Assembly: GCA_945877765.1 (NCBI GenBank)
Contig: CAMDWQ010000009.1
Span: 7,409-71,408 of the forward strand
Reading direction: 5' to 3'
From: Candidatus Omnitrophota bacterium
Lineage (GTDB): Bacteria > Omnitrophota > Gorgyraeia > 2-02-FULL-51-18
DNA: 64,000 nucleotides
In this document: positions 1 through 64,000 of the stretch, in pieces
Layout of the letters: every line of letters starts with the position of its first letter
Numbering within the stretch: position 1 is the first letter of the stretch
Notes under the pieces: model-generated
Database searches by the model: none
What the model was told of the DNA's origin: nothing
Seen by the model: the letters and a program-made list of their open reading frames with translations, nothing else
Program-made: the position numbers and the translations under genes

Positions 1-833
1 CGCTGCGATCCGCAATCGTTACGACTCAAGCGATGCAAAAATTTCTGATGCGTCGGGGAAACATAATCATCAAATTCGCCGTGAATCATTAACAAAGGCC
101 CATGTTTTTTCCGAAGCAGTTTTTCAACGTCCACAAAACGTTTGTTGGATTTTTTTTGACAGTACCAAAATCCAAGGCTTGTAAATAAGTTGACTACCCA
201 AAAGGGATAATTTTCTCCAAAGAGATTGGGTTTGACTAATATCGGCGCCCATTTGCGGATATAGTCCCTAAAAATTTCTCTCATGGAGAAAAGACCATCG
301 GTAATGACACCAGCGACCAGCGGCTCACCCTCCGCGGCAGCAAAAGCAATGTCGGCGCCGCGCGAAACCCCGAAAAGCACAATTTTTGTTTTAGATTTAA
401 ACGCTGTTTTGACCCAAGCGATGACCATCCGCATTTTCTGTACGTCTTCCTCCGTGGGCCACTGCGAAAGAGAGTTTTTGCCCACATCGGAGGTATCCGC
501 AAGAAAATCGATGCTTAGGACATGAAAACCCAGATCAGGGAAAAAATAGGCATACTTTTCCCAGGACTCCTTTGCAGATCCCGAATCATGACAGAAAATG
601 ACAATTTTATCCGCGCCTGTCCTTTCCACGTGCACCGCGCTGACTTCATGGCCGCCTGAATCAAGAATGGAAATTTTTTCACCCGCGCTTGAGATAACCG
701 TGTCGTAAGCGGGCTTATATTTCAAACCAAGAAAAATATTCGCAATCATGCGGGTGTACTTGAAACCAGAATGCATGGAGTAAGCAATCGCCAAAACTAG
801 AGGAACTATGATTAATAAAAAGAGAGGGTTCAT
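1..833 (-). CDS. alpha/beta-fold hydrolase, 3'-truncated at the window edge; ATG at 833 and no stop before position 1
   Basis: Hand translation of the minus strand from 833 gives an uninterrupted MNPLFLLIIVPLVLAIAYSMHSGFKY...KIVLFGVSRGADIAFAAAEG...GPLLMIHGEFDDYVSPTHQKFL. The GVSRG nucleophile elbow (G-x-S-x-G) and an HGxxD-like motif fit esterase/dienelactone-hydrolase folds. It is absent from the ORF track, presumably because the stop codon lies outside the window. Confidence 0.55.
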   Translation of the reverse strand, partial: MNPLFLLIIVPLVLAIAYSMHSGFKYTRMIANIFLGLKYKPAYDTVISSAGEKISILDSGGHEVSAVHVERTGADKIVIFCHDSGSAKESWEKYAYFFPDLGFHVLSIDFLADTSDVGKNSLSQWPTEEDVQKMRMVIAWVKTAFKSKTKIVLFGVSRGADIAFAAAEGEPLVAGVITDGLFSMREIFRDYIRKWAPILVKPNLFGENYPFWVVNLFTSLGFWYCQKKSNKRFVDVEKLLRKKHGPLLMIHGEFDDYVSPTHQKFLHRLSRNDCGSQ

Positions 834-838
834 CGGTT

Positions 839-1567
839 TTATTTTTTCTTTCGAAGAATCTCTACAATCCAACCCGCCAAAATACTAAATTCAAAAAGAA
901 CCAAAAGCGGGACAGCCAGCATCAATTGGGTCGCCATATCCGGTCCCGGCGTTAGTACCGCTGCGGCGATAAAAATAAATACAATGATATGCCTCTGGTA
1001 CCTATTCAGGGTAGCAACATTTACCACGCCCGACGCAACAGCTGCCATGACGAATACCGGCAGGTTGAATGCAAAACCGAAAGCAAGCATCATGCCGCTT
1101 AGAAATCCAAGGTATTCATTAATGGAGACCAACGGCCTTAGAACCTCGGTCTGCTGGCCAATCAGAAAATGAAGCGTCATTGGCAAGACAGTTAAATAAC
1201 AGAAAAGTGCTCCCGCAAAAAATAAAAAAGAGCTAATAAAAACAACCGGCAATATTGCCTTCTTCTCGCGAGAATGCATCGCCGGAGAAAGAAAAAGCCA
1301 TAGCTGGCAAACCACCAGTGGGGATGCGATCAAAAGCCCAGCCAATAAAACAGCTTTAATTTTTGCCATAAAAGCATCTGCCGGTGAAAAAAAATAGGCC
1401 TGCCCAATCAGGGGCTGTATCGGCTTCATCAGGATCGCAAGAATTTCATCGGCAAAAAGGAAGCAAAACGAACCCGCGGCCGCGATCGCCGCTAGACAGA
1501 TAAGAAGACGCTTTCTAAATTCTTCGAGATGTCCCCCAAAGGAGAGTAGTTTTTGTGCATCTGGCAT
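839..1567 (-). CDS. tatC: twin-arginine translocase subunit TatC
   Basis: 242 aa polytopic membrane protein with the hallmark TatC motifs HLEEFRKRL near the N-terminus and LTPGPD. Confidence 0.85.
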   Translation of the reverse strand: MPDAQKLLSFGGHLEEFRKRLLICLAAIAAAGSFCFLFADEILAILMKPIQPLIGQAYFFSPADAFMAKIKAVLLAGLLIASPLVVCQLWLFLSPAMHSREKKAILPVVFISSFLFFAGALFCYLTVLPMTLHFLIGQQTEVLRPLVSINEYLGFLSGMMLAFGFAFNLPVFVMAAVASGVVNVATLNRYQRHIIVFIFIAAAVLTPGPDMATQLMLAVPLLVLFEFSILAGWIVEILRKKK

Positions 1568-1607
1568 AAACCTTATTGTATCATCGGTTTGACTTCCCAG
1601 ACCCCTT

Positions 1608-2597
1608 TTGTTAGTATCAAGCTCATCTATGATTAAAGCTTATGGACGCTTCTTCCTTTTTTTAATTCCAATCCTTGCCCTTTCGGTGGCGGTCTTGTTT
1701 TTACAGCTTAAAAACAATGAGCTTACAAAAATGAATCGGTCACTTCTTGCATCCAATAGCTCACTCCAGGCAAAAGCCCAGCAATTAAAATCAAAAAACA
1801 GGGTGCTATTTAAAACTCTGATCAAAAATGCGTCGTTGGTAAAGGGAATGAAGGGGCAGAAACAAGCCTTCCAAGAAACGATTGATTCCCTAAAAAAACA
1901 AGAGGAGGCAATTCAGTTTGAAATTACAAGATCCCAGGAAGAAATGAATACCGCTCTCGCAGAAAAAACCTATCTCGAAGACATGCTCATCCATAAAACT
2001 CGGCAGATTGAATCTTTGAAAATCCAAAATCCAGCGCCAGTTCAAAATACCGCTGATTTGAACCAAGCTACCGCGGCAGGCGCCGACATCAGCGCAAAAA
2101 TTAAGGAAAAAGAAAACCAAATCCGCACCCTGACCGAACAAAACCGTGCGCTTTCGACCAAAATGGACCGCTTGTATCAAGTCACTACCAGTGAAATTTC
2201 AGAAATCAACGTCGCCAAAATCGCTCTAGAAGATACAGTAACCGGCGCCAAAGACAAAATCAACCAAGAGTGGAATACAGTAAATCTAGGCTCTATTAGC
2301 ATCGATAAGAAGGGTCCGACTCCGCCTGTCGCCGCAGCGCCCGAAGCCGTCAAGAGCGGCCCTAAAACGTCAGGTAAAGTACTGGCGGTAAACGACAGTC
2401 ATGGGTTTGTTGTGGTGGACTTGGGGAAAATTGACAACTTAAGCATGGGCGCGAATCTTGAAATTCTACGCGAGGGAAAAAATATTGCTAGTTTAAGCGT
2501 GCTTGAAATCCGGGATGTAATGACCGCTTGCAATATCAAAAACTTGGAAACTGGCGAAAAGATCAGAGTTAATGATTTGGTTCGGGTTCAAAAATAG
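1608..2597 (+). CDS. coiled-coil protein with N-terminal TM anchor, hypothetical
   Basis: One N-terminal hydrophobic helix, then a long heptad-rich Q/K/E coiled-coil region and a small C-terminal beta-rich domain. I recognise no family. Its 3' end overlaps dxs convergently by 29 nt. Confidence 0.4.
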   Translation: MLVSSSSMIKAYGRFFLFLIPILALSVAVLFLQLKNNELTKMNRSLLASNSSLQAKAQQLKSKNRVLFKTLIKNASLVKGMKGQKQAFQETIDSLKKQEEAIQFEITRSQEEMNTALAEKTYLEDMLIHKTRQIESLKIQNPAPVQNTADLNQATAAGADISAKIKEKENQIRTLTEQNRALSTKMDRLYQVTTSEISEINVAKIALEDTVTGAKDKINQEWNTVNLGSISIDKKGPTPPVAAAPEAVKSGPKTSGKVLAVNDSHGFVVVDLGKIDNLSMGANLEILREGKNIASLSVLEIRDVMTACNIKNLETGEKIRVNDLVRVQK

Positions 2598-4476
2598 CTA
2601 AACTTTTTACAATTTCTTCCGCAATTTTCGGCGCCGTCAAACCCAGCTTACTCAAAAGAGACTCCCGTTTTCCGTGCTCGATAAATCGATCGGGAATTCC
2701 TAACGTTCTAATCTTGGGAACCGCTGATTCCTGCTGTTCAAACAATTCAAGAACGCCGTCCCCAAAACCACCGACAAGAGATCCTTCTTCAAGGGTGACC
2801 ACCAGTGATTTTCCTTTACTAAGACGCAAAATCAACGCTTCGTCTAAGGGCTTGGCAAAACGAGTGTTTATTACCGTCGCTTCAATGCCGCTTTTTTCAA
2901 GAATCCCAGCCGCTTCAAAAGCCGTATAGACTAGACTGCCATAGGCTAGGATCAACACATCCTTGCCCTCCCTCAAAATTTCTGATTTTCCCAATTGAAT
3001 CGCCGCGGGAATTACATTTTTAAGCGCCGATTCGCTTTCCTCGGAAACCGCCCCTCTGGGATACCGCACCGCGATAGGTCCCAAGAGATGCCCCTGGGCA
3101 AATTCCAACATCAGCTCAAATTCGCGGCCGTCCCGCGGAGCCATGAGCGTCATTCCAGGTATTTTTCTCAAATAGGAAATATCAAAAACGCCGTGATGCG
3201 TCGGCCCGTCTTCCCCCACAAGCCCGCCGCGATCAAGGCAAAAAACAACCGGCAGTCGTTGCAGCGCCACATCATGAATAATCTGGTCATGCGCCCGCTG
3301 TAAAAATGTGGAATAAATCGCCACAAACGGCCTCAAACCCGCCTCCGTCAATCCCGCCGCAAAAGAAACACCATGCTCCTCGGCTATTCCGACGTCAAAA
3401 AATCTATCGGGAAATTTTTTAGAAAATTCAATCAGTCCTGTCCCGTCACACATCGCCGCCGTGATCGCGACGATTTTTTTATTTTTATCCGCCAGTTGAA
3501 TCATTTTATCGCCGAAAACTTTGGTATAGGATTTTTGTTTGGCGCCCGGTTTCACTTCGCCGGTTTCGACGCAAAATGGAGTGGAGGCGTGCCATTTGGA
3601 CGGATCCGACTCAGCCACCGTATAACCTTTTCCTTTTTTGGTAATCACGTGCAGGAAAATAGGCCCTGGAATTTTTTTGACGTTTTCCAGGATTTCAATC
3701 ATCGACTCAATATTGTGCCCATCCAGCGGTCCAAAATAACGAAATCCCATTTCTTCAAAGAGAAGCCCCGGGACAAAAATATGCTTGATCCCCTCGTCAA
3801 TTTTTTTGGCTTTGGCCACCATCTGGCCGCCGACCTTTGGAATTTTTCGAATCCCCTCGACGATATCATGGCGAAGATGATTGTAAAAACCGCTGGAGAT
3901 AAATTTATTAAAGGACTTACTCAGCGCACCGACCGTCGGAGAAATGCTCATTTCATTATCATTTAAAATCACAATTAGGTTGTCTTTGACATGACCGGCG
4001 TGGTTGAGTGCCTCGAATGCCATCCCGCTCACCAGCGACGCATCTCCGATCACCGCAATGGCTCTGGCCTCTTTTTTTAAAATTCGGTTGCCTACGGCAA
4101 TGCCAAATGAAGTGGAAATGGAAGTCGCCGCATGACCCGTGGTAAAAGGATCATGCTCGCTTTCATCTTTATTGGAAAATCCGCTCATCCCGTCTTCTTG
4201 GCGAAATGTCTTAAACGCTTCTTTTCTGCCCGTGAGGATTTTATGCGCGTGAACTTGGTGCCCGACATCCCAGACAATCGTATCATGCGGCGTATTGAAA
4301 CAATAATGAAGTGCAATGGTCAGGTCTACAGCTCCTAGAGCCGCGCCCAAATGACCGCCGTTGGTCGAAACGACTTCAAGAATACATTCCCGTACTTCTT
4401 TGGCAAGCCCCGCCAAATCACTCTTGGGGAGTTTTTTAATATCGTCGGGATTTTTAATTCCGTTTAAAAAGGACAT
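2569..4476 (-). CDS. dxs: 1-deoxy-D-xylulose-5-phosphate synthase
   Basis: 635 aa with the N-terminal GGHLGAALGAVDLTIALHY...WDVGHQ(V)H(A)HKILTGR thiamine-diphosphate signature and transketolase-like middle and C-terminal domains. Confidence 0.95.
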   Translation of the reverse strand: MSFLNGIKNPDDIKKLPKSDLAGLAKEVRECILEVVSTNGGHLGAALGAVDLTIALHYCFNTPHDTIVWDVGHQVHAHKILTGRKEAFKTFRQEDGMSGFSNKDESEHDPFTTGHAATSISTSFGIAVGNRILKKEARAIAVIGDASLVSGMAFEALNHAGHVKDNLIVILNDNEMSISPTVGALSKSFNKFISSGFYNHLRHDIVEGIRKIPKVGGQMVAKAKKIDEGIKHIFVPGLLFEEMGFRYFGPLDGHNIESMIEILENVKKIPGPIFLHVITKKGKGYTVAESDPSKWHASTPFCVETGEVKPGAKQKSYTKVFGDKMIQLADKNKKIVAITAAMCDGTGLIEFSKKFPDRFFDVGIAEEHGVSFAAGLTEAGLRPFVAIYSTFLQRAHDQIIHDVALQRLPVVFCLDRGGLVGEDGPTHHGVFDISYLRKIPGMTLMAPRDGREFELMLEFAQGHLLGPIAVRYPRGAVSEESESALKNVIPAAIQLGKSEILREGKDVLILAYGSLVYTAFEAAGILEKSGIEATVINTRFAKPLDEALILRLSKGKSLVVTLEEGSLVGGFGDGVLELFEQQESAVPKIRTLGIPDRFIEHGKRESLLSKLGLTAPKIAEEIVKSLAIFEPEPNH

Positions 4477-5313
4477 CTATTTTTTTCTTTCCAGTACAAA
4501 ATCGGCTATTTCGGACAAAATCACACCCTTTTTACCTAATAACTTAAGCTCATTTTTGGCGCGCCGGTGAATTCCAGCCGCCTCCTCTCGGGCTTGTGTC
4601 AAACCCAGCAATTCAGCATACCCCTCCTCATCGAGGATGTCATCCACAATTTGGAACAAAAGTCCAAGTGCCTGTCCGTAGCGAAAAATCGAGCGGACCT
4701 GATCCGCATTTCCACCACCCAGGTAAACTCCCACCCGAGCCGACGCGGCAATCAAAGCACCTGATTTGTGAATATTAATGTATTCCATGATCGCAAGATT
4801 GGTCTTTTTATCTTGGTATTCAATATCCACCGCCTGACCACCCACCATCCCCGCAGAACCCACCGCCTCGGCGATAAAGCGTATCGTTTCAAGCTGTCTA
4901 TTTGAAAAATCCTTCGGTGTATTTTTCACCGGCTCACTCAAAATCCTAAACGCCAGCGTCAAAAGCGCATCCCCCGCCAAAACCGCCGTATCTTCGCCAA
5001 ACTTCACATGACAAGTCGGCTTCCCCCGCCTGAGTGCATCATCATCCATGCAGGGCAAATCATCATGAATGAGCGAATAACAATGAATGAGCTCCAGCGC
5101 ACAGGCTGCCGGCAACACGCGCCGCACATCCCCACCCACCGCCTCACAAGCCGCCAACGTCAAAACCGGCCGCACGCGCTTGCCCCCCGACATCACCGCA
5201 TACAGCATCGCCTCATGCAGTTTGCGTGCATGTGTCCCCGGCTTTGGAAGATATCCCAAAAGGGCATTATCAATTTTAATTGCTTGTTTTTTAAAATATA
5301 TCTCAATAGCCAT
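4477..5313 (-). CDS. ispA: farnesyl/geranyl diphosphate synthase (polyprenyl synthetase)
   Basis: First aspartate-rich motif LIHDDLPCMDDDALRRGKPT and second motif FQIVDDILD. Start placed at MAIEIYFKK; the 4 codons upstream in the ORF-track call run into a GC-rich repeat. The order xseB-ispA-dxs matches the classic arrangement. Confidence 0.85.
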   Translation of the reverse strand: MAIEIYFKKQAIKIDNALLGYLPKPGTHARKLHEAMLYAVMSGGKRVRPVLTLAACEAVGGDVRRVLPAACALELIHCYSLIHDDLPCMDDDALRRGKPTCHVKFGEDTAVLAGDALLTLAFRILSEPVKNTPKDFSNRQLETIRFIAEAVGSAGMVGGQAVDIEYQDKKTNLAIMEYINIHKSGALIAASARVGVYLGGGNADQVRSIFRYGQALGLLFQIVDDILDEEGYAELLGLTQAREEAAGIHRRAKNELKLLGKKGVILSEIADFVLERKK

Positions 5314-5380
5314 TAGTAGCCACAAATCCCGTTGTTTTCACCACTACCATCCCTCTCCCAAAAAAATGGCGCACTATGCG

Positions 5381-5475
5381 TTGTGTCCGCCGGGTGGCGC
5401 CGGAGGGGAGGCCTCCGCTGCGCGGAGTGAAAATTTACACGAGCACAGCGGAGTCCCGCAGGTGACAGGCCCCGG
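5381..5475. repeat. GC-rich structured repeat element, copy A, in the leader of ispA
   Basis: GGGTGGCGCCGGAGGGGAGGCCTCCGCTGCGCGGAGTGAAAATTTACACGAGCACAGCGGAGTCCCGCAGGTGACAGGCCC is about 95 % identical to 20125..20200. It contains several GC hairpins (CTCCGC/GCGGAG, GCGG/CCGC). Confidence 0.5.
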
Positions 5476-5496
5476 CGAACACTATACACACCGCAC

Positions 5497-5757
5497 TTAT
5501 TTATTCTTTTTCTTCGCCTTCCCGCCCTCATCTTCAAACACTTCCGTCTTAAACTTCCCCGCATTCGTCTTCACCAACACTTCAACTCTCTTCTGCGCCT
5601 CCGACAACCTCTTCGTACAAATATCCGCCATTTTGACGCCTTCTTCATACTGTTTGAGCGCCTGTTCCAACGACAATTCCCCGCTCTCCAGATTCTGCAC
5701 AATCGCTTCCAATTTTTTCAGCGCCGCTTCAAATTCCACTTCCTTAATTTCACTCAT
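5497..5757 (-). CDS. xseB: exodeoxyribonuclease VII small subunit
   Basis: 86 aa helical protein FEAALKKLEAIVQNLESGELSLEQALKQYEEG typical of XseB. It overlaps the xseA stop by 4 nt. Confidence 0.85.
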   Translation of the reverse strand: MSEIKEVEFEAALKKLEAIVQNLESGELSLEQALKQYEEGVKMADICTKRLSEAQKRVEVLVKTNAGKFKTEVFEDEGGKAKKKNK

Positions 5758-6977
5758 GCGTTGATCCCCTTTATTTGGCTGGTAAAAAATCCATCGCTTA
5801 GTTTTGTTTTTAAAAAATCACCTACTTTAATTTTTTTGACCGAGGTGACTATTTTTTCCTCAGGTAGTTTCATCGACACGCTAAAACCGCGTCGTAACAC
5901 GGCCAACGGCCCGAGCGCTTCCAATTTCCCAAAAAGCGCGTAAGTTTTTTCCTTTTTCAATGAAATAAAATTTTCAAACAACATCGCGGCCTGTCTTTTT
6001 AGCTCATCCAGCTTCTGAAATTGACCCTCAAAAATTGCCAGCGGGTCTTTTAGACTGCTGTTTTCCTTTAAAAGTTTGAGCTCTTGTCTTAATTCCCTAA
6101 TCCGGCCATTGATTCCCTGAAGCGAACGCAAGCGAAGCTCTTCCACCCTCTCAACCAACTCTTCTTTAAGCGGTAACACCAATTCCGCCGCTGCCGAGGG
6201 TGTCGCTGCACGCAAATCAGAAACAAAATCAGCAATCGTAAAATCCACTTCATGCCCAACCGCCGAGATCACGGGAATATGAGAATTAAAAATTGCCCGC
6301 GCGACAATTTCCTCATTAAACGCCCAGAGATCCTCCAAGCTTCCGCCGCCGCGCCCCACAATCAAAACATCGGCATTTTCCAAAGCGTTAAAATCATCGA
6401 TGGCTTCGGCAATGCTCTCAGCCGCAGCAGCCCCCTGCACCGCTACCGGATATATCAAAAGATGCGCGCCGGAAAATCGTCTTTCCAAAATATTCAAAAT
6501 ATCCCGAAGGGCCGCACCGTCAATCGAGGTCACAAGACCTATCGTTTTTGGCAGATACGGAATTGGTTTTTTGTGTGCCTCGTCAAAAAGACCTTCGTTT
6601 TTTAGCTTTTCAACCAGCTGTTGAAAGCGAAGCTGCAAAGCGCCAATGCCTTTAGGTTCAATCGCCTCAATCATCAGTTGATACTGCCCGCGGGGTGCGT
6701 ACACGCTAACGCGGGAGCGCACCAATACTTTCATGCCTTCCCCGGGCTCAAAACCTAAAGAAGCGTTCTCCCGACGAAACATGACGCACTGGATCTGGGC
6801 AGACTCATCTTTCAGCGAAAAATACATGTGGCCCGAGGTATGAAGTTTGAAATTAGTGATTTCACCTTCCACCCACACGTCGGAAAAACGGCCCTCAAGC
6901 GTAAAACGAATATCCCGCGTAAGATCAGAAACACTGTAAACGGTGCGGCCTGTTTTAAGTTCGTAAGTTTTAATCAA
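5754..6977 (-). CDS. xseA: exodeoxyribonuclease VII large subunit
   Basis: 407 aa with an N-terminal OB fold (VWVEGEITNFKLHTSGHMYFSLKD), a catalytic core and a C-terminal coiled coil. It sits immediately upstream of xseB. Confidence 0.9.
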   Translation of the reverse strand: MIKTYELKTGRTVYSVSDLTRDIRFTLEGRFSDVWVEGEITNFKLHTSGHMYFSLKDESAQIQCVMFRRENASLGFEPGEGMKVLVRSRVSVYAPRGQYQLMIEAIEPKGIGALQLRFQQLVEKLKNEGLFDEAHKKPIPYLPKTIGLVTSIDGAALRDILNILERRFSGAHLLIYPVAVQGAAAAESIAEAIDDFNALENADVLIVGRGGGSLEDLWAFNEEIVARAIFNSHIPVISAVGHEVDFTIADFVSDLRAATPSAAAELVLPLKEELVERVEELRLRSLQGINGRIRELRQELKLLKENSSLKDPLAIFEGQFQKLDELKRQAAMLFENFISLKKEKTYALFGKLEALGPLAVLRRGFSVSMKLPEEKIVTSVKKIKVGDFLKTKLSDGFFTSQIKGINA

Positions 6978-7096
6978 TCGGCTCTCTATTTATCCATAGG
7001 CATGCGTTTAAAAATAAGTTTTTGGAATTCTCCAACATGCTGTTGGAGAATTATTGAGTAACGGGGTCAGAGTGCCCCACCCAAAACACGCTGAGG

Positions 7097-7342
7097 TTAC
7101 TTGGCTAAAAGCTTTTCATAAAGAGCTTCGGGGGAAATATCAGCTCCGTTAGGCCAGCAAATCGTCCCTCCCTCAATGCGGGCCGACTTAAAATAATGCT
7201 TGTCTTTGAGTGGTATAAAAACAGTACCCTTATCGAGATATCTTGAAAAGTCGATATCACCCTTCACTCCATCGTCAAATGTAATATGATAAATATAATC
7301 GTCCACATATTTGATGGAGAGGACATCATTTAATTTCCACAT
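7097..7342 (-). CDS. DUF2442-family small protein
   Basis: 81 aa; the second gene of the widespread DUF4160/DUF2442 two-gene cassette. Confidence 0.55.
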
Positions 7343-7350
7343 AAGTCACC

Positions 7351-7611
7351 TCATTCCAAAGGAGTTATTTTTTTGATCTCTTTGCATGCCTTAGCCAGTT
7401 CCCAATCCTCTGCCAGCTCTGTTTGATGAAGATCGATCCATTCACGAATCAATTTTAACGCCGTACGGGAACCTAAATCGCCCAGTAGAATATTCCCGCG
7501 AAAATCCATTACCGCTTTCTTACCGCCAAATTCCGCATGAAAATGCGGCGGATTATGGTCATCATAAAACATTCGAATAACAACGCCAAAAAAGCGTGAT
7601 ATTTCAGGCAT
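7351..7611 (-). CDS. DUF4160-family small protein
   Basis: 86 aa with a DHNPPHFH motif; it forms a pair with the downstream DUF2442 gene. Confidence 0.55.
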   Translation of the reverse strand: MPEISRFFGVVIRMFYDDHNPPHFHAEFGGKKAVMDFRGNILLGDLGSRTALKLIREWIDLHQTELAEDWELAKACKEIKKITPLE

Positions 7612-7647
7612 TTTGACCCCTAAAATTTAAATTTAGCCACGTTCAAA

Positions 7648-7675
7648 GTATATCATCCTACCTAAATATTGACAA
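7648..7675 (-). promoter_or_regulatory. sigma70-like promoter candidate for the DUF4160/DUF2442 pair
   Basis: On the minus strand: TTGTCA, a 16-nt spacer, then TATACT, about 35 nt upstream of the ATG at 7611. Confidence 0.35.
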
Positions 7676-7877
7676 AAAAATCTGGTGGTGGCTATAGTGG
7701 TGTGAATTGTAATTAGAAGTGCAACAGGGTTGGGGTGTGGGTTTGGAAGTAGGTTGGAAGAAAAAAGCCCCATAGATCTTAAAGTACTGTTACTTTGTAG
7801 GTGTCGAACAAACAAAGAACAGGAGAGATCTATGGAGCAGGTTAAAGTGGTCAAGTCTTTCCCTAGCCACATCCACA

Positions 7878-7912
7878 TGATCCCCGATTAGAAAATTCGG
7901 GGATGACATTGA
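7878..7912. repeat. REP/MITE-like hairpin element, single unit
   Basis: catGATCCCCGAttagaaaatTCGGGGATgacat; an 8-bp perfect stem ATCCCCGA/TCGGGGAT. It belongs to the same family as the elements at 17865, 22436, 39944, 44018 and 46037. Confidence 0.7.
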
Positions 7913-7915
7913 ATA

Positions 7916-8707
7916 TTATTCTAATTTCCTATGCACTCTTTCAATCTTCACCGCTTTACCCGTGCTTTCGTCGACGGTGATGAGGGCACCGGAGAGACGC
8001 GCGTCATTTTGGGCGACTACTTTTTTGCCGCCGATTTGTGTCAGAAAACGGTCCATGATTTGATCTTTGTCAGCACCGATCACCGAGTCATAGGGTCCTG
8101 TCATTCCTAAATCGGTAAGGCAGGCAGTGCCTTTAGCAGAAACGCGCTCATCGGCTGTTTGCACATGCGTATGAGTGCCAACAACCGCCGCAACGCGTCC
8201 GTCCAGATACCAGGAAATCGCCATCTTTTCGCTGGTAGCCTCGGCATGCATATCCACCAGGATGATCCGAGCCCCCCGAGTCTGAACTTTTAGGATTTCT
8301 TCATCGGCAGAAAAAAATGGGGACAAAAAATGATAGCGCATGAAAACTTGGCCGGCGACATGGATCACACCAATCTTTACGCCCTTACACTCCACGACAG
8401 TGGAGCCGACACCGGGCAAGCCTTTGGGGAAATTGGCGGGTCGGACTAGCCGCGGGTCCGTCTGCATCAATTCTTCCACTTCTTTTCGCTTATCAAACGC
8501 GTGATCGCCCATCGTCAAGACGTCACAACCGGATTGAAAAAGGTCTTTGGCAACTCTGGCACTGACACCAGCACCGTCGGTGGAATTTTCAGCATTACAG
8601 ACAACAAAATCCACTTCGCCGCTTCTTTTCATCGCCGGAACAAAGCGTTCAATCGCTTTACGTCCTGGATCTCCGTACGTATCACCGATCATTAGAATTT
8701 TTAGCAT
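7916..8707 (-). CDS. ymdB: YmdB-like metallophosphoesterase (TIGR00282 family, 2',3'-cyclic-nucleotide phosphodiesterase-like)
   Basis: MLKILMIGDTYGDPG...VVCNAEN...GDHAFDKR...VDMHAE...GTHTHVQTAD are the calcineurin-fold metal-ligand motifs of YmdB. It lies downstream of rny as in Bacillus, here separated from it by inserted genes. Confidence 0.75.
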   Translation of the reverse strand: MLKILMIGDTYGDPGRKAIERFVPAMKRSGEVDFVVCNAENSTDGAGVSARVAKDLFQSGCDVLTMGDHAFDKRKEVEELMQTDPRLVRPANFPKGLPGVGSTVVECKGVKIGVIHVAGQVFMRYHFLSPFFSADEEILKVQTRGARIILVDMHAEATSEKMAISWYLDGRVAAVVGTHTHVQTADERVSAKGTACLTDLGMTGPYDSVIGADKDQIMDRFLTQIGGKKVVAQNDARLSGALITVDESTGKAVKIERVHRKLE

Positions 8708-8712
8708 TATCT

Positions 8713-9006
8713 TTAAGCCGATTTAAATACTTTACGCCCAAATTCAGCCTGGATTCGCTCGGCGATGAAAATTTTAATTAATGACTGATACGGCACATCT
8801 CTTTTATTTGCCAAAAGCTTGACTTCTTCCAGCATCGACTCTGTAAGCCTCAAAGAAATCGTTTTTACCGAGGGTTTAAGGTTGGGGAAAACCACTCTCT
8901 TGGCTTTCGACCAATCCAAGTAATCGGTCGAATCATGAGTCGCCCAAAAATTCCGCTCCTCATCTTCACTCTTAAACTTAGGGATTCTCTTTTTTATAAA
9001 GCTCAT
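8713..9006 (-). CDS. brnA: BrnA-family antitoxin (CopG/RHH-like)
   Basis: 97 aa; KAKRVVFPNLKPSVKTISLRLTESMLEEVKLLANKRDVPYQSLIKIFIAERI resembles the BrnA antitoxin family. It overlaps the upstream BrnT gene by 29 nt. Confidence 0.6.
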   Translation of the reverse strand: MSFIKKRIPKFKSEDEERNFWATHDSTDYLDWSKAKRVVFPNLKPSVKTISLRLTESMLEEVKLLANKRDVPYQSLIKIFIAERIQAEFGRKVFKSA

Positions 9007-9283
9007 ATACCCGCCTTTCTTTAGCGCTCATGGGTCGCGCAGAAATAACCCGAATTGAATTTTTTCTAACCGTAAATATTAGGTAAAGCTCTTTGCTCTC
9101 ATCTGTCCTTCCAAGCGCAAAGTACCTCATTTCCTGCTCCGAATGAATTTCATCCCACCCAATCCGCAAAGGACTGTTAAATAATACCTGCTCGCATTCC
9201 TGAGGACTAACGCGGTGCTTCTTCCAATTCTTCCCCGCGTTATGCTCATCCCAATCAAAACCTGTGTATTTGGATAAATCCAA
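8978..9283 (-). CDS. brnT: BrnT-family ribonuclease toxin (DUF497)
   Basis: 101 aa; FDWDEHNAGKNWKKHRVSPQECEQV...RYFALGRTDESKELYLIFTVRKNSIRVISARPMSAKERRVYE matches the BrnT signature (FEWDxxKxxxNxxKHGVSFEEA...IRIISARKAtkkErkiYE). Confidence 0.75.
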   Translation of the reverse strand: MDLSKYTGFDWDEHNAGKNWKKHRVSPQECEQVLFNSPLRIGWDEIHSEQEMRYFALGRTDESKELYLIFTVRKNSIRVISARPMSAKERRVYELYKKENP

Positions 9284-9336
9284 TGCGCCGATCCTTTGTG
9301 TATATATTGGTAATATACATTAAAATAGAAAGAATA

Positions 9337-9786
9337 TCAAGAAAGCTGCTGTTTATAGGTAAACCCACATTTGGGGCAATTCCGTCTTCCCAAAATTGTT
9401 CTTGCTACACCTCGATGATAATTTCTCACAGAAAATAAATCATAAATTTTTACAAGAAATACGCCACAATTGGGACATATTGCTAAAAGGGTGTATATTC
9501 CCACCCAAATAATAATCCAAACAGGTATAGCAATGATGTCGAAAAATTTAATGTTAAAAGAAATACCAACAAAAATAAGATTGACCCAAAAAAGCATCTT
9601 TAGCCGCTTTATAAACTTCTCGTATCTTACTAATTCTTTAGGTGGATGTACTAAATAGAAAAGAATAGGTCTCAAGAAATAAGCCGCTAAAAATATTGCC
9701 AAAGATACAGAAACTACTATGAAAACCGCGGAAATTATTTCAATGGATATTTTTGAATGAGTTAGAAAATTAAATATATCTCGCAT
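9337..9786 (-). CDS. small polytopic membrane protein with C-terminal zinc ribbon, hypothetical
   Basis: 149 aa with about 4 predicted TM helices and a C-terminal CPNCG...(28 aa)...CPKCG pair. Confidence 0.4.
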   Translation of the reverse strand: MRDIFNFLTHSKISIEIISAVFIVVSVSLAIFLAAYFLRPILFYLVHPPKELVRYEKFIKRLKMLFWVNLIFVGISFNIKFFDIIAIPVWIIIWVGIYTLLAICPNCGVFLVKIYDLFSVRNYHRGVARTILGRRNCPKCGFTYKQQLS

Positions 9787-9813
9787 ATAAATTTCAATCC
9801 GCCATTGCGAAAT

Positions 9814-11388
9814 CTATTTCGCCAAATCTTCGACACGTGTTTCACGGATGATAATCACTTTGATCTGCCCTGGATACTGGACATTTTCTTCAATTTTCTT
9901 AGAAATTTCACGGGCCAGCGCCGGCATCGATTTTTCATCCACACGGTCGGGGCGCACCAGCACACGCACTTCACGCCCGCCCTGAATTACGAATGATTTC
10001 TCAACTCCTGGGTATTCGTCGACAATTTTTTCTAGTTTTTCCAAGCGTTGTAGATAACTTTCCACACTTTCGCGGCGGGCTCCGGGACGAGAGGCACTGA
10101 CGGCATCAGCCGCTTGGGTCAGCATCGGCCAAATGGATTGCATCTCAATATCTTCGTGATGTGCTTCAATCGCGTGCACCACATCCGGATGTTCGCCGTA
10201 GCGGCGGGCCAATTCCCCGCCAATCAACGCGTGAGGGCCGTCCACATCGTGACTGACCGCTTTTCCCAGGTCATGCAAAAGGCCTGCGCGGCGAGCCAAC
10301 AGCGGATCGATTTTCATTTCACCAGCGATGACATTCATAATGTGCGCCACCTCAATGGAATGATTTAACACATTTTGGCCGTAGCTAGTCCTAAAACGAA
10401 GACGGCCCAGAAGTTTCACAATTTCAGGATGGACACTCGTGGAAATGTTGGCTTCTAAAAGCGCCTTCTCACCTTCTTCTTTTAGCACATTTTCCATATT
10501 TTTTTTCATCTTCTGAACCACTTCTTCGATGCGCGCGGGCTGGATCCGGCCATCCTTAATGAGTTCCTCCAACGAAAGACGCGCAATCTCGCGGCGGATG
10601 CCGTCAAACGCCGAAAGCGTGACCGCTTGGGGCGTCTCATCAATAATTAAGTCCACACCGGTTAATGTCTCAAAAGTTTTGATATTACGCCCATCCTTAC
10701 CGATGATGCGTCCCTTCATCTCTTCGCTGGGAAGCCCAACCACTGTCACCGTGGATTCCATGGTGTGCGCGGCGGCACACCGCTGCATCGCTAGGCTTAG
10801 TATCTTTTTTGCGTTTTTGTCAGCCAGCTCATGGGCTTGGGCCTCTATACCCACAATCAATTGACTGGTATCAGCACGCAGGTCAATCTCCATCCGCTTT
10901 AAAAATTGTTTCTTGGCTTCTTCGCTATCAAGCGCTGAAAGTTTTTTAAGCACTTCGCGCTCTTCCTCATAAAGTTTCTCAAGGTTTTTTTCCCTGTCAT
11001 TAATAATTTTTTCTTTGCTGGCAGCTTCTTGGAAGCGAAACAGGGTTTCTTTTTCCCTCTTTTCAATCAAATCCTCTTTCTGCTCCATCGTACTTTCCTT
11101 GTACTTAATCATCTTTTCAGAATTTTCAAAATTGCGGCGCGTTTCTGAAACCTTACTCTCAAACTCCGCCTGGACTTTGCCTAAATATGTTTTGGCTTCT
11201 TTGTCGGCTTTCTTGAGCGCATCCTCAGACTCACGTTTAGCCAGCGTGAGGATTTCACGCGCTTTGGACTCCGCGGTACGGATCAACCTTTCTGCATAGC
11301 GTTTACGCATAAAGTACCCGACGCCGAAGAAAACTGCGGATAAAAGAACCCCGCCCAACAACAATGCAAATATTAGATTTCCGTCCAC
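9814..11388 (-). CDS. rny: ribonuclease Y
   Basis: 524 aa with an N-terminal TM helix, a coiled coil, a KH domain (IIGKDGRNIKTFETLTGVDLIIDE) and an HD domain (LLHDLGKAV...HHEDIE). Confidence 0.9.
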   Translation of the reverse strand: MDGNLIFALLLGGVLLSAVFFGVGYFMRKRYAERLIRTAESKAREILTLAKRESEDALKKADKEAKTYLGKVQAEFESKVSETRRNFENSEKMIKYKESTMEQKEDLIEKREKETLFRFQEAASKEKIINDREKNLEKLYEEEREVLKKLSALDSEEAKKQFLKRMEIDLRADTSQLIVGIEAQAHELADKNAKKILSLAMQRCAAAHTMESTVTVVGLPSEEMKGRIIGKDGRNIKTFETLTGVDLIIDETPQAVTLSAFDGIRREIARLSLEELIKDGRIQPARIEEVVQKMKKNMENVLKEEGEKALLEANISTSVHPEIVKLLGRLRFRTSYGQNVLNHSIEVAHIMNVIAGEMKIDPLLARRAGLLHDLGKAVSHDVDGPHALIGGELARRYGEHPDVVHAIEAHHEDIEMQSIWPMLTQAADAVSASRPGARRESVESYLQRLEKLEKIVDEYPGVEKSFVIQGGREVRVLVRPDRVDEKSMPALAREISKKIEENVQYPGQIKVIIIRETRVEDLAK

Positions 11389-11421
11389 TTCACATCTCCC
11401 AAGAAATTGTCATTGCTAATT

Positions 11422-11982
11422 TTAATCCGTAATAACCTCATCCAACACCACATCATGAACTTCTTGCGGCAAATCCTTAATCATGACCTGAAAAGAGTAA
11501 GCCAAGCCTATTTTTTTTATTGTAGGATCTAGTCGGTCTAAAAACCGGTCATAGAACCCAGCGCCATGGCCAATCCGGTGATTTTTTTTATCAAATACAA
11601 CACCGGGCACGATCACACAAGTCGCCTGCGTGGGCGCCACTTCCTTACCCCGCGACGAGTCCGGCTCAAGGATGCCGCAAGCCCCGGGTTTCAAGTGACT
11701 ATTTCTGTCACTGATTTCGTAAAAAAAAAGTTTTTTCGTCTTTAAATCCGAACAAGGCACCGCCACGCGCTTACCTTCCGCCAGCGCCCTATCAATCATC
11801 GTGTGTGTATCCACTTCTTCGGGCATCGAGACAAAAAAGAACACCCACTTCGCTTTTTGAAACTCCTGACAGCTCCATAGCTTAGTCTCAACGACCTTAC
11901 TGCGCCGCGCACGGTCCTGGACACTCTGCGCCAGCAATCGCAACTGAACCGCTTGTCTTAAATCTTTTTTTGCTTCCATCAA
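11422..11982 (-). CDS. 5-formyltetrahydrofolate cyclo-ligase
   Basis: 186 aa; IVPGVVFDKKNHRIGHGAGFYDRFL is the 5-FCL signature. Confidence 0.8.
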   Translation of the reverse strand: MMEAKKDLRQAVQLRLLAQSVQDRARRSKVVETKLWSCQEFQKAKWVFFFVSMPEEVDTHTMIDRALAEGKRVAVPCSDLKTKKLFFYEISDRNSHLKPGACGILEPDSSRGKEVAPTQATCVIVPGVVFDKKNHRIGHGAGFYDRFLDRLDPTIKKIGLAYSFQVMIKDLPQEVHDVVLDEVITD

Positions 11983-11984
11983 TA

Positions 11985-12443
11985 TTATATATGAAACGTA
12001 GTCTGTAAAGACGTGGATTTTGTCTTTTTTAGGCGGCGCGCTTCGTCCAAAAGCTCTTTTAGAGTCACCCGCGAAAGGCCTTCCTGAAGAAGCGATTCAA
12101 ATTTCCGCCAAAAAATAAATCCCGCAATGGTCGTTTCCGTGCTGGTCGATACAGCGGGCGGTGACGCAACCGCTGAAAAAAACTTTTTTCCTTCGAGGGC
12201 ACAGAACAAATCCTCCAACGTGACCTCCGAAGGCTTGCGATCAAGCACATACCCCCCTTGAGGACCTCGCACGCTCTTGACCAGGCCGTTTTTCTTAAGC
12301 GCGTTTAAGATTTGTTCTAAATAAGGGGTCGAAATACTTTCCTGCCGGGCAATCTGCGAAACGGCAAGCGACCCCTCCCCAAAACGGCCGGCAAGTGCCA
12401 AAACCGCTTTTAGGCCGTAGAGGGTGCGGGTAGAAAATTTCAT
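11985..12443 (-). CDS. Rrf2-family transcriptional regulator (CymR/IscR-like; lacks the 3-Cys cluster)
   Basis: 152 aa with the N-terminal winged helix MKFSTRTLYGLKAVLALA...SLAVSQIARQESISTPYLEQILNALKKNGLVKSVRGPQGGYVL. There is only one Cys, so it is not an Fe-S IscR type. It is adjacent to the sulfur-assimilation island. Confidence 0.8.
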   Translation of the reverse strand: MKFSTRTLYGLKAVLALAGRFGEGSLAVSQIARQESISTPYLEQILNALKKNGLVKSVRGPQGGYVLDRKPSEVTLEDLFCALEGKKFFSAVASPPAVSTSTETTIAGFIFWRKFESLLQEGLSRVTLKELLDEARRLKKTKSTSLQTTFHI

Positions 12444-12444
12444 T

Positions 12445-12672
12445 TCAAGTTTTTAGCGAGACTCGAACTTTAATAATTTGAAGCTCTGCTTTCATCTCTT
12501 CCAGGCGTGTTAATATCTCGTCTTGTTTTCTCTCAATCACGCTCAATCGCGGAGAGATCGTATCGCTTAACTCTGCAGTCGTTGTCGTATCCTCTTCGGC
12601 GTGAACAGGAAGTGCAGCCAGGATTCCCAAACAAAAAGCTAAAACACCAAACCCAAGGAAGTATCGTTTCAT
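12445..12672 (-). CDS. small secreted protein, hypothetical
   Basis: 75 aa with a signal peptide MKRYFLGFGVLAFCLGILAALPVHA followed by an acidic/coiled segment. Confidence 0.3.
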   Translation of the reverse strand: MKRYFLGFGVLAFCLGILAALPVHAEEDTTTTAELSDTISPRLSVIERKQDEILTRLEEMKAELQIIKVRVSLKT

Positions 12673-12916
12673 GGTTTATTTTCCTTTTTTTTAAATATAC
12701 ATCCGTGAATGAAAAATGAAACTGCCAGCGTCCAACAACAGGCTCCGCATCCTGCCACAACGGCGAAGTCTCCCGACGGATACGGAATATGCTTTAGCCG
12801 AAACCATTGATCCGTATAGAAAGAAACCTGCCTATAAGCCATCGACGGCAAGAAAAGGAAGAAGAAAAAGACATATAACGCCTGAAATATCTTGAGCAAA
12901 GAATACGCCTAAAAAA

Positions 12917-13492
12917 CTATCGCGCGCTGCCCCCCGTCACCGGGTCTACTTTGATTCCGCGGGATTCCAGAAATTTGATGCCTTTTTCTAGATTTTTTTC
13001 GGTACCCTCAAGCTCTAGCATCATCTCGCCAATAGTTTCCGTGACGCGAGCGCGCCGTATGTTGGGCATGATGTCATATTTTTTAGCCATTAAAAACACC
13101 GCGGGCTCCTGGATCTGAGTCTGCGGAAAAACCAGCATCACGCGCTGGGTTGTTTTTTTGGATCCTGTAGCCTTTTTACGGCTAAGGATAGCGCCGCCGG
13201 CAATGGCTGGGATGATAGAAATATCATCGCCCTCTTTAAGCAAAGTTTCCTGTCCCTGTAAAAAACGAATATCTTCCTCGTTGACATACACATTCACAAA
13301 GCGGCGCAGTTTTCCTTCGGCATCGCAGAGACGTTCCTTGATACCCGGGTGATTTTTCTCAAGCTCTGCCAACATGCCATTAATGTCCTTGGCTTCACAT
13401 TGCACATCGCCCTGGTTATTGGTTAATTTCTGTAAAGGGGTGGGGATTCTTACTTTGACGGCCATATTGCCTCCTAGTGCCTTGTTTGCCAA
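12917..13492 (-). CDS. CysO/MoaD/ThiS-like sulfur-carrier protein with a ~90 aa C-terminal extension after the Gly-Gly
   Basis: Residues about 10-100, [14 protein letters not shown]...[37 protein letters not shown], align closely with M. tuberculosis CysO (RFVNIYVNDEDVRF...ILPAVAGG). The protein then continues AILSRKK...VMLVFPQ...MPNIRRARV...[10 protein letters not shown], a possibly NIL-like domain, and ends near a second GG. Confidence 0.7.
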
Positions 13493-14739
13493 ACATCGGC
13501 TTTGATGTGATTGAGATGCCTAATATTTTCTTCAAATGAACTCAGCGACGGTTTGATACGGTGCGGTTTACCGATATGGTCGCTCACGGCTTCTTGAGTC
13601 TTTAACCCATTACCGGTAATACAAATCACGCAAGATTCGTTTTTGTTAATGACACCATTTTCGATCAGTTTTTTTGCCGAGGCAACAGTGACGCCGCCTG
13701 CGGTCTCGGTAAATATCCCTTCCGTTCGCGCTAGAAGTTTAATCCCCTCGATAATTTCATCATCCGTGACGCTTTCACCTGACCCGCCGCTTTCCTTGAT
13801 TGTATCAATCGCGTAGATCCCATCCGCTGGATTGCCAATCGCCAGAGACTTGGCGATGGTTTTGGGTTTGACCGGCCGGATGATATCACTATTTTCTTTC
13901 ATGGCCGTCACCACCGGAGAGCAGCCCAAAGCTTGCGCCGCGTACATTTTTGTATCCACGGAGCTAATCAAGCCAAGTTTTTTAAATTCATTAAACGCTT
14001 TCCAAATTTTAGTCAAAAGAGAGCCGGAGGCAACTGGCACCACCACATGTTTCGGGGTGCGCCAGCCAAGCTGTTCCATGATTTCATAGCCGTAGGTCTT
14101 GGAACCTTCAGCGTAGTAGGGACGGATATTGACGTTCACAAACGCCCAGTGATACTTGGCGGCAATCTCAGCACAAAGACGGTTCACCTCATCATAATTT
14201 CCCTCAACCGCCACCAGATTCGGCGCATAAGCCAAGGCACCAATCACTTTTCCCAATTCCAAATCGGCGGGAATAAAAACAAAGCGGTTAAGACCTGCCC
14301 AAGCGGCATTCGCACTAACCGAGCCGGCAAGATTTCCGGTCGACGCACAAGCAACTGTTGTAAACCCAAGTTCTTTCGCACGCGTCAACGCCACCGCCAC
14401 CACACGATCTTTAAATGAAAGTGTAGGATGACAAACCGAATCATCTTTAATATAAAGTTCTTTCATTCCTAATTCACGAGCTAGATTTTCCGAGCGGATG
14501 AGTGGAGTAAAGCCCGCGTGATAGCCGACGGTTGGCTCACCCTCAATGGGCAAAAGCTCCCGATAACGCCAAAGACTCTTAGGACCCTTTTGAATTTTTT
14601 CGCGTGAGATGACGGATTTAATTTTATCGTAATCATAATCCACTTCCAGAGACCCAAAACAAAACTCGCAGACATAAATAGCCTCTGCTTTATAAACTCG
14701 GTGGCACTCGCGGCACTTCAGACCTTTGATATAACTCAT
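13474..14739 (-). CDS. threonine-synthase-family PLP enzyme (fold type II) with N-terminal Zn ribbon
   Basis: 421 aa with N-terminal CREC...CEFC, the PLP-lysine motif [15 protein letters not shown] and a Gly-rich loop. Its 3' end overlaps the CysO-like gene by 19 nt. Confidence 0.8.
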
Positions 14740-14821
14740 TTATTTTCCTAAGGTTAAGTAATATTTATCTCGGCTACAGAAAATTCAGTCTATCACTTCC
14801 AAATAGAGCTTGTCTAGCAGT

Positions 14822-15889
14822 TCAAAAATTCAAAAAAAGATCCTTCAAGTCCGGCTTTTTCTTCAAAAAACCTACCTGATACGCGTTCTGGGCCTGAGCC
14901 AAAACAGACTCCCGCATCTGATCGGTGGTAAATACCACCCGCTTCCATGCCATATCCAAAATAGTGGGGTCCATTTTTCTGCGCATGAATTTTTCAAATT
15001 GATTATTGAATAATTCTTTTGACTCTTTAGGATGTCCATTAATCCAGTCCGTCAGCTCGCGATGTGCCCTCAAGAAATTTCGTACTTGCTCCGGGTGCTG
15101 ATCTAAAAATTTTTTCCTTACAATGACAACCGTTGTTGCATACCGGCCTTTGGGCCACAACGACGACTCTTCCATGAATATTTTTGTCCCGCCTTGCTTC
15201 AAATAAATAGAAACCCACGGTTCTACGCTCCACGAAGCATCAATTTCCTTTTTAGAAAAAAGACTCAGCTGATCCGCGTTCGCCACCGGCAGCACATCCA
15301 CGTCGCCCCCTTTTTCACGAATTTTTAAATTTTGTGAAAGAAGCCACGAGCGCAATGCCACATCCTGCGTGTTCCCAAATTGAGGAGACGTTATTTTTTT
15401 CCCATGAAAATCCTGCGCCAATTGAATCCCCGCATCCTCCCGCACGACCAACGCTGCGCCGCCGCTGGCCGCTCCAGCAAGAATGCGAACCACCTCGCCG
15501 TTGGATTTCACATAACCATTCACCGCGGGGCTGGGCCCAACATACGCAATATCCAAGTGATTGGCAAACATCGCCTCAATCACCGAGGGTCCCGCATTAA
15601 ACACCGTCCACTCCACCGCGCCCTTCCCTAATTTTTGATCCCAAAATCCATTCGCCTGCCCCACCATCGCCTGCGCATGCGTGATATTGGAAAAAAACCC
15701 CGCCCGAATCTTTTCCGTCTTCTCCGCCGCCACTATCCCTGCGCCTATAAAACTGAAAGCGCTCGGAATTAGCACAAAGAATATTATTAGCACGCGGCGG
15801 GTGGCGCGGAGGGTGGGCGCCCATTGACCCGCAGGCCAAAGGAAGGCCGAGGACGCAATGGGCTCCCGCAGCGACAGGCCCTGCCGCAT
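14822..15889 (-). CDS. ABC transporter substrate-binding protein, NitT/TauT (SsuA/TauA/NMT1-like) family
   Basis: Periplasmic-binding-protein fold with a TM/signal segment VLIIFFVLIPSAFSFIGAGIVAA. The exact start is uncertain because the 5' end of the ORF runs through a GC-rich repeat (15785..15895); it may use a non-ATG start further downstream. Confidence 0.7.
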   Translation of the reverse strand: MRQGLSLREPIASSAFLWPAGQWAPTLRATRRVLIIFFVLIPSAFSFIGAGIVAAEKTEKIRAGFFSNITHAQAMVGQANGFWDQKLGKGAVEWTVFNAGPSVIEAMFANHLDIAYVGPSPAVNGYVKSNGEVVRILAGAASGGAALVVREDAGIQLAQDFHGKKITSPQFGNTQDVALRSWLLSQNLKIREKGGDVDVLPVANADQLSLFSKKEIDASWSVEPWVSIYLKQGGTKIFMEESSLWPKGRYATTVVIVRKKFLDQHPEQVRNFLRAHRELTDWINGHPKESKELFNNQFEKFMRRKMDPTILDMAWKRVVFTTDQMRESVLAQAQNAYQVGFLKKKPDLKDLFLNF

Positions 15890-15895
15890 CACCTT
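15785..15895. repeat. GC-rich structured element, divergent copy C, in the leader of the SBP gene
   Basis: GCGGGTGGCGCGGAGGGTGGGCGCCC...GGGCTCCCGCAGCGACAGGCCCTG shares the GGGTGGCGC-GGAGGG core and the CCCGCAG..GACAGGCCC tail with copies A and B. Confidence 0.3.
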
Positions 15896-15906
15896 CACTA
15901 TATTCT

Positions 15907-16698
15907 TCAACTCTTTTCCAGCCCCCAAAGTTTTCTAAACTTCCTCTCTAGACTCCCAAACACCAACATATCCATCACAATCCCAATCACAATAATCACG
16001 ATCATCACCGCCATCACCTGGCTCATATCATTCAACTCCCGCCCCACATTCAAAAGATGCCCCAACCCCAGCGTCGCAAACACAATTTCGGCTCCCATGA
16101 GCGCCCGCCATGCAAACGACCACCCCTGCTTGAGCCCTCCCACAATCGAAGGCAGCGCGGCAGGAAAAATCACATATAAAAACATATCAATGCCGCGAGC
16201 GCCCATATTCCGCCCGGCCCGCAAATACATTGGCTGAATATTTTTGACACCGCTATCGGTAGCAATCGTCACGGATAAAAGGGACCCCATGATGACAACA
16301 AAAATAATTGCTGCTTCGCTCAAACCAAACCACAAAATTGCCAGCGGCAGCCAGCAAATACTCGGCAGCGTCTGAATCCCCACAAAAAAACCGCCCAAGG
16401 TCTCGTCTAGCACCCTGATTTTCCCGATTACCAGGCCAATTGCCACGCCAATCACCACTGATATTCCATAACCTAAAAGTAATCTTTTCATCGTCACAAA
16501 AATAGCGGAAAAAAGAGTCTTGTCCTTATAAATCGAGATAAACGTCTCGCCCACCTGCGCCGGGGAGGGGAATAAATAAGACGGCCATAGCTTTAGATTG
16601 AATAAAAATAACCATAGAAAATAAAGCAGTGAATAAAAAATTACCTGCCTTATGATTTTTAGAAGCATACTGTCATGATAGAAAAAATTTCGGATCAT
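15907..16698 (-). CDS. ABC transporter permease (NitT/TauT family, SsuC/TauC-like)
   Basis: 263 aa with 6 TM helices and a BPD-transport inner-membrane-component fold. It sits between the ThiS-CysK fusion gene and the SBP gene. Confidence 0.8.
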   Translation of the reverse strand: MIRNFFYHDSMLLKIIRQVIFYSLLYFLWLFLFNLKLWPSYLFPSPAQVGETFISIYKDKTLFSAIFVTMKRLLLGYGISVVIGVAIGLVIGKIRVLDETLGGFFVGIQTLPSICWLPLAILWFGLSEAAIIFVVIMGSLLSVTIATDSGVKNIQPMYLRAGRNMGARGIDMFLYVIFPAALPSIVGGLKQGWSFAWRALMGAEIVFATLGLGHLLNVGRELNDMSQVMAVMIVIIVIGIVMDMLVFGSLERKFRKLWGLEKS

Positions 16699-16701
16699 AG
16701 G

Positions 16702-17847
16702 TTATATATTGAAATACGGCTCCAGACTTAAGTATCTTTCCCACGAGTCAGGAAACAGGACGACCACCTTTTTCCCCGCGCCCAGCATTTTGGCAATCTT
16801 CACTGCCCCAACACAAGCGGCTCCGCAAGAAATTCCCGCAAAAACCCCTTCTTCGCGCGAAAGCCTTTTGGCCATCTGGTAGGCTTCTTGATCCCCGACA
16901 GGAATAATTTCATCAATTAGGCTGCGATCCAAAACATCAGGGATAAACCCTGCGCCGATTCCCTGGATCATGTGCGGTCCGGGTTTTCCGCCGGATAATA
17001 CACTGGATGTTTTCGGCTCTACGGCGATAATGCGGGTCTTTGGATTGTGCTCTTTAAGCACCTTTCCCACACCCGTAATAGTCCCTCCGGTTCCGACGCC
17101 CGCAACAAACGCGTCCACTTGTCCGTCCATGTCGCGCAAAATTTCTTTAGCGGTTGTTTTTCGGTGCATCGCCGGATTATCCGGATTCTTAAACTGCTGA
17201 GGCATAAACGCGTCTTTTATCGTGGACACGATTTCCCGAGCACGTTCAACAGCGCCGGCCATTCCTTCTTTGGCTGACGTGAGCATCACTTCCGCACCAA
17301 AGCTTTCAAGAATTTGAATTCTCTCCTGGCTCATCCCGTCCGGCATCACTAAAATTACTTTATAACCTTTAACAGCACCCACAATCGCTAAGCCAATACC
17401 AGTGTTGCCGCTGGTAGGCTCAATGATCGTGGAACCCGGTTTTAAAAGACCTTTTTTCTCAGCCTGTTCCACCATGTTGAGCGCAATTCTGTCTTTGACA
17501 CTGGCGCCGGGATTAAACATTTCAAGCTTGGCATAAACACTGGCAGAATCTTTTTCGATGATTTTCGAAAGACGCACCATCGGTGTCTCTCCGATAAGAT
17601 CAAGAACGCTTTGGGCAATCGCGCCGCCGCCCATATAAAAAACAAATTCGACACGGTCCCCTGCCTGGATCTTTGTCGAATCGTATTCTAGTTTTTGCGG
17701 GATATTTTCATTGATCTCAACCGTGACAAGCTCCGGACGGACTTTCCATTTGAGCAAAATATCCGACACCGACAACCCTTTTTGAATTTGTTGTATTTTT
17801 CCGTTTAATTGGATTTGGATCATTTCTTTGGCTTCAGTGTTAGACAA
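16702..17847 (-). CDS. fusion protein: N-terminal ThiS/MoaD-like ubiquitin-fold domain ending in GGG, joined in-frame to cysteine synthase (CysK/CysM, PLP)
   Basis: Residues 9-74, MIQIQLNGKIQQIQKGLSVSDILLKWKVRPELVTVEINENIPQKLEYDSTKIQAGDRVEFVFYMGGG, form a ThiS-type domain with a terminal Gly-Gly. They are followed directly by a CysK core with the PLP lysine (MFNPGASVKDRIA), TSGNTG and the GTGGT loop. Confidence 0.8.
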   Translation of the reverse strand: MSNTEAKEMIQIQLNGKIQQIQKGLSVSDILLKWKVRPELVTVEINENIPQKLEYDSTKIQAGDRVEFVFYMGGGAIAQSVLDLIGETPMVRLSKIIEKDSASVYAKLEMFNPGASVKDRIALNMVEQAEKKGLLKPGSTIIEPTSGNTGIGLAIVGAVKGYKVILVMPDGMSQERIQILESFGAEVMLTSAKEGMAGAVERAREIVSTIKDAFMPQQFKNPDNPAMHRKTTAKEILRDMDGQVDAFVAGVGTGGTITGVGKVLKEHNPKTRIIAVEPKTSSVLSGGKPGPHMIQGIGAGFIPDVLDRSLIDEIIPVGDQEAYQMAKRLSREEGVFAGISCGAACVGAVKIAKMLGAGKKVVVLFPDSWERYLSLEPYFNI

Positions 17848-17864
17848 TTTACTCCCTCCCCATT

Positions 17865-17942
17865 GTCATTCCCGAGTGCTTTAATCGGGAATCAAACTTG
17901 GATTAGACATGATCCCCGAAAAAAAAATTCGGGGATGACATT
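17865..17942. repeat. REP/MITE-like hairpin elements, two units (TTCCCGA/TCGGGAA type and CCCCGA/TCGGGG type)
   Basis: GTCATTCCCGAgtgctttaATCGGGAATCA ... catGATCCCCGAaaaaaaaatTCGGGGATGACAtt. Confidence 0.7.
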
Positions 17943-17950
17943 TTAAGCTT

Positions 17951-18355
17951 TTAAACGATTTCTATTTCTTCCTCTATTATTTTTTCGTCTTTAATCTTAA
18001 ATGAACGTAAAATTGGTTTGTTTATATCCGACAGTGACACGATCAGATAACTCACATCAGGATAAAATGCCAGACGCACATCTTTCTGAGAAGGAGCCGC
18101 CTCACTTGCCACATGCGAATGAAAAATGCCCGTCATCTCTATTCCCATCTCTCTCATTTTCTTAAGAACTAAAAGCTGCTCTTTGGGGTCCATAAAATAG
18201 CTGATGCTTGATTCATCTAGATTTCTCATTGGGAAAAATTTAGAAGTAATTCTTTTTTTTAAATCCCCTCCAAGAATGCCGCAAGCCTCATTGGGGAACC
18301 CTGCTTTGGCATGCGCGATCATCGCCCCATAAATGGATTTAGAGAGGTGGATCAT
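17951..18355 (-). CDS. JAMM/MPN+ metalloprotease (Mec+/QbsD-like)
   Basis: 134 aa with E...HSHVASEAAPSQKDV (the JAMM motif HxHx7Sx2D). It sits next to the ThiS-CysK and CysO-like genes. Confidence 0.8.
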   Translation of the reverse strand: MIHLSKSIYGAMIAHAKAGFPNEACGILGGDLKKRITSKFFPMRNLDESSISYFMDPKEQLLVLKKMREMGIEMTGIFHSHVASEAAPSQKDVRLAFYPDVSYLIVSLSDINKPILRSFKIKDEKIIEEEIEIV

Positions 18356-19195
18356 TTAAATATTACTCCCTAAGTTTCTCTCTGCCGGTACTTGATCGAT
18401 GTTTTTATCCAAACCGTAATCAAGATCCAACTGCTCTTTAGCCACTTTATCAATCTCGTCTTTCAAGGAACCCATAATCTTTGTCTGCAGCATCAAAAGC
18501 TGCGGGTCCTGCTCAACGCGTGGGCGCGGAATCCGTACGGGATATTCTTTTTTAATTGTCCCGGGCCTTGCTGAGATTTCAAACACTCGGTCCGACAAAA
18601 ACGTCGCCTCGCGCACATTATGTGTCACAAAAAATATAGTCTTCTTCGTTTTTTGCCAAATCGTCTGCAACTCTTCCTGTAACAGTTGGCGGGTTTGCGC
18701 ATCCAGAGCCGCAAAAGGCTCATCCATCAAAAGAATTTTAGGATCCATCACTAGTGCCCTAGCAATCGCCGCCCGCTGGCGCATCCCGCCGGACAGCTCA
18801 TGCGGATAGGCATTTAAAAAACGAGTCAAATGGACCATCTTAAGCGCCTCAAATGCGCGCTGGTTTCTCTCCGCCAGAGAAACTTTCTGAAGTTTTAAAC
18901 CAAATTCCACATTTTCCTGCACCGTCAGCCAAGGAAAAAGCGCCGCCTCCTGAAACACCACCAGCCTGTCCTTGGAAGGACCGTCTACAATTTTAGAATC
19001 CACATACACTTCACCCGAATCCGGAAACTCAAGTCCTGCAATGAGCGATATCAGCGACGACTTCCCGCAGCCTGAGGGCCCAATCACACAAATAAACTCA
19101 CCCTCTTCAATTGAAAAATTAATATCCCGAAGCGCCTGCACCCGCTGGCCCTTCTGCTGAAAACTTTTATGGACTCGCTTTAAAGTGACTCGCAT
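18356..19195 (-). CDS. ABC transporter ATP-binding protein (SsuB/TauB/NrtD-like)
   Basis: Walker A GPSGCGKSS, signature LSGGMRQR and Walker B LLMDEPFAALD. Confidence 0.85.
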   Translation of the reverse strand: MRVTLKRVHKSFQQKGQRVQALRDINFSIEEGEFICVIGPSGCGKSSLISLIAGLEFPDSGEVYVDSKIVDGPSKDRLVVFQEAALFPWLTVQENVEFGLKLQKVSLAERNQRAFEALKMVHLTRFLNAYPHELSGGMRQRAAIARALVMDPKILLMDEPFAALDAQTRQLLQEELQTIWQKTKKTIFFVTHNVREATFLSDRVFEISARPGTIKKEYPVRIPRPRVEQDPQLLMLQTKIMGSLKDEIDKVAKEQLDLDYGLDKNIDQVPAERNLGSNI

Positions 19196-19204
19196 ATACT
19201 ATCC

Positions 19205-19345
19205 ATCCTTACTCTCTGCCTTTTCCCCTCCTTTCGAAGGAGGGGTGGTGCCGAAGGCGACGGGGTGGTTGACACGTTCAACAGCACGCGTAAAACCCTA
19301 CAACCCCACCGCCTCCGGCACCTCCCCTTCGTAAGGGGAGGAAAA
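19205..19345 (-). promoter_or_regulatory. GC-rich structured leader/terminator region with SD/anti-SD hairpins
   Basis: Minus-strand RNA: CCTCCCCTTacgAAGGGGAGG lies directly after the cysH stop. CCCCTCCTTcgaAAGGAGGGG lies about 25 nt before the ABC-ATPase start, followed by a free AAGGATGG SD. Confidence 0.3.
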
Positions 19346-19353
19346 TGTTTAGA

Positions 19354-20055
19354 TTATCGGTGTAACCCACATTCTTTGTTTTCCGGATTTTCCCACCACC
19401 AACGTCCCGCTCTCACATCCTCGCCTGGTTTGATCCCACGAGTACACGGTGCACAGCCAATGGACGGATACCCCAAATCATGCAGTCGGTTATAAGGCAC
19501 CTTATTAACTTTAATGTAATCCCACACTTGTTTTTCCGACCAGTCCGCCAGCGGATTAATTTTTAAAATTCCTCCGTGCGCCTCATCCACCTCAATTTTT
19601 TGTATCGCTGTACGGGTCACTGCTTGTTCACGGCGTAAACCCGTGATCCAAGCCTTCAATCCGGTAAGTGCCCGATTCAAAGGCTCGACTTTTCGAATCC
19701 CGCAGCACTCTTTGCGATTCTCCACCGACTCCCGAAAAGAAAAAAATCCTTTTTGCCTTTCGAGCTCCTCAATCTTCACACGGTCAGGAAAATAAGACTC
19801 AATCGTAATTCCGTATTTTGAACGAATTCGCTCCATCACCTCATACGTCTCTTCATTCAAGCGCCCAGTATCCAATGTAAATACCCGCGCCATAGGCTTA
19901 ATCTTGGACAGGAGGTCAATGACCACTACATCTTCCGCCCCAAACGAAGAAGCAAAAGCTACCTTATCCCCAAACTCTTTCAGCGCCCACCCCAGCACCA
20001 TCTCAGCCGGCTTTTTCTCAAACTCCCCATTCAATGCTGAAAAATCATATTGCAT
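19354..20055 (-). CDS. cysH: assimilatory adenylyl-sulfate (APS)-type reductase, thioredoxin-dependent
   Basis: PAPS-reductase fold, plus the CC...CxxC pattern (KECCGIRK, SIGCAPCT) and the C-terminal KECGLH, as I recall it from APS-specific Fe-S reductases. Start placed at MQYDFSAL; the 54 upstream codons of the ORF-track call are read-through of the GC-rich repeat B. Confidence 0.8.
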   Translation of the reverse strand: MQYDFSALNGEFEKKPAEMVLGWALKEFGDKVAFASSFGAEDVVVIDLLSKIKPMARVFTLDTGRLNEETYEVMERIRSKYGITIESYFPDRVKIEELERQKGFFSFRESVENRKECCGIRKVEPLNRALTGLKAWITGLRREQAVTRTAIQKIEVDEAHGGILKINPLADWSEKQVWDYIKVNKVPYNRLHDLGYPSIGCAPCTRGIKPGEDVRAGRWWWENPENKECGLHR

Positions 20056-20061
20056 AGCGTC

Positions 20062-20205
20062 TGCTCCCGCAACGGGTGGCGCCGGAGTTGCGCATATAAC
20101 GATAGGACATTGCTCCCGCAACGGGTGGCGCCGGAGGGGAGGCCTCCGCTGCGCGGAATGAAGAATTACATGAGCACAGCGGAGTCCCGCAGGTGACAGG
20201 CCCTG
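20062..20205. repeat. GC-rich structured repeat element, copy B, with an internal 24-nt tandem duplication; leader of cysH
   Basis: GCTCCCGCAACGGGTGGCGCCGGAG occurs twice, then GGGAGGCCTCCGCTGCGCGGAATGAAGAATTACATGAGCACAGCGGAGTCCCGCAGGTGACAGGCCC. This is near-identical to 5396..5470. Confidence 0.5.
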
Positions 20206-20222
20206 TTGCGAACACATCGCAC

Positions 20223-21503
20223 CTATATAGCACTCACATGCTCCACATTTTTCAAAATAATCCCGCCCCCGCGCACATCATGATCGCTGACCAGCACAAA
20301 TCGTCCCGTTTCCGGAATTTCATCAAACGTATCAAACGCAATCGGCTTCTTGGTCGAAAGAATGATCTCCGCCACTTCGTTTTTAGCCACCTCATGCGAA
20401 TTTTTTGAGATTTCTTCCAAGGTTGAGGAATTAATCACTTTTAAAATCGCCTCGACCACGCACTCGACTTCCTGAGTCGCGACTTTCAAAATATACTTTC
20501 CGCCTTTTTCCAAGTGCTTATTCCCCATCCAAAAAATATTCGCCGAAAACCGGTCAGACACCAAGGTCTTGTTGGATTTTAAGCATCCAATCTCCCCGCG
20601 CTCGACAAAAATTTGATCTTCCATGGTTAGACCTATCGACTCCCCAGCAACTACCGTCATGGGCATCGGCGCATTCCATTTTTCAATGGTTTTTACTTTG
20701 GTCGATTTTCCCGACGGCATGAAGATAATCTCATCCCCGATAGAGATCGTGCCCGATTCCAGACGTCCGGCAATAATACGCCGCTTATCAAATTTGTACA
20801 CATCCTGCACCGGAAAACGCGCCGCCAGCTTCGAGCGGTCATCATGTGTGGCAAAATTCTCCAACACTCCCAGGATCGATTCCCCCTGATACCAAGGCAT
20901 GTTGACGCTTTTTTGCACGACATTGTCCCCGTGATAAGCTGAGATCGGGATAAAAGTCCTCGGTTTCACGTTGATCGATGCCAAGTATTTCGTGTAAGTC
21001 GTCACCACGTCGTTAAAAACTTTCTCGGAATACTTCACTAGATCCATCTTATTGACCACAATAGCGATCTGCTTGATGCCTAAAAGCGAAAGAATATACG
21101 CGTGTCGTTGCGTCTGCTCCTGAATCCCTTCCTCCGCGTCAATCATGAGAAATGCCACATCGGCGTTGGAAGCACCCGAAATCATATTCTTTAAAAATTC
21201 CTTATGACCCGGCGCATCAATAACAACATAATTTCTTTTTTTGGTCCTAAAAAACATCTGTGCCACGTCAATCGTAATCCCTTGGTCGCGCTCTTCCTCG
21301 AGGCCGTCCAAAAGAAAAGCAAATTCAAACACTTTTCCCTGGTCTTCGCAGACTTTTTTGACATGAGCAATTTTATTGTCCGGGATGAAACCGGTCTCGC
21401 TTAGGAGGCGTCCCACCAGTGTCGACTTGCCGTGGTCCACATGGCCCACCATCACAAACTTTAATGTTTCCGTTGAGGTTAAATTTAAATCTAGAGTTTC
21501 CAT
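20223..21503 (-). CDS. cysN: sulfate adenylyltransferase large subunit (GTPase)
   Basis: G1 [10 protein letters not shown]3 DAPGH and NKMD, plus EF-Tu-like beta-barrel domains. The start overlaps the cysD stop. Confidence 0.85.
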
Positions 21504-22303
21504 TACATATATCCTTTGGTTCTAAGTTTCTGCATCGCGTAAGTGTCTTCTTGGTCCTGCGCCCGACCGGCCCGTTCGGAAGTCTTGCCTGCTTTAAGCT
21601 CGGCAATAATCTCATCCAAATTAGAAGCCTTGGAATCAATGGAAGCGGTGCAGGGTGCGCAACCCAAACTGCGGTACCGTTTGCCATTTTTTGAAAAATA
21701 AAGACTCACCACCGGAATATTTTCACGCTTGATATATTCCCATATATTCAATTCCGTCCAGTGAAGCAAGGGATGGATACGAATATGCGTATTTTCGTCA
21801 AAATTGGTTTTAAATTGGTCCCAGAGCTCTGGCGGCTGGTCCTTAAAATCCCACTCAAAGTTTTTATCACGAGGAGAAAAATAGCGCTCTTTGGCACGCG
21901 TAGATTCTTCGTCGCGGCGAATCCCCAGGATCAATCCTTTATAGTCATACTGTTCCATAATCTGGTGAAGCCCATTGGTCTTTAACGCCGTGCAGCAGTT
22001 AATACGCCCCAGCGTGTAATTCATGCCTTCGGCCAGCGCCTTTTTGTTCTGGCCAACAATCAGGTTTAAATCCCACTCTTTGGCATAGCGGTCGCGAAAC
22101 TCAATCATCTCAGGAATTTTGTAACTGGTATCAATGTGCACCAGCGGAATTGGCACGTGGCCATAGAACGCCTTTCGTGCCAGCCACAAGAGCACATTCG
22201 AATCTTTCCCAATCGACCATAGCATGGCCAACTTCTTAAATTTTTTCTGCGCTTCGCGTAAAATAAACACGGACTGATTTTCTAGCTTATCCAGATGATC
22301 CAT
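21503..22303 (-). CDS. cysD: sulfate adenylyltransferase small subunit
   Basis: 266 aa with a PAPS-reductase-like ATP pyrophosphatase fold ([17 protein letters not shown]) and the C-terminal G(R)AxDQE motif. Confidence 0.9.
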
Positions 22304-22435
22304 TTGAAGCTCTCGCCTTCCTTTAAATAGTAGTAAAATGGTGTTATACAGTACAACTAAATACTACCATACATTACTTAATTGGTCAAATATAAAAATA
22401 AAAAAAGACCATGAGTGATTAGTGACCCATTGACT

Positions 22436-22506
22436 GTCATCCCCGAAATCTTTAATCGGGGATCATGTATAGGTTTGATTCCCGATTAAAACTCTCGGGA
22501 ATGACG
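22436..22506. repeat. REP/MITE-like hairpin elements, two units
   Basis: GTCATCCCCGAaatctttaATCGGGGATCATg tataggtt TGATTCCCGAttaaaactcTCGGGAATGACgtg, inside a 430-bp AT-rich intergenic region. Confidence 0.7.
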
Positions 22507-22730
22507 TGATATTTTGATTTAATTCTGCTAAGTATTTTAAATAGTTACTTAGTGGGGGATTATGTATAAAATAAGTCGATTTTTAACTATTAAATCCCAA
22601 TTTATGCTATTTTAAAAGTTAATAGTGGGTTAAAATTCCCATACTAAGTTTACTTAATAACTATTATATATATTAAAAAATATGCAATTTTTTCAATTAT
22701 TAGGGTTGAATCGATTTTTCTATGGCTATT

Positions 22731-23828
22731 TTAGCCTTCAACGACGCTGGAGACGTCGAAATGAATACCGACGCTTTCAAGCTTGCGAATCATATCGGAT
22801 TTATCGACGCATTTCATGTAGGCTTCAGTGGGTGTGATTAAATCTGCTTTGATGTGCTCCAAAAGTGAGTCGTTGAGGAGTTTCATCCCTTGCTTGAGGC
22901 CTACCTGCATCGCGGAAGCAATTTGGTGCGTCTTGCCATCGCGAATATTGGCGCCAATAGCGAAGTTGGATACCAAGATTTCTAAGGCGGCCACACGTCC
23001 CGAAGTTTTCTTTTTGCACAACGTCTGAGCAATCACTCCTTTTAGAGAAACAGCAAGCATTGTTCGGATCTGCGCTTGCCGGTTACCGGGGAACTGATCG
23101 ATAATTCTGTCGACGGTGGAAGGCGCGGTACTCGTATGGAGCGTGGCAAAGACCAAGTGCCCTGTCTCGGCCGTTTCAAGAGCGATTTCAACCGTTTCTA
23201 AGTCTCTCATTTCACCCACGAGCACAATATCAGGATCTTCACGCAAACCCGCACGCAATGCGTTTTTAAAACTTTGTGTGTGTCGCCTCACCTCGCGCTG
23301 ATTGATGAGACATTTAATATTGGGATGGACAAACTCGATGGGGTCTTCAATGGTAATAATATGGCTGGTGCGATTACGGTTGATGTGGTCAATCATCGCC
23401 GCCAGTGTCGTGGACTTGCCGGAACCCGTGGGGCCGGTGACAACAACAAGGCCTTTCGTTAAATAGCAAAAGTTTAAAATGGATCGCGGGAGACCCAACG
23501 CATCCGTGGTATGAATCTTATCCGGAACTAAACGGCAAACGGTTCCCATCCCTTTATGGTCCTTGAAAAGATTGACACGGAAACGGCCGGTCCCTTGCAG
23601 GGCATAAGCAAAATCGGTGTCCCATTTCTCATGAACTTCATCCCAATTCATTTGGGGGGTAATTTCTTTAAGGTACTCCTCTATCTTTTCGGGTGTTGTC
23701 TCGTCATAACCTTCGACGGTTACCATTTCGCCGCTGACACGGAACATAGGCTTTACTTTGGCAGATAGATGCAAATCTGAAGCTCCAGCCTCAAGCATTT
23801 GATGAAATAGTTTATCTAACCAAGCCAT
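22731..23828 (-). CDS. pilT: type IV pilus retraction ATPase PilT
   Basis: 365 aa with Walker A GPTGSGKSTT, Asp/His boxes and the PilT/PilU family core. Confidence 0.85.
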   Translation of the reverse strand: MAWLDKLFHQMLEAGASDLHLSAKVKPMFRVSGEMVTVEGYDETTPEKIEEYLKEITPQMNWDEVHEKWDTDFAYALQGTGRFRVNLFKDHKGMGTVCRLVPDKIHTTDALGLPRSILNFCYLTKGLVVVTGPTGSGKSTTLAAMIDHINRNRTSHIITIEDPIEFVHPNIKCLINQREVRRHTQSFKNALRAGLREDPDIVLVGEMRDLETVEIALETAETGHLVFATLHTSTAPSTVDRIIDQFPGNRQAQIRTMLAVSLKGVIAQTLCKKKTSGRVAALEILVSNFAIGANIRDGKTHQIASAMQVGLKQGMKLLNDSLLEHIKADLITPTEAYMKCVDKSDMIRKLESVGIHFDVSSVVEG

Positions 23829-23977
23829 AATTTCTCCCTATATATTAGTTAATAACTCTTATCAAAAGTTATCATAAAAAAGCAATAATTTCAAGTGGGG
23901 AGTAAAAATAAATTGGGGGCTATCCGGACGTAAGATTGCTATGAATTTTGGCTTTTCGTCTGGTATAATTACATCCT

Positions 23978-25690
23978 GTGAATTCAAAATCCAGAAACGT
24001 CAGCGCTGGCTTTCCGGGCATCCGTGATTTTATCCTCCTGGGCATCGTCTGGACCCTCGCAATTTTTCTCGTCAACCCTACCGGCAACTTTCCTCTAAAT
24101 GATGACTGGATTTATGCCTTCACCGTCGAAAAATGCCTGCTGGAAGGAAAACTCCATTTTTTAAACTGGGCCTCAACGCGGGCTTATCCTCATGTTTTTA
24201 TCGGTATCATCAGCTGTTTCCTTTTTGGATTTTCTCAAGAGGTCTTGAGATTTTCGACAATCCTGTTGGGATTTGCGGGAATCTTGACGACCTACGCTTT
24301 ATTAAAGCAGGCCGAAGAGCCTAAACAAAAACAAACCATTCCTCTGTTGGGGGCACTTCTTTTGGCAGTGAATCCGATTTATTTGGAACTCTCCAATACT
24401 TTTATGACGGATGTGCCTTTTTATGTTGTATTTGTCACCTCCGTTTATTATTTTAGCCGCTTTTTAAAAAATAATTCAAACCGGGATCTGTGGTTGGGCA
24501 CGGGGTGGGCTTGCCTTGCGATCGCCTATCGACAATTTGGCATCGTTGCTCCTCTGGCATTTTCGGCCACTTTATTGTTCCGGAAAATAAAACCGAGAAG
24601 GAATATTTTGATGATCCTTGCGCCGGCTCTTTGCGCTATCGGGGTTTTTTGGTTCATCAATCAGTCTTACGGAGGAGTAGACCCAACAGCACCCATGAAA
24701 TACCACGGTTACTGGGACCACTTTTTAAGGCCGGACATCGCTGGAAACGCGCTCTATCTTCTAAAGATCTGTATCGCTTATTCAGGCCTCTTTTTTTTAC
24801 CGCTCCTGATTTTCATAACATCCAAAATAATCGCCCAATCTTCCGGCAATAAAATCATGCCCTCCTTGTTTATTTTATCGCTAGTGGCAGTGGCGGGAGT
24901 ATGGTGGGGAGCGGGCGGAGAAAATTGGATGCCCTTTGCCAAAAATATCGGAAATATCATGACACCTTGGGGCTTGGGGCCTTTTCCGCTAAAAGGAAAC
25001 GCCGGCGGTTTTTTTTCTTCGCTGGCTGCGCACCCGGTTTTTTGGTCGGGCGTGACGGTCTTTAGTTTTTTTGGGGCAGTTTTATTTTTATTTTTTTGTA
25101 TTCGAGCCGCTTGGCAAACTTTTTACCCTGTAAACGATGGCAAACCATCAGACGGAAATAGGCTATTTGCCGCACTAATGATGTTGATCTATTTTCTAAT
25201 TCTAGTTTTTTTTCCTCAGTTTTATGACCGGTATCTCCTTGTTTTCTTTCCTTCTGTTTTTATGATTCTGAGCCTGCAAACGGTAAATAACGCCGCACAA
25301 CCTTTAAAAAACGCTCGAAAAATTTCTTGGGTAGGTTTTTTAATTCTGGCGGTAATGGGTATTTTTTCTGTCGCGGGAACACATGATTATCTCTGGCTAA
25401 ACCGGACGCGATGGAAAGCGACTCAAGAACTCATGGAAAAGGAAAAAATTTCCCCCGATAGAATAGATGGTGGTTATGAATTTAATGGCCATTTTTTATA
25501 CCATGAGAAATATCAGCCGACGAATAAAACCTCCTGGTGGTGGGTGGATCGCGATGATTATGTGATCGCTCTTCGGCCCCTGAAAGAAAATGGATATGAG
25601 CACCTACGGTCCTATGAATACCCGAGGTGGTTGTTTCTGTCACCAGAACGTGTGCTGATTTTAAAAAAAATGGAGGCGGTTGACGCATGA
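23978..25690 (+). CDS. polytopic membrane protein, putative GT-C-fold (ArnT/PMT-like) glycosyltransferase
   Basis: 570 aa with at least 11 TM helices, an N-terminal loop with acidic residues (NDDWIY) and a C-terminal soluble domain. This is a general resemblance to GT39/GT83 architecture only. Confidence 0.45.
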   Translation: MNSKSRNVSAGFPGIRDFILLGIVWTLAIFLVNPTGNFPLNDDWIYAFTVEKCLLEGKLHFLNWASTRAYPHVFIGIISCFLFGFSQEVLRFSTILLGFAGILTTYALLKQAEEPKQKQTIPLLGALLLAVNPIYLELSNTFMTDVPFYVVFVTSVYYFSRFLKNNSNRDLWLGTGWACLAIAYRQFGIVAPLAFSATLLFRKIKPRRNILMILAPALCAIGVFWFINQSYGGVDPTAPMKYHGYWDHFLRPDIAGNALYLLKICIAYSGLFFLPLLIFITSKIIAQSSGNKIMPSLFILSLVAVAGVWWGAGGENWMPFAKNIGNIMTPWGLGPFPLKGNAGGFFSSLAAHPVFWSGVTVFSFFGAVLFLFFCIRAAWQTFYPVNDGKPSDGNRLFAALMMLIYFLILVFFPQFYDRYLLVFFPSVFMILSLQTVNNAAQPLKNARKISWVGFLILAVMGIFSVAGTHDYLWLNRTRWKATQELMEKEKISPDRIDGGYEFNGHFLYHEKYQPTNKTSWWWVDRDDYVIALRPLKENGYEHLRSYEYPRWLFLSPERVLILKKMEAVDA

Positions 25691-27291
25691 AATCTTCTGT
25701 TTTTTGGGATTGTCTGATGCTAAGCCTGGTGTGGATTGCCGACATCTGTCTGGTGAACCCTGCCTGAAATTTTCCGCTCAACGACGACTGGGCTTACGCA
25801 CTGCCGGTCAAAAGCCTACTAGAAGAAGGTGTCATCCGCATCCCCGGATGGGCTTCAATGTCCCTGTATTCACACATTTTTTTTGGCACCCTGGCAGGAA
25901 AATTATTTGGTTTTTAGTTTGACGCTCTCAGGGCCGTGACTCTGATTTTTGGCTTGGCGGGAGTAGGCGCCACTTATTTTATTTTAAAAGAAGTAGGATT
26001 ATCCCGCGGGGTTTGTTTGATCGGGTCGCTGACGTTGGCGCTAAATCCTATCTATTTCTCTCTTTCTTATACCTTCATGACGGATGTGCCGTTTTACACG
26101 GTCTTTGTTCTCTCGGCTTATTTCTTTCTGCGTTCTATTCGCACGGATTCAAGGCAGGCCGAGGCTCTGGGCGCCCTCATTTCTTGGGTCGCCATTGGTT
26201 ATCGGTAGTTTGGAATCATTGTGTCCGGATCCTACGCGGCGGCCCGTCTCTTACAAAAAGGATTGTCTGCCAAACAACGACTGCGCGCTTTCTATCCCTT
26301 TTTTGTTGGGATTATGGAGCTAGTGGTGATCCACACTCTTTTTAAATACACACACGGCGAAGTGGGAAACTATGTCGACCAAATTGAAATGATTTTATTT
26401 AAACCTTATGAGAGCCGTTTTTACAGCCACTTGTTTGAGGTGATCCTCTACTCGTTGGTTTACTTGGGTTTATTTCTGCTGCCGATGACCCTACTGAGTA
26501 ATTTTGGATGGATGTTTTTTATTCACTCTGGTGGCAGACTTTCAGATGCCGCTCACCGAGAACATGATTCTTTTTTTGGCATTGGGCCGATTGTTTTAAG
26601 ATCCAGTTATGCCTATGCTCCCTCTGCGAACTTGCTGCAAAAACCAGGGGAAATTCTATGGCTTTCATTGAGCGCCATTTTTTTTTGGATTCATCCTTCT
26701 ACTGGCGGCGTTATTTTCCACGCAAAGAAGGCTTGCCCAGGAAAATAGGACGCCCCAGCGGAGATCGGCTTTCCGGTTTATTTTCTTATGCTGTTTTCTT
26801 TACTTAGCATCCTTCATCGTTTTTCCCGTATTTTTTGACCGGTATGTCTTTCATTTTATTCCGTTTGTCATGATTCTTATTTTTTGGGGACAAGCCACCG
26901 GCGCGCCGGTGGTTAAATTTAGGATTTTTGAAAAAATAACTTTTGGGGGGGGTTATTGGCTATTTTTGCCTACTTTTCGGTGGCAGGTACCCACGACTAT
27001 CTTGCCTGGAACCGTGCGCGCTGGGAGGCTCTGCGGGATTTAACCCAAATAAGAAAAATACCCATCAATAAAATCGATGGTGGTTTTGAATTTAACCGCT
27101 GGCAGTCTTCGGTTAAATTTAAAGTTCATTATAATACACAACCGGATTGGCGAATAGGGGAGGACGACTATATCGTCGGTTTGTCACCCGCAAAAGGTTA
27201 CACCGAAATAGCCGAGGTTCCATTTCAGAAATGGCTTCCACCAGGAAAAGCAAGCATCCTCGTCATGAAAAAAGAGGAAACCGCGTAAATT
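25688..27291 (+). pseudogene. decayed tandem paralogue of the upstream GT-C-like membrane protein gene
   Basis: Fragments 25688.., 25936..26208, 26221..26748 and 26956..27288 are collinear with 23978..25690 (e.g. NPIYFSLSYTFMTDVPFYTVFVLSAYFF vs NPIYLELSNTFMTDVPFYVVFVTSVYYF; AGTHDYLAWNRARWEALRDL vs AGTHDYLWLNRTRWKATQEL). They are interrupted by in-frame stops (TGA at about 25765, TAG at about 25914 and 26206) and by frame shifts. Confidence 0.65.
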
Positions 27292-27294
27292 TTA

Positions 27295-28539
27295 TTAACG
27301 GATGTGTCTTGCGGTGCTGCGAAAACGGCGGCGGAAGCCAGCGGCAGGTCTAGGGCGTGCATTGCCTGCATTACCTGTAAAGCGTGAAAAAGACTCCCCT
27401 GGGATATCGGGGTGAGTTGAAATAGTCAAGGTGGTACGCATCAACTTTTCGATATCGCGAACATTACTGCCTTGATCTGGCGTCGCAAGCGATATGGCAC
27501 GCCCTTCATGTCCTGCGCGGCCCGTCCGGCCAATACGGTGGATGTAATTTTCACTATCTTCGGGAAGATCATAGTTGACGACCAGCTCAATTCCTTTGAC
27601 ATCAATACCGCGGGAGGCTATATCGGTGGCAATGAGTACGCGGTAACGGCCCAATTTAAAACCCTCTAGGGCTTCACGGCGCTGACCTAAAGATCGGTCC
27701 GAATGAATTTCGGCGGCAGTAAAATGCATATCGCGCAGAGCGCGCGTAATCTTGGCGGCACCCATTTTGGTGCGTGCAAATACCAACACACTGCCTTGAT
27801 ACTGCTGCAAAAGTTTAATCAAGAGTTGACGCTTGGATTCTTGACGGACAATAAAAATTTCCTGGATGATCTTTTCCGCGGCAGTGCCGGAACGAGCCAT
27901 TTCAATGCGTATCGGAAGCTTCATGTAAACCGTCGCAATTTTCAAAATCGCTTCGGGCATGGTAGCAGAAAACAAAAGGGTTTGGCGATCTTTGGGCATG
28001 TTGCGCATAATTCGTTCGATCTGAGGCGCAAATCCCATGTCCAGCATGCGGTCTGCTTCATCAAGGACAACCATCTTGATATCCTGCAAGCTCACTGTCT
28101 TCTGCTGGATGTGGTCCATAAACCGGCCGGGCGTGGCGATATAAATACGGGTGACGCTCTTTCTAACGGTTTGGATTTGCGTTCCCATGTTCATGCCGCC
28201 GATCAAAATAGCCGTGCGAATATTGTAGGGTTGGCAAACCTTACGGAGGGTCTCGTCCACCTGCACAGCCAATTCACGCGTAGGCACCAGCACAACTGCT
28301 TTAGCTGTAAGGTGTTGCGCAAGTCTTTGCACCATCGGGATACCGAAGGCCAGTGTTTTGCCAGTGCCTGTCTGGGCAATCCCGAGCATATCTTTACCTT
28401 CATTAGCGATGGGTATCGCTTTGTGTTGAATAGGAGTCGGCGTCTTAAACTTCATGCGTTCAAGAGTTTCGAGAATAGCAGGCGCAATGCCAAGGCCGTA
28501 GAAAGTTTGATGATTATTTTCAGTTGTCATGGAGGGCAT
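27295..28539 (-). CDS. DEAD-box ATP-dependent RNA helicase
   Basis: Q motif, GIAQTGTGKT, PTRELA, DEAD (VLDEADRML), SAT and HRIGRTGRAG, plus a basic R-rich C-terminal tail. Confidence 0.9.
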   Translation of the reverse strand: MPSMTTENNHQTFYGLGIAPAILETLERMKFKTPTPIQHKAIPIANEGKDMLGIAQTGTGKTLAFGIPMVQRLAQHLTAKAVVLVPTRELAVQVDETLRKVCQPYNIRTAILIGGMNMGTQIQTVRKSVTRIYIATPGRFMDHIQQKTVSLQDIKMVVLDEADRMLDMGFAPQIERIMRNMPKDRQTLLFSATMPEAILKIATVYMKLPIRIEMARSGTAAEKIIQEIFIVRQESKRQLLIKLLQQYQGSVLVFARTKMGAAKITRALRDMHFTAAEIHSDRSLGQRREALEGFKLGRYRVLIATDIASRGIDVKGIELVVNYDLPEDSENYIHRIGRTGRAGHEGRAISLATPDQGSNVRDIEKLMRTTLTISTHPDIPGESFSRFTGNAGNARPRPAAGFRRRFRSTARHIR

Positions 28540-28584
28540 TATAACTGTTTTTAAAAGAATAGGGGATTTATCTTTTTAGAGGCC

Positions 28585-29142
28585 TTAAAGCAAGCATTGT
28601 CTCTGTGCGGCATCAAGTTCCACCCACTGCCCAGGCTTTAAACTTGCCAACTTCAAGCCTCCATGAGCAACCCGTAAGAGCCGCAGCGTCGGAAAACCAA
28701 CGGCAGCCGTCATGCGCCGCACCTGGCGATTTTTGCCCTCGGTCAAGATTAGCTCAATCCAACTGGTAGGCACGCTCAAACGAAAACGAATGGGGACCGT
28801 CCGGGGAGAATATTGGGGGTCTTCCAGAAGCGCTGCTTGGCAAGGTTTTGTTTTCTGCCCCTGGAGCATCACTCCTTTTCGCAAATTTGAAACCGCCTGC
28901 TCTGTCGCCTTCCCCTCCACTTGAGCATGATACGTTTTGGAGTGTTCGTGGCGCGGATGAAGAAGGCGGTCATTCAACTCTTTTTCATCACTTAAAAGAA
29001 GAAGCCCCTCGCTGTCCCAGTCTAGACGGCCGATGGGGTACACATTTTTGGGGAAATTAAACTCCGCTAAAGTACAGTGATCTGATTCTTCCTTGGTAAA
29101 TTGAGAAAGTACGCCGTAGGGCTTATGAAACATTAAAATCAT
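28585..29142 (-). CDS. rluE: RsuA/RluE-family rRNA pseudouridine synthase
   Basis: 185 aa with the catalytic motif GRLDWDSEGLLLLS and no S4 domain, as in RluE. Confidence 0.7.
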   Translation of the reverse strand: MILMFHKPYGVLSQFTKEESDHCTLAEFNFPKNVYPIGRLDWDSEGLLLLSDEKELNDRLLHPRHEHSKTYHAQVEGKATEQAVSNLRKGVMLQGQKTKPCQAALLEDPQYSPRTVPIRFRLSVPTSWIELILTEGKNRQVRRMTAAVGFPTLRLLRVAHGGLKLASLKPGQWVELDAAQRQCLL

Positions 29143-29147
29143 CGGTG

Positions 29148-30092
29148 TTAACGAATCGCGTCTAACCAGGTTTGATTGGTAGGGAATTTTTCCAGCTGTT
29201 CGACAAGCGTTTTCGCGGCCTCGACGGTGCCGAGCTCGACCAAACGCCGGCGAATCTTGCGGATTTTTTCAAGCTCATCCGGCGGCAAAAGTAATTCTTC
29301 TTTGCGCGTGCCACTCTTTAAAATATCAATCGCCGGATAAATACGGCGGGTTGCTACGTCGCGTGAAAGAACGATTTCCATATTGCCCGTACCCTTAAAT
29401 TCTTCAAAAATATATTGGTCCATCCGGCTGCCCGTATCTATAAGAATCGTTGCCAAAATAGTGAGTGAGCCGCCATTTTCAATTTTACGTGCCGCGCCAA
29501 AAATTCGCCGCGGCACTTCCAGCGCCCGCGAGTCCATCCCCCCGGACAACGTGCGGCCGCTCGAAACTCTTTCGGCATTATGCACTCGCGCCAAGCGCGT
29601 CAGGGAATCAATCACAATCATGACATTTTTCCCAGTAGCGGCTTCATTCATGGCTTCTTTTAAGAGCGTATCGGCGATACGGATATGATTGTCGTAGGTC
29701 TGATCCGAAGAAGACCAGCGCACATCCGCGGCCACACTGCGGCGAAAATCAGTCACTTCTTCGGGCCTCTCATCGACCAAAAGACAATAAAGTTTGATTT
29801 CTGGAGCCACTTTCACAACCGCCTGGCAAATATGCCTTAGAAACGTAGTCTTGCCAGACCCCGGAGGTGCCACAATCAATCCGCGCTGACCCATCCCAAT
29901 CGGCGTAATCAGATCCATCGCCCTCATGGTGAATTCTTTGGATCCATCTTCGAGTTTAATACGGGGAGACGGGTCCACCGCCGTTCCCGCTAAGAATGGG
30001 TTGGGGGCTTCTACCGGCTGACGCATCATGGGACGCGTTGGCCTCTGCGGACGTCGCTGGAAATTACGGTCAAAATTTCTCATAGACCTCAT
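29148..30092 (-). CDS. rho: transcription termination factor Rho, lacking the N-terminal OB-fold RNA-binding domain
   Basis: 314 aa with Walker A GLIVAPPGSGKT, the Q and R loops and a C-terminal domain collinear with E. coli Rho residues about 150-419. The N-terminus is a 30-aa basic segment, MRSMRNFDRNFQRRPQRPTRP, instead of the about 130-aa NTD. There is a good RBS before the ATG and no upstream in-frame extension. Confidence 0.8.
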   Translation of the reverse strand: MRSMRNFDRNFQRRPQRPTRPMMRQPVEAPNPFLAGTAVDPSPRIKLEDGSKEFTMRAMDLITPIGMGQRGLIVAPPGSGKTTFLRHICQAVVKVAPEIKLYCLLVDERPEEVTDFRRSVAADVRWSSSDQTYDNHIRIADTLLKEAMNEAATGKNVMIVIDSLTRLARVHNAERVSSGRTLSGGMDSRALEVPRRIFGAARKIENGGSLTILATILIDTGSRMDQYIFEEFKGTGNMEIVLSRDVATRRIYPAIDILKSGTRKEELLLPPDELEKIRKIRRRLVELGTVEAAKTLVEQLEKFPTNQTWLDAIR

Positions 30093-30159
30093 TCTACCTT
30101 AAAGATAGCTCCTCGGTGTCCTGTTTCCCGAAACTTGAAGTGCAAATTATTATTTTAGA

Positions 30160-30396
30160 TTAACCATAAAATTCTTGTGGTTCCAAACCGAATCTTTCGC
30201 GAATAGCGCGCGTATAATTCCGATCGTACTCGCGCTTCATTGGAAGTGGGTAAGTTTGTTGTACGCCTGATTTGTCATAACCCACCAGTTGGAAAATATG
30301 AGATCCAGAACTGCCATCAGAAAGAATTACAATTTTGTGCTCCTTAAGAAGTTTTCTTAAGGCGGGAAGTTTTAGGGGTTTATCTTGCCTTGGCAA
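30160..30396 (-). CDS. HicA-like (YcfA family) toxin, putative
   Basis: 78 aa; GSSGSHIFQL...IRERFGL resembles the HicA G-S-H-h-h motif and C-terminal helix. Confidence 0.4.
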   Translation of the reverse strand: MPRQDKPLKLPALRKLLKEHKIVILSDGSSGSHIFQLVGYDKSGVQQTYPLPMKREYDRNYTRAIRERFGLEPQEFYG

Positions 30397-30748
30397 ATCG
30401 GCGGAATGAACCTAAATCATAAATAGGCGAGGATTTTAAAAGTTCGCGCAATTCATTGGTTTTGCCACTGATTAATTCGGCTACAAATTCAGTGTTGATC
30501 TTCTCGGCAACCATTTTCCAAAAACGCGCAGGGGCTGGATGATTAATAGCCGTTAGCATATTATTTTGAATAGCAAATTTTAACTGATGCTCAGTTAAGG
30601 CTTTCATCTCATCCGTTGCGCTTTTTCTGGATACTCCAACTCCCACTATATCTAGAGTTAAATTATGAGACACCCATTTCTTTCCATCCTTATATAAAGC
30701 AATGGTTAGTTTATTCTTAAAGTGGGTTTTTGAGAGAGTAGATTTCAT
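30380..30748 (-). CDS. HicB-like antitoxin, putative
   Basis: 122 aa with an N-terminal RNase-H-like HicB-type segment (LTIALYKDGKKWVSHNLTLDIVGVG). It overlaps the HicA-like gene by 17 nt. Confidence 0.35.
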   Translation of the reverse strand: MKSTLSKTHFKNKLTIALYKDGKKWVSHNLTLDIVGVGVSRKSATDEMKALTEHQLKFAIQNNMLTAINHPAPARFWKMVAEKINTEFVAELISGKTNELRELLKSSPIYDLGSFRRFAKAR

Positions 30749-30912
30749 ATTTGAAATTATGCCATACAGGAGCTGTTAACACAAGGGGGTGGAATTCATG
30801 ACGGGGCTGGCGCAGTGACGACGCGAAGGCTATCCATGCCGAAGCGAAGTACCGACTATACGGATAGTCGGCCAGGACCCGTTGCGACACATTACGCCAC
30901 CACACCTAAGCA

Positions 30913-31413
30913 CTAAGGTTTTTCGCTAAACAAATCCCCTTGGCTGCCTATGCGGACAATATCTTCGATTTTGATTTTAAGAAAAATAACACGGTTGGAA
31001 ATTTCTAACTCAAAATGTTTATGCCGCTTTCCTGTCTTCATTCCCTCAATGACGCGGTCTGCGGAAATTTGGATTAATTTTTTTTCAAATCCTTTGAGCA
31101 AAGTATCAAAAGCGGCTCCGCTCTCAATGAGCTCGGCAGATCCACTCATCCGGTAGCCTTCTAGATTTTCGACATCCATAAAAGCCATTGAAGCGCGCGG
31201 ATTAACACGCAGATTATCAACCGTCCTGGCAATCGCGTGATCCGCTAGATAAAAGTATTCGCCTTCAATTTTATAAAGAATCTTCGGTGCCGCGTGAGGC
31301 TCGCACTTTTTATCGGCAGTGGCGATGCTTAGGTAATAGCGGTTTCTTAATAATGAGATTATTTTATCAGGGATGATCATAGGACTTTTTTTCAAATTTA
31401 GAAAAAATTTCAT
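30913..31413 (-). CDS. PNPOx-like FMN-binding split-barrel protein
   Basis: 166 aa; YYLSIATADKKCEPHAAPKILYKIEGEYFYLADHA fits the pyridoxamine-5'-phosphate-oxidase-like superfamily. Confidence 0.45.
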   Translation of the reverse strand: MKFFLNLKKSPMIIPDKIISLLRNRYYLSIATADKKCEPHAAPKILYKIEGEYFYLADHAIARTVDNLRVNPRASMAFMDVENLEGYRMSGSAELIESGAAFDTLLKGFEKKLIQISADRVIEGMKTGKRHKHFELEISNRVIFLKIKIEDIVRIGSQGDLFSEKP

Positions 31414-34400
31414 ACGCGCAGGGAACGACGTAAAGCGTCAGTACGGTCGAAAACAAGACGCCGCCGACGATTGTCACCGCCATAGGCACCATGGTTTCAG
31501 AACCCGATCCCCGCGCTAGGGCAACCGGAATCGCCGCCACAATCGTAGCCACGGAAGTCATCAAAATCGGACGAAGACGAATGGGACAGGCCTCTAGAAG
31601 CGCTTCACGCACCCCTTTTCCATGACGCCGGCTCTCATTGGTAAAATCCACCAAAAGAATGGAATTTTTTTTGACAATTCCCATAAGAAGAATAATACCA
31701 ATCATGCTGTACAGATTAAGCGAATTACGGCTCAGCCAGAGAGCGACAAACGCTCCGGTGATACTAAAAGGCAAAGCCAGAAGAACCGTGACCGGGTGAA
31801 TGAAACTATTGAATTGAGTCGCCAGCACCATGTACGCCACAAACAAGCCCAAAAGAAGCGCAAATTTTAAGCTGTCCGAAGATTCCTTAAAAGCCTGGGA
31901 GCCGCCGGAGAAAACCGCATGATATCCGGAAGGTAAAACTTCCTGGCTAATTTTTTTGACCAGATCCAAAGCCTCCTGCTGCGAATGGCCCGGGGCAGGG
32001 TTGGCGTAAATGCTGATGGCTCGTTCGCGATTTTTACGCGTGATGGAAAATAAAGTGGGTTTTACTTCGGACGTCACCACAGAAGATAGGGGCACCACTT
32101 CCCCGCTTTGATTACGCACCCACACTTTTTGAATATCGCCCGGACTAGATCGGTCGGTATCGGCCAGACGTACACGCACGTCATAGCGCTTTCCGTGTTT
32201 AGTAAACTTACCATTACGCACGCCGCCCACGGTGGCGTTAATGGTATCGGCTATGGAATGAATGTTGACTCCGTGCTCCGCTGCTTTTTGGCGGTCAGGC
32301 CGCACCTGGACTTCCGGCATTCCCAGTTGATAATCCGTATCGACGTCGATCATAAGCCCCGAAGCTTTCATCCGCTCCATCAGAGTCGTGGCGGATTTTC
32401 CCAACTGCTCCCAATCCTGCCCTTGGATCGTAAACTCCACCGGAAACCCTCTTTTGGCTGAAAAGCCCGATAAAGACAGATCTTGCATCACCGCGCGCTG
32501 AACGCCGGGAATGGCGCCAAATTCTTTTCGAAGGGTCTGCATGAATTCAGCTTGAGTCACCCGATGGCCATTGACTACGGGCCGGTCATGAATCTGCTTC
32601 ATCGTGACAAAAAGCATGCCGGTATTGGTTTGTCCGCCGCCAAAACCACCGACCGCGCTATAGTACTTGGATGCCTCCTCCCGCTTCATGACAATCCCCT
32701 CGGCGATTTTCATCACTTCATTTGTTTTTTCAATCGACGAACCCAGCGGCAGAACAACGCGAGCCAAAAACCGGCTCTGATCCTGCGAGGGGACAAATTC
32801 TTTTTTCAAAACTGTCGTCAATGCCAGTGAGGCGATAAAAATTAACACAGAAACAATCAGTACCATGACACGGTGGCTTAAGAAAAAACCTAAAGAGCTC
32901 TTATAAGCAGAAGTTAAATTTTTCAAATGGCCGTCCACAAATTTACCCAGACGCGTCGTATGCCCGACATCCAAAAATTGCGAGCATCGCATCGGCGCTA
33001 TCGTGAGCGCTTCCAAAAGCGAAAAAGCCACAGCGACAGAGATTGTAATACCAAATTGATAAAAAAACTTCCCCACTGTCCCCTTCATAAAAATAACTGG
33101 GATAAAAATTGCCAAAATCGCAATCGTTGCCGCCAATGCCGCAAAAGTAATTTCGCGCGCACCCGTGATGGCCGCTTGCACGCGGTGGAGACCCTTTTCT
33201 TGGTAACGTGAAATATTTTCCAAGACCATGATGGCGTCATCCACCACAATCCCGATGACCAGAGACAGGCCCAGCATCGTAAATGTATTCAGCGTAAATC
33301 CGAGAAGGTGAATCACAAAAAACGTGCCAAAGACAGAGACGGGAATCGCCAAAAGCACGTTGAGCGTCGCACTCCACGAACCCAAGAAGAAAAAACAGAC
33401 CAGCGATGTCAAAATGACCGAGAAAATTAAGTTCCGGGTCAGCTCATGGACTGAATCTTTAATAAACTGCGTCGTATCAAATACAAAATTCAGATGCATC
33501 CCTTCGGGCAGGCGCGTCTGAACCTCTTTCATTTTTTTCTCTACCGCACGAGCAACCGCCACGGCATTACTGCCGCGCTGTTTGACGATGCCAAGCCCCA
33601 CCGCCGGGCGCCCGCCACTTCGAGAGATACGCCGTAAATCCTCGAGGCCATCCTCCACCACCGCCACGTCCTTGATTTTCATTTCGTTCCACACGGGCCC
33701 GCCGCGCACGCGCTGAGGAAGTATCATGTTCTCAAATTCTTGGGGGGTCTGGGCTTCCCCGTAAACGCGGACATTCATTTCCTGACTGCCGGTATCAATA
33801 TAACCGGAAGGAAGATTGGCATGTTGAGCGCTGATGCCGGCAAGTACATCCTCCACCGTGATCTCTTGTTCGCGCATTTTTTTAGCATCCAGCCAGATAC
33901 GAAGGCTGGGATTGATATAACCGCCAAGTCTCACCTCGCCGACGCCTGCGACAGTTGTAAATTCATTCTTTAGGCTCTCGCTAATGTAAAGCATGATGTC
34001 TTTCAGCGGACGGTCTCCTGAGACGGCCATCCAAAGAATGGGCTGGTCCTCGGGGTTGGATTTCGACACCACCGGCGTATCGATGTCTTGAGGGAGATTT
34101 CTTTGGGCTTGGGCAATTTTGGTTTGCACATCTTGAAGGGCCGCGTCGATATTGCGGTTTAAATCAAATTCGATCGTGATGTTGGCGTCTCCCTGACGGG
34201 AAACCGACGAGACTTCCTTAATTCCTTCGACACTCATCACCGCGTCTTCGATAATATCGGTGACTTCGGTTTCCATGACTTCGGGGGCCGCACCTTCCCA
34301 ATTGACCGAAACCGTCACCACGGGGAAATCGACATCCGGTAATTGGCTGACACCCAGCTCTTTAAAACCAATCCATCCAAAAACCAAGATGCCGATCATG

Positions 34401-34450
34401 AGCATCCAGGCAAATACGGGATTTTTAATAGATAGATCAGAGAGTGTCAT
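31367..34450 (-). CDS. RND efflux transporter, AcrB/HAE1 family
   Basis: 1027 aa with a 12-TM architecture, two large periplasmic loops and the AcrB-family TM4 motif (VIGIVVDDAIMVLENI). Confidence 0.9.
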   Translation of the reverse strand: MTLSDLSIKNPVFAWMLMIGILVFGWIGFKELGVSQLPDVDFPVVTVSVNWEGAAPEVMETEVTDIIEDAVMSVEGIKEVSSVSRQGDANITIEFDLNRNIDAALQDVQTKIAQAQRNLPQDIDTPVVSKSNPEDQPILWMAVSGDRPLKDIMLYISESLKNEFTTVAGVGEVRLGGYINPSLRIWLDAKKMREQEITVEDVLAGISAQHANLPSGYIDTGSQEMNVRVYGEAQTPQEFENMILPQRVRGGPVWNEMKIKDVAVVEDGLEDLRRISRSGGRPAVGLGIVKQRGSNAVAVARAVEKKMKEVQTRLPEGMHLNFVFDTTQFIKDSVHELTRNLIFSVILTSLVCFFFLGSWSATLNVLLAIPVSVFGTFFVIHLLGFTLNTFTMLGLSLVIGIVVDDAIMVLENISRYQEKGLHRVQAAITGAREITFAALAATIAILAIFIPVIFMKGTVGKFFYQFGITISVAVAFSLLEALTIAPMRCSQFLDVGHTTRLGKFVDGHLKNLTSAYKSSLGFFLSHRVMVLIVSVLIFIASLALTTVLKKEFVPSQDQSRFLARVVLPLGSSIEKTNEVMKIAEGIVMKREEASKYYSAVGGFGGGQTNTGMLFVTMKQIHDRPVVNGHRVTQAEFMQTLRKEFGAIPGVQRAVMQDLSLSGFSAKRGFPVEFTIQGQDWEQLGKSATTLMERMKASGLMIDVDTDYQLGMPEVQVRPDRQKAAEHGVNIHSIADTINATVGGVRNGKFTKHGKRYDVRVRLADTDRSSPGDIQKVWVRNQSGEVVPLSSVVTSEVKPTLFSITRKNRERAISIYANPAPGHSQQEALDLVKKISQEVLPSGYHAVFSGGSQAFKESSDSLKFALLLGLFVAYMVLATQFNSFIHPVTVLLALPFSITGAFVALWLSRNSLNLYSMIGIILLMGIVKKNSILLVDFTNESRRHGKGVREALLEACPIRLRPILMTSVATIVAAIPVALARGSGSETMVPMAVTIVGGVLFSTVLTLYVVPCAYEIFSKFEKKSYDHP

Positions 34451-34470
34451 GTTATTTCTTTGCTTCCTCT

Positions 34471-35844
34471 TTAGCCGGGCAGCGTGATGATCTCGCCCAC
34501 GGCTGATTTAAATTTCCAATAGCTTTCTTTCATCAAAAAGTAGGCATCATTATAGCGCACTTCCACGTCCTGGAGACGCCGCAGGGCATCCAACACATCC
34601 AGATTATTGACAAGGCTATGCCTATAGTCGGCAGAAACCAGTTTGTAATTACTTGTCGAAGCCTCGCGGGCTTTCCACAGCGCTCTTTCACGAAGACGCA
34701 TCGATCGCAAATCCTCCAAAGCATTTTGAATATCAAGCTCGGCCATCCGGCGTGATTGTTCCCATTCTAGGTGGCTAGTTTGGCGTGTGGATACAGCACT
34801 TTTAATATCTGCCATAGTTGTCCCCAACTCAAAAATAGGCACGTCCATCTGGACCGTCACGTCCCAATCACTGCCGGAAGAAAATCCTACACGGCGTGTG
34901 TAATAATTTCCCTCCGCTTTAATGGTGGGGAAAAGATCCGCCTGTGCGGCAATTACTTTTTTCTCAGAAACAATATAGGCTTGTTCATAAGCAGCGACGT
35001 CAGATCGCTGACGCGCCTTAAAATCAACCTGAGAAATCTCAAAAATCTCCTCTGGGATCTGCTCGTCAACCAATACACGCGCGCCCAGCGGCTGACCGAT
35101 ATAAAACGCGAAAAGATTTTTGGAAACAGCCAGTGCCGAGCGCGCCTCGATGAGCCCTGCCTCCAAGAGTCTTAAATCCGCCAGCCAAGTCTGCCTGTCC
35201 GTGCCTCGGAGACGACCAACCTTGATTTTGCGATTTAACTCCCGGAGGCGGTCAGCGCCAAGCCGGTGAGTTTTTGCAAGCGCACTGACATTTCGCTGGG
35301 CCTCCAGCACGGCATAGTAAGAGCTCATGACATCCACAAATAAAAGCTCCTTAGCCCGCTTCCACGCCAAGACCTGCTGTTTTTTGTCCGCTCCCGAGGC
35401 CTGCAAAGCCGCGATCTCACGAAAACCGCTAAACAATGGCTGAGTGAACGTAAATTTATTTTCCGGTGTCGTGCGGCGGCCGGTATTACTCACAGAGTCT
35501 GAGCTGCCTCCAACAGGATCACGAAAAGTTTCTGACATCACAAAATGCGCGGTGGGGAGAAAATAATTGAAGGAACGGTAAAATCGCGCCCGCGCCTGGT
35601 TGATATCTTCAAACGTGATGGCGACACTTTCGCTTTTTTTAAGCGCCAAGCGGTAAGCGTCTAAAAGCGTCAGTGATTGGATCGCTTCCGACCTGGTTTG
35701 GTTTAGCTCCGCTCTTTTTTGCTCCTGCTTTTTTGAAAAATTCCAGAAAGGAAATGCGTCGGCCGGGATGGTTGTAAAAAAAATACTTAATAAGCTAAGG
35801 GTGCCGATGGCTTTCAGATGGCGATTGAGGAAAAATTTTCTCAT
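34471..35844 (-). CDS. outer-membrane efflux protein, TolC/OprM-like (OMF)
   Basis: 457 aa with a signal peptide, two internally repeated halves rich in predicted coiled coil, and the RND gene immediately downstream. Confidence 0.7.
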   Translation of the reverse strand: MRKFFLNRHLKAIGTLSLLSIFFTTIPADAFPFWNFSKKQEQKRAELNQTRSEAIQSLTLLDAYRLALKKSESVAITFEDINQARARFYRSFNYFLPTAHFVMSETFRDPVGGSSDSVSNTGRRTTPENKFTFTQPLFSGFREIAALQASGADKKQQVLAWKRAKELLFVDVMSSYYAVLEAQRNVSALAKTHRLGADRLRELNRKIKVGRLRGTDRQTWLADLRLLEAGLIEARSALAVSKNLFAFYIGQPLGARVLVDEQIPEEIFEISQVDFKARQRSDVAAYEQAYIVSEKKVIAAQADLFPTIKAEGNYYTRRVGFSSGSDWDVTVQMDVPIFELGTTMADIKSAVSTRQTSHLEWEQSRRMAELDIQNALEDLRSMRLRERALWKAREASTSNYKLVSADYRHSLVNNLDVLDALRRLQDVEVRYNDAYFLMKESYWKFKSAVGEIITLPG

Positions 35845-35942
35845 GGTTTATTCATGTCTCGTCGTGGAGAGGGTGAGTATATCGCGTGAATTCATGCGCT
35901 GTCAAGCAAGCGCGCTAAAAAACAGTTCTATCGACTTAAAAA

Positions 35943-37349
35943 TTATTGCTTTTGATAAACGATAAACCCCGGCAAAGCCGAATCGCGGCCGGCAGGGCCA
36001 AACTGCGGCGGGTGCAGCCAGCCCATGTAGTCATTGCCTTCAGGAAAGGCGATTAGGCGCAAACGGGCAGGAAAGAAAGCGGCTAGGCGCTCTTCGGTGA
36101 GCGGATAACCTGCTATATTCCGGTCCATGACGGCATTCACGTCATGATAAAATTGACCCTCGGCAAACCAGTGAATGGGCGTCAACGTTGGAAAGTAAGT
36201 TTCCTGAGGATGCGCTTTAGCGTACTCGTAAGCCACGTTTGCCTGATTGATCTTCCCCGCCGGGCGCAGAATACCCGAAACGGCATACGCCGCCTGCGCC
36301 GCCGTCAGAAATAACATCAATAAAACCGTTATTTTTTTAAGGCCAAAAGGGCGCGCCGGCATCGCGGCGTTTTCTTGGCAAACCGAACCGAGCCACGCCA
36401 TCATCAAGCCTGTCAGCAGAAAATAATTGGTATAGCTCAAGGCATTGCGGGAACCTCCAATTTTGACAAAGCCAAGATAAGCCGCCGGAAGCATCAAAGC
36501 CGCCACCACTAAAAGGAGTATCCCTGGCGCCCGGCGCCATTTTTCTCGATGCCAAACCGCGATAAAAAAAACCGGTAAAATTAAAAGGTACTCCCGGATC
36601 AACTTGTCACAAAAAAGGAACAATGCCTGGATTCCCCCATTTTCTTTAAAGGGGTGATGGGCGGGAATTACCACGGTATTGAAAAATAAATTCTGGGCCC
36701 CAAAGACGGAGCCGAATAACAGTGTCCAAAAAATACCGTGGAATAAAAGAAACCCGCAATATCGAAAAAAAATCTTCCTGCCATCCGTTAGAAGAATGTA
36801 AATGGGAAGTGCTGCCACCAGAGGCGCCGCTACTAATTTGGACTCAACCGCCAAAACAGCCGTGGCGGCCGATAGGAATAAAGAAATCCAGCAATCGGGC
36901 TTTTTGCGAAAATACAGAAAAGCACAAGAGACCATGCCAAGGCCTAAAGTCGGCGCATCGACATGGACGTTGAAAGCCGCATTTTTGAGCGAGTACATCA
37001 TCAGAGTTAGAAAACAAAAACCAAAAAACAAAAGCCAGGCCCAGCGTCTATCGACGGCATGGGAAAATTTTCTTCCCCAAAAAATCCATCCCACGGGCAA
37101 TAGATAGAAAGTCAGCGCCAAAAAACAAGCGGCCCTCATTGCCGAGGCAGGTGTCGGAAAAAAAGTGGCCGGCAAATAAGCGATCACGGAGACGGGCCCG
37201 TAGAGGGTGTTGAGCGCGGGGCCGGAGTCTTTACCGTGATAAAGAGGAAGGCCGGCCGCCAGCACAAACGTTTTCTGAAGACGGTTCCAGTTGTGAATGT
37301 TATGAACGGAATTCAAAATTTGGGAAGCAAATAACAGGATCAGCGTCAT
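35943..37349 (-). CDS. polytopic membrane protein, putative GT-C-fold glycosyltransferase
   Basis: 468 aa with about 12 TM helices. It is not similar in sequence to the 23978 gene but has the same general architecture. Confidence 0.4.
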   Translation of the reverse strand: MTLILLFASQILNSVHNIHNWNRLQKTFVLAAGLPLYHGKDSGPALNTLYGPVSVIAYLPATFFPTPASAMRAACFLALTFYLLPVGWIFWGRKFSHAVDRRWAWLLFFGFCFLTLMMYSLKNAAFNVHVDAPTLGLGMVSCAFLYFRKKPDCWISLFLSAATAVLAVESKLVAAPLVAALPIYILLTDGRKIFFRYCGFLLFHGIFWTLLFGSVFGAQNLFFNTVVIPAHHPFKENGGIQALFLFCDKLIREYLLILPVFFIAVWHREKWRRAPGILLLVVAALMLPAAYLGFVKIGGSRNALSYTNYFLLTGLMMAWLGSVCQENAAMPARPFGLKKITVLLMLFLTAAQAAYAVSGILRPAGKINQANVAYEYAKAHPQETYFPTLTPIHWFAEGQFYHDVNAVMDRNIAGYPLTEERLAAFFPARLRLIAFPEGNDYMGWLHPPQFGPAGRDSALPGFIVYQKQ

Positions 37350-37483
37350 TGCCGTCGTCGGAAGCAGCGCCGCGCAAAGCCGGTCCCAGAAATCCAGGGA
37401 GCTTTGGCGGCGCCAGGTCCAAAAAGCCGCGGCGCAAGCAAAACTGTACGCCGCGATTAATAGGAGAGGCTTTAAAAGAATGA

Positions 37484-38056
37484 TTATTTATTCAACTTTG
37501 TAAATTTAGCGCCTTCAAGCGTCAGGTTATACATCAAGCCCGCCTGACCAAAAACAAATCCGACAATTGGCTCTTTGAGTTTGGCGGTATCTATTTCACC
37601 ACCCGCGCCAACGGTCACAACCGCGATAGAAGCATCCACACCGGCCTTCCAACCAGAGCTGCCGCGAAATTTCTCCAACGCGTCATTCTGTAGAAAAATA
37701 ACAATGATCGATTTTTTCTGCGCACCCAGCTGAAAACCGATAGAAGCCGCGGCTGTGCTGTAATAATCAGCCGTTTTTCCTTTAATTCTTAACGCTCCCT
37801 CACCGTATTCCCCGCCGATCCCAATACCCGCTTTGAGCACTGACGGAAATACCAAAACGCCTTTAGCGTCTTTAACTAATTTTTTCCCGCCCTTCACTTC
37901 GTCATAAAAACGCTCGAGTGTCGAGTCCACGCTGGCTTCGATTTCGGATGAAGATCCCGCCCACACGCTTTTGACATCCATGGACGTCAACACGGAAATA
38001 ATTGAAAAACTTAAAAGAATACTGCTTATTTTTTTTAACATTCCCATTTTCATCAA
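37484..38056 (-). CDS. SYLF/Ysc84 (DUF500) domain lipid-binding protein, secreted
   Basis: 190 aa with a signal peptide, then GVLVFPSVLKAGIGIGGEYGEGAL...GFQLGAQKKSIIVIF...SGWKAGVDASIAVVTVGAGGE typical of SYLF domains. Confidence 0.65.
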   Translation of the reverse strand: MMKMGMLKKISSILLSFSIISVLTSMDVKSVWAGSSSEIEASVDSTLERFYDEVKGGKKLVKDAKGVLVFPSVLKAGIGIGGEYGEGALRIKGKTADYYSTAAASIGFQLGAQKKSIIVIFLQNDALEKFRGSSGWKAGVDASIAVVTVGAGGEIDTAKLKEPIVGFVFGQAGLMYNLTLEGAKFTKLNK

Positions 38057-38084
38057 GTACCTCGTTTTTTGTATGTTTTATTCG

Positions 38085-38744
38085 TTAAGCGATGACGTCC
38101 GCGTAAATCTGAAATTCGTAATTTTTTACACTCGTTCCTGTTCTTACTTCCTGCATCGAAGAAATCAACGCATTTTTGAAATAAGACGAATGATTGATAG
38201 CCGCTACGAATTGAACCACGAAGGATTGCTTGGCTGCAAAACCCCTCAGCATGAGTTTATTGTTTTTGATGGAATGATTTTTAAAACGAATCCCCTCATG
38301 ATTCAAGCGGTCAATTTTGAGCAGCACAGGATTTGTCACCGCGGTGGAAATCTTCGGCGGTCTGGCTTCCCTGTTGGCCGCCTGCCATAAGAGCCCTAGG
38401 ATTAACAAGGCAGCAGCCAGCGCTGCCACACCAACAATCACCGCGATAAAATTTAAAACTCTGATCGATTTTTCTGAATCATCCTGCGTTTGTTGTATCG
38501 GACTTGCGGCCGTTATTTCTTCGATTAGCCGAGAAACCTCTGGAATAGGAAGCACGGCTTCTACGATAGGCAGGGATTCCACAACAATCGGCGCTTCCTC
38601 GATCCAAGGTTTGACTCGATTGACTGGCTGGGCAGTAGGCGTCGAAAAATCGGTCAGCGGATGAGTGGCCTTCTCCTGGGCGGCTTGGATGGGGTCAAAA
38701 ATATCTTTCAAGATCGAATCAGTTGTTTTTTTATTTTTTTTCAT
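38085..38744 (-). CDS. bitopic membrane protein with periplasmic alpha/beta domain, hypothetical (PilN/GspM-like topology)
   Basis: 219 aa with one central TM helix (VLNFIAVIVGVAALAAALLILGLLW). It is co-directional with, and overlaps by 4 nt, the upstream ParA-like gene. Confidence 0.3.
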   Translation of the reverse strand: MKKNKKTTDSILKDIFDPIQAAQEKATHPLTDFSTPTAQPVNRVKPWIEEAPIVVESLPIVEAVLPIPEVSRLIEEITAASPIQQTQDDSEKSIRVLNFIAVIVGVAALAAALLILGLLWQAANREARPPKISTAVTNPVLLKIDRLNHEGIRFKNHSIKNNKLMLRGFAAKQSFVVQFVAAINHSSYFKNALISSMQEVRTGTSVKNYEFQIYADVIA

Positions 38745-39886
38745 TGGAGAATAAACTTCGCCAGGACATTTTCCGCTTTGACGTTGAATAGCTGGTCGTC
38801 CTTTAAGATCACTTCACGAGCTAGGCTTCGATAATCGCGGGCGCCGCGCGCGGTGGGGTCATAAGTCAATACGGGCTCCCCATGCATCGCGGATTCTACC
38901 AGTTTGACATTCATATGAATGATACTTTCAAGCACCTGGTCTTTAAAATAATTGCGGATGGACTCAAGCATCTCACGGTTGACGCGGGCGCGTTTGTCAA
39001 AAAGTGTCGGCAAAATCAGCCCGTTTTTTAGCAAGGGATTTAATTTTTCCTGTATCGAGCGAATCGTCAAGAAAAGTTCCTTCATTCCCTCAATCGAAAA
39101 GTAATGTGTCTGGAGTGGAATAATCATCTCGTCCGATGCGGTCAGCGCGTTGACTGTAAGCGCGTTGAGAGCCGGCGGGCAATCAATGATCACATAGTGA
39201 AATGAATCTTTTACGGCCGCTAAATAATTGCGAAGAATATATTCCCAGTCTTTGCTTGCCGGGATTTCAACAGCCAACCCCGCTAAAAATTTGGAAGAAG
39301 GCAAAAGAGACACATGCGGTACTGCGGTTTTACGGATCAAGTCGAAGGGTGTGCGATTTTGATCTACAAAAATTGATTCGCGGAACACGTGGTACACCGT
39401 GCGCTCCTCGGGAGCCACACGCACCCCATAACCCAGCGTGGAATTGGCTTGTGCGTCGATATCGATTAAAAGAACCTCAAAACCCTGCTGGGCGAGCGCC
39501 GCCGAGAGATTGATTGCCGTCGTTGTCTTTCCACAACCTCCCTTTTGGTTGATCACCGAAAAAACACGGCCTCTTCTCTGAAAAAAATGTTCGTCGGCAA
39601 CAAATGGAATTTCAGGCTCGACCGGTGGACGGACTTTGGCTATTTTTTCTTTTTTTGCAGGTTTAGATCTTTTTCTGGCAACCGGTGCCGCCGCTACTTC
39701 TGGAGGAGGAGCCGCTGGTTGAGAAATTGCAGGTGCTGGTGCAGGCGTTGCTTGCGTCCGAGGCAAATTAGGGTTGGTAAACATCGGAGCCGGCGAATTT
39801 TTGGGAGCAGACGCCGGTGACCCAAAAAATTTCTTAAGAATATCGTTTTCAAAAATACTGGGCTTGGGTTCGGGTGTATCGGGCAT
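38741..39886 (-). CDS. ParA/MinD-family P-loop ATPase with proline/alanine-rich N-terminal extension
   Basis: Deviant Walker A KGGCGKTTTAINLSAALA preceded by an about 110-aa low-complexity segment (PAPAPAISQPAAPPPEVAAAPVARKRSKPAKKEK). Confidence 0.75.
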   Translation of the reverse strand: MPDTPEPKPSIFENDILKKFFGSPASAPKNSPAPMFTNPNLPRTQATPAPAPAISQPAAPPPEVAAAPVARKRSKPAKKEKIAKVRPPVEPEIPFVADEHFFQRRGRVFSVINQKGGCGKTTTAINLSAALAQQGFEVLLIDIDAQANSTLGYGVRVAPEERTVYHVFRESIFVDQNRTPFDLIRKTAVPHVSLLPSSKFLAGLAVEIPASKDWEYILRNYLAAVKDSFHYVIIDCPPALNALTVNALTASDEMIIPLQTHYFSIEGMKELFLTIRSIQEKLNPLLKNGLILPTLFDKRARVNREMLESIRNYFKDQVLESIIHMNVKLVESAMHGEPVLTYDPTARGARDYRSLAREVILKDDQLFNVKAENVLAKFILQ

Positions 39887-39943
39887 TAGCCTATTCCTTG
39901 ATTTGACCTCTCTAGGGCTAGACTAACACAAACCAACGCCAAC

Positions 39944-40014
39944 GTCATTCCCGAAAGTATTTATCGGGAATCAAACCTTAACATGATCCCCGATAAAAAA
40001 TTTCGGGGATGACA
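39944..40014. repeat. REP/MITE-like hairpin elements, two units
   Basis: GTCATTCCCGAaagtatttATCGGGAATCA aaccttaa CATGATCCCCGAtaaaaaattTCGGGGATGACA. Confidence 0.7.
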
Positions 40015-40058
40015 AGCGGTGTTATTCGTTCAGGAATGCTAAAGGGTTACGAAATTTC

Positions 40059-42170
40059 TTAGGGGTAAAACTTTTCACCTTTTTTCGCCAGATCACATAA
40101 ATAGACACAAGGCGCAAAGCGCTGGGGGTCGACTTCTTTTTGGAATCGTTCGAGATCTTTGACGATAGCTCCGATGCCGACAGAATCGGCATAGCGAAGC
40201 AGGCCCCCGCGAAAAGGCGGGAAACCGGTGCCCATGATCATGCCAATATCAACGGTGCCGGGAGAGTCGATGACTTTTTCTTCCAGACATCGAGCGGCCT
40301 CGTTGATCATGATGTAAATCATACGCTTCAGCGCGTCCTCATTGGACACTTTGGTTTTTAAAGCTGTTTTGAGCTCGGGATTGGGTGTCTTTTTACCGTT
40401 GTCATACACATAAAATCCTTTTTTTGATTTTTTCCCGAGAAGTCCTTTGGCTTTTACATCCTCTAAAACTTTAGCGACTTTCATGCGGTCGCCAAAAGCT
40501 TCCTGCAAAATATGAGCAACCTTGTAACCCACGTCAATTCCCACCTGATCCACGAGCTCTATGGGACCCATAGGCATGCCAAAATTTTCGGCAATCGCAT
40601 CGATATTCATCGAGGACATTCCCTCCTGCAAAAGATACGCGGCTTCATTCAGATAGGGCAGAAGAAGGCGGTTGACCAAAAATCCCGGCCTGTCCTCGGT
40701 CAAAATGACGGTCTTGCCCAGACGGCGCGCGAATTGCACGGTGCGTTCAATGGTTTCTTCCGAACTCTGTGCCGCACGAATCACTTCCACTAGCGGCATG
40801 CGGTTGACCGGATTAAAAAAGTGAAGGCCGATCACGCGCTCTGGATGGGTGCAAACTTCTGCCATTTTGGTCACCGGTAAAGACGAAGTATTGGAAGCCA
40901 AGATTACATTTTTATCCGTAAGCCCGTCGAGCTCTTTAAATACCCTCTGCTTAATCCCAAGATCTTCCACGACAGCTTCAATGATCATGCCACAGTTTTT
41001 TAGGCCTGCATTATCCAGTCCCACGGAAATCAAATTCATTTTTCGTTCAACTTCGTGTTTTTTGATCCTCCGGCGTCTTAAAGCGCTTTGAAAGATGCTC
41101 ATCGCTTCCTTCAGAGCGCCAGCGAGTGCTTTTTCGTTTAGATCTTTGACGCGCACGGGGATTTCTTTTTGACTGACCAGCTGGGCAATGCCGCCACCCA
41201 TGACGCCGGCACCGACCACACCGCATTTTTCGATGCCGTCGGATTTGATTTCAAGCTTCGTCCAGCGAAATTTTTTGTACTTCTCACTTAAGAAAAATAC
41301 TTTGATGAGATTTTTGGAAATGCCGGAAGTCCCAAGCTTTGAAAAATGTTCACTCTCCAGGCGGTAGACTTTTTTTCCTCGTTTGCCGTAAGTTTTTTGC
41401 AATAAAAGAATGATTTCAAACGGCGCGGGATACACTCCCTTAGTTTTACTGATCACGTCTTTTCGCGCTTGGTTAAACACGACCGAGCGGCCCATGGGCG
41501 TGTCTTCCAAAAACCACGTAATGAAATTTTTCTTTCTCGCAGGCCTGGGACAGCCTTTACGGACCATCACTTCGGCGAAGGCTATCGAATCTTTTAGGAG
41601 CGTCAATTCCGGGAACAACTTGTCCACCAAACCGGCCTTAAGAGCTTCTTCGGCAGACATCATGCGGCCCGTGATAATCGCCGGCAGTGCTTTCATGAGC
41701 CCGATGAGTCTGGGCAAACGGATGCTTCCGCCAAATCCAGGCAGGATGCCAAGATTGCTTTCGGGTAAACCGATTTTGACGTTGTAGGAAAAAGAAGCGG
41801 TGCGGTATTTGCAGGCAAGTGCTAATTCGTAGCCGCCTCCAAGACAAGCACCGTTGATCACGCAAAAGGTAGGGACTTTCAAATCTTCCAGCTTTTGGAA
41901 AACTTTCTTTCCCTCTTCAGCTTTGAAAAAGGCGTCTTCTTTGGTGCTAATCCCCTCAATCTCTTTGATATCCGCGCCCGCGATAAAAATACGTTTCTTA
42001 GCACTAGTAATGAGCAGTGCCTTCAGATCAGCTTGGGCGGAAACCTCATCCAACGTCAGGCTTAAATTTTTTAAATGCTCGGGTGTGAGGATATTGACCT
42101 CAGCATCCGGATGATCAAAAACTAAATTGCCGATACCGTTTTCAACCGAAAGTTTCCAGGCGCCGCTCAT
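40059..42170 (-). CDS. fadJ: fatty-acid oxidation complex alpha subunit (enoyl-CoA hydratase/3-hydroxyacyl-CoA dehydrogenase), FadJ/FadB type
   Basis: N-terminal crotonase fold, then NAD-binding VVGAGVMGGGIA and 3HCDH C-terminal domains. Start placed at MSGAWKL, an ATGA overlap with the thiolase stop. Confidence 0.85.
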   Translation of the reverse strand: MSGAWKLSVENGIGNLVFDHPDAEVNILTPEHLKNLSLTLDEVSAQADLKALLITSAKKRIFIAGADIKEIEGISTKEDAFFKAEEGKKVFQKLEDLKVPTFCVINGACLGGGYELALACKYRTASFSYNVKIGLPESNLGILPGFGGSIRLPRLIGLMKALPAIITGRMMSAEEALKAGLVDKLFPELTLLKDSIAFAEVMVRKGCPRPARKKNFITWFLEDTPMGRSVVFNQARKDVISKTKGVYPAPFEIILLLQKTYGKRGKKVYRLESEHFSKLGTSGISKNLIKVFFLSEKYKKFRWTKLEIKSDGIEKCGVVGAGVMGGGIAQLVSQKEIPVRVKDLNEKALAGALKEAMSIFQSALRRRRIKKHEVERKMNLISVGLDNAGLKNCGMIIEAVVEDLGIKQRVFKELDGLTDKNVILASNTSSLPVTKMAEVCTHPERVIGLHFFNPVNRMPLVEVIRAAQSSEETIERTVQFARRLGKTVILTEDRPGFLVNRLLLPYLNEAAYLLQEGMSSMNIDAIAENFGMPMGPIELVDQVGIDVGYKVAHILQEAFGDRMKVAKVLEDVKAKGLLGKKSKKGFYVYDNGKKTPNPELKTALKTKVSNEDALKRMIYIMINEAARCLEEKVIDSPGTVDIGMIMGTGFPPFRGGLLRYADSVGIGAIVKDLERFQKEVDPQRFAPCVYLCDLAKKGEKFYP

Positions 42171-43453
42171 CGATTTCTCTCCAGAAGGACTGCGCCGCCC
42201 TGGCCGCCGCCGATACACAGCGAGACGAGACCTCTTTCAAGGCCGCGACGTTTCATTTCTTTAAGACAGGTGAGGATAAGGCGAGCGCCGGTGACACCTA
42301 CTGGATGCCCTAGCGCAATGCCGCCGCCATTGACATTTAAAAGAGCGGGATTGATTTCGCCCATGGGTTGTCCCGATGGGAAAAACTTGGCGGCAAATTT
42401 TTTGCACGCCAGCGCTTCCACGGACGCCAGCACTTGCGCGGCGAACGCTTCATTAATTTCAAAAAGCCCGATATCGGACAAAGCCAGTCCCGTTTTTCTT
42501 AAAATTTTCTCGATGACAAATGCCGGCCCCAGGCCCATCTCGCTGGGCTCAAGCCCCACATAATCGTAAGCCGCTATTGTGCCAAGGATCTCATATCCCA
42601 ACGCCTTGGCCTTGTCTTCCTCCATCAAAAGAAGCGCGCACGCGCCGTCGGTGATCTGGGAAGAATTTCCGGCGGTGACAGTCCCCGAGTAGCGGTCAAA
42701 AATAGGTTTAAGTTTAGTGAGTGCTTCCATCGTCTGACCTTCGCGTGCGCCGTTGTCTTCGACGGCCGATTTATCAAAGGATGGCGGAATAAATACCGTC
42801 ATGATTTCTTCTTTTAATTTGGCACGGGAAGCGATGACCCGCTGGTGGCTTTCCAAAGCAAATTGATCCTGGCGCTCTCGTGAAATCGCAAATTTTTTGG
42901 CGACTACTTCGGCGGTCTGGCCCATGTTGAGGCCGCAGGTGGGATCCGTCAGCGCCATTTGCAGTGCCGCTTCAGGGGCAAAATGTTTGGGTCGGAATTG
43001 GGACATGACAGAAATTTTATCTAGGAGACTTTTTGCACGTTGGAGCTTCATAAAAATCTTCACGGCGGGTTTTGAAAAAACCAAAGGGGCATTGGACATC
43101 GACTCAGCGCCGCCGGCAATGACGACCTCATCCATCCCCACGGAGATTTTCTCCACCGCACTCGTGACCGCTTCAAAACCTGACGCACAGTTGCGGTTAA
43201 CGGTGTAAGCGCGTTTTGATTTGGGAATCCCTGCGTATAAGCTGATTACGCGCGCGACGTTGGCCGCGTCAATCGGTTGACCCACGCACCCAATAATGAC
43301 CTCATCGATGAGATGAGGATCAATCCCAGTTTTCTGTAATAGCTCTGTCACGCACAAAGCGCCAAGCTTCTGGGCAGGCATGTCCTCCAAAAGAGTCCAT
43401 GCTTTGATAAAAGGCGTACGCACACCATTCACAACGGCAATCTTTTTAATCAT
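42167..43453 (-). CDS. fadI: 3-ketoacyl-CoA thiolase (FadI/FadA type)
   Basis: 428 aa with the thiolase active-site Cys (NRNCASGFEA) and the C-terminal GHPVGVTGARL...CIGGGQG. Its length, and the order of thiolase upstream of the alpha subunit, favour the FadIJ type. Confidence 0.8.
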   Translation of the reverse strand: MIKKIAVVNGVRTPFIKAWTLLEDMPAQKLGALCVTELLQKTGIDPHLIDEVIIGCVGQPIDAANVARVISLYAGIPKSKRAYTVNRNCASGFEAVTSAVEKISVGMDEVVIAGGAESMSNAPLVFSKPAVKIFMKLQRAKSLLDKISVMSQFRPKHFAPEAALQMALTDPTCGLNMGQTAEVVAKKFAISRERQDQFALESHQRVIASRAKLKEEIMTVFIPPSFDKSAVEDNGAREGQTMEALTKLKPIFDRYSGTVTAGNSSQITDGACALLLMEEDKAKALGYEILGTIAAYDYVGLEPSEMGLGPAFVIEKILRKTGLALSDIGLFEINEAFAAQVLASVEALACKKFAAKFFPSGQPMGEINPALLNVNGGGIALGHPVGVTGARLILTCLKEMKRRGLERGLVSLCIGGGQGGAVLLERNR

Positions 43454-43552
43454 AAGAGCTCCATAACTGACAAGTATACACGCTTCCGATACGCAATTAA
43501 AGTCAATTATTGATAATTTTTGATTAATAAAATAGGTAAAAAATAAGACTTT

Positions 43553-43921
43553 TTAACGTGAGATGAGTTGATTTATTTTTAGAAGCAAATTCTGCATTTC
43601 AAAGGGCTTGGCGACCATGTAGTCGCATTTCTCAATAGCTGGATCGGCCTCCGAATCTGCCCCAAGAATTCCACTAAAGAGAATAATAGGAATTTTTCTA
43701 AACTTTTCATCTGATTTTAGCTTTTGGCAGACCGCCCAGCCATCAATCTTAGGAAGCATGATATCCATCAAAATAATGTCGGGAAGCGACTGGTGGACAT
43801 GTTCAAGTGCCTCGCCACCATCGTTGGCAGTAATGACCTCAAAACCAGACTTCCCCAGAAACTCTGCTAGGAGGGTGACCATCTCTACCTCGTCATCCAC
43901 CACTAGTATCTTTTTTTTCAT
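43553..43921 (-). CDS. stand-alone response-regulator receiver (CheY-like)
   Basis: 122 aa with DD at 9-10, the phospho-acceptor Asp in ILMDIML, and T/K motifs. Confidence 0.8.
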   Translation of the reverse strand: MKKKILVVDDEVEMVTLLAEFLGKSGFEVITANDGGEALEHVHQSLPDIILMDIMLPKIDGWAVCQKLKSDEKFRKIPIILFSGILGADSEADPAIEKCDYMVAKPFEMQNLLLKINQLISR

Positions 43922-44017
43922 TCAAATTTCTCCGCGTGACTCATCATGCCTTATCATAGATTATCATAATTTATCATAGATTACTATAGCTTGTGATTCC
44001 GTATAAAAAGTTAGTAC

Positions 44018-44049
44018 GATCCCCGATTAGAAATTTCGGGGATGACATG
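44018..44049. repeat. REP/MITE-like hairpin element, single unit
   Basis: cGATCCCCGAttagaaatTTCGGGGATGACAt, near-identical to the unit at 7878. Confidence 0.7.
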
Positions 44050-44086
44050 GTGGGAGGGTATTAAAGGATTCTATAAATAAATTTAT

Positions 44087-45925
44087 TTAGGAAGTCTGAT
44101 TGTGGTCTGAGATTTCAGAAATAAAAATGTCGCCGAATTCCTGGAGTTTTTTGTCCCCTACGCCGCTAATCTGCCTAAATTCGATAGCGTTTGCGGGTAA
44201 ATCGCGTGCCATTTGGCGCAAAGCCACATCGGAAAAAACAATATAGGCGGGGACGTTTTTTTCGTCCGCCAATTTTTTCCTCAAGCGGCGCAGTCGTTCA
44301 AAAAGTGCTTCATCGCAAACAATTTCACCGGACTTCTGCGCTCTGGGTGCTGTCGATGGTGAAGCTGTCTCTGGTGGCGGCAATAACTGTTGTGTCAACA
44401 CTACCGGCTGGTCCGAGCTTAAAACATTCATCCCCTCTTCCGTCAATTCCAACACACTGAATTTTTCGGCTCGCTGAGTCAATAAGCCTAGACGGACCAA
44501 TTCGCGGCCGATGGCGGACCACTCCCGCTTATGGCGTTCTTTGCCTATCCCATAGGTAGAGATGGCATCGTGCTTCCAGCGGCGAATTTTTTCGGTATTG
44601 GCACCGGTCAGTACTTCGACCACATGATTTAAGCCGACGCTAAAACCGCCCTTTTCACGGATACGAAAAACACAGGATAAAAATTTCTTCGCCAGCACCG
44701 TGCCGTCAAATGTTGATCGCGGGGAAAGACAATTGTCACACCCGCCGCAATTAGCAACGGACGTCTCTTCGCCAAAATAACCCAAGAGTGCCGTACGCCG
44801 GCAGGAGCTGGTCTCCGCATAATGTAAAATCTGGCGTAATTGCTCCCGCGCAATATCCCGCTCACGCGCTGCCGATTTCTGCTCAATAAATTGAGCGTAC
44901 TTGACCGTATCGCCCGCTCCAAAAAGAAGCAAACACTCCGCCGGCAGCCCGTCTCGTCCGGCGCGCCCTGTCTCCTGGTAGTAACCCTCGATGTTTTTTG
45001 GCAAATCATAGTGAATCACAAAACGCACATTGGATTTATGAATCCCCATCCCAAAAGCGATCGTGGCACAGACCACACGCGCTTCGTCGCGCAAAAACAA
45101 TTCTTGATTCTTACTGCGCTCCTCCGTACCCAACCCCGCGTGATAGGGTTTGGCGTCAATCCCCTGCTGGCTCAAACGCTCCGCCAACTCCTCGACCGAG
45201 CGACGGCTCTGGCAATAAATAATCCCGCTGTCCTGTGGGTGACTTTTTAAATAGTGATAAACTTGCTCATAAGCTTTCTGCTTAGCCAAAACCCGGTAAG
45301 TCAAATTGGGCCGGTTAAAACTCGCCACATAAATTGCCGGATTTTTTAGATGAAGCTGACGGACAATATCCTCTTTGACACGACCTGTTGCCGTAGCTGT
45401 CAGCGCCAAAAGGGGCACCTCGGGAAAAGCCTCCCGCAATTCGGCCAGGCGCCTGTACTCCGGACGGAAATCATGACCCCATTCACTAATACAATGCGCC
45501 TCATCGACCGCAATCAAGGTCACTTTCCAGCGCCGCAACTTTTCGACAAAACCCGGGAGCATGAGCCGCTCCGGCGCCGCATACAAAAGGCGGTATTCTC
45601 CCCGGTCCAATTTTTCCAACCGCTCCTTAGATTCAGCGGCATCCAGCGATGAATTTAAAAAAGTAGCGGGGATCCCGCTTGTCTCCATCGCATCCACCTG
45701 GTCTTTCATCAGTGAAATAAGAGGGGAAACGACCAGCGTCAGCCCGGAGCGCGCTAGTGCCGGCAATTGATAGCACAGCGACTTCCCGCCGCCCGTCGGC
45801 AATAAAGCAAACACATCCCGCCCCGACAGTGAGTCTTCAATGATTTCTCTCTGCAGAGGCCGAAACGAGCTAAAGCCAAAACTATGCTTTAAAATTTTTA
45901 ACAAATCGGTAGTTTGTGTCTTCAT
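44087..45925 (-). CDS. recQ: ATP-dependent DNA helicase RecQ
   Basis: DEAH-box helicase core (PTGGGKSLCYQ, DEAHC), an RQC zinc-binding region (CRR...CGGCDNC) and a C-terminal HRDC domain. Start taken at MKTQTTDL. Confidence 0.9.
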   Translation of the reverse strand: MKTQTTDLLKILKHSFGFSSFRPLQREIIEDSLSGRDVFALLPTGGGKSLCYQLPALARSGLTLVVSPLISLMKDQVDAMETSGIPATFLNSSLDAAESKERLEKLDRGEYRLLYAAPERLMLPGFVEKLRRWKVTLIAVDEAHCISEWGHDFRPEYRRLAELREAFPEVPLLALTATATGRVKEDIVRQLHLKNPAIYVASFNRPNLTYRVLAKQKAYEQVYHYLKSHPQDSGIIYCQSRRSVEELAERLSQQGIDAKPYHAGLGTEERSKNQELFLRDEARVVCATIAFGMGIHKSNVRFVIHYDLPKNIEGYYQETGRAGRDGLPAECLLLFGAGDTVKYAQFIEQKSAARERDIAREQLRQILHYAETSSCRRTALLGYFGEETSVANCGGCDNCLSPRSTFDGTVLAKKFLSCVFRIREKGGFSVGLNHVVEVLTGANTEKIRRWKHDAISTYGIGKERHKREWSAIGRELVRLGLLTQRAEKFSVLELTEEGMNVLSSDQPVVLTQQLLPPPETASPSTAPRAQKSGEIVCDEALFERLRRLRKKLADEKNVPAYIVFSDVALRQMARDLPANAIEFRQISGVGDKKLQEFGDIFISEISDHNQTS

Positions 45926-46036
45926 TGCTTCCTTAATATTTTCAACCCTCACTATACTTGACGACGGCACCCCTCTTTTTCGTCATAAAAATATCAAACT
46001 TTTTTAATCGATTAATGCCGCCTAGTGTCGTCGCAA

Positions 46037-46296
46037 CGTCATTCCCGAACACCACGCAGTGTCATCCCCGAAATTATTTATCGGGGATCATACATCACCC
46101 CACAGTGTCATCCCCGAAATTGTTTATCGGGGATCATACATCACCCCCACAGTGTCATCCCCGAAATTGTTTATCGGGGATCATACGCAGATTTGATTCC
46201 CGATTAAAACTCTCGGGAATGACGTAGGTGTTAGAGATCATACCTTAGTTTGATTCCCGATTAAAGCTCTCGGGAATGACGTTGTGGAATGACATT
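46037..46296. repeat. tandem array of REP/MITE-like hairpin units (about 6 units, both subtypes)
   Basis: Three near-identical about 46-nt units, acagtGTCATCCCCGAaattgtttATCGGGGATCATacatcaccc, flanked by TTCCCGA/TCGGGAA-type units. The 'spacers' are only about 11 nt and identical to one another. Confidence 0.75.
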
Positions 46297-47397
46297 AGAG
46301 AGAAGCGGTTGGGCTAATTCTGGGTTTTCGAGCAAATTACCGTAATAAAAAACCACACAGCTGCGGGGCTTGGCTTCTTCACAGGCGCTGAATTGCTGTT
46401 GGAAAACTTCGGGCGTCTTCAAAAATTTGTAAGTACCGACCGCGATATTCACTTTTTTTAAATCCACGGTATTTCGAACAGCATCTTCTAGTTGTTTTTT
46501 AAACTCGTCTAAATTATTTCCGTAGCACATGAGCGTCACAAAATCGACGAGATTAGTCTGAAGCCACGCCCGCCAGTCCTGAAAAGATTCTAGCGACGCG
46601 CGTGAGTAAGACATAAGCCCCGTCGTAGAAACTTGAATATTAGGACGAATCGAGCGCGCTTTCCGGACAATACGGCGGACAAGACCCGTCACTTGCGCGT
46701 ATTTCCATTGTTTCCAGGCGGGGCTGTCTTCGCTGATTTGATAGATCCCCGTCGACTGCTTAAAACGATCCATGTTCCGCTGGGTGTAACCATAGGAGGG
46801 GTGAACATCCGGATAGCGGATGTAATCCAGTTGGATGCCATCCAATGCGGGATAGGCCCGCACGACTTCCCCCACAATCTTGGAAAGCGTATCCTGCACC
46901 CGCAAATCACCCGGCTCCAAAAAATATTGATTATCAATTTTGTAATCCGCGAGTGTCTTTTTTTCCTGGAGATTGCGCGTGAGAATCTCTGGGCCGTATT
47001 TTTTTAAAAGCGGCGCCTCCTCATTGGTGCTCAAGCTTAAAAGGTTCATCCAGGCATGGACTTGGATTCCGTGGGTATGTGCCTTTTTGATGAGTAACGA
47101 AAAAGGATCTTCACCGACTTTTTTAAAACAACTCTCGTAAGGCGTGGAATCCGCTAAGGCTGAGGGAAACCAAGCGCGGTTGGAACGATAAATTTGGACA
47201 AAAAGGACCTGAATCCGCGCCTTTTTGGCGAAATCAACCAGCACCTCGATCGACTGCCGGTCCGAAAGAACCAAAGGGTTCTCAATCGCCGAGACAAAAA
47301 GACCCCGGCGCGGAACTTCACTTCCCTGCGCCGGAGCCAGAAATAAAAATAGAAAGAAAAAAAGAAAAGCGAGGGTACTAGCGGCTGACTCTTTCAA
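46261..47397 (-). CDS. putative lipoprotein of the glycoside-hydrolase-like GHL10 (DUF187/YngK-like) family
   Basis: 378 aa with a hydrophobic signal peptide, and a TIM-barrel-like segment GLFVSAIEN...LFVQIY...HGIQVHAWMNL reminiscent of GHL10. The stop codon falls inside the REP array. Confidence 0.5.
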   Translation of the reverse strand: MKESAASTLAFLFFFLFLFLAPAQGSEVPRRGLFVSAIENPLVLSDRQSIEVLVDFAKKARIQVLFVQIYRSNRAWFPSALADSTPYESCFKKVGEDPFSLLIKKAHTHGIQVHAWMNLLSLSTNEEAPLLKKYGPEILTRNLQEKKTLADYKIDNQYFLEPGDLRVQDTLSKIVGEVVRAYPALDGIQLDYIRYPDVHPSYGYTQRNMDRFKQSTGIYQISEDSPAWKQWKYAQVTGLVRRIVRKARSIRPNIQVSTTGLMSYSRASLESFQDWRAWLQTNLVDFVTLMCYGNNLDEFKKQLEDAVRNTVDLKKVNIAVGTYKFLKTPEVFQQQFSACEEAKPRSCVVFYYGNLLENPELAQPLLSNVIPQRHSREL

Positions 47398-47653
47398 TCA
47401 TCGCCGCCTGCTTGTGGTCTTCCCCGAGCCAGATTCGTAATTTGTCGTTGCGTTTATAATCGCTGATCATGCCCTGTTTGACAACCACACGGTAATCGCG
47501 GTTACCGATCGTATTCTTGAGCACATTGCGGATCACCAACGTATTTTTGGTGTAATCAATCGTCCCCACGCGGCCCTCCAAATCCGGTTCATCCGCCCAG
47601 GCAAAAGACGTCAAAAGTAAAAACCCCGCCAAGAATAATAAATATTTTTTCAT
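47378..47653 (-). CDS. small secreted protein, hypothetical
   Basis: About 91 aa starting at MKKYLLFLAGFLLLTSFAWA (signal peptide). The upstream part of the ORF-track call overlaps the GT2 gene. Confidence 0.3.
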   Translation of the reverse strand: MKKYLLFLAGFLLLTSFAWADEPDLEGRVGTIDYTKNTLVIRNVLKNTIGNRDYRVVVKQGMISDYKRNDKLRIWLGEDHKQAAMIERVSR

Positions 47654-48600
47654 CGGGCTTCCTTTATTTTGGGTAAAAATAAAATGTTCTTGAGCACAAT
47701 ATAGCACAAAAAGCGGACGAGCGCGAAGGGTCGGGTCAGCGTTTCCAGCAGCACCGTCCACTGCCGCTCATCTAGTTTTTTCCCAAACGCCAAAGCTTTG
47801 GAAAGCTGTCTTTGTCTTTCTGCCTTTTGTCCCGGGTTACCTTCGCTCCTATTTTTTATCTCCAAGGACTGATGGAGCCTGAGCAAAAACCCGTGCAATT
47901 TCCACAAAACTTTTTTATCCGCGCGGCCAAAACCATGACTTAATCGGTGAATACGCCAACGGCACAAAAACTCAGGGATCATGTAAAAGGACGTCCGCAA
48001 ACTCAGATGAGCCAGGATCCACCAGTCCTTGTTGGAACGCATTGTTTCTAGCGGCGGTATTCCGTCCAAGAGTTCTTTTCGAACAATAAAATGAGAAAAC
48101 GAAGCCACAGGATTGCGTTTTAAAAAAACAGAAAAAAGATCCACCGGACGCCCCATCGGGATCCCCGCCGCATTCGCCAACTCATAAATTTTCCAATAGA
48201 TGACTCCTCGAAACCAACCAAAGGGCCTGTAGCGGGAAAAAACCACACCGACTTCCTGATTTTCTTCCAAGATTTTCATTTTTTTTTCAAGATTCCGCGG
48301 ATGCCAAACGTCATCCGACTCCAAAAAAGCCACCACTTCTCCACGGGCGTGCTTTAAAGCTTCCCGGTAGGTGCTAGCCAAGCCAAGATTTCGGCAGCCC
48401 TCATGCGTCAAGACGCGCATCTTGCCAGGATACTGTGATGCGTAGTCTCTTAAAAAATCCAGCGATCCGTCGGTAGAGCCGTCATCGACAACAAGCAGTT
48501 CAAAATCGCGGTACGTCTGGGCCATCACCGAGTCGAGTGCTTGGCCAACATAGCGGCGGTAATTATAGCTAGGTAGGATGACGCTGACAGACGGGTTCAT
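47650..48600 (-). CDS. family-2 glycosyltransferase
   Basis: VSVILPSYNYRRYVGQALDSVMAQTYRDFELLVVDDGSTDGS and a DxD-type ESDD motif. Confidence 0.85.
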   Translation of the reverse strand: MNPSVSVILPSYNYRRYVGQALDSVMAQTYRDFELLVVDDGSTDGSLDFLRDYASQYPGKMRVLTHEGCRNLGLASTYREALKHARGEVVAFLESDDVWHPRNLEKKMKILEENQEVGVVFSRYRPFGWFRGVIYWKIYELANAAGIPMGRPVDLFSVFLKRNPVASFSHFIVRKELLDGIPPLETMRSNKDWWILAHLSLRTSFYMIPEFLCRWRIHRLSHGFGRADKKVLWKLHGFLLRLHQSLEIKNRSEGNPGQKAERQRQLSKALAFGKKLDERQWTVLLETLTRPFALVRFLCYIVLKNILFLPKIKEAR

Positions 48601-49607
48601 CGGAAAGCCATGCCTCTTCTCTTAAAAAATCCGGATAAGGAAAAAATAAAGCCCGACATCATCCCCAAAAACATCACTTGGGAATCCACTAATTTTAAAA
48701 CCGCCGCTTTTATCTGAAATACAACTCCCCGCCCCCGCATCCCTTCCAAAAATGGCAGCCAATGAATATAAAATAAGCTGACAAGAATAAACGCCGCCCC
48801 CGCCAAGGGCAATGAATGAAAAACCAGAGCACCCAAACCGCAAATAAACGCCCCAGCCGCCCCCGCCATCGCCGCCGTCTGACCCAGTGACGCGTGAGAA
48901 AAGCTCCTTTTCTTACAAATCTGCCCAAATCCCCCATAGCGTACAAACATCAGCGAAAATAAAAACGGAATGACGAAATCATTTTTTAAAAGGCTTCTCA
49001 TCGTGTACTTTTTTAAATGATCCACTTCCAGTGTGTGGTCCAGGATCACTTTTTTATCACGTCGGGCAAACCGAATCCCCGCCTCAGAGTCACTCACCAG
49101 ACTCCCAAAAGGCTGGGTGATAGGTCTAAAAAAAATCATTTCCTCTCTTCGGACAGCCCACAGCGATCCATAGAGAAAAGAGGACTCCGAGGGCTGCTTC
49201 AAAAAAACATGTCGCATGTAGAAATTTTTGTAATCCGAAAAAAAGGAGCCTGTGGGTTTGTCCGAGGAAAGGATTCCGGTCAAAGCATGAACCGCAGGGT
49301 CCTGAAAATTTCTTAGAATTTTTTCAAAAGTATCGGGGCGCACACACACATCCGCATCAACAAAAACTAAAATGGGATACCGCGCGGCCCTCGCCCCCGC
49401 AAATCGCGGCTCCATGGGTCCTGAGCGCAGCGCCACGGGAATAATTTGACAGGGAAAACCCGCGGCGATTTCACGCGTTGCATCCGTCGAAGCATCATCG
49501 ACAACTAGGACTTCCCCCGGAGCGGCCGAGGAAGCAAAGATTGCCTCAAGACTTGCTTTCATTGTCCCCTGCATATTTCGGGCTGGGATGATGACTGAAA
49601 AACTCAT
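48597..49607 (-). CDS. family-2 glycosyltransferase with C-terminal TM helices
   Basis: FSVIIPARNMQGTMKASLEAIFASSAAPGEVLVVDDASTDAT, a DAD motif and about 4 C-terminal TM helices. Confidence 0.8.
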   Translation of the reverse strand: MSFSVIIPARNMQGTMKASLEAIFASSAAPGEVLVVDDASTDATREIAAGFPCQIIPVALRSGPMEPRFAGARAARYPILVFVDADVCVRPDTFEKILRNFQDPAVHALTGILSSDKPTGSFFSDYKNFYMRHVFLKQPSESSFLYGSLWAVRREEMIFFRPITQPFGSLVSDSEAGIRFARRDKKVILDHTLEVDHLKKYTMRSLLKNDFVIPFLFSLMFVRYGGFGQICKKRSFSHASLGQTAAMAGAAGAFICGLGALVFHSLPLAGAAFILVSLFYIHWLPFLEGMRGRGVVFQIKAAVLKLVDSQVMFLGMMSGFIFSLSGFFKRRGMAFR

Positions 49608-51022
49608 GCGCTTTCCGCCGTCCATTCTTCCAGGTGCGCCTTTTCGGTATTGACGCTCCAGACATCCTGCGGATTTTTCCCCATATAATTACGTGCCGCA
49701 TATAAACCAGTCAAAATCGCGTGATCGCTGTTGTCATAGCGAAAAAGCCCCTCGCGGCCCATGAGACTTAAGTTTTCGATGTTCTCCACAAAATTGCGGA
49801 TGGTGTTTAGATGTTTTTGGTACTCAGGGCTGTAAACCGGATAGACGTTGGCAATTTTTACCACAAATCCTTTGACGTACCGCGCGGGGGCAACCAGCCC
49901 CATCTCTTCAAGTTCCATCAGAGCCAATTGAATCATATCCTCATTTGAAAAATTCCAAAGGCCCTCGCCTTCATTCACAAAATATTCGACCCCCAGCGTC
50001 GTCCAGTCGGGGTTTGAGACCATCTCCATGCTCCAATTTTTATAATTTTGAATGCGGCCGGCCCTGATGCCGGGAGAATGCACGTAAATCCAGTTGTCCG
50101 GGAAAATATTTTTTTGGTCAAAAATGAGATTCACGACCATGAAACTGCGAAATTTGAGTTGACGCGAAGCTTCGAGCACTTCTGGGGGAGGCAGCGGCTT
50201 CATTTTTTGAATTAAAAGGGTGATGGGGATGCTTGAAAAAAGATGACTGACGGGATTGACGCGCAATTCCCCGCCTGGGCCCGCGGCGGTCACCTCCGTG
50301 ATCCGGTTGCCTTCCCGGCGAATCTCCTCGGCGCGGCAATTCATGAGAAATTCGGTGCCGCTTTCTTCACATAAGTTTTTCCACCGGTCGCAAAAAAGTC
50401 CGGGACCTAGCCGCGGATACAGAAATTCTTCGCTGAGAGTTTTGGGGGTGGGGCCGAAACTGCCAAAAGCTTTAAGAACCGCTTTCCCCAAAGAGAGACT
50501 TTGAATTCTCTGCACGGCCCAATCACTGGAAAGCTCACGGCAGGGAATCCCCCACACCTTTTCGGTATAGGTTTTAAAAAAAATCTCATACAGTCTTTTA
50601 CCAAAGCGGCGAGTCATCCACCCTTCGAAATGGCTGTCATCCCCAGCCTTTGACCACCGGGAGAATAAATAACTGGCTAGACAGCGGACGCTCTCGGTAA
50701 ATCCTAACGTTGTCGTGGCATTTAAAAGATTGAGCGGGTAATTAAAAAACCGGTCGCGGTAATAGATCCGTGATTTACGCTTAACCAGCAAAAGATCCGG
50801 CCCCAGAATACGGCGCCAGAGCTCGTTGACTTCACGGCTTTTGGAAATAAAACGATGACCGCCGATATCAAACAACGAGCCTTCAAATTCAAGCGTGCGG
50901 CACAACCCACCCGCCTGCTCGTTTTTGTCCATTACCAGGGGTTGGATGCCGTTGGCACAAAGTTCGTGAGCACAGGCCAACCCTGCCGGACCTGCACCTA
51001 AGATTAAAGGATTGGATTTCAA
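49604..51022 (-). CDS. FAD/NAD(P)-binding oxidoreductase (amine-oxidase/phytoene-desaturase-like fold)
   Basis: N-terminal dinucleotide motif ILGAGPAGLACAHEL...VMDKNEQAGGLCRT in a 472-aa protein. Confidence 0.7.
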   Translation of the reverse strand: MKSNPLILGAGPAGLACAHELCANGIQPLVMDKNEQAGGLCRTLEFEGSLFDIGGHRFISKSREVNELWRRILGPDLLLVKRKSRIYYRDRFFNYPLNLLNATTTLGFTESVRCLASYLFSRWSKAGDDSHFEGWMTRRFGKRLYEIFFKTYTEKVWGIPCRELSSDWAVQRIQSLSLGKAVLKAFGSFGPTPKTLSEEFLYPRLGPGLFCDRWKNLCEESGTEFLMNCRAEEIRREGNRITEVTAAGPGGELRVNPVSHLFSSIPITLLIQKMKPLPPPEVLEASRQLKFRSFMVVNLIFDQKNIFPDNWIYVHSPGIRAGRIQNYKNWSMEMVSNPDWTTLGVEYFVNEGEGLWNFSNEDMIQLALMELEEMGLVAPARYVKGFVVKIANVYPVYSPEYQKHLNTIRNFVENIENLSLMGREGLFRYDNSDHAILTGLYAARNYMGKNPQDVWSVNTEKAHLEEWTAESA

Positions 51023-51089
51023 AAGGTTTCTCCCGCTTCAACTTATCCCAAAGCAAAATCCTCCGCAACACATTTTACTGCGCGGGGTC

Positions 51090-54000
51090 TTAGGCGGCTT
51101 GCTCGGCCATGCGGGCGGTCATGTTGTAGGCACTGACGATATTAGCCACATTCAAGCAGTGAATGGCCAGTCGTTGGACGATGTCGGGGGTGAGTCCCAC
51201 GCCTTGCACGAAATTCAAGAATTCGACTGGGGCCGCGGCGGAGACGTCAGACCCCAGGGCCTGGAAAATTTCTCTTAACCGTTGCTGGTTACGTGGATGC
51301 TTTATTCCCTCTTTTCCTATTTCCGCTTCCGCGATTAATCCATGAATCAAAGCATCGAAATTGAGAAAACCTCTTTGGGTGGGGACCTGAATAATCAGAT
51401 GGAGCCTGTCTTGGCTAAGAATACGAATATTTTTAGGGTCCATCGCCTCCAACGAAGCGCTCTTCATCGATTTAATATTTGATGGAGCTTTTTTCAAAAT
51501 AAATGTCTGTGAAGGATACAGCGCCTCTGCGCGGTCCATAATTTTTTTCCTATTTTTTGGCGTGATTCCAACGATCTGAAAATAGACGTTGAATTTAGTT
51601 GCCTTGTGCATGGCGTTCACGAGCGCGTGGGTAAAAAGCTCATCCGTGGGTAATTTTTTTTGACTCATAAGTCCTTTGAGATTGATAATCAAAAATTTAG
51701 ACTCAGGCGTGATTAGAGATTCGGTGAGACTCCGGACTTTGTTGGTTTGCTCGGCGAGTTTGTTCTTTAGCTCCAGCTGAGAAAGAAGCTCGTCTTGGGA
51801 GAGCATCAACGTCGCGTCTATATTTTGACCTTTACGATTTCTTGTGATGATGGCTTTGTAATTCCTCAAGACAACCTCCATAGAGTCTTCAAAATAAAGA
51901 CGGAGAATCTTGGCATCATGGTCCAAAGTGAATCGCAGGGTCTGGTCTCCTATCACGAGGCTTCCTTCCACAAAATCACGGCGAGCACTAATAATGGCTT
52001 GGGCGGCGAAAACGAGCCTGTCGTGACGTTCAATGGTGCCGTTGGCATAAATGGTTGGTGCGAATTGCATGGTCGCCTTTAGCGCCCCCAAATGACGGGT
52101 AGGAGCTTCGGATGCCAACCGTGCCGCGTCTCGATATTCAACATACGATGATGTGCCTATTCCCCTGCCTTCAAATGTTAAAGGTATGCTGTGATATTCC
52201 CAAAATGAGAAATCCTTTACCTCTTTATTTACAAACGTGCCACGGGGATGATACTCCTCTATTTCTGGAAAAGCGGTATCTAGGACTTCCATCTTCTGCA
52301 AATGTCTCTCCTGGCGGTTGAACTGAATTCTGATGACTATCGGGAGTCTATAATTCCTCTTATTCCCATGGTCTAAAGCATTTCTTAACATCTCTTTGAG
52401 GATATAAGTTGCCCCGAAAGCGGAGTGGTCACCCGGGTTTTCTTTTATCAAAATATCTTCTATTGCCCTTGCAAGATAATAGAAGCGCGAAGACTCCGCA
52501 TCGTGCCCACTAAGCCTAGAGCGATCTTCTATGTGAGAAAGATCAATCCATAGCGGCTGCTCATTTTTAATGGCATCACTTAAAGCCTCTTTATCGACCG
52601 GCGATGACAGATCTATTTTTATTAATTTCGTATTTCTTGCCACATATTCTAATAGTGCCTTAGAGGACGTCTGTTCTTCCCTCTTTTTTTTGTCATACTC
52701 CACTAGCCTTGTTTGAATACTAAAATTACTTTTTGTCAAAAGTTTATCCCGCACGATGATTGGAAGCTGTACGCTGTCATCAGGCACTACAAAACGTAGA
52801 TTAACCTTACCCCCTTCAATCTTCGTAAAAAGCATTGTGATTTGTTCTAAAATAGGGGTCTTTCCCCGGATTGCGATTGTATCTTTTGGGGTGGGGTGAT
52901 TTTCAAGAAGTATCCGTGAAACTTTATTCCAATCAGGACTTTCTGGTCCATTGGAAGTCTGAACCACAATGTAATTACCAGCCGCATTGATCTTGTCCAC
53001 ACGGACCTGCACCAAGTTGTGACTTTCTTGATCATAGACCCATATTAACTCGCCTTCATTGGCAGGCATCCAAATCGGTGTGGTTGCCAACCGGGCACCA
53101 TTCGGATCCCCGCTGAGGCTTTGCTCATCGGTTGCTGCAACACGTGACCCTTGGCCTGCGGGGCTCTCTCGGGATAGATGTTCTAGCGCAACAGCGACGT
53201 CGTTCGTCACAACAACAGCTGCTGTTGGGTATAACTTAAGAAAGTTTTTAAGTAATGTTGCTCTTTCGTCGTCATCCGTAATTCGGTTGATCCTAGCCAA
53301 CTCTTGATTAGCTGCGGAAGAAACATCTGCCAAATCAGGGTAGCTAGGATACAGATCAATGCTGGTGATCGTACCTCCCAAATTTAGAAGTGTGGGCAAT
53401 AGCGGTGAATTTCTTCCTATGGATCCAACCTGAGCAGTTGACTTGCTAAGATTCGCAGATAGAGCCGCCTTTAATGCGTAGTGATACAACATTTTAAACA
53501 ATGCGTGTCCTTTATAATCATCCGATCTTGCTAGTGAGGCATTGCCCAATATTCTCTGCTGTTCATCCATAATGATTATTATCCCCACAAAATATGCTAT
53601 CAACTTTCCTTTATCATCACGAATCACAAAACTAATAGAACTAGGCCTACTAGCCAATTCTGCAATGCGTAAGGGTTCCATTCCCGTCGGCGGAAGACTC
53701 TGGATTTCTTCTGCTTTGAGAATATTTTTTCCCCCTACTCTCTCTAGGACCAAATCATGCTTTTCTCCATCTTTTACTATGCTAAATCGGTGAGGGAGTA
53801 GCCCTGTGAATGCATTGTCTATCAGAGATTGATCGTTCTGGAAACATATCATCTCAATCTCATTGACGTATTTCCTGAATTTATCACCGTAACCTGCATA
53901 CCTATCGTTATCTGCATACTTATAAAGAGCATCATTATCCGCTAAAAACCTTTCCATAATATTCAAGGCTGCATCTACATTCGTATTACCGATAGGGTAT

Positions 54001-57000
54001 CTAGCCACCAGACGGGTTGAAGAGCTACGATCAGGCAGAGCCATGATATTTCTCTGAATACTTAGATCAGCTATAACCCCATTGTCTTGGCTAATAAATA
54101 AACTCACCCCAAGATTTCTTTTAATTTTGCGTGCTATGGATACTATTCTTCCCGCCGGGTTCATGTCTGATATAGATTGATGATCGAAATTAACCAATCT
54201 GGCTGTTTCTTCCTCTGAGATTGCCAACCGCGCGCCGACCAAATCGTGTTGAGCGTCTTCCCCGTTTGTCCGAATCTTTTTGAGACTGGTCAGAAACAAA
54301 AATCTCTTCTCTGGTGGGATCGTACGCATCACTGATTCTGCGATAGACAACACTCTGGCTCGATAGTCACTATCCATGTCATTGAGCGCTAACAAAAGAC
54401 TATCCAAAACCACGGGTGTCCGATATTTAGCCAAATCATGAAGGCGTTGCCTCACCAATTCGGTCACGTGCAATTCATCCGGCCCGTGAGCTAATTCCTT
54501 TAATAGGTACAGCAATTCCCGTGGCTCAACATTCGATCTGAGCGAGTTGGACAGCCGCATCGACCGTGGTAATACTTGAATTAGCTGATAGTCTTCCAGG
54601 CTCCGGCCATTGGGGCTAGTTCGCATGCTTGAGTCGATTGTCCTTTGATTTATAAAAAAATCCTTGTTTTGGCCAAAGCCATAATTAGACTCATCCGCAT
54701 GGATCGTTTGCCAGGCTAGCAGGTATCCGCCCGTAAGAGGAATACTCTCATTCACCATTCGAAGCCTATCCCTCGTATCTTTCACCGGTCCCATGTCAGG
54801 CACGATCACCAGAGACGGCCTAGTCTCTTCCGAAGCATAAGACAGACCTCCGGGCTTGAGAAAATCAACAACCTCCACCGAAAACTGGGCCGGTGGAATT
54901 CCAAGCTCGACAGCCGCCCGATCAAGAAGTGCGGCCTTTTCCCGCTCCTCTGGAAGCAAAAGAAATCTTATGCTCTTTTCCGAAAGCGCAAGACCCAAAG
55001 CCAGTAAGCCAGCACCCTTGCCGCCGCCAAGAATTAGCACTTCTTTCGTTGTTGCTTCTGGTAATTTGAGAATAGTTTCCAATGCTTCTCCTCTTGAAAA
55101 GTTGGCATCGTCATCAAATTCGAATATTTCTAATTTGTCCACCCCAACCACTTTCCGAATTTTTTCAATATATTCTTTGCCAATCACATCTATAGGCTTC
55201 ATCACTTCTGCGACTTTTTTTAGATACTCAGCCATCATTGATTCACGTAATTCGTTGAGTCTCGCATCAAGACTTTCAATCCTCTGGACTATTTTTTTAG
55301 CTTTTGTGAGCACTTCAGCTTCATTTTGATATCTTTCAAGCTCAGGGATAGAATTTGCAATTTGAACTCCCTCTTCACGTGCCGCCGTAACCTGCTGGCC
55401 AAAAAGCAAAATATTTTGATTGGATACGTCACGAAGAGAGATCTGCTGCCAGCTTGAAAGATTACGTAACGCATCATTTTGTGAGGAAGTCATTCTTTCT
55501 AGATGACGGCTTGTAAGATGACTCACGAGCATGATGACTTCTGCTTTTACATCCTCCCATTGGGCTGTTTTAAACCAGTAAGCACGGCCAACTTTATAAT
55601 CTAAATGCCACTCAATCGTATCTAATAAATAAGCAAGAAAAACACTTGCTCTTAATGGAACTTCAAGCTCGTGGTTGACCGGTAATCCTCTGTCTTCAAC
55701 TGGAATTAAATAGTCAGCGTTCTTGACGGCAATAAAGTCACCGAATGCCGTTGGTTCATTCGCATAATAACGAATGGAAAAACCATTTCTCATAAAAGGA
55801 TCTGGGATTGACGTAGAAGTAACATAAGCGCCTTCAGGCTTAAGCATTTGCTTAATTGAGGCTACCCATATATCTAAAATCAAAAATTTCATCTCAACTA
55901 AAGGCAGTCCCGCGAAAGAAGGCAAGGTTTCATCTATAACACTATTGGACATAATCAAATCAAACGATCCAGTCATATCACTTAGCGAGGATTGAATAAA
56001 ATTTACTTTTAAGATAAGTGCTTTTTTTAAATCATCGGCACCCGCCCAAACTGAAAGTTCATTTCTCATGCCTTCAAACATCCCATCAGACAGGTCGATC
56101 ACCGTCAATGATTGCATCTTCGGTAATGCGATCAATATAGAAATGATTTCTTTAGCATTTTTACCAGGTCCTATAAGAAGAAGATCTCCCGTTTGGATAG
56201 GATGACGATAGGGCTCCTTAAGATCCGAAAGGAGGTTGGTAATCTGAAGCGCAAATGTATTTTCAAGGCTTTCTTCTTCCGCCAACCGCGCGCCACCCTT
56301 ATTCCGAATACTGGCTTGCTCACTCGACAAATCAAGATCCGCGCGAACAAAAAATTTATCGACAAGTGCTTCTACGACTAAATTTTCAGATTCAGAAAAC
56401 ACACCCCACTGGCTTCCACCAACAAAAGACTGTAAGAAAGGAAGTGATTTTGGAAACCAGACCGTTGCCTCTCCTGATGGGCTAACGATCATCTCAGGTG
56501 CTCCGCTATAGGAAATCTCTGTTATATCAACGGTTGATGGGTAAAGATTTCCATTGGGGTGAAAATGCATCCCAAATACCAACGGGTTATTCTTGGCCGG
56601 TTCGAAGAGGCAACCAATAAAATCACTTTCACTTCTAATCACCGTGCCCTTCCACTCGCCTCTTAGATTGAAATAAAAGTTGGTTTGAGCGGATGTTGCT
56701 GTTTCCGTTTCATCAACCATATCCAAAGCCCACGATTGTGCATTGAAATAAAATGAGCTTCTTCGCTCCAGAGGAAGGTGATTCACAGCATCACCAAGTC
56801 CGTAATGCCTAAACAAATCTCCGGGTGTGGTTTCGATCCCTGGGTTTTCAGGTATTAGATCTAATCCAAAAAATTGCTCCTGAGAGATACTGATCTTTTC
56901 TAACATAGTAGGTATTGAGTATTTCATTATGAGCTCATCTCTATAATTCTTAAAATATCCATTACGAAGATTGAAAGTAAAAATACGCGCACTCTTGTCA

Positions 57001-60000
57001 TCAAGACTCAATCGTGCTTTATCATCTATCCTATAGATCTCATACAAAGAATTAAAACTCAGAAAGCTGAGTTGTCTCCGCTGGGCATTAATAGCGTCAA
57101 TAATGGGGGTATGACGAAGAATAAGTTCTCTTAATCTGTTAACCTTCTCTTGCGAATCACTTATCAACAAAACTGACTCTGTCTCTTCTGTGTCGATTGG
57201 AATCGCAGAGGCCAGCCGGGCGCCTATATCACCGGACACAGTTGAGTGGAGACCTGATTCGGCATCGCTGTCTTTTTTCCTGAGGATCTCATAAATCACC
57301 CAGTCTTGATAATTTCTAAAAGAGATACGCTCTCTTTGGTGAACCTCAAAACCGCCAAATGCTTGGGTCAGTGACTCTAAGGTAGGGATGGCATACTCAA
57401 TGAATTTGAAATCGGTTAGAACCTCTTCATGAGAAGTATCCAGCGTCGTAATAATAATCCGTCCATTTTTAGCCAAGTGCCCAAGGATGTTTGGGATCAA
57501 TTTATCCGGATTCATGTGTCCATAAGAATCTGCAAGCAGAATAACGTCAAACGGATCCCCTAAATCAAAGGGATCTTCGGCGCTCTGCTGTAGGACGGGG
57601 ACGCGTCTGATTTGCGTAAAAAGCGCTTGCCGCCTATTCAGCTCGATTGCATGCACCACATGCCCTGGCGGCTCTTCCATCAATTCTTTTTCGATAATGC
57701 CGGGGCCGGATCCTATGGATAATATTCTGAGTTTTTTATTCTGCCCTGCAGTGATAATCGCCTTCAGCTTATCTCGATAGGATCTGTCTATGACCGATGG
57801 ACTAATTGCATCCCTATTGAAGAATGCTTTTCCATCAGAATTATACCGATTATATAATTCATTTTTGTTTGACGGTGATTCCGCCAACCGCGCGGCGACC
57901 TGATCCGTCAGCGCTTTCTGAGCCTCCAACACCCGGCGCAGCGTTTCCTTTAAATCAGGATTCATAGCGTCCGAGATCTGAGGGCTAAACATCCCCAACA
58001 CTCCCACTCGCTTGCCTTCGGAGTCATAGAAACGCAGTTTGGCAGTATCTACGATTATCGGCTTATCTCCGCTCTCGTTCCGCTCCGGTTTAAGGAGAGG
58101 TTCGCCACGTTCTTTTTGCAAAGCTTCCAAATCAACATCTGTGTATTGATTGGCTAGATCCAGTGGATTTTTTTCAACATAAGTTTTCCCGACCCAATCT
58201 TTTTTATCGCCATTGGTGCCATCCGACCTTCTCATCGCATCAAGAAAAGCCTGATTGATGTAAATAATGACTTGGCTTGAGGGATCCGCGAGTTCGTCAT
58301 AATAGGTGACGAAAACAGGGTGAGCTGCATCGTCAAATTGTTTGAAATCTGCTTTAAGCGGTGTCCCAAGCACGGGCTCCTTTTCTTTTTCTTTAATCCT
58401 CCTGAGAATATTAGCTTGATCCGTCTGACGCAACAACGCCTGCAGTTTCGGAATCCTATTCTTCCAAGCCACTGACCTCAGAAATGACGGCATATCCGAG
58501 TGAAAAAGACTTAACATCGCCTCGTAAATATACGGATCGCCCACCGTATACTCCGCGGCAAAATAGTTTCTAATGAACCCTCCGGGACTTTGTTCTCTCG
58601 AGTCCGCATCACCAAATTCATCAATTTTTTGGGCCAGAACATTCAATAATGGGGCCGGTGGGAAATCTATCGGTAGGATGACTGCAGATTCACCCGCAGC
58701 AGAGGCTTGGAAGGTTAGCTCGATGAAATCTCCAACGGTCTGCTGGTAATGAACAGATTTTGCTTGGACATCTTTTCTCTGTTTAAGAATTTTTAGAAAA
58801 GCTTCAATAAACGAGGCTCTGGTATCTAAATCATCATCTCGCAAGATTACATCTATATCTCTAGAGGCTCTGCTGACAGAGGGCGCATTGGCGATCCACT
58901 TCCACTCTCCTGTGTCATCCTTGCCGAACCCGCGCTCTTCCATATGGGCATACCCGGTACGCAAATATCTGGCACTTCCTCCGATCCGTGCGTGCTTATC
59001 AGCTTGTTGGATCAACTGCTCAAGAAGGCGTAGATTAATTTCCCTATTTTCGGGATCAAAAAGCCGCTCGTCCGTAGGTGAAAATGTTTCGCTTGCAGGC
59101 TTTCCGGATCGGCCGAAGGTGGGAGCGGTAGAGGCCAACCGCGCGGCGGAAGCACTAGAATTAAGATCTATCCCATGAATGGAAAATGTGGCTGTTGAAT
59201 TTGCGGCGTCTTCTTTGACGGTAATCGCACGGCCTAGGGCATTGGCACTGGTAGAAATTGGTGAATTGTTGACAAGGTCGACAACGGGTTTCTGCCGCTG
59301 GAACCATGGTTGATGCCAAGGACTAGTCACATCGACATTCAAAAGTCCCTGATCATTGGAATGAAATCGAAGTTGTATTCGTTCCTTTTTGCTCGAATGA
59401 CCAAGCGCAGCAGCCAAAAGCAACTCCAGCATTGTTTTTAGTTGCTTGAATTGACTTGGCTGACCATTGATGAGCATTGACTCCATCCCACCGTAGTCAA
59501 TGTCAATACGCCCCCGGTCTATTGGCTTAAGTCTTAAATCATCCTCAATTCTTGCAATTAGGCTAGCAAGCGTGATGGGCGAGCGCAGCTTCGATCTAAG
59601 CTCATTCAAGATAGGTTTATTTTTTTTATTTCTGATGGTTTTTAAAAAAAGTTTTATTTTTTTCTCGGACCTTGCCTTTTTAAAAATTTCCTCTATTTTT
59701 TTTAATTCAGTTGACGTTGGATGATCAAATATTTCTTCGTAAAGCGGCATAGCGTCTTGAATATTATTCGCTAAGCCCGCCGCTTCTCCGGTCAATTGAT
59801 CGATATAAAATTCAAATGGCGTCAAATAACTGTCCTTTTGCACATCCACCTCTTGGGTGGGGTATATAAATCCGTCATCAATAATCCGAATATTTTTTAA
59901 ATCAACGCGCCGCCCATCGTACACCCCGGAATTGATCAAGTGCGGGTCCGCATCAAGAAACCCTTTTTCCATCAACGATCTCTGGTGTTGGCCAAAGAGA

Positions 60001-63000
60001 CGGATGTCTTGAGCGCTAATTTTATTTTTAAGAAGATTATTCAAAATACCTACGCTTCTTTGAACAACCACACGTCGTGTGCCTCCGTCCATTTGCCAAT
60101 CCAAATCATAAGAAATGAGCGTTATCTTTTTTTGTCGTAAACTGGCGGCAAGCTCTTTTCTGGATTTGCCATTCAAAGGAAATGAGATGTAAGAGAATCC
60201 CCCGATTTTCCTAAATTCCTCTGCCTTGATGTCCTTCCATTCGATTTTTACCACGAAAGATCTGCCTTTTTCACCTTGAAGAGATTTAGCGGCAAAAACA
60301 ATGTAATCCCCGCCCTGCCCAAGGTAGTTGAGCCCTTCAGGCACTCTGGAAAGAGATACTTTTTTTTGTTTTCTTGGTGCAACAAGAACCTCTCCAAACC
60401 ATCTGCGAAGCATCGCGGTATCTACACCAGCAAGAGCTTTCTGCAGCCCTTCGATGATTGCTTGGGCTTGCCTTGGGTCAGAGGGGGCATTGGCTGGATC
60501 AGACCAACTTACCTCCGCCAACCTCGCCCCGGCGCCCTTTTCATTTCCACCAAACTTTTTAGGAATGGGGACCGAGACCATTCGCCTTTTTTTTGGATCT
60601 TTTCCAACCCTGTAGGTGTGTTCAAAAGATCTTACTGTCGGTTTCTGTCCATCATGATCCACGCGAAGACTATAAATACCTCGGTTTTGGTTGACCGCAC
60701 TGGCATCTAGGACAAACTGCAGGTATTGATTGCCTTTCAAGGATACGTTATTCAGAATTGCGGCCATCGCTGAGGACGTTCTTTTTGGGTTAATGAACAG
60801 GTGTAAATTTTGGGCAGGCACTATTTTGTGTAAAACTCCTGGCAGAACGTCTCCGGAAACCACGATTGGAGAGAGCTTCTTATTTTCTCTTCTTAGTGAT
60901 TTGACAAACTTGCTTAAATGCTCAAAACTTTGCTTTTTCAGCCGCACCATATCTCTAGAAGCACCGTTAAGTTTCATTTTTTTCGGATCTGTTCTGTCTG
61001 ACCACACATCCTCCTGGTACCAATCAGAGCCCTTAACATCTCCTCTTGGGCTATTGGCATGTATCAGCACGATATCGGCTTCATCGTCAGAGGTTGTCTC
61101 AAAACGGACTATTGTCGATAAATGCATCAGCACTTCCCGCAGTTGATTTTGCAGACGCTCCCGTGGTAGCCCTCGATGCATTGATTCGTTTTGAATCAAC
61201 AATTCTAGATCCACTCCTTGATTGTGCTCCTTATTATTATCAGATATGTCCATTTTACCAACAGGTTCATTCCCGCTAACATGCGCCGCCTCATGATCCG
61301 CTAAGACCATATGAACATTTTCAGGAGCTTGGTTCATCAGGTACAAAATAGCCAAATGCGCCCTGAAGCTATTCCAGTAGTTGGCGTCGGTCATACGAAT
61401 GGAGGGGTGCAGAATATCGCCCACGAAAAATATTTTTGCCTTACCCGATAAGATGTCGTCCAAGATTGGGATGATTCTGGCTTTAAGACTCTGCGATTGG
61501 CCATGAATATCCCCGATAAATAGGGAATACTCGGAATCAGCCTGAGAGACACTTCTTAGGGCTTTGCCTTGGTGTTGGGTCACACTTGGAAACTCACCAA
61601 TTTCAATGGCTTCGGCAGTGGTTGCCGCGTCTTTTAAAATTTGAAGGGCTTTTTTAAGATCAAGTGAGGAGTGGCCGTTGGCATCCAATTTTTCAGGCGT
61701 GAGAAGTAGGAGGAGTTCATTTCTTGTTTCATCCCTATCTGCCAACCGAGTCCCGGAAGAACGAGCAGTCAAAATTGCCCTGCTCTTGAGAATGGGCTGT
61801 TCAAGGTCATTCAAGTCGAGCTCATAATCATAGCCAAGGCGGTCGTGAAGAAGGCGCACCATGCGGCCAGCAATCGAGAACCTAGATTTAAGCCATACAA
61901 AATGGTCCCCACGCGCCTTACGCCGGGCCTCGATGGTCTTGTCCGCGTGTACGTAAAGCGTGCGCGCCATGGGACGCAGTGATCGAAAAAGCGGTGCCGA
62001 AGAGGAACCCACCACCACGAAGAACGTATCCCGATTAGCCTCCAAAGAAATAGTGTGGATCCCATTCAATTCGTCATGGAGTGGCGCGGCATCAATCTGG
62101 ATAGTTTTCCATCCGAAATTGGTAAGCCTCTTCATCCGGAAGATTATTTCTCGCACAGTAGACATTTGCATGTCGATATGAATGATAAAGTCTTCAAAAA
62201 AACCTAGCGGCATGTAATAAATACCGGGGAAATTTAAAATAAAAAACTGAAAAAGCGAAAAAATCTGCCACACGAAGCCCTTGTGGTACAACCAGTCCGT
62301 CTCAATGACACGCGCAGGCACAAACTTGACATTCTCTCCTTCTTTGCCAAAATGATCGGCAAGATTCTTGGCAAAGGTCGACTTTCCTGAGCCTGGAACA
62401 CCGTCAATGATCAAGAGCCGGTAAACACCATTCCTAACCTCCTCAGGCGTCGGGCGAAGAGCATCGTAAATAGCCGGATAGGTGTCTGCTACAAACTCGA
62501 ACTTCTCCTGTTGTTTCACACCTTGGAATTGTGAAGCGGTGTTTTCCGCCAGCCGGGCGCCCTCGCTATGTGATTTTAAGGCGATCTGGGCCGCTCTTTC
62601 AATAGCGCCTCTACCCAACCTGGAGTACCGTTCTTGTTTTTCTTCATCTTCAGTTGCAGAAAAAAGAATTCCATATATTTGACCTAAGGCCAACAGAATG
62701 GGTCTCGAATTTTGAGGATCAATTCCGACTGCTTTTTCGTAAGCAGTGATGGCCTCCTCAAAGCGCCCTTGAGCAGCATAAACGTTGCCTAAGACTCCCC
62801 AACCACCGTGTGATAGTGGATTCCATTCCAAGCCGATGTTAAGAAGCATTTCGGCTGAGGCATACACTTTTGCCTCATAATACCGCAAGGCATTTTCAAA
62901 AAAAAGGATATGCGCAAAAGAAGCGCGCTCCACTCTCCAAAAATCTTCAAACAACTCAATAAAATATCCCACATCTTTAAACTTCAAATCATTATCGATG

Positions 63001-63998
63001 ACTTCCGTATGATCTAGAATACCCGCAATGTTGCTTGCCAAAAATGCGGACCCCTTCATATTGTCAGGAATATCTATCCGAGGGTCGTCCAAAACTCTAT
63101 CCATTTGAATCATCGAATCACTTGAACCTTTAAAGACCCCTGTTTGTTCTAATATCGCCCGCAAAGTGCGGTAATGCATCGCACCGCCGATATGAAGCAG
63201 CCGAAGCCAGCTGAGTCCCGGAGGTAACGCCAGAGGATCCGTATGACTGACTATCTGGAAAAGCTTCTGGCCCATCATCTTCCCTTGCACCACATCTCCC
63301 AAGAGAATATGAATCTGCGTCAGATAGCGCGAAACAATGATCGTATTTAGCAGCTCCTCATCCAATCCTATGGCTTTTAAATCCTTGCCGTACCTTTTTT
63401 TAATCCCTTCAATGACCTCTCGGTAGGATGGGTCCGGAGAATAATACAACACGAGCGGTTCGTGAATAGTGGGGCTATCATCAGAGTCCACCCAAAGAAT
63501 TTTATTTTCCTTCAAATCATTTATTTGTGAAGGACTCAGCGACAAACTTTCAAAAAGATCCTCTGCATTCATATCCTGTGCGTCCGGATCCTTATCCCCC
63601 CACCGAGCCATCAGCGGATTCTCTCCGTACAAAAGTATTCTTTCTGTTTTTTGGGACGCTGCTTCAAAATCCACGCCCATAAAATAACTACGCATCCGAT
63701 GCATTGCGTATCGCGTTGCCCTTGAAGCATTGACTCCATACAAGCGAGGCCAATCGCTTTCAGTCGAAAAAGGCATCATTTTATTTGCTTCTAAAAGAAT
63801 TGTTCCCCAGAGCTCATTTTTCTGAGCAACTGCAGACCCGCTCCCATCTTGCGCGAAACGCTTCACTGCTAGAGGGGGCAGCTCAATGCTCGCGGCGAAT
63901 ACACCTTGAAATAAATCGTTTAGTTCCTTATCGGTGAGCGCTCTTAAACCATGATGTTCGCCAACTGCATGATAAACATTGGCGAGAGTAACTCCCAC
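51090..63998 (-). CDS. giant multidomain protein of at least 4302 aa, N-terminus outside the window (reading frame open to the window edge; first in-window codon is GTG)
   Basis: Recognisable modules from the N-terminus: TPR repeats (AITAYEKAVGIDPQN); a P-loop GVPGSGKST; a calcineurin-like phosphoesterase (FIGDIHGQ...FVGDILH...LADHEAAH); a class-I SAM-MTase (ILSIGSGPGII...VILLADSYGHM...NGRIIITT); a second Rossmann/MTase-like domain (LLLIGPGKNAKEI...FDLIMSN...LKPEGAY); a third (VLILGGGKGAGLLAL...LKPGG); a GHKL/RsbW-like N-box (LKEMLRNALDHG); and at least 10 occurrences of the [GA]ARLA[SE] signature. Confidence 0.8.
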   Translation of the reverse strand: MGVTLANVYHAVGEHHGLRALTDKELNDLFQGVFAASIELPPLAVKRFAQDGSGSAVAQKNELWGTILLEANKMMPFSTESDWPRLYGVNASRATRYAMHRMRSYFMGVDFEAASQKTERILLYGENPLMARWGDKDPDAQDMNAEDLFESLSLSPSQINDLKENKILWVDSDDSPTIHEPLVLYYSPDPSYREVIEGIKKRYGKDLKAIGLDEELLNTIIVSRYLTQIHILLGDVVQGKMMGQKLFQIVSHTDPLALPPGLSWLRLLHIGGAMHYRTLRAILEQTGVFKGSSDSMIQMDRVLDDPRIDIPDNMKGSAFLASNIAGILDHTEVIDNDLKFKDVGYFIELFEDFWRVERASFAHILFFENALRYYEAKVYASAEMLLNIGLEWNPLSHGGWGVLGNVYAAQGRFEEAITAYEKAVGIDPQNSRPILLALGQIYGILFSATEDEEKQERYSRLGRGAIERAAQIALKSHSEGARLAENTASQFQGVKQQEKFEFVADTYPAIYDALRPTPEEVRNGVYRLLIIDGVPGSGKSTFAKNLADHFGKEGENVKFVPARVIETDWLYHKGFVWQIFSLFQFFILNFPGIYYMPLGFFEDFIIHIDMQMSTVREIIFRMKRLTNFGWKTIQIDAAPLHDELNGIHTISLEANRDTFFVVVGSSSAPLFRSLRPMARTLYVHADKTIEARRKARGDHFVWLKSRFSIAGRMVRLLHDRLGYDYELDLNDLEQPILKSRAILTARSSGTRLADRDETRNELLLLLTPEKLDANGHSSLDLKKALQILKDAATTAEAIEIGEFPSVTQHQGKALRSVSQADSEYSLFIGDIHGQSQSLKARIIPILDDILSGKAKIFFVGDILHPSIRMTDANYWNSFRAHLAILYLMNQAPENVHMVLADHEAAHVSGNEPVGKMDISDNNKEHNQGVDLELLIQNESMHRGLPRERLQNQLREVLMHLSTIVRFETTSDDEADIVLIHANSPRGDVKGSDWYQEDVWSDRTDPKKMKLNGASRDMVRLKKQSFEHLSKFVKSLRRENKKLSPIVVSGDVLPGVLHKIVPAQNLHLFINPKRTSSAMAAILNNVSLKGNQYLQFVLDASAVNQNRGIYSLRVDHDGQKPTVRSFEHTYRVGKDPKKRRMVSVPIPKKFGGNEKGAGARLAEVSWSDPANAPSDPRQAQAIIEGLQKALAGVDTAMLRRWFGEVLVAPRKQKKVSLSRVPEGLNYLGQGGDYIVFAAKSLQGEKGRSFVVKIEWKDIKAEEFRKIGGFSYISFPLNGKSRKELAASLRQKKITLISYDLDWQMDGGTRRVVVQRSVGILNNLLKNKISAQDIRLFGQHQRSLMEKGFLDADPHLINSGVYDGRRVDLKNIRIIDDGFIYPTQEVDVQKDSYLTPFEFYIDQLTGEAAGLANNIQDAMPLYEEIFDHPTSTELKKIEEIFKKARSEKKIKLFLKTIRNKKNKPILNELRSKLRSPITLASLIARIEDDLRLKPIDRGRIDIDYGGMESMLINGQPSQFKQLKTMLELLLAAALGHSSKKERIQLRFHSNDQGLLNVDVTSPWHQPWFQRQKPVVDLVNNSPISTSANALGRAITVKEDAANSTATFSIHGIDLNSSASAARLASTAPTFGRSGKPASETFSPTDERLFDPENREINLRLLEQLIQQADKHARIGGSARYLRTGYAHMEERGFGKDDTGEWKWIANAPSVSRASRDIDVILRDDDLDTRASFIEAFLKILKQRKDVQAKSVHYQQTVGDFIELTFQASAAGESAVILPIDFPPAPLLNVLAQKIDEFGDADSREQSPGGFIRNYFAAEYTVGDPYIYEAMLSLFHSDMPSFLRSVAWKNRIPKLQALLRQTDQANILRRIKEKEKEPVLGTPLKADFKQFDDAAHPVFVTYYDELADPSSQVIIYINQAFLDAMRRSDGTNGDKKDWVGKTYVEKNPLDLANQYTDVDLEALQKERGEPLLKPERNESGDKPIIVDTAKLRFYDSEGKRVGVLGMFSPQISDAMNPDLKETLRRVLEAQKALTDQVAARLAESPSNKNELYNRYNSDGKAFFNRDAISPSVIDRSYRDKLKAIITAGQNKKLRILSIGSGPGIIEKELMEEPPGHVVHAIELNRRQALFTQIRRVPVLQQSAEDPFDLGDPFDVILLADSYGHMNPDKLIPNILGHLAKNGRIIITTLDTSHEEVLTDFKFIEYAIPTLESLTQAFGGFEVHQRERISFRNYQDWVIYEILRKKDSDAESGLHSTVSGDIGARLASAIPIDTEETESVLLISDSQEKVNRLRELILRHTPIIDAINAQRRQLSFLSFNSLYEIYRIDDKARLSLDDKSARIFTFNLRNGYFKNYRDELIMKYSIPTMLEKISISQEQFFGLDLIPENPGIETTPGDLFRHYGLGDAVNHLPLERRSSFYFNAQSWALDMVDETETATSAQTNFYFNLRGEWKGTVIRSESDFIGCLFEPAKNNPLVFGMHFHPNGNLYPSTVDITEISYSGAPEMIVSPSGEATVWFPKSLPFLQSFVGGSQWGVFSESENLVVEALVDKFFVRADLDLSSEQASIRNKGGARLAEEESLENTFALQITNLLSDLKEPYRHPIQTGDLLLIGPGKNAKEIISILIALPKMQSLTVIDLSDGMFEGMRNELSVWAGADDLKKALILKVNFIQSSLSDMTGSFDLIMSNSVIDETLPSFAGLPLVEMKFLILDIWVASIKQMLKPEGAYVTSTSIPDPFMRNGFSIRYYANEPTAFGDFIAVKNADYLIPVEDRGLPVNHELEVPLRASVFLAYLLDTIEWHLDYKVGRAYWFKTAQWEDVKAEVIMLVSHLTSRHLERMTSSQNDALRNLSSWQQISLRDVSNQNILLFGQQVTAAREEGVQIANSIPELERYQNEAEVLTKAKKIVQRIESLDARLNELRESMMAEYLKKVAEVMKPIDVIGKEYIEKIRKVVGVDKLEIFEFDDDANFSRGEALETILKLPEATTKEVLILGGGKGAGLLALGLALSEKSIRFLLLPEEREKAALLDRAAVELGIPPAQFSVEVVDFLKPGGLSYASEETRPSLVIVPDMGPVKDTRDRLRMVNESIPLTGGYLLAWQTIHADESNYGFGQNKDFFINQRTIDSSMRTSPNGRSLEDYQLIQVLPRSMRLSNSLRSNVEPRELLYLLKELAHGPDELHVTELVRQRLHDLAKYRTPVVLDSLLLALNDMDSDYRARVLSIAESVMRTIPPEKRFLFLTSLKKIRTNGEDAQHDLVGARLAISEEETARLVNFDHQSISDMNPAGRIVSIARKIKRNLGVSLFISQDNGVIADLSIQRNIMALPDRSSSTRLVARYPIGNTNVDAALNIMERFLADNDALYKYADNDRYAGYGDKFRKYVNEIEMICFQNDQSLIDNAFTGLLPHRFSIVKDGEKHDLVLERVGGKNILKAEEIQSLPPTGMEPLRIAELASRPSSISFVIRDDKGKLIAYFVGIIIIMDEQQRILGNASLARSDDYKGHALFKMLYHYALKAALSANLSKSTAQVGSIGRNSPLLPTLLNLGGTITSIDLYPSYPDLADVSSAANQELARINRITDDDERATLLKNFLKLYPTAAVVVTNDVAVALEHLSRESPAGQGSRVAATDEQSLSGDPNGARLATTPIWMPANEGELIWVYDQESHNLVQVRVDKINAAGNYIVVQTSNGPESPDWNKVSRILLENHPTPKDTIAIRGKTPILEQITMLFTKIEGGKVNLRFVVPDDSVQLPIIVRDKLLTKSNFSIQTRLVEYDKKKREEQTSSKALLEYVARNTKLIKIDLSSPVDKEALSDAIKNEQPLWIDLSHIEDRSRLSGHDAESSRFYYLARAIEDILIKENPGDHSAFGATYILKEMLRNALDHGNKRNYRLPIVIRIQFNRQERHLQKMEVLDTAFPEIEEYHPRGTFVNKEVKDFSFWEYHSIPLTFEGRGIGTSSYVEYRDAARLASEAPTRHLGALKATMQFAPTIYANGTIERHDRLVFAAQAIISARRDFVEGSLVIGDQTLRFTLDHDAKILRLYFEDSMEVVLRNYKAIITRNRKGQNIDATLMLSQDELLSQLELKNKLAEQTNKVRSLTESLITPESKFLIINLKGLMSQKKLPTDELFTHALVNAMHKATKFNVYFQIVGITPKNRKKIMDRAEALYPSQTFILKKAPSNIKSMKSASLEAMDPKNIRILSQDRLHLIIQVPTQRGFLNFDALIHGLIAEAEIGKEGIKHPRNQQRLREIFQALGSDVSAAAPVEFLNFVQGVGLTPDIVQRLAIHCLNVANIVSAYNMTARMAEQAA

Positions 63999-64000
63999 CC

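Follow-up and report, generated by a model that had tools for sequence, protein, structure and literature searches.

A five-residue junction motif in giant modular proteins of Omnitrophota and Planctomycetia: a candidate processing site and module joint

The window, meaning the whole 64-kb stretch of DNA analysed, contains a giant ORF (51090..63998, minus strand) encoding 4302 aa, the C-terminal part of a protein that continues past the window end. An identical ENA contig (ERZ27280294:k141_787946) extends the protein to at least 5489 aa, compared with 2030-3644 aa for its homologues. The gene setting is chromosomal and cellular: the giant genes are flanked by housekeeping genes or by an amine-oxidase/GT2 operon, and the source-named closest homologues of the flanking operon and amine oxidase belong to Omnitrophica/Omnitrophota or the PVC group. 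The 4302 aa include just three cysteines. Recognised domains are distributed among unrelated modules, including a TPR module (core at 62673..62891, minus strand, residues 370-442), a P-loop kinase/NTPase-like module (residues 484-752) with the Walker A sequence GVPGSGKS (62379..62402, minus strand, residues 533-540), a methyltransferase module with a class I SAM methyltransferase domain (57390..57785, minus strand, residues 2072-2203), and modules of unknown type. No mutual sequence similarity was detected among the modules of this protein.

Ten copies of the pentapeptide [G/A][A/T]RLA punctuate the protein in a single frame, all encoded on the minus strand. The first (GARLA, 62547-62561, residues 480-484, GGC GCC CGG CTG GCG) follows the TPR module and the second (GTRLA, 61740-61754, residues 749-753, GGG ACT CGG TTG GCA) follows the P-loop module. 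They are succeeded by GARLA at 60516-60530 (residues 1157-1161, GGG GCG AGG TTG GCG) and AARLA at 59133-59147 (residues 1618-1622, GCC GCG CGG TTG GCC). The fifth (AARLA, 57882-57896, residues 2035-2039) lies directly ahead of the methyltransferase module and the sixth (GARLA, 57210-57224, residues 2259-2263) at its end, so that the domain is enclosed entirely between sites delimiting a 224-aa module. The seventh (GARLA, 56280-56294, residues 2569-2573, GGC GCG CGG TTG GCG) and eighth (GARLA, 54222-54236, residues 3255-3259, GGC GCG CGG TTG GCA) are followed by GARLA at 53085-53099 (residues 3634-3638), with a weak variant, GSRVA, 17 aa upstream. The tenth (AARLA, 52113-52127, residues 3958-3962) directly precedes a conserved C-terminal cap. 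An initial annotation made from the sequence had listed these ten sites, and its peptides (SEGARLAEN through DAARLASE) agree with ours. Its estimate of 250-600 residues between sites is too narrow: the inter-site segments are enzyme-sized, at 224-686 aa.

Composition does not account for the motif, as a permutation test proposed in that annotation makes clear: ten copies are observed against 0.04 expected, with a maximum of two in 20000 shuffles of the window protein. ARLA is the most frequent 4-mer of this protein, and no further copies of the motif occur elsewhere in the six frames of the window. No site falls inside any Pfam domain. The 10-15 residues on either side are more hydrophilic (KD -0.80 and -0.99) than random positions (-0.37, sd 0.17), although they are not uniformly acidic or of low complexity as had been described. 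When the flanks of 28 sites were aligned, nothing was conserved outside the five motif residues, which speaks against the shared docking or linker domain that had been suggested. The consensus over the giant proteins is [G/A]-A-R-[L, rarely F/M]-[A, rarely S/G/T]. The position after Leu is A, S, G or T without exception, and F and M are the only substitutes for Leu.

The C-terminal cap (51093..52061, minus strand, about residues 3980-4302) is the sole module of the window protein with detectable homologues (P0124, P0125/L008, P0126/L009 and L010, at 25-35% identity), and it has no match in Pfam or PDB. It ends in an eleventh, motif-like copy, TARMAEQAA followed by the stop codon (51093-51119, minus strand), which lies outside the interval 52095-62590 considered initially; the tail [GT][AN]RMA[ESA]Q[AS]A-COOH is found in all five C-cap homologues. 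The single cysteine of the cap in the window protein (C4281) is not conserved. The cap is present in four of the five motif proteins. In the fifth, L005, the motif occurs together with a non-homologous C-terminus, and the cap is thus excluded as an obligatory cis-acting protease. Both complete homologues, L008 and L009, begin with a Sec-type signal peptide (ending FAFA|F and LALA|S, respectively) and a conserved N-terminal cap, continue with hypervariable, unrelated, enzyme-sized modules, and close with the conserved C-cap. These homologues are the only source for the signal peptide and N-cap, since the N-terminus of the window protein lies beyond the window.

The same punctuation was sought in other giant proteins, as had been recommended, and was found in two Omnitrophota metagenome-assembled genomes (MAGs) and one Planctomycetia MAG, which also encode the C-cap relatives, and in one syntenic relative. 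We put the enrichment at around 100-fold or higher in five giant proteins, the window protein included. Observed and expected counts are 12 and 0.08 for L010, 6 and 0.07 for L008, 2 and 0.07 for L005, and 2 and 0.015 for P0124; background ORFs gave just three loose matches in 76,540 residues. The motif is kept although the modules of the other giants have no similarity to those of the window protein. L005 occupies the syntenic locus of a relative, where the flanking amine oxidase is 68% identical and the modules are wholly different; its sites read TAARLASA and GGGARLAAG. In L010 an FHA domain ends 9 aa ahead of a site, and single linkers of L010 and L008 contain double sites 14-27 aa apart. 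L009 has both caps and carries the motif only as divergent variants, such as GIRFS after a pfkB domain. The motif is specific to these giants, lies in linkers, and is conserved across non-homologous modules and across phyla. It appears not to have been reported before, and is best explained as a protein-level junction signal of a giant modular protein family in Omnitrophota and Planctomycetia.

The codons of the motif are also constrained, more strongly than the shared codons noted initially had implied. Arg is encoded by CGG at nine of the ten window sites, against 15.5% of the other Arg codons of the gene (P=4.5e-7), and at 10 of 10 independent sites in L010 (P=9e-9); Leu is TTG at eight window sites and CTG at two. 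The hexamer CGGTTG is used at seven of the ten sites and at none of the 29 other Arg-Leu dipeptides in the gene. Six copies of GCNCGGTTGGC occur in the window, all at motif sites, where 0.15 would be expected. Over five genes, Arg is NGG at 28 of 32 sites and the third base of Leu is G at 23 of 32. GC3 within the motif is 0.86 (window) and 0.855 (L010), compared with 0.44-0.46 gene-wide, and returns to background in the flanks. CGG is not the preferred Arg codon in the genome sample (18%, CGC being 32%), where Gly, Ala and Leu are most often encoded by GGC, GCG and TTG. L008 has a codon dialect of its own, with AGG at four of six sites. The peptide is nevertheless kept with other codons in L008 (AGG/AGA, CTG/TTA), L005 (CGT CTG) and L011, and CGC CTC is also used. 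Thus, selection acts on the peptide, and the nucleotide level is not the whole story. In L010 we identified one cassette duplication (225 nt, about 90% identity, n=1) that runs from the first base of one motif to inside the next, with identity of about 25% outside it.

We favour a reading in which the motif is an inter-module proteolytic processing site, probably cut between Leu and the small residue, and its 15-nt coding sequence is also a joint for module exchange; we put this combined proposal slightly below an even chance. Site-specific endoproteolysis at the motif would release the modules as separate proteins, in the manner of polyprotein maturation. Leu, Phe or Met followed by a small residue has the pattern of a protease site with a hydrophobic P1 and a small P1' residue. 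From sequence we infer cleavage, the bond cut and the existence of a cutting agent. A search of the 4302 residues encoded in the window, of L008 and L009 over their full length, and of the genes next to each giant identified no protease domain; this counts against the reading, as does the occurrence of divergent sites alone in L009 despite its two caps. Since the 15 nt are synonymously conserved and coincide with the breakpoints of the cassette duplication, they are probably also an in-frame joint, at which modules would be gained, lost and exchanged. A bolder version, possible and rather unlikely in our estimate, makes the motif a dual-use mark, at once a recombination joint for whole modules and the cut site of an exported polyprotein, with lineage dialects (GARLA, G-x-R-F-S, and the DGG described below) that would match different proteases. 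If true, this would be a bacterial analogue of exon shuffling and would explain the hypervariable, 'sequence-unique' giant genes.

The closest parallel is with MARTX toxins, in which CPD sites are 'small-Leu-small' and lie in unstructured segments between effectors (PMC2900308). Shared with them are a very large polypeptide whose ends are conserved and whose central modules are variable and unrelated, few cysteines, and a module content that differs between close relatives (PMC2900308 and PMC5218395). Shared also is a short site, Leu followed by a small residue, in the linkers between modules, which are hydrophilic in the proteins described here. However, P2 is an invariant Arg here and a small residue in the MARTX CPD consensus, the homologues L008 and L009 have Sec signal peptides, and no T1SS genes are adjacent. 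Pfam and NCBIfam searches that covered the 4302 aa encoded in the window and both full-length homologues, L008 and L009, found no RTX/hemolysin-type repeats and no match to the Peptidase_C80 CPD. Activation by InsP6 is implausible because the hosts are Omnitrophota and Planctomycetia rather than pathogens of eukaryotes. We reject membership in the MARTX family on account of the absence of RTX repeats and a C80 domain from the sequences searched, the lack of a T1SS setting, and the Sec signal peptides of the homologues.

Viral polyproteins such as those cut at picornavirus 3C and coronavirus Mpro sites likewise comprise one ORF with unrelated units parted by a short consensus, with fixed P1 and P2 and a small P1' residue. 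The gene described here differs in being cellular and chromosomal among housekeeping genes, in having no recognised protease module, and in having a product that is predicted to be exported. At the DNA level, shufflons, integrons and MARTX exchange resemble the present case in that short conserved nucleotide repeats flank coding cassettes, and one duplication is bounded exactly by such repeats. They differ in that here there is no recombinase nearby and the repeats are direct, about 15 nt long, translated, and conserved as peptide.

Of the competing explanations, the one that survives best is an uncleaved short linear motif, with the linker pentapeptide binding a partner (an export or holdase chaperone, a membrane or cell-surface anchor, or a cap) that escorts or organises the modules. 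We consider this unlikely. The linker position and strict conservation of five residues fit it equally well, the C-terminal GARMAxQAA-COOH resembles a terminal copy of the ligand, and the negative protease search is in its favour. However, the restriction to A, S, G or T after Leu and the tandem sites in single linkers are more typical of scissile sites, and one would expect separate proteins of modules that resemble free-standing cytosolic-type enzymes, such as the methyltransferase, the sugar kinase and the P-loop kinase.

Less probable still, and doubtful in our view, is a primarily DNA-level function, in which a direct repeat of about 15 nt (GGC GCG CGG TTG GCG) is a short-homology or site-specific recombination joint and GARLA merely its tolerated translation. 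The initial annotation had raised a DNA- or RNA-level motif for shuffling modules, and the DNA part of that proposal is partly supported by synonymous constraint confined to the five motif codons, by the use of CGG in preference to the usual Arg codon, and by the motif-bounded cassette of L010. The hypervariability of the locus among relatives fits as well, as does the AGG dialect of L008, which concerted evolution would give. Against it, the peptide is held where the nucleotides differ (AGA TTA, CGT CTG, CGC CTC), replacement of Leu by Phe or Met preserves chemistry rather than sequence, and no exchangeable module lies beyond the terminal ARMA copy. Moreover, no recombinase or integrase was found among the neighbours of the window gene, L008, L009 and L010, and all motif copies are direct with none inverted. 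Fifteen nucleotides is also short for RecA-dependent exchange. At the RNA level, no structure stands out at the motif after allowing for local GC.

That result also weakens a translational pause, in which G-ending codons read by dedicated C34 tRNAs (CGG/AGG, TTG/CTG) would slow the ribosome in the linkers and let a finished module fold or be handed over. The predominance of G in the third position of Arg and Leu codons and its limitation to the motif are as this would predict, but CGG is not rare in the gene or the genome sample, the commonest Gly, Ala and Leu codons are used, contrary to what slow translation would call for, and pausing needs no fixed peptide; we regard it as highly improbable. 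Chance, composition or a hidden repeat domain can be dismissed on the excess over expectation, the dissimilarity of segments and flanks, and recurrence in independent genomes.

It is an explicitly open question whether a giant ORF in Omnitrophota or related PVC bacteria yields a single enormous protein or many cut products. In the first large survey, segmentation of giants was blocked by the absence of known cleavage points (bioRxiv 10.1101/2023.11.21.568195), and a later survey, from 2026 and covering 916 long proteins, did not address processing; neither paper mentions GARLA punctuation or the N- and C-caps. Read from sequence, the likeliest role of the five-residue signal is that of the point, long sought in these giants, where they would be cut and their modules swapped. 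It supplies concrete predicted cut points, which allow segmentation for structure and function prediction, searches for neo-termini in metaproteomes, and phylogenetic profiling of the cognate protease. The codon conservation and the motif-bounded duplication offer, in addition, a testable mechanism for fast diversification of giant genes.

The window protein probably shares its taxon with the multi-enzyme class of Omnitrophota giants (Archaeovorins / Dockerin-type; bioRxiv 10.64898/2026.06.07.730766), judging from the source-named flanking homologues and the Omnitrophota MAGs that encode C-cap relatives. The architecture resembles that class as well, with domains of several unrelated Pfam families (methyltransferase, HATPase-like, TPR, sugar kinases) tiling one ORF, unique sequences and, in the complete homologues, a signal peptide. 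The protein is smaller, at least 5.5 kaa compared with more than 10 to 147 kaa, and its known length, like those of its homologues, falls below the 10-kaa threshold of that catalogue. Lacking in its sequenced part are C39 or S8 peptidase, SecA-like, dockerin and multi-TM regions. C39 peptidase domains are common in Omnitrophota giants according to the literature, but with no C39 match and a single DGG in its 4302 aa we reject the window protein as a C39/double-glycine processed protein. In P0127, another giant whose signal peptide is of the same type, DGG takes the place of the motif (9 observed, 1.26 expected). This is reminiscent of double-glycine sites and suggests that punctuation by protease sites is a general feature of such giants.

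The fragment encodes, on the minus strand, a single giant ORF (51090..63998; 4302 codons within the window) that has no upstream stop and thus extends past the window end. The same gene is called at 5489 residues on the identical ENA contig k141_787946, where it still reaches the contig end. The ten peptides named in the initial annotation are all present in the one frame of this ORF, as copies of the junction pentapeptide [G/A][A/T]RLA. Composition does not account for them, as 10 are seen vs 0.04 expected and the maximum in 20000 shuffles was 2. ARLA is the most frequent tetrapeptide of the protein, and translation of the whole 64-kb window in six frames reveals no further [GA][AT]RLA. The measured spacing of the sites is 224-686 residues, rather than the 250-600 first described. 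The protein ends in T-A-R-M-A-E-Q-A-A-stop, an eleventh sequence that resembles the motif.

The eleven segments between sites have no detectable similarity to one another. An extended linker domain shared at the sites, as had been suggested, is not supported, since the 45-55 flanking residues have nothing in common beyond the five-residue core. Over 28 sites in five proteins, the hydrophilicity of the ten residues before and the ten after the motif is clearly above that of randomly chosen positions. Three Pfam domains were identified, each confined to one inter-motif segment: a TPR stretch (residues 370-442, counted from the window-edge start of the ORF), a Walker-A P-loop (about 527-560) and a class I methyltransferase (2072-2203). 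No further domain emerged from sequence searches of NCBIfam, PADLOC and PDB. For the methyltransferase module together with its two junctions, a single-sequence AlphaFold prediction had a pLDDT of 35. There are 3 cysteines in the 4302 residues.

For most of the protein, even very large databases contain no homologue. Residues 440-1640 have no match, not even to themselves, among 5.8 billion proteins, and residues 1-483 have no relative in GTDB genomes. Residues 3103-4302, searched with HMMER in a set of 1.84 billion representatives, gave only 6 matches. A profile of the conserved C-terminal region (C-cap) retrieved solely P0125 from a word-indexed database. A scan of JGI metagenomes yielded a single locus, the source of P0124. 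The chromosomal surroundings are ordinary (amine oxidase, two GT2, GHL10, RecQ, FadA/FadB, AcrB, Dxs, RNase Y and others). No tRNAs were found around the giant gene, and IMG/VR, plasmid and phage searches gave no match. The GC content of the giant gene (0.43-0.46) is lower than that of its neighbors (0.47-0.50) and its codon usage differs too, with AGA making up 28% of Arg codons vs 10% in the 35 other window genes.

The same punctuation, which the initial annotation proposed to look for in other giant genes, occurs in four of them. An Omnitrophota MAG encodes a complete protein of 3489 aa (locus L008, protein P0125) with four GARLA and two GARLG. In a Planctomycetia MAG (L010), the protein is at least 3644 aa long and contains twelve G[AS]RL[AST] sites, and its C-cap is immediately preceded by a GARFA. 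P0124 (L011) has GARLS and GARLA, the GARLA again immediately before the C-cap. The fourth locus, L005 (NCBI GCA_964503175.1), is syntenic, and its flanking amine oxidase and that of the window are 68% identical. The large ORF at the same position (at least 1296 aa) is unlike the window protein in sequence, in all its modules and in its C-terminus, yet contains the sites TAARLASA and GGGARLAAG, 469 residues apart. Thus, the locus is hypervariable. Each giant protein with the motif shows an enrichment of about 100-fold, and the background ORFs of the same loci (76,540 residues) essentially lack the motif. No conserved neighbor genes were identified around these giant genes.

The C-cap, some 320 residues at the C-terminal end of the window protein, is 25-35% identical to the C-termini of other proteins. 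All five C-caps terminate in [GT][AN]-R-M-A-[ESA]-Q-[AS]-A-COOH. Their residues S106, K140, D158 and H170 (C-cap numbering) are invariant and would be candidates for a catalytic triad or dyad. In three independent comparisons (window/P0124, L010/P0124 and window/L008) the homology begins at the motif or no more than ~20 residues after it. An N-terminal counterpart (N-cap) of about 600 aa is 36% identical between L008 (L008:521-2650) and a second Omnitrophota MAG, L009 (L009:4865-6500), where it follows Sec-type signal peptides (...FEQFAFA/FP and ...CEQLALA/SP, respectively; slash, end of the signal peptide). The L009 protein (L009:4865-10957, JACPAX010000040.1, 2030 aa) has both caps, as does that of L008, and the two are unrelated throughout the region between them. 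It has no ARLA, and encodes GSRFS (555), GIRFS (963; ~27 aa past a pfkB domain) and an ASRFI that follows a glucosamine-6-P isomerase domain, which suggests a G-x-R-F-S form of the motif. The invariant N-cap motifs (YL(I/L)QD.HTN, FLEAG, GG(F/Y)H.PNL, GISY and HETNQKRYEKLLLS) are split by a long helical insert. These motifs are reminiscent of TraB/GumN/TIKI-type metalloproteases; Pfam and PDB searches do not confirm this, and the assignment is not used here. Neither cap matched a Pfam family or PDB entry, and removing the insert did not bring up a match either. From a 4-sequence alignment, AlphaFold modeled the C-cap with a pLDDT of 46.8, and the Foldseek outcome was meaningless. A further protein, P0127 (2751 aa), was recovered from the representative library by a weak match to window residues 3787-3909. 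It has a signal peptide of the same style (MKRIIAFLISFCLIFEQAGLA/Q), lacks ARLA and is punctuated by x-D-G-G (nine copies, where 1.26 are expected and 5000 shuffles gave at most 6), which may be a double-glycine/C39-type dialect of the same punctuation principle.

The claim that the sites share codons holds. CGG encodes the Arg of 9/10 window sites and 15.5% of the other Arg residues of the gene (P=4.5e-7), the Leu codon is TTG or CTG in all ten, and CGGTTG is found at 7/10 sites vs 0/29 other Arg-Leu dipeptides of the gene. L010 uses CGG in 10/10 independent sites (P=9e-9). In the window gene and in L010, the five codons of the motif have a GC3 of 0.86 and 0.855, respectively (gene-wide, 0.44-0.46), and that of the twelve codons on either side is at background level. 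The elevated GC3 is therefore not a regional effect, and regional GC-biased gene conversion is ruled out. In the other 35 window genes GGC, GCG and TTG are the commonest Gly, Ala and Leu codons, but Arg is most often CGC (32%; CGG, 18%), so preferred-codon selection does not explain the Arg codon of the motif. For the same peptide, L008 uses AGG in 4/6 sites and AGA TTA once, and CGT and CGC occur in L005 and L011 sites; the third base of the Arg codon is G in 28/32 sites. Since different codons encode the same residues, the peptide is under selection; the nucleotide sequence is also informative.

We tentatively favor, at a little under even confidence, a putative protease site of a polyprotein as the most likely function of the motif. 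This reading draws on the five-residue consensus in exposed linkers, the enzyme-sized unrelated modules, the fixed hydrophobic position with a small residue following it and the tandem sites. The Leu is replaced by Phe or Met only, the residue after it is always small, and sites occasionally occur in tandem, 14-27 aa apart. The cut would fall between the Leu and the small residue; the alternative is a cut after Arg, exposing Leu or Phe. No protease was identified. Among working systems, the MARTX toxin comes closest, with conserved terminal regions around variable effectors and a protease that cuts 'small-Leu-small' within unstructured linkers (PMC2900308). Membership of the MARTX family is excluded, given the lack of RTX repeats, a C80 domain or T1SS context and the Sec signal peptide of the homologues. 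By its architecture, the protein would be a modular polyprotein or multi-effector protein with predicted linker processing sites. One survey of Omnitrophota giant genes describes cleavage points as unknown (bioRxiv 10.1101/2023.11.21.568195) and a second, with 5,761 proteins of at least 10 kaa, is silent on processing, on proteolysis and on recombination (bioRxiv 10.64898/2026.06.07.730766). Our literature search found nothing on the motif or on bacterial polyprotein cleavage in these phyla. The motif statistics are unusually clean, and the proposal is directly testable.

A role in shuffling modules at the DNA level, also raised in the initial annotation, is partly supported, by the synonymous constraint and by a motif-bounded duplication, of which there is one clear case; retention of the peptide with different codons argues against an explanation at the DNA level alone. 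In L010, residues 129-203 and 1350-1424 (L010:386-610 and L010:4049-4273) are ~90% identical in nucleotide sequence from the first base of one motif to inside the next, and identity is about 25% outside the cassette on either side. The cassette is a 70-aa mini-module between two motif copies, with its second copy 1221 residues away and unrelated neighboring modules. That the 15 nt also serve as an in-frame joint for module exchange is supported by this duplication, by codon dialects that differ from gene to gene and by cargo that is hypervariable between relatives.

Other explanations fare less well. The C-cap acting as a protease in cis is weakened by the motif-bearing L005 protein, which lacks a C-cap, so that the C-cap is not obligatory in cis. 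Signal peptidase I recognizes sites by an A-x-A rule, with which the Arg that would occupy -3 conflicts. An internal translation start at the Leu codon would fit the TTG/CTG of all ten window sites, but not the CTT/CTC/CTA/TTA in L010 and L008. A conserved mRNA hairpin is rejected, as the MFE is barely below controls and follows local GC, with no common structure.

The genes downstream of the giant gene (46261-51022) belong to an operon conserved in Omnitrophota and PVC genomes (L005, L006, L007, L012, L013), which encodes a TPR protein, a CrtI-like amine oxidase, two GT2 glycosyltransferases and, in some cases, GHL10. Its closest homologues, among those with a source name, are from Omnitrophota or the PVC group. 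The amine oxidase gene of the window is not preceded by a TPR gene of its own; the end of the giant ORF lies directly upstream of it. Because the operon occurs in Omnitrophota without the giant gene, the two are not functionally tied. Between recQ and the GHL10 gene, the intergenic region at 46050-46186 contains three tandem 46-bp hairpin units (GTCATCCCCGAAATTGTTTATCGGGGATCAT...). Both this region and 22430-22510 have a related unit copy and a second hairpin (GATTCCCGATTAAAACTCTCGGGAATGACG); these intergenic repeats are REP/MITE-like elements.
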